Shown: positions 1 through 32,000 of the stretch, piece by piece
How the letters are laid out: every line of letters begins with the position of its first letter
How positions within the stretch are numbered: position 1 is the stretch's first letter
Source of the DNA: an uncultured Gammaproteobacteria bacterium
GTDB taxonomy: Bacteria > Pseudomonadota > Gammaproteobacteria > UBA9214
Reading direction: 5' to 3'
Assembly: GCA_963773065.1 (NCBI GenBank)
Contig: CAVYZN010000023.1
Span: forward strand, 93,041-125,040
Length of the DNA: 32,000 nucleotides
The notes under the pieces: generated by a model
Told to the model about the DNA's origin: nothing
Databases searched by the model: none
What the model saw: only the letters and a program-made list of their open reading frames with translations
Made by a program: the position numbers and the translations under genes

Positions 1-167
1 ACTGTTCTCCAGCGCCGTAGTGCGCGCGCTCTGGTTGGTGATATTGCCGTTGGCATCCTGTACGGAGCCGGGATGGTGGGGAACATCGCACCGCCGTTTC
101 TATCCAGCGCGTGATGGAGCCATGGTGGTTGTGCATCACGCGTGAATTGCTCTGGTGACCCACCTGG

Positions 168-956
168 TTACGCCCGTTGGCGATCGTGCCGGTAGCGCCG
201 GCCAGTGGGCCGAGCTGCGCCAGGTCGAGCGCCGGGGTGTAGTGGCAGACCTGACAGACCACGGGCTTGCCCTGCACCAGCGCCTTGTTGATCAGGCAGC
301 TCGGCGTCCCGTTCGGGGTGCCACTGTTGATGGTGCAGGGATCGGCCGCGTGCTGAGGCAGTTCTCCCCCCCGTGTCACACGCAGTGCTCACGTAGTGGG
401 ATCCGTGCTTCAGGTAGTGCAGGCGCAGCAGGTTGATGTCTGCGGCGTACTCCAGGCTGACTTGGGCGGCATGTTGCTGTCCGGGTAGTTCAGGCTGGTC
501 GCCACCGGCAAGCGGCGTGCTGAGCGTAGTGGTGGGAATGTCGGTGCGATTGGCCACACCGTGCACGCTGGTGTAATCGGTGTTGGTGCTGTGGCAGGTG
601 ACGCAGCTCGCCTCACCGGAGATGGGCAGTACCGTGTCCACTGTGGAGAGCACCGTGCCGCCCGTGTTCTTCGCCTGCACCCGCACCAGCGGGTAGGCGT
701 TCTCCAGTCCGAAGTAGTCGAAGGACGCGTACGGAATGCCCGCAGCCTCGAACCAGTCGACATTCGCCGCCACGTAGCCGAAGGGGAAGTTGGTGAAGAA
801 CGGCTTGTTGATGAAGTGCTCCTGGACCAGTTGCGGAACGTTGTTGGTGTACGGGTTACCGATCCCGGGCATGGCATGCAGCACCGCTTCCAGGGTCACG
901 TCGCTGCCGCCGAACTGTCCATCACTGCCGATGTAGAACTTCTCCATGTTCGGCAC
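168..956 (-). CDS. C-terminal fragment of a large secreted Calx-beta / CXXCH-motif protein. Same gene as 922..2391 and 2388..2825, broken by single-base frameshifts. Coding appears to continue to the window start in other frames.
   Basis: ORF track, 262 aa. The N-terminal two thirds read like real protein and contain a CXXCH motif (SCVTCH, about 591..605). After the C7 homopolymer at 366..372 the plausible reading moves to another frame (..CTINSGTPNGTPSCLINKALVQGKPVVCQVCHYTPALDLAQLGPL..) with a second CXXCH (about 242..256). It joins the upstream fragment across a frameshift near 965..975 (..PPFNVTR / VHGLPVPNMEKFYIGSDG..). Confidence 0.6.
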   Translation of the reverse strand: MPNMEKFYIGSDGQFGGSDVTLEAVLHAMPGIGNPYTNNVPQLVQEHFINKPFFTNFPFGYVAANVDWFEAAGIPYASFDYFGLENAYPLVRVQAKNTGGTVLSTVDTVLPISGEASCVTCHSTNTDYTSVHGVANRTDIPTTTLSTPLAGGDQPELPGQQHAAQVSLEYAADINLLRLHYLKHGSHYVSTACDTGGRTASARGRSLHHQQWHPERDAELPDQQGAGAGQARGLSGLPLHPGARPGAARPTGRRYRHDRQRA

Positions 957-2391
957 CGGCAGCCCGTGTACGCGTGACGTTGAACGGCGGGCCGGCGAGC
1001 GGGGTCAAGGTCGCACTCGGACCCACCAGCGGGTTGTAGGCCGGATAGAACGGGTCATAGGTCCCGGCCGGGATCACATTCCAGAAGTTGGTCTTGTAGG
1101 TGCTGCCGTCATCGCGCACCCCGTTCAGGACCCCCGACAGGCCGAGGATCGGGTCGTTGGCGTTCGCCGCCGCCGAGTAGTACAGGCTCACGCCCGCCGG
1201 GTTCAGCGTCGGAGTGGTCCCTTTCTGCACCACCTGCGCCAGCAACACCTGGAACGGCGGCAGGATGCTCGCGATGCGGGTATCCAGGTCGCCGCAATGC
1301 ATGCCGAGGTCGTTGATGGCCAGCACGCTGTAGCTCGTGTTCGCCACCTGCGACTGCACCGGCACGACCGTGGTCACCGCGTTCACCGAGTTCTGGCTGG
1401 TGGAGTTGATGGAGGTGTTGGGCGCTCCGCCGTCGTTGTCGGTGATGGTGCCGACTCCCTGGGCGTCGGCGATAGTCGCGTTGCTCGGGTTCGACAGGTT
1501 GACGTTGAAGGTCTCGGTCGACTCCGCCGTGGTGTCGTTGATGGTGGTCACCGCGAAGGTCTGGGTCGTGGTGTTTGGCGCGAAGGTCAGCGTCACGTTG
1601 CTGCGGGCGGTGTAGTCGCCGGGAGCCACAGCGGTGCCGTTGGCGGTGCTGGCGGCGACCGTCACCGTCGAGGTGGAGGCCGCCGACAGGCTCACGGTAA
1701 AGTTGGCGGTGCCGCCCTCGGTCACGGTCACGTCGTTGATCGAGAGGCTGGTCTGGGCCGCGTCGTTGTCGTTGATGGTGCCCACGCCCTGGGCATCAGC
1801 GATAGTCGCGTTGCTCGGGTTCGACAGGTTGACGTTGAAGGTCTCGGTCAACTCCGCCGTGGTGTCGTTGATGGTCGTCACCGCGAAGGTCTGGGTCGTG
1901 GTGCTAACCGGGAAGCTCAGCGTCACATTGCTGCGGGCGGTGTAGTCGCCGGGAGCCACAGCGGTGCCGTTGGCGGTGCTGGCGGCGACCGTCACCGTCG
2001 TCGTGGACGCAGCAGAAAGGCTAACAGTGAAGTTGGCGGTGCTGCTCTCGGTCACGGTCACGTTATTGATCGAGAGGCTGGGCTGGGCCGTGTCGTTGTC
2101 GTTAATGGTGCCCACGCCCTGACTGTCGGCGATAGTCGCGTTGCTCGGGTTCGATAGGTTGACGTTGAAGGTCTCGGTCGATTCCGCCGTGGTGTCGTTG
2201 ATGGTCGTCACCGCGAAGGTCTGGGTCGTGGTGCCCGGGTTAAAGGTCAGCGTCACGTTGCTGCGGGCGGCGTAGTCGCCGGGAGCCACAGCGCTGCCGT
2301 TGGCGGTGCTAGCGGCGACAGTCACCGTCTGCGTGGAGGCGGCCGACAGGCTCACGGTAAAGTTGGCGGTGCCGCCCTCGGTCACGGTCAC
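922..2391 (-). CDS. Central fragment of the Calx-beta repeat protein: three near-identical 110-aa Calx-beta units, then a non-repetitive region.
   Basis: ORF track, 489 aa. Three consecutive units of the form VTVTEGGTANFTVSLSAAST.TVTVAASTANG.AVAPGDY.ARSNVTL.F...TTQTFAVTTINDTTAE.TETFNVNLSNPSNATIAD.QGVGTINDND, which is the classic Calx-beta pattern. Confidence 0.8.
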   Translation of the reverse strand: MTVTEGGTANFTVSLSAASTQTVTVAASTANGSAVAPGDYAARSNVTLTFNPGTTTQTFAVTTINDTTAESTETFNVNLSNPSNATIADSQGVGTINDNDTAQPSLSINNVTVTESSTANFTVSLSAASTTTVTVAASTANGTAVAPGDYTARSNVTLSFPVSTTTQTFAVTTINDTTAELTETFNVNLSNPSNATIADAQGVGTINDNDAAQTSLSINDVTVTEGGTANFTVSLSAASTSTVTVAASTANGTAVAPGDYTARSNVTLTFAPNTTTQTFAVTTINDTTAESTETFNVNLSNPSNATIADAQGVGTITDNDGGAPNTSINSTSQNSVNAVTTVVPVQSQVANTSYSVLAINDLGMHCGDLDTRIASILPPFQVLLAQVVQKGTTPTLNPAGVSLYYSAAANANDPILGLSGVLNGVRDDGSTYKTNFWNVIPAGTYDPFYPAYNPLVGPSATLTPLAGPPFNVTRTRAAGAEHGEVLHRQ

Positions 2392-2720
2392 GTTGTTGAT
2401 CGAGAGGCTGGGCTGCGCCGTGTCGTTGTCGTTGATGGTGCCGACACCTGAGCGTCGCTGATCGTGCCCTTGCTGGGGTTACTCAGGTTGACGTTGAAGG
2501 TCTCGGTAGTCTCCGGCGTCGTGTTCTGAATGGTACTGACCGAGATGGTTTGAGTGGTGACGCCATTATTGAATGTAAGGGTGCCGCTACTCGCCGTGTA
2601 GTCCGAACCGGACTGGGCAGTGCCGTTCGCGGTCGCATAGTTGATCGTCATACGCCCGTTAGTGCCGTTGGCGCGGGTCACCGTGAAGGTCGCGGTGCCC
2701 CCCTCGGTGACCGTCTGGTC
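1402..2720. repeat. Tandem coding repeat, period 330 bp (110 codons), four units: three near-identical and one diverged.
   Basis: The string gttgacgttgaaggtctcggtc...gtcaccgcgaaggtctgggtcgtggtg recurs at about 1498, 1828 and 2158, with a diverged copy at about 2487. The units correspond to the Calx-beta domains. Confidence 0.9.
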
Positions 2721-2825
2721 GTTGATGCTCCAGGTCGTAGCCTGGGCCGCGAGCGCGGAGCCCGCCAGGAGCATGAAGGCCGTGCACAACCGCCAGAACC
2801 GGGCGTGGTTTGAAGTATGAGTCAT
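2388..2825 (-). CDS. N-terminal fragment of the Calx-beta repeat protein: signal peptide plus a first, diverged Calx-beta unit.
   Basis: Likely start is ATG at 2825 (MTHTSNHARFWRLCTAFMLLAGSALAAQA|TTW: basic n-region, hydrophobic core, AQA cleavage-type site) with GGAGGA 8 nt upstream. The frame is lost near 2446..2450, where one base is missing relative to the paralogous repeat units. Confidence 0.75.
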   Translation of the reverse strand: MTHTSNHARFWRLCTAFMLLAGSALAAQATTWSINDQTVTEGGTATFTVTRANGTNGRMTINYATANGTAQSGSDYTASSGTLTFNNGVTTQTISVSTIQNTTPETTETFNVNLSNPSKGTISDAQVSAPSTTTTRRSPASRSTT

Positions 2826-3140
2826 CGTCGCTATCCTCCACCATGGTGTTGAGCTCAATTCCCAGCCCTCTTTAAGGAGACACCGGAACCGGAACGCTAA
2901 CAGAGTCGATTAAAAAATAGATAGCAAACGTCTTCTCGCCGCACGGTTGCGGTGGTTGCTGCTGATGTTGCCATCACGTGAACTAAAGATGATGTGGAAA
3001 GTTTTCAAATTATTTTGGGACATTTTACCCAATTATTACTATGAGTCAACAGTGCAAAGTCAAACTAAGCGGCCAGCTATGCACCCTCGTTGACCCGTTC
3101 GAGAACGCGAATACCGCAACCGCTAACGGCCTGTCACCCC

Positions 3141-3374
3141 TCATGAAGTCGCGGTCATTGCGCTGCGAAATAGCCAAGGCGAATTGGGATTCGCCGCTGT
3201 TGAATGTACCTGTATGTAGTGCCGGATATACGGGAGGGCCTTTTCCCATTCTCCTGAGTATGCTTTCTTCGTGTCGTACAGGGTATCCCCCTCAAGGAAC
3301 ATACAGGCCGATACGGCTTCAGAGAAGGCGGCCGGCACTGCCCATGCGAACCCGTCAAAGAATCTCTCGCTCAT
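3141..3374 (-). CDS. Hypothetical small protein (77 aa) in the low-GC insert.
   Basis: ORF track. Its start overlaps the stop of the upstream ORF by 4 nt (ATGA-type overlap at 3371..3374), suggesting coupling. No recognisable motif. Confidence 0.35.
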   Translation of the reverse strand: MSERFFDGFAWAVPAAFSEAVSACMFLEGDTLYDTKKAYSGEWEKALPYIRHYIQVHSTAANPNSPWLFRSAMTATS

Positions 3375-3952
3375 TTGCCTCCTGGCAACCCAACTGCCCC
3401 GCCAGCGATTGCTACCACGAGTGGATGCACAAGAAATCTCCGTAGCAGGCCCATTGCTTCCTGCTTTTGCTCCTGTGTCGCATTGGCATTGTCAATGAGT
3501 TGGACCAGCTCTTCAACACTCTGGGTGACTCGCTGCCTGTTGTTATCCCCTACGATGACATTGGTCGAGCCGGAGACGTTGACTGTGTTGTTTTGCACGA
3601 ACTCCACCTTTATGTCTGAAGTCGCTTCACCCTCAACCACATCAATTCCAAATGCAGAGATTTTTCCTATGCCATCGTTAACCGCACCATAAGACTTCAG
3701 GGACTTCCATTCGATAAGACCATGCTGACCTAGCTGGTCGCTGATTGCGAGAATGTCGTCCTCAGTGATGGGGACCTCAAAGTCGCTGGGCTGAGGTAGG
3801 TACATCCCACCGCGACGGTTCTCGTAGTACCGCTGCAGGACCAAGCCCCGGAGTTGTGTGTCCTTCACTGTGCGTAGCTCCCCGCCACCAATATTACTAG
3901 CAATAGTTACTAGCGAATTTCTATAATTTATTGTTTTTATAACTACTTTCAA
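3371..3952 (-). CDS. Hypothetical protein, possibly with a winged-helix-like N-terminal half. The maximal ORF starts at TTG 3952; a more likely start is GTG at 3868.
   Basis: ORF track, 193 aa, in an AT-richer segment. The pattern LRGLVLQRYYENRRGG...DILAISDQLGQHGLIEW......GKISAFGIDVVEG resembles small wHTH proteins. GTG at 3868 is preceded by GGGGAG about 9 nt upstream. TTG at 3952 lies only 3 nt from the tRNA end. Confidence 0.55.
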   Translation of the reverse strand: MKVVIKTINYRNSLVTIASNIGGGELRTVKDTQLRGLVLQRYYENRRGGMYLPQPSDFEVPITEDDILAISDQLGQHGLIEWKSLKSYGAVNDGIGKISAFGIDVVEGEATSDIKVEFVQNNTVNVSGSTNVIVGDNNRQRVTQSVEELVQLIDNANATQEQKQEAMGLLRRFLVHPLVVAIAGGAVGLPGGK

Positions 3953-3954
3953 TA

Positions 3955-4039
3955 TGGTGCCGATGGCCGGACTCGAACCGGCATGGCTTGCGCCACTGCC
4001 CCCTCAAGACAGCGTGTCTACCAATTTCACCACATCGGC
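3955..4039 (-). tRNA. tRNA-Leu (anticodon GAG), type II with a long variable arm and an encoded CCA.
   Basis: The reverse complement reads GCCGATG TG GTGA AATTGGTAGA CAC G CTGTC TTGAGGG GGCAG TGGCGCAAGCCAT GCCGG TTCGAGT CCGGC CATCGGC ACCA. It has a 7-bp acceptor stem, an anticodon loop TTGAGGG (GAG = plus-strand ctc at 4003..4005) and a T-loop TTCGAGT. Its position just downstream of secG matches the secG-tRNA-Leu arrangement in E. coli and Pseudomonas. Confidence 0.95.
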
Positions 4040-4073
4040 CTGATTCGAAACGCTACGCCGCAAGCGGCGCGGC

Positions 4074-4663
4074 TTATTCAGGTAAATCATCCACCTTCTT
4101 GTCCGGCGTCGCGGGTGCCTTCGGCGCAATGCCGGCAGCGGCTGGTTTCTTTGCAGCCGGTTTCTTGCGGTTTCGGGCGCCGGTTTCTCGGTCGCCGCTT
4201 TCTTTTCCGCCGGTTTGACAACAGCCGGTTGCACGGCTGCCGGTGTCTCGGCGGCCGGCTTCTCTGCCACCGGGTTCTCGGCGGCCGGCGCCGGAGTGAT
4301 TTCCGGAAGGTCCGGCGCCGCGCTCTTCAACTTGTCGAGGGTGGCGGCCGTTTCTTCCTGCTGCGCGGCTTTCTGCTGGGCATTCTGCTGCTCGATCTGC
4401 TCGACCACGCTCTCGGGCGCTGCGCGGCCCACGTGGCGCACCAGCGGCGAGGCGATCAACAGGCAGTTGATGAAGAACACAGCCGCCATGATGGCGGTCG
4501 CCCGCGTGAAGAACGACCCCGAGCCGCGCGACCCGAAGACCGTGCCCGAGGCGCCGCTGCCAAACCCGGCGCCCATGTCGGCGCCCTTGCCCTGTTGCAA
4601 GAGCACCAGGGTGATGATGCTGATGGACACCAGGATCTGCACAACCAGTAGTAAGGTAAACAT
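4074..4663 (-). CDS. secG: Preprotein translocase subunit SecG with a long Pro/Ala/Lys/Glu-rich C-terminal tail. One apparent frameshift near 4160..4175; the uninterrupted ORF as read is 4004..4663.
   Basis: The N-terminus MFTLLLVVQILVSISIITLVLLQQGKGADMGAGFGSGASGTVFGSRGSGSFFTRATAIMAAVFFINCLLIA is a typical SecG. The as-read ORF runs 36 nt into the tRNA gene and ends in Arg-rich junk. The alternative frame gives ..KKPAAKKPAAAGIAPKAPATPDKKVDDLPE* and stops at 4074..4076, before the tRNA. Confidence 0.85.
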
Positions 4664-4702
4664 AGGCGACCGTCAATTCAGCGTTAATACATTTATATAA
4701 GA

Positions 4703-5464
4703 TCAGCGGCGGACATTGCCGGCCCGGCCGATCGCCAGAAAATCCTGCGCATCCAGGGAGGCGCCGCCGATCAGACCGCCGTCGATATCCGCCATGGCGA
4801 GAAGCTCCGCGGCATTGCTGCCCTTGACGCTGCCGCCGTAGAGAATCCGGACCTTCGCCGCGACGGCCTTGTCCAGGCCGGCCAGCTTGCCGCGGATGAA
4901 GGCGTGTACATCCTGCGCCTGCTGCGGTGAGGCGGTCCTGCCGGTGCCGATTGCCCAGACCGGTTCGTAGGCGATCACGGCGGCGGCCAGCGCGCCGACG
5001 CCCTCGAGGGCGATGACGGCGTCCAGTTGACGGCCGACGACCTGCTCGGTGATGCCCTGCTCCCGTTCCTCCAGCAGCTCGCCCACGCACAGGATCGGCA
5101 CCAGTCCGGCCTTGCGCGCGGCGGCGAACTTGCGCGCCGTGAAGTCGTCGCTTTCGCCGTAGATGCTGCGCCGCTCGGAATGCCCCACGATGGCGTATTT
5201 GCAGCCGACATCGGTCAGCATGCCGGGCGCCACCTCGCCGGTATGAGCCCCGGATTCCCGGTCGTTGACGTCCTGGGCGCCGAGCGCGACCGAGGTCCCC
5301 TTTAGCATGGCGGCCACCTGCGGGAGGTAGACGTAGGGCGGGCAGACCGCCAGTTCCGCCGTGGTGACCATAGCCAGGCCGGCCTTGATCCCCTCGACCA
5401 GCTTTTTGATGCTGGCGAGCGATCCGTTCATCTTCCAGTTACCGGCGACCAGTGGCTGACGCAT
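4703..5464 (-). CDS. tpiA: Triose-phosphate isomerase.
   Basis: MRQPLVAGNWKMNG..., AIVGHSERR, AYEPVWAIGTG, ILYGGSV motifs. ATG at 5464 is preceded by GGAGG. The longer ORF start at 5521 is unlikely. Confidence 0.95.
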   Translation of the reverse strand: MRQPLVAGNWKMNGSLASIKKLVEGIKAGLAMVTTAELAVCPPYVYLPQVAAMLKGTSVALGAQDVNDRESGAHTGEVAPGMLTDVGCKYAIVGHSERRSIYGESDDFTARKFAAARKAGLVPILCVGELLEEREQGITEQVVGRQLDAVIALEGVGALAAAVIAYEPVWAIGTGRTASPQQAQDVHAFIRGKLAGLDKAVAAKVRILYGGSVKGSNAAELLAMADIDGGLIGGASLDAQDFLAIGRAGNVRR

Positions 5465-5760
5465 TTCGACCTCCCGTGAAAGCAGGCCGGGTAGCTTAGC
5501 GATCCGGGACCGGAAAATCAATTTGTCCGGTGAAATGCTTGTTTGCGCAGGAACCTTCGCTCATGAATGAGCAGACCCCTCAATTGCCTCAGGAACCGTG
5601 CGGCCCGGCGGACCTTTCCCCCCCGGCAAGGAAACGCGACCCAGGGTGAGACGCTCAGGCAACACCGTTTCGTGAAAAATTCACGTAGCCGGGAAAAAGC
5701 CCGGTTATTGACTATGATTACGGTACAAAACCCAATGGACCCCGGTAAAGGAGGATCGCT

Positions 5761-6129
5761 ATGGCCAGGAAAGCGCTTTGCATCGGCATCAACAACTACC
5801 CCGGTACTCACATGGATCTGCAGGGCTGCGTCAACGACGCCCAGGATTGGGCCGCGGTTTTGCAGGCACGCGGCTACACGGTCACCACTCTGCTCGACAA
5901 ACACGCCACCAAGGCCGCGATGGTACAGGCGATGTCGGACCTGATCGGCGCGGCGGGCAACGGCGCTTTCACCTACTACGCACTGAAAACGCTCAAGGCG
6001 CTGAAGCCGGACGCCAGTTATGCGGACTGGAACAAGGCCATCGGCGCTTATCTGCCGTCCGCCAGTTACCCGCAGAGTCCGCAACTCGTGGGCAACAAGA
6101 CGGCGCGCGGGCAGAAGGTTTTTGGCTGA
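5761..6129 (+). CDS. Caspase-family (peptidase C14-like) mini-protein lacking the catalytic His/Cys core.
   Basis: 122 aa with a strong SD (AAGGAGGA, 6-nt spacer). The N-terminus KALCIGINNYPG...LQGCVNDAQDWAAVLQARGY matches the first strand/helix of metacaspase-type domains. The C-terminus NGAFTYYALKTLK...YADWNKAIGAYL...YPQSPQL matches the end of the fold. The SGHG and D.C.SG segments expected in between are absent. Confidence 0.6.
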   Translation: MARKALCIGINNYPGTHMDLQGCVNDAQDWAAVLQARGYTVTTLLDKHATKAAMVQAMSDLIGAAGNGAFTYYALKTLKALKPDASYADWNKAIGAYLPSASYPQSPQLVGNKTARGQKVFG

Positions 6130-6196
6130 CCAGTATCCAAGTAAGAAGTGAGAAGTAAAAAAGTAAGGTCCGGAGCCACCGCCCCGGCACCCGACC

Positions 6197-6424
6197 ATGA
6201 ACATCTTAGCCATCACACTTTGGCAGATGAATGAGAACCTCCCCGCTTTGAAACTGATGCGGGCTGCTGCCGAGGGCCGCACGCGCGTGCTGGGGTCGAA
6301 TCATCCCGATGCGGTCAACTCGCGGCAGATGTTTGCGCAGATGTCGGCAGCATTAAGTGGTAAACGAATAGGCTTTGTAGACAGGAAAAGAATCATCAGA
6401 GGGAACTTGCAAAGCACCAGGTAA
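6197..6424 (+). pseudogene. Fragment of a TPR (TPR_10/12-like) repeat protein.
   Basis: 75-aa ORF. ..LAITLWQMNENLPALKLMRAAAEGRTRVLGSNHPDAVNSRQMFAQM resembles the ..A..L.e.al..r.rvLG.eHPdT..s..nLA repeat. It is isolated by stop codons upstream and has no convincing SD. Confidence 0.4.
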
Positions 6425-6501
6425 AACCTTCAGGCGAGTGCCACGTTTGAAAGGGACAGGACGCAAATAGGGAATAATCAGGACCAAAGGAGAACGACAT
6501 C

Positions 6502-9500
6502 ATGACCAGGACCTATAAGATACGCGGCACCGAACAACACGCGAGGACCGTTCCTCCCACCAGTCAGGACATCGCCATCACCAATCCGCGCCGGCTGGTC
6601 GCCCGGCTCCGCCCGCGAGGCCGGGGTGGGCGAGATCGAGGCGGCGGGCGACGAGGTGGTGCGGGTGGAACTGGAAAACGGCTTCGTGCTGTGGACCCGG
6701 GCCGACGACCTGATCCGGGAGCGGGGCCGGAAGGCGACGAGCCGCGACGGGGGCGAGGGTTGGGAGATCGAAAGCCGGCCAAAATTGCGGGGCATGCAGT
6801 CCGGCCAGCGGGGCTGGCTGGGGCTCGGTATCAAGGTGCTGGAGTTCTTCGGCGTGGACCTGACGGGCAAGACGGCCGGGGTACTGGGCGACAAGCTGGA
6901 GGAGAAACTGTTGAAGGGCAATTTCCCGGGTCTCTACCGCTGCGCCCTGGGGGATGCTTTTACCCTCACGGTTGTGCCCGACGGTGAGGAACTGCCAACT
7001 GGCAAGGAGCCGTTGCTGGTATTTATACACGGTACCGCTTCCAGCACCCAGGGCAGCTTCGGCAAGCTTTGGGAAGGAGGCGGCAGCGCCGGCGCCGCGG
7101 CGCGCAAGACACTCAAGGATCGCTACGGCGACCGGGTGTATGCCTGGGAGCACCGCTCCCTCACCGTCAGTCCCATCCAGAATGCCCTGGAGTTGGTGCG
7201 ACGCCTTCCCGCCAACGCCGTGGTCCATTTGGTGACTCATTCCCGGGGCGGGCTGGTGGGGGAACTGCTTTGTCTCGCCGAGCGGGACAAGTCCAAGGAC
7301 CCGTTCCAGTCGGATCTCCTGCAAAACCTGTTCGCCGCCGATCGCACCATCGCCGAGCAGATCGGCCTGAGCCCGCTGGATGAGGGCGCCGCCAAGACGC
7401 GCGACGATGCTTACGGCGAGGACCGGGAGCGGCTGAAAAAGCTGCTGGAATTGCTGGACGAAAAGCAGATTAAAATCCGACGCTTCGTGCGCGTGGCCTG
7501 TCCGGCCCGGGGCACCACCCTGGCCTCGGGCCGCCTGGACCGCTGGCTGTCGGTCATCAACCACCTCACCGGCAACAGCCTGGTGGGCGATGCCGCCGAC
7601 TTCCTGCTGGCGGTGGTGAAGGAGCGCACCGACCCGCGCACCCTGCCGGGGCTGGAGGCCATGATGCCCGGCTCGGCCCTCACCCGGATGCTACAGCACC
7701 CCGCCCTCACCACCGGCGCCGATCTGACGGTGATCGCCGGCGACGTCGAGGGCGACAACCTGTGGAGCCAGATCAAGCTGCTGGCCACCGACTGGTTCTA
7801 CGGCGCCGACCACGATCTGGTAGTGAACACCGGTTCCATGTATGGCGGCATCCGCCGACCGGAAAAGGGCGCCCGCTTCCTGCGGGACCAGGGTCCCAGC
7901 GTCAACCACTTCAGCTATTTCGAGAACGACAAGAGCGTGCGCTGGCTGATGGCGGGACTCACCCGGGCCGACGGAACCGACGGCGGCTTCCAGCCCATCG
8001 AAGCAGCGAAACACGAAGAACCCCGCTGGCGCGAGGCGGTGCGCCGCAGCCGTGCCGCGACCGCGCCGCGGCCCCTGGCCGTGGTGCTGCCGGGCACTCT
8101 GGGCAGCGCCCTGAAGGTGCAGGGCGAAAATGTGTGGCTCGACTACTGGTCCCTGTTGTGGGGCGGGCTCAAGCGGCTAAGCATGGATGCGACGGGGGTC
8201 GAGCCCACCGACCTGCTGGACGATTTTTACGGCCCCCTGCTGGAGTTCCTGGCACGCAGCCACCGCGTGGAGATCTTCCCCTACGATTGGCGGCTTTCGG
8301 TGGTCGATGCGGCGAAAAAACTGGCGGACCGCTTGGAAGTCTGGCTGCCGGCAGCCGAGCGCACTGACCAGTCCGTACACCTGGTGGCCCATTCCATGGG
8401 CGGGCTGGTGGTGCGCGCCATGATCGCGGACACGCAACGTGGAGCAGCGCTGTGGCGGCGCATCGTTGCCCTGCCCAACAGCCGATTCCTGATGCTGGGC
8501 ACGCCGAACCTGGGTTCCTACGAAGCGGTGCGCTGGCTGACCGGCGGCAACCCAACCCAGGCCAAGATCAGCCTGCTGGATATCACCCAGAGCACCAACG
8601 AGATCATCGATTTGGTGCGCAACTATCCGGGCCTGGTGGAACTGCTGCCCTTCGACCCCGACAGCCCCGACTTCAGCCAGCAGGGCCTCTGGAAGAAACT
8701 CAGGGACGCCTTGAACGCCTCATGGCAACCGGCCGAGGAAGCGGTGCTGCGCCAGGCGCTCGCTACCTGGACTCTCTTGAAACAGTCCGCCCCGGATCCC
8801 GAGCACATGATTTACGTGGCCGGCTGTCAGGATGCCACGGTGGCGGATTACCACCTGGCCGACTACGAACAACCCTCTCTCGCTGGACGTAAACGCCTCG
8901 AGTTCATCGGCGACCGGCAGGGCGACGGAACGGTGACCTGGAAGTCCGGCCGCCTGCCCGGCGTACCCGTCTGGTATGTGGAAGACACGGCCCATGACGA
9001 GCTGTGCAAGCAGAAACGCGCCCTGCCCGGCTACCTGGATCTGCTCATGACCGGCAAGACCACGCGCCTGCCCGGCACCCCGCCGGCCGGGGCGAGAGCG
9101 GCGGCGGGCGAGCCGGATCGCTTCCCCATGCCGGCCCTGCCGCACACCGACGACATCCCGGATGAGCGCAGCGTGCGCAGCTTCAGCTTCGGTCCCGGGC
9201 GGCCCTTAGAGACCGATGACGACCGGCCGGTGGTGCCGGTCATCCAGGTCGGCATCTGTCACGGCGACCTGGCCTACGCCCATCATCCGGTGCTGGTGGG
9301 GCATTACCTGGGTGACACCGTCATCAGCGCCGAGTCCGCCCTGGACCACCGGCTTGGCGGGGCGCTGACACGGCGCCTGCAGCTCGGGCTCTACCCGGGG
9401 CAGACGGGAACCCATGCCCTGTTCTTCAATGAAAAGACGGACGGCAAACCCGGGGGCGCGGTCGTGATCGGGCTGGGCCAGGTGGGCGAACTCTCTCCCG

Positions 9501-12022
9501 GTCTGCTCGAGGCCGGCGTGCGCAACGCGCTGATGGACTACGCCCTGCAGGTGGCTCAATGGCCGGACGAACGCTTCGGTCCGGCCAAGGGCGTGCGATC
9601 GGCCGCCGTATCCTGTCTGCTGGTGGGCTCCGGCCCGGGCGGCATGGCGGTGCGTGATTCCGTCGATGCCATCCTCCGGGGCGCGGTGGCGGCCAATGAC
9701 CGGCTGGAGCAGGCTGATCTGAATGACCGGGTGCTCATCGACCGCGTCGAGTTTCTGGAGCTGTTCGAGGACGTGGCCCTCGCCGCGGCCGATGCAATGG
9801 ATTCGATCTTGAAGGACGGGAAACTGGCCAATGCCATCGCCTGGCCGGCGAAAGTCATCGAGGAAGGACAGGGCCGGCTCCGCCGGGTACGCTGCGACGA
9901 TACACCGGGCTGGTGGCACCGGCTGGAGATCATCGAGGAGAAAGGCCGGGGCGGCCTGCGCTTCATCGCCTCCACCGATCGCGCCCGGGCCGAGGTCACC
10001 CAGGCCACCGGCCAGCTTCGATTGGCGGACAGCTTTATCCACCAGGCCTCCCAGTCTCCCGCCAGCAATGCCGAAGTGGCCAAGACCCTGTTCGAGATGC
10101 TCCTGCCCAACCGGCTGAAGGAATTGGCCCCCAGACAGACGGACCTGGTGCTGCTGGTGGACGCAGCCTCGGCGCGCTACCCCTGGGAATTGCTGGAAGA
10201 CCGCTGGAGCCAGACCGGCCGGCCGGCCGCTGTTTCCGCCGGCCTGGTGCGCCAGCTCAAGACGCCCCGGTTCCGTCCCCATCCGGCCCATGCCACCGAG
10301 GCCACCGCCTTCGTCGTGGGCAATCCGGATCTGGGCGGCTGGGATTCCTTCCCCGACCTGCCCGGCGCAAGGCAGGAGGCGCAAAACGTCGCCAGCCGGC
10401 TTATGGCCGGAGGTTATCGGGTGAGGGACTGCATTGATGAAAAGGCCGACGTCATCCTGGAAGTTCTGCACAAGGACGCCTGGCGCATCCTGCACCTGGC
10501 GGGCCACGGCGAGCACGAGATGGTGCTGGAGGAGGAAGATGAAGCCCGAGAGGTGTGCGCGGACGATGAGCGGCCCGTTCCGAAACGCAAGCAGTGCCTC
10601 TCGGGCATGGTCATCGGCAGCAAGACTTTCCTCACCCCGGGCGATGTGGAGCAGATGCGCTGGGTGCCGGAGCTGGTGTTCATCAACTGCTGCCACCTGG
10701 GCAAGACCGGCGCCTCCCGACACGGCAAATACAGCCTGCTGGCGGCGAACCTGGGAGTGCAGTTCATCAACATGGGAGTCAAGGCAGTGGTGGCCGCCGG
10801 CTGGGCGGTGGACGACGGGGCGGCGAGCGCCTTCGCGGAGAGTTTCTACGCCCACCTGCTGGACGGCGAGCTTTTCGGCAAGGCGGTGCGTGCCGCCCGG
10901 GAGGAGATCTGGACCCGCTTCCCCAACGTCAACACCTGGGGCGCCTACCAGTGCTACGGGGATCCCGGCTACCGGCTTCGCGGCGACGGCGCTGCCCCAC
11001 CGCCTCCCAGCGGCAAGCGCTACCACTCCCCGGCCGAATTGATCGCCGATCTGGAAAACCACACCCAAGTGATCCGCGTGAAGATCAAGAACAAGGAGAA
11101 GGACGGGGACGAGGATGCCCTCGCCAAGATGCGCGCCGGCATCGTCGGCCTGTTCGGTGCCATACCGGAAGAGCGGCAGGCGAAATGGCTCGCCCGCGCC
11201 GACGTGGCGGCGGCAGTGGGCTTCGCCTGGGGCGAGACCGGCGCCTGGGCCGAGGCCGTGGAATGGCTGGAGAAGGCACTGCATGCCAAGGAGGGCGATT
11301 GCCCGGTGCGGGCGGTGGAACAGTGCGCCAACTTCAGGGTACGGCTGTCCGCGCAGAAGTGGCAGCAGATGCGTGATGCGGTTGATCGCAAACAGGCCGA
11401 GGCAGGTCGCTCTGCGCTGATCCGGGAAATCGAACTCGCCATCCGGGAACTGGACTACCTCAACCAGCGGGCGCCGACCCAGGAACGATTGGACCTGCTG
11501 GGCGGCGCCTGCAAGCGGCTGGCCTGGGTTCACACCGAAGAGGCGCCGCGCCTCGAAGCTCTGGTCAACATGGCCAACTACTATCGCCAAGCCTTCGATC
11601 ATGACGACAAAGCCAGATCCCTATCCCTTCACCAACTGGGCCATCGCCAAGGTGTTCGCCAATCGGTTCGATCCCACCCAGGATGGCGAGTGGCGGATCA
11701 CTCTGGAAGACGAATGCCGGCGCATGATCGACGTGGCCCGGAGCCGCAACGCCGAGAAACCCAATTTCTGGGACGGGGCGGCCGAGGCCGACTGCGAACT
11801 GGTGATGTTGCTATGCTGGCAAATCGCGACACCACGACGAAGGCAGCCAACGAAGCCGTGACCCGCATTGCCGAACTTTACCGAGCCGCGGCACGGCGCG
11901 GCGCCAGTCCCAGGGAATACGCCTCGGTGCTGGAGCACCTGGACTTCGTCATCGAGGTGGGCGGCTTCACGGCCGGCTCTCCATTGAACGAAGCTCTGCG
12001 CGCCATCCGCGATGCGCTCTGA
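6502..12022 (+). CDS. Giant multidomain protein (about 1840 aa): alpha/beta hydrolase 1 + LCAT/PGAP1-like lipase + middle (possibly macro-like) region + CHAT caspase-fold protease + helical/TPR-like tail. The continuous ORF as read is 6626..12022.
   Basis: ORF track, 1798 aa. Hydrolase 1: LLVFIHGTASS, VTHSRGG (Ser 7241..7243), DHDLVVNTGSM. Lipase 2: PYDWRLS (8279..), VAHSMGG (Ser 8393..8395), GDGTV (Asp 8924..8926), DTAHDEL. CHAT: PDLPGARQEAQ, ILHLAGHGEH (His 10505..10507), LVFINCCHLG (Cys 10688..10693), AVVAAGWAVDD..A..F...FY, TWGAYQCYGDPGY. The likely true start is ATG 6502 (AAGGAG 9 nt upstream, MTRTYKIRG...), joined by a frameshift within about 6575..6625. A compensating frameshift pair at about 11605..11615 and 11805..11820 puts about 70 codons out of frame; the real reading is ..DDKPDPYPFTNWAIAKVFANRFDPTQDGEWRITLEDECRRMIDVARSRNAEKPNFWDGAAEADCELVMLL.. 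from ORF 11601..11861. Confidence 0.85.
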
Positions 12023-12047
12023 GCCGCCAGGAACCAAGGAGACCGCC

Positions 12048-12605
12048 ATGGCCAACCGTTCGAAAACCCGGCTGGAAAACCTCAGTCTCGAAGACCTCGA
12101 CCCGCAGGATCTCATCGCCGCGAACTTCCGTGTCTATGAACTCACCCGTTCCGAACTCGCCAGCCGGCTGGGCATAGACAACACCTTCCCGAGCGACCGG
12201 GAACTGCGCGCCGCCGTGTACCTGGCCCGCAAGGTGCTGCAGGTGATTCGCGATACCTTCGGCCCCTATACCCCAAACAGCGTGTTCCGCAGCCAAGCCC
12301 TGGAGCGCGCGCTGAAGAAAAAGCCCGGCGGGTGGATCAGCACCAGCCAGCACACCCAGGGCTGCGCCTGTGACGTGGAGATCGTCGGCAAGACCACCCT
12401 GGAACTGGCTCAATGGGCGGCGGACAACCTGCCCGACTACGACCAGATCATCTGCGAGTGCTTCGACCCGAGCGAAGGCCCCAACTCCGGTTGGGTGCAT
12501 ATCTCCCTCAAGCCCCCCGAATTGGGGGTAAACCGCAGGACCCTCTTGAGCTACATCCGTGATCCCGAAAATGGAACTCATCGCCGCGAACTTCCGTGTC
12601 TATGA
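12048..12605 (+). CDS. Peptidase M15 family zinc metallopeptidase (D-Ala-D-Ala carboxypeptidase / endolysin-like), copy 1.
   Basis: ATG 12048 has AAGGAGA 6 nt upstream and lies 26 nt after the stop of the giant gene. Motifs: F.V.EL..S..A.RLGIDN.P, VFRS, H-x6-D (SQHTQGCACD, 12351..12374), GWVHIS. No signal peptide. The C-terminus is replaced by out-of-frame readthrough into copy 2. Confidence 0.8.
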   Translation: MANRSKTRLENLSLEDLDPQDLIAANFRVYELTRSELASRLGIDNTFPSDRELRAAVYLARKVLQVIRDTFGPYTPNSVFRSQALERALKKKPGGWISTSQHTQGCACDVEIVGKTTLELAQWAADNLPDYDQIICECFDPSEGPNSGWVHISLKPPELGVNRRTLLSYIRDPENGTHRRELPCL

Positions 12606-13042
12606 ACTCACCCGCTCCGAACTCGCCAGCCGGCTGGGCATAGACAATTCCTTTCCCAGCGAGCGGGAGCTGCGCGCCGCCGTGTACCTGGCGCGCAAGG
12701 TGCTGCAGGTGATTCGCAAGGAATTCGGTTCCTTCTCACCCAACAGCGTGTTCCGCAGCCAGGCTCTGGAACGCGCGCTGAAGAAAAAGCCCGCCGGCTG
12801 GATCAGCACCAGCCAACACACCCAGGGCTGTGCCTGCGACCTGGAACTCGTCGGCAAGACCACCCTGGAACTGGCCCAGTGGGCGGCGGACAACCTGCCC
12901 GACTACGACCAGATCATCTGCGAGTGCTTCGACCCGAGAGAAGGTCCCAACTCCGGTTGGGTGCACATCTCCTTCAAGCCCCCCGAATTGGGGGTAAACC
13001 GCAGGACCCTCCTGAGCTACATCCGTGATCCCGGAAGCGAAC
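12111..13042. repeat. Direct tandem duplication, 2 x 466 bp (12111..12576 and 12577..13042), covering most of the M15 peptidase gene.
   Basis: ctcatcgccgcgaacttccgtgtctatgaactcacccg starts at both 12111 and 12577. The copies align end to end with scattered substitutions; most positions are identical by eye. Confidence 0.9.
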
Positions 13043-13083
13043 AGATGGTTTATGTCGAGGGGTTGCGGGAAAGCGTGGCGTGA
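12571..13083 (+). CDS. Peptidase M15 family zinc metallopeptidase, copy 2 (tandem paralogue).
   Basis: Same motifs as copy 1 (His at 12817..12819). Start is ATG 12571, or GTG 12559 as in the ORF track. It has the full-length C-terminus ..SYIRDPGSEQMVYVEGLRESVA. Confidence 0.8.
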   Translation: MELIAANFRVYELTRSELASRLGIDNSFPSERELRAAVYLARKVLQVIRKEFGSFSPNSVFRSQALERALKKKPAGWISTSQHTQGCACDLELVGKTTLELAQWAADNLPDYDQIICECFDPREGPNSGWVHISFKPPELGVNRRTLLSYIRDPGSEQMVYVEGLRESVA

Positions 13084-13170
13084 CAATTGGCATGATGTCG
13101 AAGTGACTGTGCGCGACACCGGTGAGATCAGCGCGAGTGGAAAATACTTCCGGCATCGCACCGGTTACTG

Positions 13171-13349
13171 AGAGCCTGTGAAAATATCGCCAGCCTGCGT
13201 CGGACGCCGCTTTGCGGCTGCGGCGGCGTTGCGCCACGCGAAAACTTCGGTCATTTGGCTCGCCAAACTCCCTTGTTTTCGCGCAGCGCGCCTTGCCTCG
13301 CACGCAAATCGACGCCCTCGCGACGACCGTCGATATTTTCACAGGCTCT
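13171..13349. repeat. 179-bp palindromic element with perfect 19-bp terminal inverted repeats (MITE-like or a large hairpin).
   Basis: agagcctgtgaaaatatcg at 13171..13189 is the exact reverse complement of cgatattttcacaggctct at 13331..13349. There is an inner inverted pair, cgcgaaaac / gttttcgcg. The element lies in a non-coding, lower-GC gap. Confidence 0.8.
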
Positions 13350-13386
13350 GAATCCATACATCATCCACTGCAAGGAGGAGATGGCC

Positions 13387-13518
13387 ATGAATAAATGCGT
13401 TGTGTTGCTACGCAACGCTTGGTGGATTACGCAAGAATACGCTAACCCCCTACCCGCCCTGATTTGTATTCCTCCCTCAATGACAGACAGAACGCTTACC
13501 TTGACGGATATCCGCTGA
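13387..13518 (+). CDS. Possible 43-aa small ORF (MNKCVVLLRNAWWITQEYANPLPALICIPPSMTDRTLTLTDIR).
   Basis: A strong SD (AAGGAGG) lies about 8 nt upstream of ATG 13387. No homology recognised. It may be fortuitous. Confidence 0.2.
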   Translation: MNKCVVLLRNAWWITQEYANPLPALICIPPSMTDRTLTLTDIR

Positions 13519-13754
13519 TCCCGTTCAGCGGCATGCGCCATGGCGGCGTGTGCCACAGTTGAAGTAACCGGTGACAGAACGTCTGAAAAAAATTCAAGAC
13601 CCTGCGCTCCTGCCTCCTGCATGCGGTGAAATTTATACCCGGCCTTCAACGGAAGCGATTGGGCGAAATCCTGACTGCTCCATCGAATACCGGGGTTTCT
13701 TTCGCCAGCCCGGTTATCTGCGATATGCTCCTTTCTCTTGAGAACACGGGCCAC

Positions 13755-16464
13755 ATGACCACCATCTACCTCTCTTCGTCCTACGAAGACCTGAAGGACT
13801 ACCGCCGGGTCGTGTTCGAGGCCCTGCGACGGTCCGGGTATAACGTCATCGCGATGGAGGAGTACGTCGCCCGTGACGACCGCCCCGTGTACGCCTGCCT
13901 TCAGGACGTCGATCACGCCGACATCTATGTGGGGCTGTTTGCCTTCCGCTATGGCTACATCCCGCCCGCCGCACACGGCAATCCCAACGGCCTGTCCATC
14001 ACCGAACTGGAGTTCCGGCGCGCCGATCGCTGCGCCTGCCAAGAAATGCCTGACGTTTCTGCTCGATGAAAAGACCCCCTGGTCGAGCCTATACAACGAC
14101 GCCTATACACGTGAGAACGAACGCGGTGAGCGAATCAAGAAGTTGAGGGATTACCTGCGGCAGGAAAAGATGGCAAGCTTCTTCAGCACACCCCACGAAC
14201 TGGCCAGCCTGGTGCAAGCCGCCGTCAGCCAACATCTCCAGTCCGGCCGGGAAGAATCCCCGGCGTCCGAAACCCGTTCCGAACCGATCACCTGGCACGT
14301 CGCCAAAGACGACTCGCCCTATCCGGGGCTCATGCACTTCACGCGACAGTTCGCCCGGGTGTTCTTCGGCCGCGAGGGGGAGGCGCGGGAACTGCTCGAC
14401 CGGATGACCCTGCCCGATGGCCGCTTCCTCATCGTGAGCGGCGACTCCGGCACCGGCAAGTCCTCGCTGGTGGATGCGGGCGTGTTACCCCGGCTGGAGG
14501 AATCCGGACTCCCCGGATACCCGACACTCACTACGGTACGCCTGGTCCCGGGCGAAGGAGAGAACCCCTTCGACGCCCTGCTCCGGGTCCTTAGCCCTTA
14601 CGCACAACGGGCGGGTTTGAACTCGTATCTGCTTGGCACCGAGGAGCTGGTCGCCCACCCCGAGAATTTGCCGGCAACGCTTGCGACGATCGTCGCGCGT
14701 GGCATGGACACAAAGGCCTTGGTGCTGTTTGTCGACCAGATGGAAGAGCTGTTCACGGTCAAGGAAGAGGAAAAAGCGCTGGCGGCCGCCTTTCTCTCGG
14801 GGCTTTACCAGGCCATCCAGACAAGCGCCTTGTGGGTCATCGCCACCATCCGCACCGACCTGCTGCACCACTGCTACAACCACCCGGACCTGCTCAAGGT
14901 CCTGCGCGGTCCGGGGCATTATCCGCTCGGTCCGATGGCGCTCCACCGGTTGCATGAGATCATCGTGCGGCCCGCTCGCTGCGCCGGCCTGGCAGTTCCC
15001 GGTCCTCTGGCGGGACGTCTGATCAAGGACGTCGGCACGGAAGCGGGCAATCTGCCGTTGCTGGCCTTCGTGCTGCGGCGGTTGTTCGACAGACGCCAGG
15101 ATAATGTGCTCAGTGAAGCAGTCTACGATGACCTCGGCGTCCTCAATGGCGCCATCGCCGATCACGCTGCTTCGGTGCAACGCGAACTCGCCGCCACCCT
15201 TGGACAAGAAGTCCTGGAACGGCGTCTTGCCGAAATCTTCGAGGCTCTGGTCCACGCGGATGTGGAGGGCCTGCCCACCCGGCGCAGCGTCCCTTCGCAG
15301 GAGTTTTCCGACCACATGCATACCGTCATCGATGCCCTGGTGAAGGGACAGCTTCTGACCGTGCAGGGTGGGCGCGATAAGGGCACCGTCACCGTGGCTC
15401 ACGAACGCCTGTTCAATGCCTGGCCGGCGCTTGCCCATTGGGTCGCCGAACTCCAGGACGAGCTGCGCCTGCTGCGCCAGGGTGAACTCGATGCCGCGGA
15501 GTGGCAGCGTCATAACGCAGACCTCGGCTATCTTTGGCACACCGACCGCCTGATGCGCTTGCAGACGGTGGTAAGCGGCCTGGCAGCCAACCGGGCAAGC
15601 CGGCAGCTACGCGACTTCGCCTGGCCGCAACAACGTCTGGTGAACCGCCTGAACGAACCGGAACTTACCCATGAGGTACGCCAGAGCATCGGCCGCTACC
15701 TGGCCGAGCAGGGCGATCCACGGCCGGGGACCGGTGTGACCGCCGACGGTATCCCGGACATCGACTGGGTAGACATACCCGACGGTCGCGTGGTGTTGGA
15801 GAAAAATGTCGGCGCGGGCATGGTCGAACCTTTCCGCATGGCGCGTTATCCCATCACCAATGCCCAGTTCGAAGCCTTCGTGTCCGCCGCAGATGGTTAT
15901 CGTAACCGGGAATGGTGGACAGGATCGCCGGAGGCCGCCAGCGATGGCCTGGAAACGCCGCGCTGGCCCGAACCCAACCATCCGCGCGTGTCTGTATCCT
16001 GGTACAAGGCGGCGGCCTTTTGCCGCTGGCTGTCCCGGCGGCTCGGCTTCGAGGTCTGGCTGCCCACCGAATTCGAGTGGCAGCAGGCGGCCACCGGCGG
16101 TGACCCGACCAACGTCTATCCCTGGGGCCCCGAATGGGATGCGCGCTACTGCAACAGTACGAAGAGCAGGCTGAACCGAACCACGGCGGTGGGCATGTAT
16201 CCCGCGGGCGCCAGCCACCAGGGCGTGCTGGATCTGGCCGGCAACGTGTGGGAATGGTGCAAGAATAAATACGACAATCCCGATGACCCAAAGGCGTTGC
16301 GCGTCGATGATTCCGGAGATTCGCGCGTGTTGCGCGGCGGGTCCTGGGCCGGCGGTCCGGTCGACCTGCGTTGCGCCGACCGCTTCAGGTTCTTTCCCGA
16401 CGACCGCTTCGTCGACATCGGGTTTCGTGTGGTGTGCCGCCCCCGCTCTTCCACGGGACGCTGA
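13755..16464 (+). CDS. DUF4062-like (TIR-like Rossmann) N-terminal domain + STAND-type P-loop ATPase (nSTAND-like) + C-terminal FGE-sulfatase-fold domain. One frameshift near 14020..14030.
   Basis: ORFs 13626..14069 and 13873..16464 join as ..GLSITELEFRRA / IAAPAKKCLTFLLDEKTPW... The N-terminus MTTIYLSSSYEDLKDYRRVVFEAL..GYNVIAME.......CLQDVDHADIYVGLFAFRYGYIP fits DUF4062. Walker A is GDSGTGKSSLVDAGVLPRL (14440..), Walker B is LVLFVDQMEELF (14719..14748). FGE fold: FRMARYPITNAQFEAF, LPTEFEWQQAA, LAGNVWEWC, RVLRGGSW, DIGFRVV. Confidence 0.85.
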
Positions 16465-16492
16465 CGGGAATGGCACTTACATCGGGTTACCT

Positions 16493-16652
16493 CAACCTGC
16501 TATTTTGACGGAGCCGCGGAATGCGCACCCGGCGCGCAAGAGTACAATCATCGCGGGGATACCCATGAACACCTACGAACCACACCCAATCGACACCTCC
16601 GGCATCCGGCTACCCGAGGATCTCCTGGAACTCACCGAAGAACTTGCCCGCA
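16493..16652. repeat. Direct repeat copy A (about 160 bp): RyR-gene leader plus the first ~29 codons.
   Basis: Aligns by eye with 18000..18160 (one 1-nt indel, scattered substitutions): caacctgYtattttga..gagccgcggaatgcRcacccggc..ggggatacccatgaacacctacgaacc.cacccRatcgacacctccggc.tccggctacc. Confidence 0.85.
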
Positions 16653-16681
16653 ACCGTATACTCCCTCCGGGCGCCGCGTGA
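16565..16681 (+). pseudogene. Truncated RyR-domain gene copy. The 38-aa ORF has a stop that overlaps the start of the TIR gene.
   Basis: MNTYEPHPIDTSGIRLPEDLLELTEELARN matches the first 30 residues of the 18073..18360 product, then diverges and stops. TGA 16679..16681 overlaps ATG 16681..16683. Confidence 0.5.
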
Positions 16682-17937
16682 TGTCCGCTGAAACAGCCTC
16701 CACGAAGAACGACAGCCGGCACGTTTTCATCAGCTTCGCATCGGCGGATCTCGAACTGGCCAATCGGATCGTCGAAAGGCTGGAGCGCGGCGGGATCCGC
16801 TGCTGGATCGCGCACAGGGACATCGAACCCGCCGCGAGCTATCCAGCCGCCATCACGGCCGCCATGACTTCAAGCGCAGCCGTCCTGCTGCTCCTGACTG
16901 AATCGTCCAACAGTTCGCCTCATGTGCTGCGCGAAATCGAGATGGCGTTCAACGCCCGCACACCCATCCTGCCGGTGTGCATGGCGGGCCTCACGCCTTC
17001 GGCCGATTTGCAGTATTTCCTTTCGACGACGCAATGGTTCGATGCCGGCGCGACCTTCGACGAGGGTGACGCAAAACGGCTGCAGGACCGTCTGAAAGAA
17101 CTGCTCGCAGGCGGCACGGTTCACCGCGGCAGACGGGATATTCCAGGCCGATTCGGACGACGGGCCTTCATCGCGGGAGTGCTGGCGCTGTCGGCCGTGG
17201 CTGTTATCGTCTTATCCTTCGTCGTTCCATGGGGATTTCATCCGTCGCGGGAGTCCATCCAAACGAAAGTCAGCTCGCGGGACGGCCAGACGTACGTGTG
17301 GGTCCAAGCCGGTGATTACGTGATGGGATGCTCGTCAGGAGATCCTGCATGCGAAGAAGATGAGAAGCCTGCGCATAGGGTCCGCATCAAACAGGGCTTC
17401 TGGCTTGCCCGCACGGAGGTAACGGAGGCGCAGTACCGTAAGCATGCACCGGCAGGGAGCGGTGATCGCCAGGAGGCGGACGCCAATATGCCGGCAACAG
17501 AGATTACCTGGGCGGATGCGAATGTCTATTGCACGGCGATCGGTGGCCGGCTGCCAACGGAAGCCGAGTGGGAATACGCGGCACGCGCGGGCACCACGAC
17601 CCGCTACTACGGCGCGCTCGGGTCTATCGCGTGGTACGAGGACAACAGTAACCAACGCGCGCATCCTGTGGGGCAGAAGCAGCCCAATGCGTTCGGCCTC
17701 TACGACATGCTGGGCAACGTGGCGGAGTGGGTTCGAGACCGCTATTACAACTCGTACGACGATAGCGGCGATGAAGTCGCGATCGAGGAGCCGCTGGCAC
17801 CGAACGCCTCGGCTATCGCGCGCGGCGGTTCATGGTTCTCGGATGCGCGCGGTGTCCGAGTATCGCGGCGGCTCGATATGATCCCGGAGGCGGCAGAGGC
17901 GATAATCGGCTTTCGTTGCGCATACGACAAGCTATGA
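16681..17937 (+). CDS. TIR domain + single transmembrane helix + FGE-sulfatase-fold domain protein.
   Basis: ORF track, 419 aa (GTG 16678 / ATG 16681). TIR_2-like: HVFISFASADLELA..I...LE..GIRCWIAHRDI, AVLLLLTESSNSSPHVLREIEMA (Glu 16933..16935). TM helix AFIAGVLALSAVAVIVLSFVVPW (17164..17232), preceded by the Arg-rich HRGRRDIPGRFGRR. FGE fold: HRVRIKQGFWLARTEVTEAQY, LPTEAEWEYAARAG, LGNVAEWV, ARGGSW, IIGFRCA. Confidence 0.85.
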   Translation: MSAETASTKNDSRHVFISFASADLELANRIVERLERGGIRCWIAHRDIEPAASYPAAITAAMTSSAAVLLLLTESSNSSPHVLREIEMAFNARTPILPVCMAGLTPSADLQYFLSTTQWFDAGATFDEGDAKRLQDRLKELLAGGTVHRGRRDIPGRFGRRAFIAGVLALSAVAVIVLSFVVPWGFHPSRESIQTKVSSRDGQTYVWVQAGDYVMGCSSGDPACEEDEKPAHRVRIKQGFWLARTEVTEAQYRKHAPAGSGDRQEADANMPATEITWADANVYCTAIGGRLPTEAEWEYAARAGTTTRYYGALGSIAWYEDNSNQRAHPVGQKQPNAFGLYDMLGNVAEWVRDRYYNSYDDSGDEVAIEEPLAPNASAIARGGSWFSDARGVRVSRRLDMIPEAAEAIIGFRCAYDKL

Positions 17938-17999
17938 CCGGGCCAGGCTCAGTGAGAGTGGTGGGCGATGCTCACCCTACGTGCTACCCCCTGCTCCCG

Positions 18000-18160
18000 C
18001 AACCTGTTATTTTGAGCGAGCCGCGGAATGCACACCCGGCGGCGCAAGGGCACAACCATGGCGGGGATACCCATGAACACCTACGAACCTCACCCGATCG
18101 ACACCTCCGGCGTCCGGCTACCGGAGGGCCTCATGGAACTCACCGAAGAACTCGCGCGCA
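18000..18160. repeat. Direct repeat copy B (about 161 bp): leader and 5' end of the intact RyR-domain gene.
   Basis: See copy A (16493..16652). Confidence 0.85.
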
Positions 18161-18360
18161 GCACGCACGATCACTGGGCGAGACAGCGCATCGGGGAGGG
18201 ATGGAGCTGGGGTCCCGCGCGCGATGACGCCGCCAAACGGCACCCCGACCTCGTGCCCTATGCCGAGCTTTCGGAAGCGGAGAAGCAGTACGACCGCACG
18301 ACCGCCATGGAAACGCTGAAGGCGATCATCGCCCTGGGATACCGGATCGAGCGCGATTAG
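18073..18360 (+). CDS. Small RyR (ryanodine-receptor repeat) domain protein, about 95 aa.
   Basis: LPEGLMELTEELARSTHDHWARQRIGEGWSWGPARDDAAKRHPDLVPYAELSEAEKQYDRTTAMETLKAIIALGYRI matches the bacterial RyR-domain pattern (..lAe..Hd.Wa..r...GW.yG...d...k.hP.lvpy.eLse.eK..dr......l......Gy.i). ATG 18073 is favoured by conservation with the truncated copy. ORF-track starts at 18028 or 18058 are possible. Confidence 0.8.
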   Translation: MNTYEPHPIDTSGVRLPEGLMELTEELARSTHDHWARQRIGEGWSWGPARDDAAKRHPDLVPYAELSEAEKQYDRTTAMETLKAIIALGYRIERD

Positions 18361-18414
18361 CGCCGCAAAGGGCTGCGCCCCACGGACTCCCGAAACGGGG
18401 GAAAGCACAACGGG

Positions 18415-19635
18415 TCAATCCTCGATGTCCCTGGCAAGACGAAAACCAATGTAGCTGTACCCGGCACCGGGGGAGTCCCTGAGCCGGGACGCGGAACGCA
18501 GGCCCACCGCCAGGAGGTACCAGGAACCACCGCGCACCACGCGCTGGCCGCAATCTCCGCCGCCGCCCTCCAACCAGGCGGAACCGTCATCGGGCGCGCC
18601 ATCGTAGTTATCATGCACGCAGTCCTGCACCCACTCCCACACATTGCCCGCCGTGTCGTAAAGACCAAACGCGTTCGCCTCGAATGACCCTACCGGCGCC
18701 GTGTACTTCCCTTCGGCCTTGCCCTGCCACTCACTCTCACAATCCTCGCAGTTGGCCATCCCCGGCTTCATCTCCTCACCCCACCAGTACCGCGTCGAAG
18801 TCCCCGCCCGCGCGGCATACTCCCACTCGGCTTCGGTCGGGAGCCGATACGGCTTACCCGTCTGTTGCGACAGCCATTCGGCATAGGCTACCGCATCAAC
18901 CCAGGAGACATTGATCACCGGCCGACGGTCACGACCCCAGCCACCATCGGCCGGCAGCGCATGCCCCGTTGAGGCCGCAAACTGGTCGTATTCCTCGAAG
19001 GTCACTTCGTATCGCCCAATCGCAAACGGCCTGGTGAAAGTAACCCGGTGCTGGGGACGCTCATCCGGATCCCGGCCATATTCATCGCCTGGCGAACCCA
19101 TCATGAAAGAACCCGGCGGAATTTCCACCATCTCGGGACCCTTCGAACCATCAAGCAATGTGTCGCGAATCACAGCCGGCAATGACACGTTGGCTACGTT
19201 TACGTTTTCGCTTGGTTCTTTGCTGATTTCAGTCGGCCGATGGGGTTGACCGACAATCTCGGCGATATCCTTCCTCAGGTTCCGATAAGAATCCTGGTTA
19301 ACGGTGCCATCCCAATCGAACAATTCAAGCGTTTGCAACTCTTCGAACCGAAAGGGAAGATCGACCGCCTCAATCTTGACCGGAACCAGTTTATTGTGAT
19401 TCAGAGCGTAATACGCCTCGTCCTTCACATAAGTCGACTGGACCGAACGTTGCGACCACAGGACGATGACGCAGCGGGATGCCTTCATTGCCTGCTCGAT
19501 CACATCATCGAAGTGTTCGCCCGCGTGGAGCTTCGGGTCCCACCAGACACTCCAGCCCTCGCGTTCCAGCGCATCCGCCAGGCATCTGGCGACGTGCTGT
19601 TCCTCCCGTTTGTAGCTGATAAAAATATCCGTCAT
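18415..19635 (-). CDS. TIR domain + FGE-sulfatase-fold domain protein (soluble, no TM helix).
   Basis: ORF track, 406 aa. TIR_2-like: DIFISYKREEQHVARCLADALEREGWSVWWD, CVIVLWSQRSVQSTYVKDEAYYA (Glu 19417..19419). FGE fold: HRVTFTRPFAIGRYEVTFEEY, INVSWVDAVAYAEWL, YRLPTEAEWEYAARAG, AGNVWEWVQD, VVRGGSW, YIGFRLA. Confidence 0.85.
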   Translation of the reverse strand: MTDIFISYKREEQHVARCLADALEREGWSVWWDPKLHAGEHFDDVIEQAMKASRCVIVLWSQRSVQSTYVKDEAYYALNHNKLVPVKIEAVDLPFRFEELQTLELFDWDGTVNQDSYRNLRKDIAEIVGQPHRPTEISKEPSENVNVANVSLPAVIRDTLLDGSKGPEMVEIPPGSFMMGSPGDEYGRDPDERPQHRVTFTRPFAIGRYEVTFEEYDQFAASTGHALPADGGWGRDRRPVINVSWVDAVAYAEWLSQQTGKPYRLPTEAEWEYAARAGTSTRYWWGEEMKPGMANCEDCESEWQGKAEGKYTAPVGSFEANAFGLYDTAGNVWEWVQDCVHDNYDGAPDDGSAWLEGGGGDCGQRVVRGGSWYLLAVGLRSASRLRDSPGAGYSYIGFRLARDIED

Positions 19636-19669
19636 GCTCGCGACTTGTTCCAGGTTTCGTATGCCGGTG

Positions 19670-19712
19670 AAAAACGAGACGGGGCGTTCGGCCTGCGCCT
19701 ACCCGCCCCGTC
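19670..19712 (-). terminator. Probable rho-independent terminator downstream of glmM.
   Basis: On the minus strand: a 9-bp perfect stem (plus-strand gacggggcg 19678..19686 / cgccccgtc 19704..19712) with a 17-nt GC-rich loop, followed by TCGTTTTTC (plus-strand A-run 19670..19674). Confidence 0.6.
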
Positions 19713-19772
19713 CCGCGCCGTCCGTGACAGGTCTATTAGGCGGCCCCATCCGTGCGGTCGGCAATGGCGGCT

Positions 19773-21107
19773 TCAGACGGCCGCGGCCACGGCCGTGGCC
19801 AGATGACCGGCCTCTTCGCGCACCGTCTGTTCGTCCTCGCCTTCGACCATGACCCGCACCACGGGTTCGGTCCCGGACGCGCGCAACAGGACACGGCCCC
19901 TGCCGCTGAGCCGCCGCTCCGCCGACCGGACCGCCTCCTGCACGCCCGGCGCGGCCTCCAAGTTCATGCTCTTACCGACCGGTACGTTGATCATGTACTG
20001 CGGATATTTCTTCATGCCGGCCTTCAACTCGTGCAGCGGCTTGCCGCCCATGATCATGGTGGCGAGCACCTGCAGCGCGGCGACGATGCCGTCGCCGGTG
20101 GTGGTGCGGTCCAGGCAGATGATGTGGCCGGAGGATTCCCCGCCCAGCATGCCGCCGGTCTGCTGCAGCCGCTCCAGCACGTAGCGGTCGCCGACCCGGG
20201 CGCGCTCGAAGGCGATGCCGTGCGCCTGCAGGGCATGCTCCAGTCCGAGGTTGCTCATCAGGGTGCCGACGACGCTGCCGTTCAGCTTGCCCTGCTCCCG
20301 GCGCGAGCGCGCGATGATGAACAACAGCTCATCGCCGTCCACCAGTTCGCCGCGGCTGTCGACCATGATGACGCGGTCGCCGTCGCCATCGAGGGCAACC
20401 CCGGCATCGGCGGCGTGTTCCCGCACCGTTTTCTGCAACTGCTCGGGCTGGGTGGAACCGCAGTCGAGGTTGATGTTGAGGCCGTCGGGATGCGTGCCGA
20501 CCTTGATCACCTCCGCGCCCAGTTCGTCGAAGATGCTGGGCGCGACGCCGTAGGTGGCGCCGTTCGCGCAGTCGACGACGATCTTCAGGCCCCGCAGCGA
20601 CAGGCTCATCGGCACCGTGCTCTTGCAGAACTCGATATAGCGCCCGGGGGCATCGGGCACGCGTTCCGCCTTGCCGAGCCGGGCGGAGTCCACGGTGACC
20701 ATGGGCTTCTCCAGCTCGTCCTCGATGGCGAGTTCGATCTCGTCCGGCAGCTTGGTGCCCTGGCGCGAGAAGAACTTGATGCCGTTGTCGAAGTAGGGAT
20801 TGTGCGAGGCGCTGATGACGATCCCGGCGCAGGCATGCAGGGTGCGCGTGAGATAGGCGATGCCGGGGGTGGGCATGGGACCCAGCAGGCGGATGTCGAT
20901 ACCGGCGGCGGAAAGACCCGCCTCCAGCGCCGATTCGAACATGTAGCCGGAAATGCGCGTGTCCTTGCCGATGATGACCAGGTCGCCGCCGGCAAGCCCC
21001 AGCACGCGGCCGGTTGCCCAGCCCAGTTTCAGCATGAACTCGGCCGTTACCGGGTATTCCCCCACCCGACCGCGGATGCCGTCGGTACCGAAATATTTTT
21101 TCGCCAT
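19773..21107 (-). CDS. glmM: Phosphoglucosamine mutase.
   Basis: 444 aa. [13 protein letters not shown]..., the active-site serine loop [21 protein letters not shown], and GGESSGH. Confidence 0.95.
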
Positions 21108-21148
21108 GCTGGCTCCTCAATGATGCCGCATCAGTCCAGATCGGAATT

Positions 21149-21234
21149 ATTCACCGCAAAGACGCAAAGTTCGCGAAGACTTATTAACAAAAATCATTAA
21201 ACAGCTTTGCGTTCTTTGCGTCTTTGCGGTGAAT
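21149..21234. repeat. REP-like palindrome: 21-bp perfect inverted repeat attcaccgcaaagacgcaaag (21149..21169) / ctttgcgtctttgcggtgaat (21214..21234).
   Basis: The arms are exact reverse complements separated by an AT-rich 44-nt loop, in the folP-glmM intergenic region. Confidence 0.8.
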
Positions 21235-21344
21235 TTATTTCTTTATGGATGGACATTGATTCACCGCATTTTCGCTCTCTCCATCCTGTCCTGTATTACC
21301 GCTCAACACCGAAGTTGTTTTCAAGTGATTATTGGTTTTGCGGT

Positions 21345-21363
21345 CTTGGCGTCTTTGCGGTGA
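21345..21363. repeat. Third, partial copy of the REP-like unit (cttggcgtctttgcggtga).
   Basis: One mismatch relative to 21214..21232. A further partial gattcaccgca occurs at about 21258. Confidence 0.7.
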
Positions 21364-21369
21364 GGCTCA

Positions 21370-22224
21370 TTAGCCGGCATCCCTGACCGCCTGACACAGC
21401 CGGATCGCCTCGCGAGTCTCGCGGACATCGTGGCAGCGCACGATCGCGGCGCCCTGCCAGACCGCCAGCACCGCCAGGGCAACGCTGGGAGTTAACCGCT
21501 GATCGACGGGAAGGCCCAGCACCTGGCCGATCAGCGACTTGCGTGACAGACCGACCAGCACGGGGTAGCCGTGCGCGACCAGGCGGTCGAGATGGCGCAG
21601 CAGCCGCAGGTTGTGCTCAACCGTCTTGCCGAATCCGAAGCCCGGGTCCAGCAGTATCCGGTGGCGCGGCACCCCGGCCGTGACACAGGCGCGCACGCGC
21701 TCCAGCAGAAAGCCGGCGACTTCGGCAACCACGTCCGCGTAGCGCGGCGCCTCCTGCATGGTTTGCGGCTCGCCCCGCATGTGCATCAGGCATACCGGCA
21801 CGCCCAGATCCGCCGCCGCCGCGGCGGCGCCTTCCGCCCGCAGGGCATTGACGTCATTGATCAGGCCGGCGCCCGCCGCCACCGCGGCGCGCATCACCTC
21901 CGGTTTCCGGGTATCGACCGATATGGGCACCGGCAGGGATCGATGCAGGGATTCGATGACCGGCAGGACGCGCCGCAGTTCCTCATCCAGCGGGACCGGC
22001 GGGGCCCCCGGACGGGTGGACTCGCCGCCGACATCGATGATCGCCGCGCCCTCATCGACCATGCGATGCGCCCGCTCGACGGCCCTCGCGGTGGATAAGA
22101 AATCACCCCCGTCCGAAAAGGAATCGGGGGTGACATTCAGGATGCCCATGATCTGCGGATGCGAGAGGTCCACCGGCTTGCCCGCGCAGTCGAGCCAAAT
22201 GGGGTCAGCGCCATCTCCCGCCAA
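21370..22224 (-). CDS. folP: Dihydropteroate synthase.
   Basis: 284 aa. SHPQIMGILNVTPDSFSDGG, IIDVGGESTRPG and GFGFGKT motifs. The start codon as read is TTG at 22224; the exact start is uncertain. Confidence 0.9.
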   Translation of the reverse strand: MAGDGADPIWLDCAGKPVDLSHPQIMGILNVTPDSFSDGGDFLSTARAVERAHRMVDEGAAIIDVGGESTRPGAPPVPLDEELRRVLPVIESLHRSLPVPISVDTRKPEVMRAAVAAGAGLINDVNALRAEGAAAAAADLGVPVCLMHMRGEPQTMQEAPRYADVVAEVAGFLLERVRACVTAGVPRHRILLDPGFGFGKTVEHNLRLLRHLDRLVAHGYPVLVGLSRKSLIGQVLGLPVDQRLTPSVALAVLAVWQGAAIVRCHDVRETREAIRLCQAVRDAG

Positions 22225-22242
22225 GGGTATTCACCACCCGGT

Positions 22243-24180
<1,938 letters not shown>

Positions 24181-24263
24181 ACCGGATACCTCATCTTGTC
24201 AGTGGAGCGACTGCCTGCGTATTTCCACAATCAATGGACGGGTTAAAAAGTGCATCAACTACA

Positions 24264-24896
24264 TTATGACACATTAGCCGGATTGCGGTGCTTTGCCAAC
24301 ACATACACCTCGCGGCTTTTGGGGCGCGAAGCCCTGGGCTTGCGTATCCTGACCGCATGGTAATGCGCGCGCAACGTCTTGACCAGTTCGTCAAACCCCT
24401 CGCCCTGGAAGGCCTTGAACAACAACACCCCGCTATCGCGCAGGACCCGGTCGGCAAAATCCGCCGCCAGTTCCGCCAGGTAGATGCTGCCCGGCTGGTC
24501 CACCGCATCCATACCCGTGATATTGGGGGCCATGTCGGACATTACAAGGTCGACCCCGCCACCGGTGAGCATCCCCAGCAGCCGTTCCAGCACCGTGTCT
24601 TCGCGAAAATCCCCCTGCAGAAATTCCACTCCGGATAACGGTTCCATCGGCAGGATGTCCATGGCGATGATGCGGCCGGTGCCCTTGAGAAGCTGCGCGG
24701 CATACTGCGACCACCCGCCGGGCGATGCGCCCAGGTCGACGAGCGTCATGCCGGGCCTAAGAATACGGTCCTTGCGCTGGATTTCCTCGAGCTTGTACAC
24801 GGCGCGCGAGCGGTAACCCTCGCGTTGCGCGCGCTTGACGAACTCGTCATCGAAATGCGATTTGAGCCACTGGTGGCTGCTCTTGCTTCTGCCCAT
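24264..24896 (-). CDS. rlmE: 23S rRNA (uridine-2'-O)-methyltransferase RlmE (FtsJ).
   Basis: MGRSKSSHQWLKSHFDDEFVKRAQREGYRSRAVYKLEEI..., LGASPGGWSQY, VMSDMAPN. ATG at 24896. The ORF-track start at 25019 adds an implausible extension overlapping the upstream gene. Confidence 0.9.
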   Translation of the reverse strand: MGRSKSSHQWLKSHFDDEFVKRAQREGYRSRAVYKLEEIQRKDRILRPGMTLVDLGASPGGWSQYAAQLLKGTGRIIAMDILPMEPLSGVEFLQGDFREDTVLERLLGMLTGGGVDLVMSDMAPNITGMDAVDQPGSIYLAELAADFADRVLRDSGVLLFKAFQGEGFDELVKTLRAHYHAVRIRKPRASRPKSREVYVLAKHRNPANVS

Positions 24897-24912
24897 GTTC
24901 CTGAACCTGTTA

Positions 24913-25369
24913 TCAATCGATCCGGGCATCCCCATCCCTGCGCCCGACCGCCACCAGGAGCAGGCCAAGCACACAGTTGACGAGATACACCCCGCTCGCC
25001 AGGCCGTGCGCCTGGGCAAAACGGGCGCTTTCCGTCAGTCCCGCGGCACGCAGTTCCGCGATCCACGGGGCGAGGACGAATTCTCCGAGCAGGATCAGGG
25101 CCAGCATCGCCACGATCACGATCGCACGCCAGGCGCGGGAAGCGCCGCTGCCGGCGCAGGTACCCGTTGATCGCCAGCAGGCCGCAGCCGCAGGCAAGCC
25201 CCGCATAGCTCATCACGCCGAAGAGGGCCCCGGCCAGGGTACCCGCCAGCGCCCGGTCCTCCAGTTGCGAAAACAGGAGCGGCGCCACGACGAACCCGGC
25301 CGTCCACAGGCCGCCGACCCAGAAGGTCAGGAGCGTGCGTTCCACCGCCTGCAGGTAGGGATTGGTCAT
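24913..25369 (-). CDS. Small integral membrane protein, DUF4149/TMEM205-like. One frameshift within about 25125..25160.
   Basis: The N-terminal part comes from ORF 24746..25369 (MTNPYLQAVERTLLTFWVGGLWTAGFVVAPLLFSQLEDRALAGTLAGALFGVMSYAGLACG..). The C-terminal part comes from ORF 24913..25206 (..WRAIVIVAMLALILLGEFVLAPWIAELRAAGL...GVYLVNCVLGLLLVAV..). Both parts are hydrophobic helices. Confidence 0.6.
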
Positions 25370-25582
25370 GGATCAGAACTCCTGGAATTCGGTTCAGCGC
25401 GTCGTTACAAGCCGCGGCGCAACGCGTTTAACAGGTTTTGTGGCAAGAATAGCGTGGGACTTGCCGTAAATCCGTTCTAGGTACACTGCATCCATGCGTC
25501 GATGACCGCCTAGCCGTTCCGACATCCCTGGTAGTCGTGCAGCTCTGTAGCGGTGAGAACAGGTTTACAGGGACGGCCACTT

Positions 25583-26055
25583 TTAGATGTAACGGACCTC
25601 GACGATCTCCAGGCTGCGCGCGCCGCCCGGGACCGTGACCGTAACGACATCGCCTTCCATCTTGGCGATGAGCGCCCGCGCAATCGGGGAATTGATCGAA
25701 ATCTTGCCGGCCTTGATATCGGCCTCGTCCTCGCCGACGATCTGGTAGGTCACGGACTCGCCCGTGTCCTCGTCCGCCAGCACCACCGTACTGCCGAACA
25801 CGACCTTGCCGCCGGCATTCAAGGTGGTGACGTCGACGATATGGGCATGGCTCAGCTTGCCCTCGATCTCCTTGATGCGTCCCTCGGTAAAACTTTGCTG
25901 TTCGCGGGCGGCATGGTATTCGGCATTTTCCTTCAGATCGCCATGCGCGCGCGCCTCCGCGATGGCCTGGATGATGCGGGGGCGATCGAGCGTCTTCAAC
26001 CTGAGCAGCTCCTCGCGCAATTTTTCCGCGCCTTTTGCCGTAATGGGGACCTTGG

Positions 26056-26059
<4 letters not shown>
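25583..26059 (-). CDS. greA: Transcription elongation factor GreA.
   Basis: 158 aa. [20 protein letters not shown]...[25 protein letters not shown]. The start overlaps the carB stop by 4 nt. Confidence 0.95.
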
Positions 26060-29277
<3,218 letters not shown>

Positions 29278-29287
29278 GGGAATTCCG

Positions 29288-30475
29288 TCAGTGGCGCGAT
29301 TTGCCGCCCGCCGCGCTCCCGACGATACCGCCGGCGGCGGCGACATACTGCCTGATCTGTTCGATGAAACGGTCGAACAGCGGCGCCACATCATGCGGCC
29401 CGGGACTCGCCTCCGGATGACCCTGGAAACAGAATGCCGGGCAGTCCGTGCGCGCGAGGCCCTGCAGGGAACCGTCGAACAGGGAGCGGTGGGTGGCCAC
29501 CAGGCAATCCGGCAGGCTGCTCTCATCGACGGCGAAGCCGTGGTTCTGGCTGGTGATCATGACCCGCCCGCTCTCGAGGTCCTGCACCGGATGATTGGCC
29601 CCGTGATGGCCGAATTTCATCTTGACGGTCCGCGCCCCGCTCGCCAGCGCGAGCAACTGGTGCCCCAGGCAGATGCCGAACACCGGGATACCGGTCTTGA
29701 GCAGTTGCCGGATGGCCGCGATCGCATAATCACAGGGCTCCGGATCGCCCGGTCCATTGGAGAGAAAAACGCCGTCGGGCCGCATCGCCAGCACCGCATC
29801 GGCCGTGGTCCTGGCGGGCACCACGGTAATCCGGCAGCCGCGCGCGGCGAGCATGCGCAGGATGTTGCGCTTGACGCCATAATCGTAGGCCACCACGTGA
29901 TAGGGATACGCCGTCGCGGCATGGATCGCGGGCAGGCCCTGGTCCAGTGACCAGAGTCCCTGGCGCCAGTCATAGGCATTGGCGGTGCTCACGACCTGCG
30001 CGAGATCCATCCCCACCAGGCCGGGAAACTCCCGGGCCATGGCGATCGCTTCGGCCGTGTCGATATCCTCGCCGGCGACCAGGCAGCCGTTCTGGGCGCC
30101 CTTCTCGCGCAGCAGGCGCGTGAGGCGCCGGGTGTCGATATCGGCGATGCCGATGACACCGCGCTGCCGGAGGTAGGCGTCGAGGGTCAGGCAACTGCGC
30201 CAGTTACTGGCGCGCGCGGGCAGATCGCGGATCACCAGTCCGGCACAGTGGATCGATCCGGCTTCTTCATCCGCGGCGTTGGTGCCGACATTGCCGATGT
30301 GCGGGTAAGTCAGGGTGACGATCTGGCGGGCATAGGAAGGGTCGGTAAGAATCTCCTGATAACCCGTCATGGCGGTGTTGAATACCACTTCACCGGCAAT
30401 CCGCCCCTCGATACCGATCGATGCACCCCGAAACAGGCTGCCGTCTTCCAGGGCCAATAGGGCCGGTTTCCTCAA
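29288..30475 (-). CDS. carA: Carbamoyl-phosphate synthase small (glutaminase) subunit.
   Basis: ..[16 protein letters not shown].., GICLGHQLL (catalytic Cys), HGANHPV. The proposed start is TTG 30475 with GGAGG 5 nt upstream. The alternative ATG at 30526 would add about 17 atypical residues. Confidence 0.9.
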
Positions 30476-30598
30476 GAAAACCTCCGCGTCTGGACGTAGA
30501 AAACGGGAGGGTTCCCGCGGAACCATCCCGTCTCTTGAAACTGATGTGAACTGCTCGCTAGCGTGCTGCGAATTGTACTGGATTGTCAACGGGGCTGT

Positions 30599-31465
<867 letters not shown>

Positions 31466-32000
31466 CTACATCTTCATGCCATCGAAGAACTTCTTCACGC
31501 CATCCAGCCAGGAATGGGTCTGCGGGCTGTGCCGGCTGCCGCCCTCGTCCATTTCGCCGGCAAACTCCTGCAGCATCTCCTTCTGCTTGCGGCTCAGATT
31601 CACCGGGGTCTCGATAGTCACCTTGCAGATCAGGTCGCCGACCGGCCCGCCCCGCACCGGCTTTACCCCCTTGCCGCGGATACGGAACATCCTGCCGGTC
31701 TGGGTCTCCGGCGGGATCTTGAGATTCACGCGCCCATCGAGCGTGGGCACCTCCAGTTCACCGCCGAGCGCCGCCGTGACGAAACCGATCGGCACCTCGC
31801 AGTAGAGGTTGTTCTCTTCGCGCACGAAGATGGGATGCTGCCTGACCTGGATCTGGACGTAGAGATCGCCGGGCGGACCACCGCTCTCACCGGCCTCGCC
31901 TTCACCGGCCAGGCGTATCCGGTCCCCGGTATCGACGCCGGCCGGGACCTTCACCGACAGGGTCTTGCGCTCCTCGACGCGACCCTGGCCATGGCACTTC
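31466..32000 (-). CDS. dnaJ: Molecular chaperone DnaJ, C-terminal part (gene continues beyond the window end).
   Basis: ..[36 protein letters not shown]....LYCEVPI.F..AALGGE.EVPTLDG.V.LKIP.ETQTG..FR.RGKG.., ending ..[14 protein letters not shown]. The frame is open to position 32000. Confidence 0.9.

Follow-up and report, generated by a model that had tools for sequence, protein, structure and literature searches.

Among the described systems that come closest to the locus considered here, SAVED-CHAT of type III-B CRISPR-Cas is activated by cyclic oligoadenylate and processes its substrate PCaspase (bioRxiv 10.1101/2023.06.23.546230; summarised in 10.1101/2024.10.24.620036). In STAND-FGS and TIR-FGS, sensor and effector are described as parts of one self-contained system, the FGE domain being regarded as a lectin-like sensor of invaders (Kaur et al. 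2021, PMC8195603). Regarding Thoeris, the Macro domain of type II systems reads His-ADPR, and type IV systems switch on a caspase-like protease with N7-cADPR, giving a precedent for an NAD-derived signal that turns on a protease. In a 32,000-nucleotide stretch of DNA from an uncultured Gammaproteobacteria bacterium (hereafter the window), an island inserted between tpiA and glmM encodes a giant protein; structural modelling and family profiles identify the part of it encoded at positions 9242-9817 as a genuine macro-fold domain, one that falls in the branch resembling leucine-aminopeptidase N-domains. This protein belongs to a large and unstudied family of giant bacterial lipase-proteases carrying such a domain.

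The giant open reading frame (1798 aa, 6626-12022, + strand) combines hydrolase, lipase, macro-like, CHAT and TPR-S parts, and its similarity to relatives already begins ahead of the first start codon, at 6518. A DUF7379 alpha/beta-hydrolase (lipase 1, 7016-8035, +; Pfam PF24096, E 1.5e-32) with the nucleophile elbow THSRGG is followed by an LCAT/PGAP1/DUF676-like lipase 2 (8063-9115, +; PF02450, E 1.1e-9), which has an AHSMGG motif and an LCAT/PGAP1-like Pfam match at aa ~548-646. Then come the macro-fold domain (9242-9817, +; aa ~873-1064, as delimited on an AlphaFold2 model) and a conserved beta-rich linker or pre-CHAT region (9818-10072, +; aa ~1065-1149), in which W1096, W1097, R1099 and R1119-A-R-x-E1123 are nearly invariant. 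The CHAT caspase-like protease (10073-10963, +; aa 1150-1446; PF12770, E 2.3e-28) has intact catalytic motifs (His in LHLAGHG, Cys in FINCCHLG), and the C-terminus is made of TPR-S repeats, a predicted sensor (11246-12019, +; PF20308, E 1e-9).

The island is damaged at several points in the window. Three-frame translation and a comparison with an orthologue (L003) place part of the TPR-S (~11615-11825) out of frame through a compensated double frameshift. The usual upstream partner, a C14 caspase gene, is a remnant (5761-6135, +; Pfam Peptidase_C14, E 9.8e-12) that has lost all but the counterparts of aa 1-72 and 218-280. The usual downstream partner, an M15_3-like peptidase (12012-13083, +), is present as two incomplete copies that overlap (12015-12575 and 12574-13080), with a 300-nt direct repeat, 89% identical, at 12107-12406 and 12573-12872. 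Further downstream lie a DUF4062 domain (13626-14069) and an nSTAND1 NTPase with a lectin-like FGE/FGS domain (13873-16464), in different frames (13626-16464 as a whole, +), a TIR protein with a hydrophobic segment and an FGE-sulfatase-like domain (16678-17937, +; Pfam TIR_2 2.4e-21, FGE 7.5e-46) and, on the - strand, a TIR/FGE-sulfatase-like protein (18415-19635; TIR_2 1.8e-23, FGE 2.4e-64). Both TIRs have a Glu (REIE and KDEA) at the TIR-NADase catalytic position, as placed by eye, and no diversity-generating retroelement was found among the window ORFs scanned against Pfam. The best reading of the DUF4062-nSTAND1-FGE gene and both TIR-FGE genes is that they form a STAND/TIR-FGS conflict module which joined the island separately from the giant gene.

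The preliminary description had tentatively assigned a macro fold by eye to 9230-9800 (aa 869-1058 of the giant ORF, +, frame 1), and this assignment proved correct: all the peptide strings that it quoted are found in frame 1 of the interval, and the modelled domain lies there, its span being slightly wider at the 3' end. The AlphaFold2 model, fed by an alignment of 66 sequences, has a mean pLDDT of 88.5 over 285 residues, with values >94 at model residues 10-220 (aa ~875-1085) and 54-76 in the linker, its lower-confidence part. Foldseek comparison of this model with the PDB gave 185 matches at E<=1e-3; among the best 50, which were listed, nearly every one is a macrodomain, a fusion containing a macrodomain or an aminopeptidase. 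The top matches, among those listed, start at E 4e-7 with a probability of 1.00. Classical macrodomains are the best of them (E 4e-7 to 1e-5, target-normalised TM 0.6-0.74 over ~190 columns), including macroH2A1.1 (1zr3, E 4.3e-7, TMt 0.70), TTHA0132 (2dx6, TMt 0.74), YmdB and the PARP9/14 macrodomains, and the class to which they belong also comprises the Macro sensor of type II Thoeris; the N-domains of leucine aminopeptidases such as 8pz0 and 7y1s complete the best matches.

In sequence, the domain is nearer to the aminopeptidase N-domain branch than to classical ADP-ribose-binding macrodomains. The N-domain of M17 leucine aminopeptidases (PF02789; 3jru, 8pz0, 7y1s), which shares the macro fold, is indeed the one family to which sequence comparison gives a signal: the family profile matches that of 3jru (residues 18-97, E 0.0049), and Pfam Peptidase_M17_N, which belongs to the MACRO clan, recognises 32 of the 37 family members (best 5.4e-6), the window segment itself scoring 14.5 bits, below the gathering cut-off of 23.4, and the alignment being limited to the first half (profile positions 2-75). 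Both domains are N-terminal to a peptidase domain and have in common, in this order, h-h-V-G-h-[FY], L-D...G-x-L, G-x-x-G and h-h-V-G-L-G. Unlike the M17 N-domain, however, the window domain precedes a caspase-like CHAT and not an M17 metallopeptidase, and has retained a Gly-rich G-[TS]-G-x-G loop resembling that of classical macrodomains. With the latter it shares co-linear motifs, a G-D/N-L turn and a G-x-G-x-G loop aligning with GTGVGG of TTHA0132, whose LLGTGVGG loop is weakly matched by the family profile. It departs from them in that no Pfam Macro (PF01661) or PADLOC ThsA match was found for the giant protein, that G-H-Y-x-G-D stands where they have the N-x6-GGG-x-D loop, and that the equivalent of the adenine-contacting Asp varies (D 62, N 45, S 9 and H 9 of 125 sequences); profile-profile comparison (hhalign) with YmdB-type macrodomains was not significant. 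The motifs of the family include H-G-[DN]-L, V-G-H-Y-x-G-D, S-A-E, Y-P-G, V-G-L-G-x-V-G, L-L-[IV]-G-[TS]-G-x-G and E-F-x-E-L-[YF]-E-D, with G892, H893, Y894, D897, E903, Y923-P-G925, G949-L-G951, G1001 and E1045 invariant or nearly so. Mapped on the secondary structure of the model, the most conserved residues cluster at strand ends and in the loops that follow them, which in macrodomains form the ligand cleft.

The macro-like domain is a fixed N-terminal partner of CHAT in a large family of ~1800-aa proteins. When 1.84 billion cluster representatives were searched with phmmer, it was retrieved in 1435 proteins at E<=1e-3 (1176 at E<=1e-10), each representing a cluster at 50% identity. Among 156 proteins retrieved, 145 extend past the domain, and every one of these has lipase 2 and/or CHAT next to it; variants without one or both hydrolases still have macro-CHAT-TPR-S, and the domain was never found apart from CHAT in this set. 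Of 80 related loci, 35 have a C14 caspase gene upstream of the giant gene and in the same orientation, 25 have an M15_3 peptidase gene immediately downstream, sometimes overlapping the end of the giant gene, and 17 have a gene for a 520-aa protein as a partner, none of these core partners being universal. TIR genes occur within the ~7-10 kb flanks of 16 loci from distant lineages (43-70% identity), and the flanking sequence of the related loci, 1.03 Mb, contains 27 TIR domains. In six of the 16 loci (L005, L011, L020, L042, L047 and L074) the TIR genes lie within ~2 kb of the giant gene and share its strand. The fusion partners of the TIRs in the 16 loci are diverse, comprising at least 10 unrelated modules (FGE, patatin, SIR2, WD40, CHASE2, PASTA, NB-ARC-TPR, NACHT-TPR, discoidin and C14), and FGE-domain proteins recur near the giant gene in 5-7 of the 80 loci (the number varies with the FGE query), with both nSTAND1-FGE and TIR in a Nitrospirales locus (L074). 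Outside the core partners, TIR_2 is the domain met most often next to the giant gene (5 of the 106 nearest neighbours of this kind), and neighbouring TIR genes may therefore not be independent of it in function. Neither another signal-making enzyme nor an ADP-ribosyltransferase recurs in these neighbourhoods.

As the C14-giant-M15 operon is the family's own, the most likely working model would be a self-contained cell-death or defence executioner, made of the C14 caspase, the giant protein, the M15-like peptidase and sometimes then the 520-aa protein. We tentatively favour, as a plausible though far from assured reading, that the macro-like domain gates CHAT within this operon and that the TIR-FGE module is separate. 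The domain, placed relative to CHAT as SAVED is in SAVED-CHAT, would be a regulatory module whose conserved loop crest (H879-G, G892-H-Y-x-G-D897, E903, G949-L-G, G1001-[TS]-G-x-G and E1045) may bind a ligand or partner, plausibly a phosphate-containing small molecule. Once activated, CHAT would pass proteolysis on to the small caspase as the first step of a cascade, setting free lipase and peptidoglycan-peptidase activities. The fold, the size of the family, its architecture, the neighbour statistics and the island borders are shown by the data, while the regulatory role, the ligand and the protease cascade are what we infer from them. Against a gate stands the TPR-S, a predicted sensor already present in the protein, which also speaks for a purely structural or oligomerisation module that, as in M17 aminopeptidases, would serve assembly or CHAT positioning and bind no small molecule. 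We consider this alternative rather unlikely, yet it deserves attention: the domain has significant similarity in sequence to aminopeptidase N-domains only, which are not known to bind small molecules, and the classical ADPR-binding motifs are incomplete. Typical sensor domains, moreover, are shuffled among effectors, whereas this one was seen with CHAT only, which favours an integral structural role. However, the invariant cluster at strand ends (H879, H893, Y894, D897, E903, D907, E1045 and G-[TS]-G-x-G) lies on the macrodomain ligand face and exceeds what a scaffold usually requires, and the second half of the domain resembles the classical phosphate loop and not an aminopeptidase N-domain.

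The preliminary description had also suggested, as a speculation, that the domain is wired to the neighbouring TIR genes in a Thoeris-like manner through an NAD-derived messenger. On this reading the TIR-FGE proteins would sense an invader via their lectin-like FGE domains and make the messenger, which the macro-like domain would bind so as to switch on CHAT and/or the lipases. While the macro fold stood (Foldseek, AlphaFold2), this wiring found no support as a general property of the family, for TIR is present in only 16 of the 80 loci. Loci with no TIR in their flanks account for the other 64, for 39 of the 49 loci having >=5 kb on both sides, and for the closest relatives (L001-L003 and L072, 71-72% identical to the window protein). 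The type II and type IV precedents, the Glu residues of both window TIRs, the spread of flanking TIRs over distant lineages, six of them close by, and the recurrence of FGE proteins are consistent with such signalling, and TIR being the top non-core neighbour, a facultative link is conceivable. The varied TIR fusions, however, fit independent NLR-like effectors of conflict islands and not a dedicated ThsB, and the domain has neither the sequence similarity to ADPR-binding macrodomains or ThsA models nor the conserved Asp and GGG loop; we thus hold this wiring to be unlikely and a TIR-derived ligand to be a minority possibility. It is more improbable still that the domain reads, or hydrolyses, ADP-ribosylated or otherwise modified macromolecules, sensing the action of phage or toxin ADP-ribosyltransferases on host proteins or nucleic acids to trigger the protease. 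Its fold and its invariant His, Tyr, Asp and Glu, potentially catalytic or modification-binding, would suit this role, but MacroD, PARG and ALC1-type motifs and YmdB-type hydrolase similarity are missing, as is a recurrent ADP-ribosyltransferase. Finally, the segment between lipase 2 and CHAT matched no Pfam family above threshold and, modelled from its single sequence, gave a pLDDT of 34, as might be expected if its motifs had arisen by chance or if it were a linker or the pseudo-caspase half of the CHAT module. This highly improbable reading is refuted by the high-confidence alignment-based model and the Foldseek matches, no caspase or separase being described among the best 50 of 185, and the 1435 homologous clusters also argue against it.

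Compared with the known systems, the window genes at 13626-19635 (nSTAND1-FGE and TIR-FGE) fit the STAND NTPase-FGS/TIR-FGS description, while the giant lipase-macro-CHAT-TPR-S protein falls outside it (PMC8195603). The island resembles type IV Thoeris in uniting TIR genes with a caspase-superfamily protease and differs from it in that TIR is missing from 80% of the loci related to the giant protein. With SAVED-CHAT it shares a non-catalytic alpha/beta domain directly N-terminal to CHAT, a small caspase-family protein encoded alongside the giant gene (35 of 80 loci) and a weak PADLOC SAVED_CHAT match on the CHAT part (E 0.0018), and by comparison with SAVED-CHAT and PCaspase we infer caspase cleavage by the CHAT of this family. 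Unlike SAVED-CHAT, the giant gene of the window has no CRISPR or cyclase genes nearby, and its product carries a macro-fold module in place of SAVED and adds two lipase-type hydrolases and a TPR-S tail.

The peptides quoted in the preliminary description all read in frame 1 of window positions 9230-9800, that is, aa 869-1058 of the 1798-aa giant protein (ORF 6626-12022, +). The domain to which they belong spans 9242-9817 (aa ~873-1064) and follows a DUF7379 alpha/beta-hydrolase (from aa 131, Pfam E 1.5e-32) and an LCAT/PGAP1/DUF676-like lipase (aa ~548-646, E 1.1e-9); it precedes CHAT (PF12770, aa 1150-1446, E 2.3e-28) and TPR-S (aa 1541-1660, E 1e-9), no Pfam family being above threshold over aa ~860-1150. 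The CHAT motifs 'LHLAGHG' and 'FINCCHLG' (catalytic His/Cys dyad) are present in the window and nearly invariant family-wide. No PDB match for the CHAT region was obtained with phmmer, nor any plasmid match for the giant gene with megablast. Similarity to orthologues starts at 6518, before the ORF offers its first ATG/GTG/TTG (6626); the native start of the gene may be lost or unusual.

Modelled by AF2 from its single sequence (aa 866-1150), the region reached a pLDDT of only 34, and with 66 aligned sequences (A3) as input the model has a mean pLDDT of 88.5 and a pTM of 0.83, with ten-residue block means of 94-98 over model residues 11-220 save one block at 85. By structure comparison (AF2 model, Foldseek), the domain is a three-layer alpha/beta/alpha structure with the strand order of macrodomains, i.e., of the macro superfamily (Pfam clan MACRO). 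Foldseek returned 185 PDB matches at E<=1e-3 (top matches: probability 1.00, E from 4.3e-7, TMt 0.6-0.74), and the top 50 of these are almost all macrodomains, macroH2A-carrier fusions or M17 aminopeptidases, including macroH2A1.1 (1zr3_C, E 4.3e-7, target-normalised TM 0.70), TTHA0132 (2dx6, TM 0.74), PARP9 macro 2 with ADPr (9qyf), YmdB, PARP14, MacroD2 and the aminopeptidases 8pz0 and 7y1s. Both macrodomain and leucine-aminopeptidase N-domain structures are hence represented among the top matches. We also considered the domain as the pseudo-caspase half of CHAT and rejected this, since no caspase or separase description appears among the Foldseek matches listed. Searched against the PDB with phmmer, the single segment gave only spurious vimentin matches.

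The nearest sequence family is Peptidase_M17_N (PF02789), the N-terminal domain of leucine aminopeptidases, which has the macro fold. Alone, the window's domain scores 14.5-14.7 bits (E 0.03), below the gathering cut-off of 23.4, with residues 23-97 aligned on profile positions 2-75 only. Scanned singly, 32 of 37 family members match Peptidase_M17_N at E<=1 (best 5.4e-6), and the 37-sequence family profile (A4) matches the N-domain of the Xanthomonas aminopeptidase 3jru (E 0.0049, profile positions 19-99) and, weakly, the macrodomain TTHA0132 (E 0.12), with 'sLLiGTGaGGlsV' on 'pLLGTGVGGLPV'. The classical Macro family (PF01661) did not match the segment even at E<=10 and matched 0/37 members in the member-wise scan, while hhalign against a YmdB profile gave a probability of 0.3% (E 0.18) in the wrong register, a weak negative as the YmdB alignment is of low diversity (>=68% identity). 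The macro fold had been called by eye; because the Foldseek, family-profile and member-wise Peptidase_M17_N matches agree, and with the AF2 model at pLDDT >94 outside the weaker block, that call is borne out and the assignment is solid for the predicted structure. Within the superfamily, sequence comparison assigns the domain to the aminopeptidase-N-domain branch. The macro fold of the leucine-aminopeptidase N-domain was reportedly remarked on by Allen et al. in 2003 when describing the Af1521 structure, and we know of no small-molecule ligand for this branch.

A phmmer search with aa 866-1075 against 1.84 billion cluster representatives (50% identity) recovered 1435 proteins at E<=1e-3, of which 1176 are at E<=1e-10 and 249 at E<=1e-30. 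Among the best 150 of these 1435, lengths are mostly 1750-1900 aa with the macro-like domain at ~870-1100. A census of 156 retrieved proteins identified hydrolase-lipase-macro-CHAT-TPR-S as the dominant architecture, variants lacking the second lipase (~1450 aa) or both hydrolases (~900 aa), and no case of the macro-like domain joined to anything but CHAT. The family extends over Proteobacteria, Geobacter, Acidobacteriota, Nitrospirales and others. A word-indexed protein search had given only 13 short, frameshift-riddled fragments (P0001-P0013) despite hundreds of full-length relatives, so that the exhaustive search of representatives was needed to reveal the family. In the alignments, H879-G880, G892-H-Y894, D897, E903, D907, Y923-P-G925, G949-L-G951, G954, G1001 (inside L-L-[IV]-G-[TS]-G-x-G) and E1045 are invariant or nearly so. 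Models of Pfam, NCBIfam and PADLOC neither cover the domain nor name the giant protein, NCBIfam also gave no match for the M15-like protein or for the ~520-aa protein described below, and literature searches on DUF7379, PF20308 and 'macro-CHAT' fusion found no publication. What is new is not the fold, which is already known, but its use: throughout a large and uncharacterised family of multi-hydrolase proteins, a macro-superfamily module is constantly paired with a CHAT protease.

Scanning 185,579 species genomes with a macro+CHAT alignment (A5) yielded at least 591 loci, the best 80 of which (41-72% identity) were kept with flanks of up to 10 kb, neighbours being counted by local phmmer/hmmsearch on six-frame ORFs and checked with Pfam. 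A C14 caspase of ~280 aa is encoded directly upstream on the same strand in 35 of these 80 loci and an M15_3-like peptidase directly downstream, sometimes overlapping the giant gene, in 25. After the M15 gene, 17 loci encode a ~520-aa protein without Pfam family (12793-14370 of locus L032, 13563-15131 of L072, 13462-15042 of L026 and 14 more loci), none being found in the window. The picture of the locus is thereby corrected: in the operon proper to the family, the giant gene is accompanied by genes for a further, small caspase and for a peptidoglycan-type peptidase, and these partners suggest a protease cascade like that of SAVED-CHAT, together with activities that degrade membrane and wall. 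The C-terminal motif of the ~520-aa protein ('SDVVLMDLRNF..GCLHEL') was matched several times, though never significantly, by TIR and nucleoside deoxyribosyltransferase profiles (hhalign probability <1% and HMM E 0.06-2 for TIR; in Pfam only Nuc_deoxyrib_tr, E 0.039, in one member), so that a possible TIR/NDT-like motif is a lead only. When the 106 nearest of the other neighbours were surveyed with Pfam, TIR_2 (5) and TPR-S (5) were the sole recurrent non-housekeeping families among the 25 listed, with no recurrence of Macro, SLOG or nucleotide-cyclase families. By their coordinates, the five TPR-S 'neighbours' are probably C-terminal pieces of split giant genes, and a family HMM search detected no other TPR-S protein in the flanks.

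The window carries the giant gene within an island of ~14 kb (~5.6-19.7 kb) inserted between tpiA (4703-5521, -) and glmM (19773-21107, -), as judged from the housekeeping genes that frame it, folP, ftsH (22243-24180, -), rlmE, carB, carA and dapB following past glmM. The caspase is reduced to a remnant (5761-6135, +) keeping the equivalents of aa 1-72 and 218-280 of the ~280-aa protein, and a 254-aa ORF antisense to it (5518-6282, -) was discarded as its shadow. Downstream of the giant gene, the M15_3-like peptidase is present as two overlapping partial tandem copies in different frames (12012-13083, +), one at 12015-12575 (aa 3-189) and one at 12574-13080 (aa 34-202), and a 300-nt direct repeat (12107-12406 and 12573-12872) is 89% identical. 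Then comes DUF4062 (13626-14069, +, E 2e-22) in a frame other than that of the nSTAND1-FGE ORF (13873-16464, +; Pfam E 7.1e-89 for nSTAND1 and 1.2e-43 for FGE) to which it would be expected to be fused, which suggests a frameshift. Inside TPR-S of the giant ORF, ~70 codons (~11615-11825) are out of frame: the +1 frame there carries the family consensus '...DPYPFTNW...PNFWD...' ('KPDPYPFTNW...PNFWDGAAEADCELVMLL'), indicating two compensating indels that leave the ORF open and the protein garbled. The flanking genes tpiA, glmM, folP, ftsH, rlmE, carB, carA and dapB all have near-full-length domain or structure matches; set against these, the lesions make the island look decayed, or at least far richer in errors than its surroundings, and this copy of the giant locus is damaged. 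The island ends with two genes identified by Pfam, a TIR_2-TM-FGE protein (16678-17937, +) and a TIR_2-FGE protein (18415-19635, -). In the former, a hydrophobic, transmembrane-like segment (FIAGVLALSAVAVIVLSFVVPWGF) separates TIR from FGE, and the FGE domain may thus face the periplasm; the latter lacks this segment. Two further ORFs without Pfam match, 19752-21200 (+) and 22159-24246 (+), were dismissed as shadows of glmM and ftsH, respectively. At the window's left end (922-2858, -), two adjacent Calx-beta-repeat ORFs (489 and 156 aa) are unrelated to the island.

As far as the sequences tell, the macro-like domain is an obligatory N-terminal neighbour of a CHAT protease that, its motifs being intact, is apparently active, and its conservation is strongest on the side where macrodomains take up their ligands. 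Our best model, which we hold tentatively, is that it serves as a regulatory module of CHAT. On whether it binds ADP-ribose the indirect evidence is mixed, with points both for and against. The order of its motifs is co-linear with that of classical macrodomains, and its invariant polar and glycine residues cluster at strand ends and the next loops, that is, on the macrodomain cleft face (conservation and AF2 secondary structure); at the place of the diphosphate loop, as judged from motif order, loop 2 keeps 'G-[TS]-G-[AG]-G', aligned with 'GTGVGG' of TTHA0132. Mapped by motif order and predicted secondary structure, loop 1 reads 'G-H-Y-x-G-D' and has no GGG, classical macrodomains having 'N-x6-G-G-[VLI]-[DE]', and the equivalent of the adenine-contacting Asp (aa 881) is D in 62, N in 45, S in 9 and H in 9 of 125 sequences. 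The altered loop 1, together with the kinship to the aminopeptidase N-domains, would suit a purely structural role of the kind played by those domains; the conserved residues on the presumed cleft face would not be expected of it, and we regard this explanation as rather doubtful. That the domain reads or erases ADP-ribosylated macromolecules is in our opinion highly improbable.

The preliminary description suggested a Thoeris-like wiring in which the domain reads the product of the neighbouring TIR genes. In its favour, the island that carries the giant gene also contains two TIR_2-FGE genes, 4.7 and 7.3 kb further downstream. A genome has a few TIR genes, and fewer than ~1 TIR per Mb would be expected; set against this, the 27 TIR domains found in 1.03 Mb of flank in total indicate that TIR is clearly enriched near the giant family, yet facultative and heterogeneous. 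TIR domains occur in the flanks of 16 of the 80 loci and in 10 of the 49 with >=5 kb on both sides (Pfam confirmed TIR_2 in 20/20 candidates submitted to it), and the positive loci are spread over the whole identity range, none being found in the flanks of the closest relatives (loci L001-L003 and L072). Fusion partners include FGE, patatin, SIR2, WD40, CHASE2, PASTA, NB-ARC-TPR, NACHT-TPR, discoidin and C14, and some TIR proteins stand alone. Near one giant gene a C14 caspase-TIR fusion was observed (L070:2335-3600, -), and in a Geobacter locus (L039, 1247-21193) four TIR proteins surround the giant gene, namely TIR-PASTA, two TIR-NB-ARC (one with TPR) and TIR-NACHT-TPR. Wiring to TIR genes is therefore not a conserved property of the family, nor does the comparison of local flanks bear out regular co-occurrence; such facultative and heterogeneous TIR is the pattern shown by NLR-like proteins that share conflict islands (PMC8195603), and not that of a dedicated ThsB-ThsA pair. 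Despite the macro fold of the domain, no PADLOC ThsA or Thoeris-effector model matches the giant protein. The neighbouring TIR genes are not regular partners of the giant family, the connection to Thoeris is weak, and a domain reading a TIR product appears unlikely. In a broader form of the idea, the domain would be the receptor of a nucleotide- or NAD-derived messenger, made by TIR proteins in loci that have them or by the ~520-aa partner with its faint TIR/NDT-like motif, that switches on CHAT and through it the caspase, as well as the two lipases and the M15 peptidase. We consider this quite improbable.

Returning to the model of a regulatory module, the domain would gate CHAT by analogy with SAVED in SAVED-CHAT, the trigger entering through TPR-S, the macro-like crest or both. 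Activated CHAT would process the caspase of the operon, and perhaps the M15 protein or the hydrolase arms of the giant protein as well; proteins, membrane lipids and the cell wall would then come under joint attack, and the cell would undergo an abortive-infection-type suicide. Few protein modules are known for reading NAD-derived signals, the macro fold among them, and its presence here, unannotated, strongly conserved and fused to a caspase-like protease, offers a concrete regulatory handle for testing. Should the domain bind a small molecule, ligand sensing would extend to the aminopeptidase-N-domain branch, now regarded as non-ligand-binding; were the receptor for a messenger to prove real, the family (>=1400 protein clusters) would represent a new and widespread kind of cell suicide that depends on signalling, and the macro superfamily would gain a new branch that binds ligands.

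With respect to known systems, Peptidase_M17_N is the nearest family in sequence, although the window's domain stays below its threshold and a different peptidase follows: the giant protein has no Peptidase_M17 domain in Pfam, and CHAT takes the place of the M17 metallopeptidase. In SAVED-CHAT, cA3 binding activates the protease, which then processes PCaspase (bioRxiv 10.1101/2023.06.23.546230). The giant protein likewise keeps the His/Cys dyad of CHAT, whereas the module N-terminal to it has the macro fold and not SAVED, and the PADLOC SAVED_CHAT match (E 0.0018) spans the CHAT part only (aa 1287-1433). The caspase substrate may have its counterpart in the C14 gene found directly upstream in 35 of the 80 loci, of which the window keeps only the remnant. 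Lastly, the nSTAND1-FGE protein and the two TIR_2-FGE neighbours in the window fit the description of STAND-FGS and TIR-FGS proteins (PMC8195603).

Follow-up and report, generated by a model that had tools for sequence, protein, structure and literature searches.

TIR and DUF4062 proteins with FGE-fold binding domains, and a neighboring RyR-domain protein, as candidate immune modules in a variable island

We analyzed a window of 32 kb, by which we mean the whole stretch of DNA at its full length, and found that its 13.7–19.7 kb region makes up the right-hand half of a variable island of ~14 kb, which is inserted between tpiA and glmM. Three genes of this region encode receptor-like proteins, and each of them is a self-standing unit within the island. 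On balance, we favor a reading in which these proteins couple an NAD-cleaving module to a hypervariable FGE sensor and act as independent immune modules, with a small RyR-domain protein as a buffer or off-switch.

The receptor architectures have precedents. Conflict systems of the NTPase-FGS type were predicted in 2021, the effector-STAND-FGS systems being predicted as invader sensors, and the first-pass annotation of this DNA was correct in pointing to Aravind-laboratory work on FGE fusions. FGE is also among the listed sensor classes of defense-associated STAND proteins. Work of 2024 described STAND/TIR lectin sensors diversified by DGRs; nSTAND1, TIR and CHAT proteins are among those whose lectin sensors DGRs diversify. 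Preprints of 2026 showed experimentally that DUF4062 is a TIR-like NADase with defense activity, and reported the role of its catalytic Glu (KpSwz E97).

Domain architecture of the three receptors

13755..16464, + strand: gene 1, DUF4062 (NIR, TIR-like NADase), nSTAND1 ATPase and FGE/C-type-lectin-fold domain (Pfam)
14004..14006, + strand: Glu84 of gene 1, equivalent to KpSwz E97, the DUF4062 NADase catalytic Glu (alignment)
14440..14466, + strand: Walker A motif GDSGTGKSS of nSTAND1, with Lys at 14458..14460 (translation)
14719..14748, + strand: Walker B motif LVLFVDQMEE of nSTAND1 (translation)
16681..17937 (start 16678/16681), + strand: gene 2, TIR_2, TM helix and FGE fold (Pfam, hydropathy)
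16933..16935, + strand: Glu86 of the gene 2 TIR_2 domain (translation)
17170..17226, + strand: TM helix of gene 2, residues 164–182 (mean Kyte-Doolittle hydropathy 2.82)
18415..19635, – strand: gene 3, soluble TIR_2 and PvdO-like FGE fold without the Cys pair of FGE (Pfam, PDB match, family alignment)
19417..19419, – strand: Glu73 of the gene 3 TIR_2 domain (translation)

The TIR, FGE, DUF4062, STAND ATPase and RyR domains named in the first-pass annotation were each borne out by Pfam, and its motifs and codons (GDSGTGKSS, LVLFVDQMEE, the Lys and both TIR Glu residues) translate at the positions listed above. After restoration of its frame, gene 1 encodes ~902 aa, with matches to DUF4062 (4e-21), nSTAND1 (6.9e-89, residues 188–589) and FGE-sulfatase (1.2e-43). 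Its family comprises hundreds of members of uniform length (880–950 aa), the best intact relative being 62% identical. The equivalence of Glu84 was obtained by aligning gene 1 to KpSwz (chain 10wc) and human TEP1 (chain 11gz). Gene 2 matched TIR_2 (2.4e-21) and FGE (7.5e-46), gene 3 matched the same two models (1.8e-23 and 2.4e-64, respectively), and the catalytic TIR Glu was invariant among 21 aligned family members. This invariance, the retention of Glu84 and the DUF4062 NADase preprints all agree with the earlier proposal that the N-terminal modules are directed at NAD.

Hydropathy agreed with the earlier assignment of one TM helix to gene 2 and of a soluble product to gene 3. The helix of gene 2 is preceded by an Arg-rich stretch (read from the translation), and the predicted topology, with the FGE domain in the periplasm and the TIR domain in the cytoplasm, is the same as that of a Toll-like receptor, a point that goes beyond the first-pass annotation. 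A hydropathy scan of gene 3 found no TM-type segment like that of gene 2, and its predicted product is wholly cytoplasmic. A TM linker was present in 38 of 107 close TIR-FGE homologues, which indicates that soluble and membrane topologies are both regular variants of the family. Gene 1, with its nSTAND1 switch, has the form of a tripartite, NLR/Avs-like receptor.

In the mechanism that we propose, all three proteins would follow a common plan, in which an N-terminal NAD+-cleaving module with a catalytic Glu (TIR_2, or DUF4062/NIR in the case of gene 1) is joined to a C-terminal, non-catalytic FGE binder of C-type-lectin fold. The variable FGE surface would capture a foreign ligand, and binding would lead to oligomerization, which in gene 1 would require ATP and in genes 2 and 3 would proceed by clustering. 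The TIR/NIR active sites united in this way would then hydrolyze NAD+ or convert it to ADPR-type nucleotides, and the infected cell would undergo growth arrest or death. No separate effector (SLATT, patatin, RelA-SpoT, SIR2 and the like) was found in the 32-kb window, so that a TIR signal may be read or NAD+ may simply be depleted.

The receptors might instead serve self/non-self, kin or environmental sensing rather than anti-phage defense, especially the periplasm-facing gene 2. FGS and DGR-diversified sensors have been tied to bacteria that aggregate or are multicellular, a lectin-fold domain in the periplasm is in a good position for contact with extracellular ligands, and no phage phenotype is known. 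However, we assign this explanation a low probability: the catalytic residues of the TIR and DUF4062 modules point to NAD+ destruction, a typical output of abortive infection, the neighbors (CHAT and TPR-S, with IS110 in locus L249) are typical of conflict systems, and a RyR counter-measure is carried by phages.

FGE folds and their variable segments

16348..16419, + strand: gene 1 equivalent of a DGR variable region, between RGGSW and IGFR (aligned to the TR and VRs of L258)
18448..18519, – strand: hypervariable segment of gene 3, codons 373–396, equivalent of a DGR variable region (strain comparison)

Judged from their sequences, the FGE folds look like binding sensors rather than enzymes. 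In alignments to true FGE, genes 2 and 3 have lost the catalytic Cys pair by deletion or replacement, the Cys region being deleted in gene 3. The nearest solved relatives of the FGE parts are PvdO (gene 3, 3.6e-53), the DGR variable protein TvpA (gene 2, 4e-22) and ToxD. The missing Cys pair, these relatives and a DGR-type variability at the C-terminus are consistent with the sensor role that had been suggested for the FGE domains. The label 'SUMF1/EgtB/PvdO family nonheme iron enzyme' in database records implies an enzyme, and the profile matches to FGE, EgtB, OvoA and PvdO are significant; however, every NCBIfam score falls far under the family cut-off, Pfam found no EgtB-type DinB iron domain, and non-enzymatic DGR variable proteins are among the nearest relatives. 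Given these observations and the altered Cys pair, we regard catalysis by the FGE domains as extremely improbable.

We lean toward regarding the ~24 codons that precede IGFR in the FGE domains as a DGR-type variable patch. Gene 3 differs from its counterpart in strain L089 at 24 of 72 nt within the segment and at 3 of 66 in the flanks, and 18 of the 24 differences fall at adenines of the homologous DGR TR in L002 (p = 3e-5), a comparison that uses a single pair of strains and a template that is heterologous. This hypervariation of the gene 3 codons between strains goes beyond the first-pass annotation, as does the loss of the FGE Cys pair. The full-length TIR-FGE gene of L002 is itself a true DGR target, with 16/16 VR/TR mismatches at template adenines. 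The closest intact homologue of gene 1 likewise sits in a DGR locus (target, bAvd, RT and second target), and the gene 1 segment differs from the TR of DGR locus L258 at 24/31 adenine versus 10/41 other positions (p = 1e-5). Between related strains, the gene 1 segment showed one difference (versus L253) or none (versus L089), and that of gene 2 was not variable versus L253. Neither a DGR reverse transcriptase nor bAvd nor a template repeat was found in the 32-kb window.

The RyR protein and its proximity to TIR genes

18073..18360, + strand: RyR-domain protein of 95 aa between genes 2 and 3 (Pfam RyR, 7.4e-36)

The first-pass annotation assigned no interpretation to the RyR ORF. When the RyR protein was aligned directly to RyDEP and to the RyDEP homologues that have been tested, its His32, Trp35, His57 and Asp74 fell opposite RyDEP H75, W78, H100 and D117, which are ligand and catalytic residues, and all four are invariant across 25 family members. 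Proteins of the RyDEP family either bind 2'cADPR and 3'cADPR or cleave them, and the tested members are phage anti-Thoeris proteins that degrade or sequester the signal. Since enzymatic and sponge-type homologues both keep the four residues, these cannot separate cleavage from binding.

We examined the surroundings of the 95-aa RyR family in metagenomic loci. A TIR gene lay at most three genes away in 18 of 76 loci, and none was found among 50 more distant ORFs; in about three quarters of the loci no TIR gene was seen nearby, many of these contigs being short. Recurring operons combined RyR and TIR with SLATT, patatin, NUDIX or RelA_SpoT-SLOG-RyR. The proximity recurs across phyla, on non-viral contigs and in apparent operons, one chromosome-scale (5.7-Mb) record included. 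This host-side linkage goes beyond the first-pass annotation, and our literature search found no report of it.

The RyR protein, which has a nucleotide pocket, belongs to the family of phage RyDEP. It may bind, and possibly cleave, ribose-linked cADPR isomers or ADPR released by the adjacent TIR/NIR domains, and could serve as a host-encoded buffer or off-switch. Such a role would parallel that of the stand-alone ring nucleases of type III CRISPR, a family that is likewise common to hosts and viruses.

Alternatively, the RyR protein could be a receptor subunit that reads a TIR-made nucleotide and switches on an effector, replacing the SLOG or SAVED domain of Thoeris/CBASS. RyR domains fused to effector-type proteins (RelA_SpoT-TPR-SLOG-RyR, AAA/nSTAND5-RyR and RyR-TIR) are in line with this, as are the small RyR genes that adjoin SLATT or patatin genes having no other recognized sensor, with a TIR gene alongside. 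However, we consider this role unlikely. An effector partner, be it SLATT, patatin, RelA-SpoT or another, is absent from the window, and those family members that have been tested all degrade or sequester the signal. Moreover, effectors that bear their own RyR domain still have a separate small RyR gene adjacent, which better fits a signal-clearing paralogue. That the RyR gene is an anti-defense gene left by a phage or mobile element, unrelated to its TIR neighbors, is far less probable still: the characterized family members are phage anti-Thoeris proteins, and homologues with 50–60% identity are found next to NAD-salvage genes on viral contigs, but the island contains no phage genes, the gene is flanked by a TIR gene on each side, and the recurrent proximity described above is seen on non-viral contigs.

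Composition and integrity of the island

6626..12022, + strand: DUF7379/LCAT alpha/beta-hydrolase, CHAT protease and TPR-S, island neighbor (context only; Pfam)
12012..13083, + strand: two tandem Peptidase_M15_3 paralogues, island neighbors (context only; Pfam)
14028..14028, + strand: extra C that breaks the frame of gene 1 and parts DUF4062 from nSTAND1-FGE (both frames compared with intact homologues)
16490..16652, + strand: direct repeat copy A, in which RyR codons 1–29 and the sequence upstream of RyR are duplicated (repeat comparison)
16565..16681, + strand: RyR remnant ORF, 38 codons (sequence; Pfam)
17997..18160, + strand: direct repeat copy B, where the intact RyR gene starts, with the sequence upstream of it (repeat comparison)

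The first-pass annotation had proposed a single multi-receptor defense locus, in which the three receptors, the STAND ATPase and the RyR protein would form one integrated, interdependent system. The genes are tightly clustered, the three receptors have the FGE fold in common, translational coupling links a RyR remnant to gene 2, and the gene order is the same in a strain 97% identical. However, the gene set is not conserved as a system: the combination of TIR-FGE, RyR and STAND-FGE was not repeated in the neighborhoods of gene 3 and gene 1 homologues, which occur alone or with other partners, some of them within DGR cassettes. The RyR gene was present in 0/80 loci with a gene-3-like FGE domain and was not found in three neighborhoods of TIR-FGE homologues, and close relatives of genes 1 and 3 lie on separate contigs in one metagenome. 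In addition, sensor and effector are already joined within each protein, and gene 2, which is missing between gene 1 and the RyR gene on contig L089, appears to be a dispensable, strain-variable cassette. We accordingly hold the single-system proposal to be quite improbable; the island is better described as a set of independent modules than as one operon-like system. PADLOC profiles called no named defense system.

The island might also be decaying and largely non-functional, a recombination relic with gene 1 and the CHAT gene as pseudogenes and the RyR remnant as debris. The extra C at 14028 lies directly 3' of GAT (Asp91), seven codons past the catalytic-Glu motif SITE84LEF, and the public annotation of the source assembly gives for gene 1 only a 764-aa product without DUF4062. 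Gene 1 may be inactive through this frameshift, or the added C may have arisen during assembly. The CHAT/TPR-S gene also changes frame near 11.6 kb (blastx frame switch), the Peptidase_M15_3 paralogues contain a 300-nt repeat (89% identity) with the first copy truncated, and the truncated RyR copy reported earlier before gene 2 was recovered (RyR model positions 1–27, 6e-5), whereas ~18 kb of flanking housekeeping genes showed zero frameshifts. Nevertheless, we find general decay rather unlikely. Genes 2 and 3 and the RyR gene keep intact frames and key residues, the gene 3 patch has recently diversified between conserved flanks, unlike random decay, and indels of one base could stem from the assembly.

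The RyR remnant forms one arm of a direct repeat of 163 nt whose copies A and B are 89% identical. The TGA of the remnant and the gene 2 ATG overlap (GTGATG), so that the remnant could serve as a leader ORF for gene 2, and, contrary to what debris would suggest, the remnant ORF is also present in the related strain L253.

Domain architecture of the three receptor genes

We searched the genes at 13.7–19.7 kb with Pfam profiles and found every domain that the first-pass annotation had claimed; the Walker motifs and the three codons that it had proposed for mutation also translated as described. The following features are considered here:

13755..16464, + strand: gene 1, with DUF4062 (4e-21), nSTAND1 (6.9e-89) and FGE-sulfatase (PF03781, 1.2e-43) domains
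16681..17937, + strand: gene 2, with TIR_2 (2.4e-21) and FGE (7.5e-46) domains
18073..18360: 95-aa RyR protein, a complete RyR domain (PF02026, 7.4e-36)
18415..19635, - strand: gene 3, with TIR_2 (1.8e-23) and FGE (2.4e-64) domains

Kaur, Iyer, Burroughs and Aravind (eLife 2021, PMC8195603) defined nSTAND1 and predicted effector-STAND-FGS systems in which the FGS lectin fold is the invader sensor, and they noted several paralogous FGS receptors per genome as well as a link to diversity-generating retroelements (DGRs). Gene 1 has exactly the layout predicted for these NTPase-FGS systems, namely an N-terminal NAD-processing effector with its Glu retained, an nSTAND1 domain with Walker A and B motifs and a C-terminal FGS sensor; the effector is a DUF4062, which we did not find named in the text of that paper. 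However, the window differs from the predicted systems in that genes 2 and 3 contain no NTPase, and neither effector-associated adaptor domains nor a DGR is present.

Two 2026 preprints (10.64898/2026.09.04.749371; 10.64898/2026.05.01.722283) showed that DUF4062 is an NADase of the TIR-like type, has a catalytic Glu and functions in phage defence, and a third 2026 preprint described Evangelion, a DUF4062 anti-phage defence family. Glu84 of gene 1 aligns with the catalytic Glu of KpSwz, a DUF4062 (NIR) NADase, and the NIR structure of TEP1 matches the DUF4062 of gene 1 at 6e-8. Gene 1 has in common with Avs/NLR-like STAND proteins bearing an NIR effector (PsAvs2, 10.64898/2026.09.04.749371; also Swarozyc, 10.64898/2026.05.01.722283) a tripartite effector-STAND-sensor logic and a DUF4062 NADase effector with a catalytic Glu. 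It differs from these proteins in being frameshifted, in its nSTAND1 ATPase and in its sensor, which is an FGE fold and not TPR-like repeats; indeed, neither an Avs family profile nor a TPR-like sensor was found in gene 1 (PADLOC, Pfam), and the PADLOC models yielded only two marginal P-loop matches (mad8 and LmuB), neither significant. A 2026 survey counts FGE among the sensor classes found in STAND proteins with a link to defence.

The gene 1 family is uniform, with hundreds of DUF4062-nSTAND1-FGE members of 880–950 aa; among intact relatives, the best shows 62% identity. Comparison with intact homologues revealed an extra C at position 14028, directly after Asp91 and 7 codons past the SITE84LEF motif, which shifts the frame and cuts the DUF4062 off from the remainder of gene 1. 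In the public assembly, gene 1 is represented only by a 764-aa product that lacks the DUF4062.

In genes 2 and 3, the catalytic TIR Glu is invariant in the family alignment (n = 21). Gene 3 is a member of a very large TIR-FGE family, in which TIR was followed by FGE in 107 of the 120 best relatives. Between the TIR and FGE parts of gene 2 lies a single strongly hydrophobic segment (residues 164–182), the like of which was not found in gene 3, and the Arg-rich stretch ahead of this segment predicts that the TIR lies inside and the FGE domain outside. Because a transmembrane (TM) linker like that of gene 2 occurs in 38 of the 107 TIR-FGE relatives of gene 3, membrane and soluble topologies are regular variants of one family. 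The predicted arrangement of gene 2 (cytoplasmic TIR, one TM helix, extracytoplasmic FGE domain for binding) is that of animal Toll-like receptors, and we regard it as part of the novel content of the locus. However, the ectodomain of gene 2 is a lectin/FGE fold and not leucine-rich repeats, and its bacterial TIR keeps the enzymatic Glu; the likeness is topological and implies no common whole-protein ancestry.

The search for a named defence system, which the first-pass annotation had proposed, called none with the PADLOC-DB v2 models; matches were confined to the level of the TIR domain (SAVED-TIR, Argonaute-TIR, ThsB and PDC-S66), and no NCBIfam equivalog scored above its cut-off. The best profile matches of the TIR parts were effector-type TIRs of CBASS (SAVED-TIR) and of short Argonaute systems (PADLOC), while those to ThsB (1.7e-5 at best) and ThcB4 were weak (PADLOC, NCBIfam). 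Genes 2 and 3 may resemble Thoeris in having a TIR with a catalytic Glu, as well as a neighbouring gene for a protein (RyR) of a family that can bind Thoeris signals, but each TIR is fused to its own sensor; a ThsA-type effector (SIR2, SLOG, Macro or TM) was not found among the tested window ORFs.

The receptor genes belong to large families that had been predicted before. The locus places three compact versions of such receptors side by side (STAND-gated, membrane-spanning and soluble), with clear catalytic residues in all of them. Family alignments and database searches indicate that receptors with FGE/lectin-fold sensors number in the thousands; to our knowledge, no immune receptor of this kind has been tested experimentally.

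Putative sensor folds and probable variation of the DGR type

Alignment to Streptomyces FGE showed that gene 3 has a deletion where FGE carries a Cys pair after RGGS and that gene 2 has other residues there; reading of the gene 1 sequence by eye found no FGE-type Cys pair motif. The nearest solved relatives of the FGE parts are ToxD for gene 1, the DGR variable protein TvpA (4e-22) for gene 2 and PvdO (3.6e-53) for gene 3. From these comparisons, the FGE folds of genes 1–3 are most probably binders, at least one of which appears to be hypervariable. Relatives of genes 1 and 3 carry database names such as 'SUMF1/EgtB/PvdO family nonheme iron enzyme' and 'formylglycine-generating enzyme required for sulfatase activity'; such enzyme-type names are misleading for TIR- or STAND-bearing proteins without catalytic residues.

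Dore et al. (PNAS 2024, PMC10907252) reported that DGRs diversify, at template adenines, the C-terminal C-type-lectin/FGE domains of nSTAND1, NACHT, TIR and CHAT proteins. Homologues of genes 1 and 3 are DGR targets of this kind. The closest intact relative of gene 1 lies in a DGR locus (L258) with the order target, accessory protein bAvd, reverse transcriptase (RT), template repeat and second target. Another locus (L002) also holds a true DGR target: a full-length TIR-FGE gene there has 46% identity to gene 3, and its 16 mismatches between variable region and template repeat fall without exception at template adenines. One DGR in this locus (L002:1953-10258; bAvd, RT and template 5632-5755) serves three FGE-ending targets, namely proteins of 728 aa (with a TM segment), 384 aa (a soluble TIR-FGE) and 642 aa, and in each of them every such mismatch is at a template adenine.

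We compared gene 3 with a contig from a related strain (L089) that overlaps its 3΄ end. Within the stretch from RGGSW to IGFR (18448..18519), 24 of 72 nt differed, compared with 3 of 66 in the flanks. These differences coincided with adenines of the L002 template in 18 of 24 cases (Fisher's exact test, P = 3e-5; the template is heterologous), and at the codon level 14 of 15 adenine-containing codons varied, compared with 2 of 9 others. From this one strain pair and the heterologous template we infer probable DGR-type hypervariation in the soluble TIR-FGE gene 3, which we count among the novel content. The hypervariable patch would support a bacterial pairing of innate-type NAD+ effectors with diversifying receptors. 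The equivalent segment of gene 1 also carries an adenine imprint when compared with the L258 template (P = 1e-5), but it is nearly static in related strains, with 1 difference from a 97%-identical strain (L253) and 0 from L089.

Compared with the sensors of PMC10907252, the window lacks an RT, bAvd and a template repeat, and the gene 1 patch was static in the three strains compared. Queries with conserved variable-region boundaries matched only the three FGE genes within the window, and folding of the 54-nt spacer between the RyR gene and gene 3 revealed no DGR-type hairpin (z = -0.74). Since neither RT, bAvd nor template was found in the 32 kb, any active DGR would be located elsewhere in the genome.

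A 61-nt inverted repeat (17548-17608 / 18786-18846) was considered as a DGR pair and rejected, because it simply reflects homology between genes 2 and 3, which lie on opposite strands and both contain the stretch coding for LPTEAEWEYAARAG. In gene 2, differences from L253 did not cluster in the variable-region equivalent; they clustered in the linker from TIR to TM (17114..17213, 15 in 100 nt).

Island setting and gene turnover

The island is bounded on one side by dapB, carA, carB, rlmE, ftsH, folP and glmM and on the other side by tpiA, secG and tRNA-Leu, a conserved housekeeping block; given these flanks, the genes at 13.7–19.7 kb form the right half of an insertion of ~14 kb. The left half contains the following:

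6626..12022: 1798-aa protein with alpha/beta-hydrolase (DUF7379, LCAT), CHAT and TPR-S parts
12012..12605 and 12559..13083: tandem Peptidase_M15_3 paralogues, sharing a 300-nt repeat (89% identical)

Homology between the first of these and a CHAT-TPR-S relative switches frame at ~11.6 kb (11594..11616; ORF 11601..11861), which implies one or two probable frameshifts in the TPR-S part of the CHAT gene. Altogether, two or three frame disruptions were found in the island, compared with none in ~18 kb of housekeeping genes; they reflect either real decay or local assembly errors.

A 163-nt direct repeat (16490..16652 / 17997..18160, 89% identical) brackets gene 2, and a 38-codon RyR remnant (16565..16681) lies ahead of this gene, its stop overlapping the gene 2 start. 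The 97%-identical strain has the same order of gene 1, RyR remnant, gene 2 and RyR gene, with the remnant ORF kept, whereas the L089 contig (L089:1-1013, compared with 16065..18584 of the window) contains the end of gene 1, a single repeat copy, an intact RyR gene and gene 3, but lacks gene 2. This absence suggests that gene 2 is a gain/loss cassette with the 163-nt repeats as its borders, although the 1-kb metagenomic contig could represent an assembly collapse across the repeat. Differences from L253 in the RyR remnant and its repeat (repeat A) cluster at 16514..16713 (21 in 200 nt).

The first-pass annotation had taken the receptor, STAND and RyR genes for one multi-gene defence system. This part of its interpretation was not supported: the gene set is not conserved, and the neighbourhoods of gene 1 and gene 3 relatives differ. 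Gene 1 relatives sit in DGR cassettes, whereas those of gene 3 have a further TIR gene, a CHAT-TPR-S gene and an IS110 transposase as neighbours (L249), lie among several FGE genes (L251) or stand alone (L252). Among 80 genome loci that encode an FGE domain like that of gene 3, none had an RyR gene; this set, obtained by scanning genome contigs with a TIR-FGE alignment and an FGE motif as the pattern, matched the FGE domain only in 76 of 80 loci and is a poor one for testing linkage between TIR-FGE and RyR genes, although it did reveal the DGR-linked relatives. As sensor and effector are already combined within every receptor, we take the genes of the cluster for modules that act independently of one another in an island of the defence type. 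The observations of the first-pass annotation were thus right and its interpretation was right in part; the architectures are known predictions.

A scan of 13–19.9 kb revealed no promoter-like sites, and terminator-like sites were no more frequent there than expected by chance. The first M15 gene begins 11 nt before the stop of the CHAT gene, which suggests co-translation. The 670-nt spacer before gene 1 (13084..13754) contains no recognised gene and has a GC content of 55%, compared with 63% for the island. A 254-aa ORF beside tpiA (5518..6282, - strand) looks spurious, being Arg-rich and without a family match, and Calx-beta repeat proteins are encoded outside the island, beyond secG and tRNA-Leu (922..2858, - strand).

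The RyR protein and its linkage to TIR genes

The RyR protein is matched at 3e-30 or better by the RyR1 repeats and by the bacterial protein 3NRT. A May 2026 preprint (PMC13232231) dealt with RyR-domain proteins of phages (RyDEP) and reported that they act on 2'cADPR and 3'cADPR, the messengers of TIR/Thoeris systems, either by sequestering them or by cleaving their ribose-ribose bond; a His/Asp dyad (H75/D117) and the ligand-holding residues W78 and H100 were described, and only viral members were treated. Enzymes and sponges of this family are not distinguishable by sequence. We aligned the RyDEP sequences from its supplement with the RyR protein, and found that H32, W35, H57 and D74 of the latter occupy the same, invariant columns as RyDEP H75, W78, H100 and D117. 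These four residues are also invariant across 25 members of the bacterial 95-aa RyR family, which are 65–94% identical and come from several phyla. The RyR protein and RyDEP have Pfam family PF02026 in common, at 33% identity. However, the RyR protein has no counterpart of the ~40 additional N-terminal residues of the phage proteins, stands closer to 3NRT, a Bacteroides protein of 103 aa, as well as to the canonical RyR repeat of animals, and is encoded by the host in a TIR island; its gene was not found in a viral or anti-defence setting, since the chromosomal island lies amid housekeeping genes and no phage genes were found there. The proposed roles also differ, namely self-regulation for the RyR protein and evasion for RyDEP.

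We surveyed 76 non-redundant metagenomic loci of the 95-aa RyR family. The direct neighbours of the RyR genes encoded TIR_2 in 11 of 123 cases, TPR-S and a second RyR-domain protein in 9 cases each, and SLATT_1 in 7. With a local TIR profile, a TIR gene was detected at most three genes from the RyR gene in 18/76 loci, compared with 0/50 for more distant ORFs. The recurrent arrangements were as follows:

RyR, then SLATT, then TIR-TPR (L116, L124, L134)
patatin, then RyR, then TIR (L254:4794-7878)
RyR, then NUDIX, then TIR-AAA_16 (L164)
RelA_SpoT-TPR-SLOG-RyR, then RyR, then TIR-TPR
hydrolase-TPR-S-TIR, then RyR
RyR flanked by DUF4062 proteins
RyR-TIR fusion

The three-gene sets pair the 95-aa RyR protein and a TIR protein with a partner of membrane, lipase or ADPR-hydrolase type, and are reminiscent of a signalling system of the Thoeris kind that has no name yet. 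PMC8195603 makes no mention of RyR, and no report of a host-side association between RyR and TIR was found by text search of the RyDEP paper (PMC13232231) and of a literature collection. The host RyR-TIR linkage is part of the novel content, and we consider it the more valuable lead. It suggests that the ADPR-type nucleotides made by TIR domains have a regulator or receptor encoded by the bacteria themselves, may explain the origin of the anti-Thoeris RyDEP proteins of phages, and connects the animal ryanodine-receptor domain with nucleotide immune signalling on the host side too.

In type III CRISPR systems, ring nucleases (Crn1-3; viral AcrIII-1) are small stand-alone domains that remove the messenger beside its signal generator, and one family occurs in both hosts and viruses. 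Their fold is unrelated to that of the RyR protein and their messenger is different; the likeness is one of analogy only. In the mechanism that we favour, a foreign ligand would bind a receptor through the variable FGE surface, and binding might then drive oligomerisation, which, by comparison with STAND and TIR biology, would be ATP-gated in gene 1. The assembled TIR or DUF4062 sites, with their conserved Glu and tested relatives, would consume NAD+ or make ADPR-type nucleotides, and the RyR protein could bind or cleave these, damping or resetting the response by analogy with the ring nucleases. The main alternative is that the RyR protein is a receptor subunit for an effector, as would agree with the SLATT and patatin operons at other loci; however, no effector of the SLATT or patatin type is present at this locus.

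We tentatively propose, as a possibility that we ourselves hold to be rather doubtful in its entirety, that host 95-aa RyR proteins natively read or erase the cADPR-type messengers that TIR domains make, within a widespread, unnamed class of signalling immune systems in bacteria that combine a TIR sensor and an RyR protein (in some cases joined by a SLATT, patatin, NUDIX or RelA-SpoT-SLOG-RyR effector), that phage RyDEP might be a stolen host regulator, and that TIR-TM-FGE proteins such as gene 2 might be bacterial counterparts of Toll-like receptors with a DGR-hypermutated lectin-fold ectodomain. If this proposal were true, a surface receptor with an adaptive-like repertoire would be wired to NAD+ signalling.

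Small RyR homologues (50–60% identical) were also observed on viral contigs (L169-L176, match near position 6001), beside genes for PRPP synthetase (ribose-phosphate pyrophosphokinase) and NAMPT (nicotinamide phosphoribosyltransferase); these NAD-salvage surroundings agree with the anti-defence context described for RyDEP. Fusions of RelA_SpoT, TPR, SLOG and RyR, in which the RyR domain is joined to an alarmone-synthetase-type effector, lie directly upstream of a stand-alone RyR gene at four loci (L085:4998-7946, L112:3120-5792, L156:2091-4799 and L160:388-3570), and at L085 a TIR-TPR gene follows downstream of the stand-alone RyR gene.
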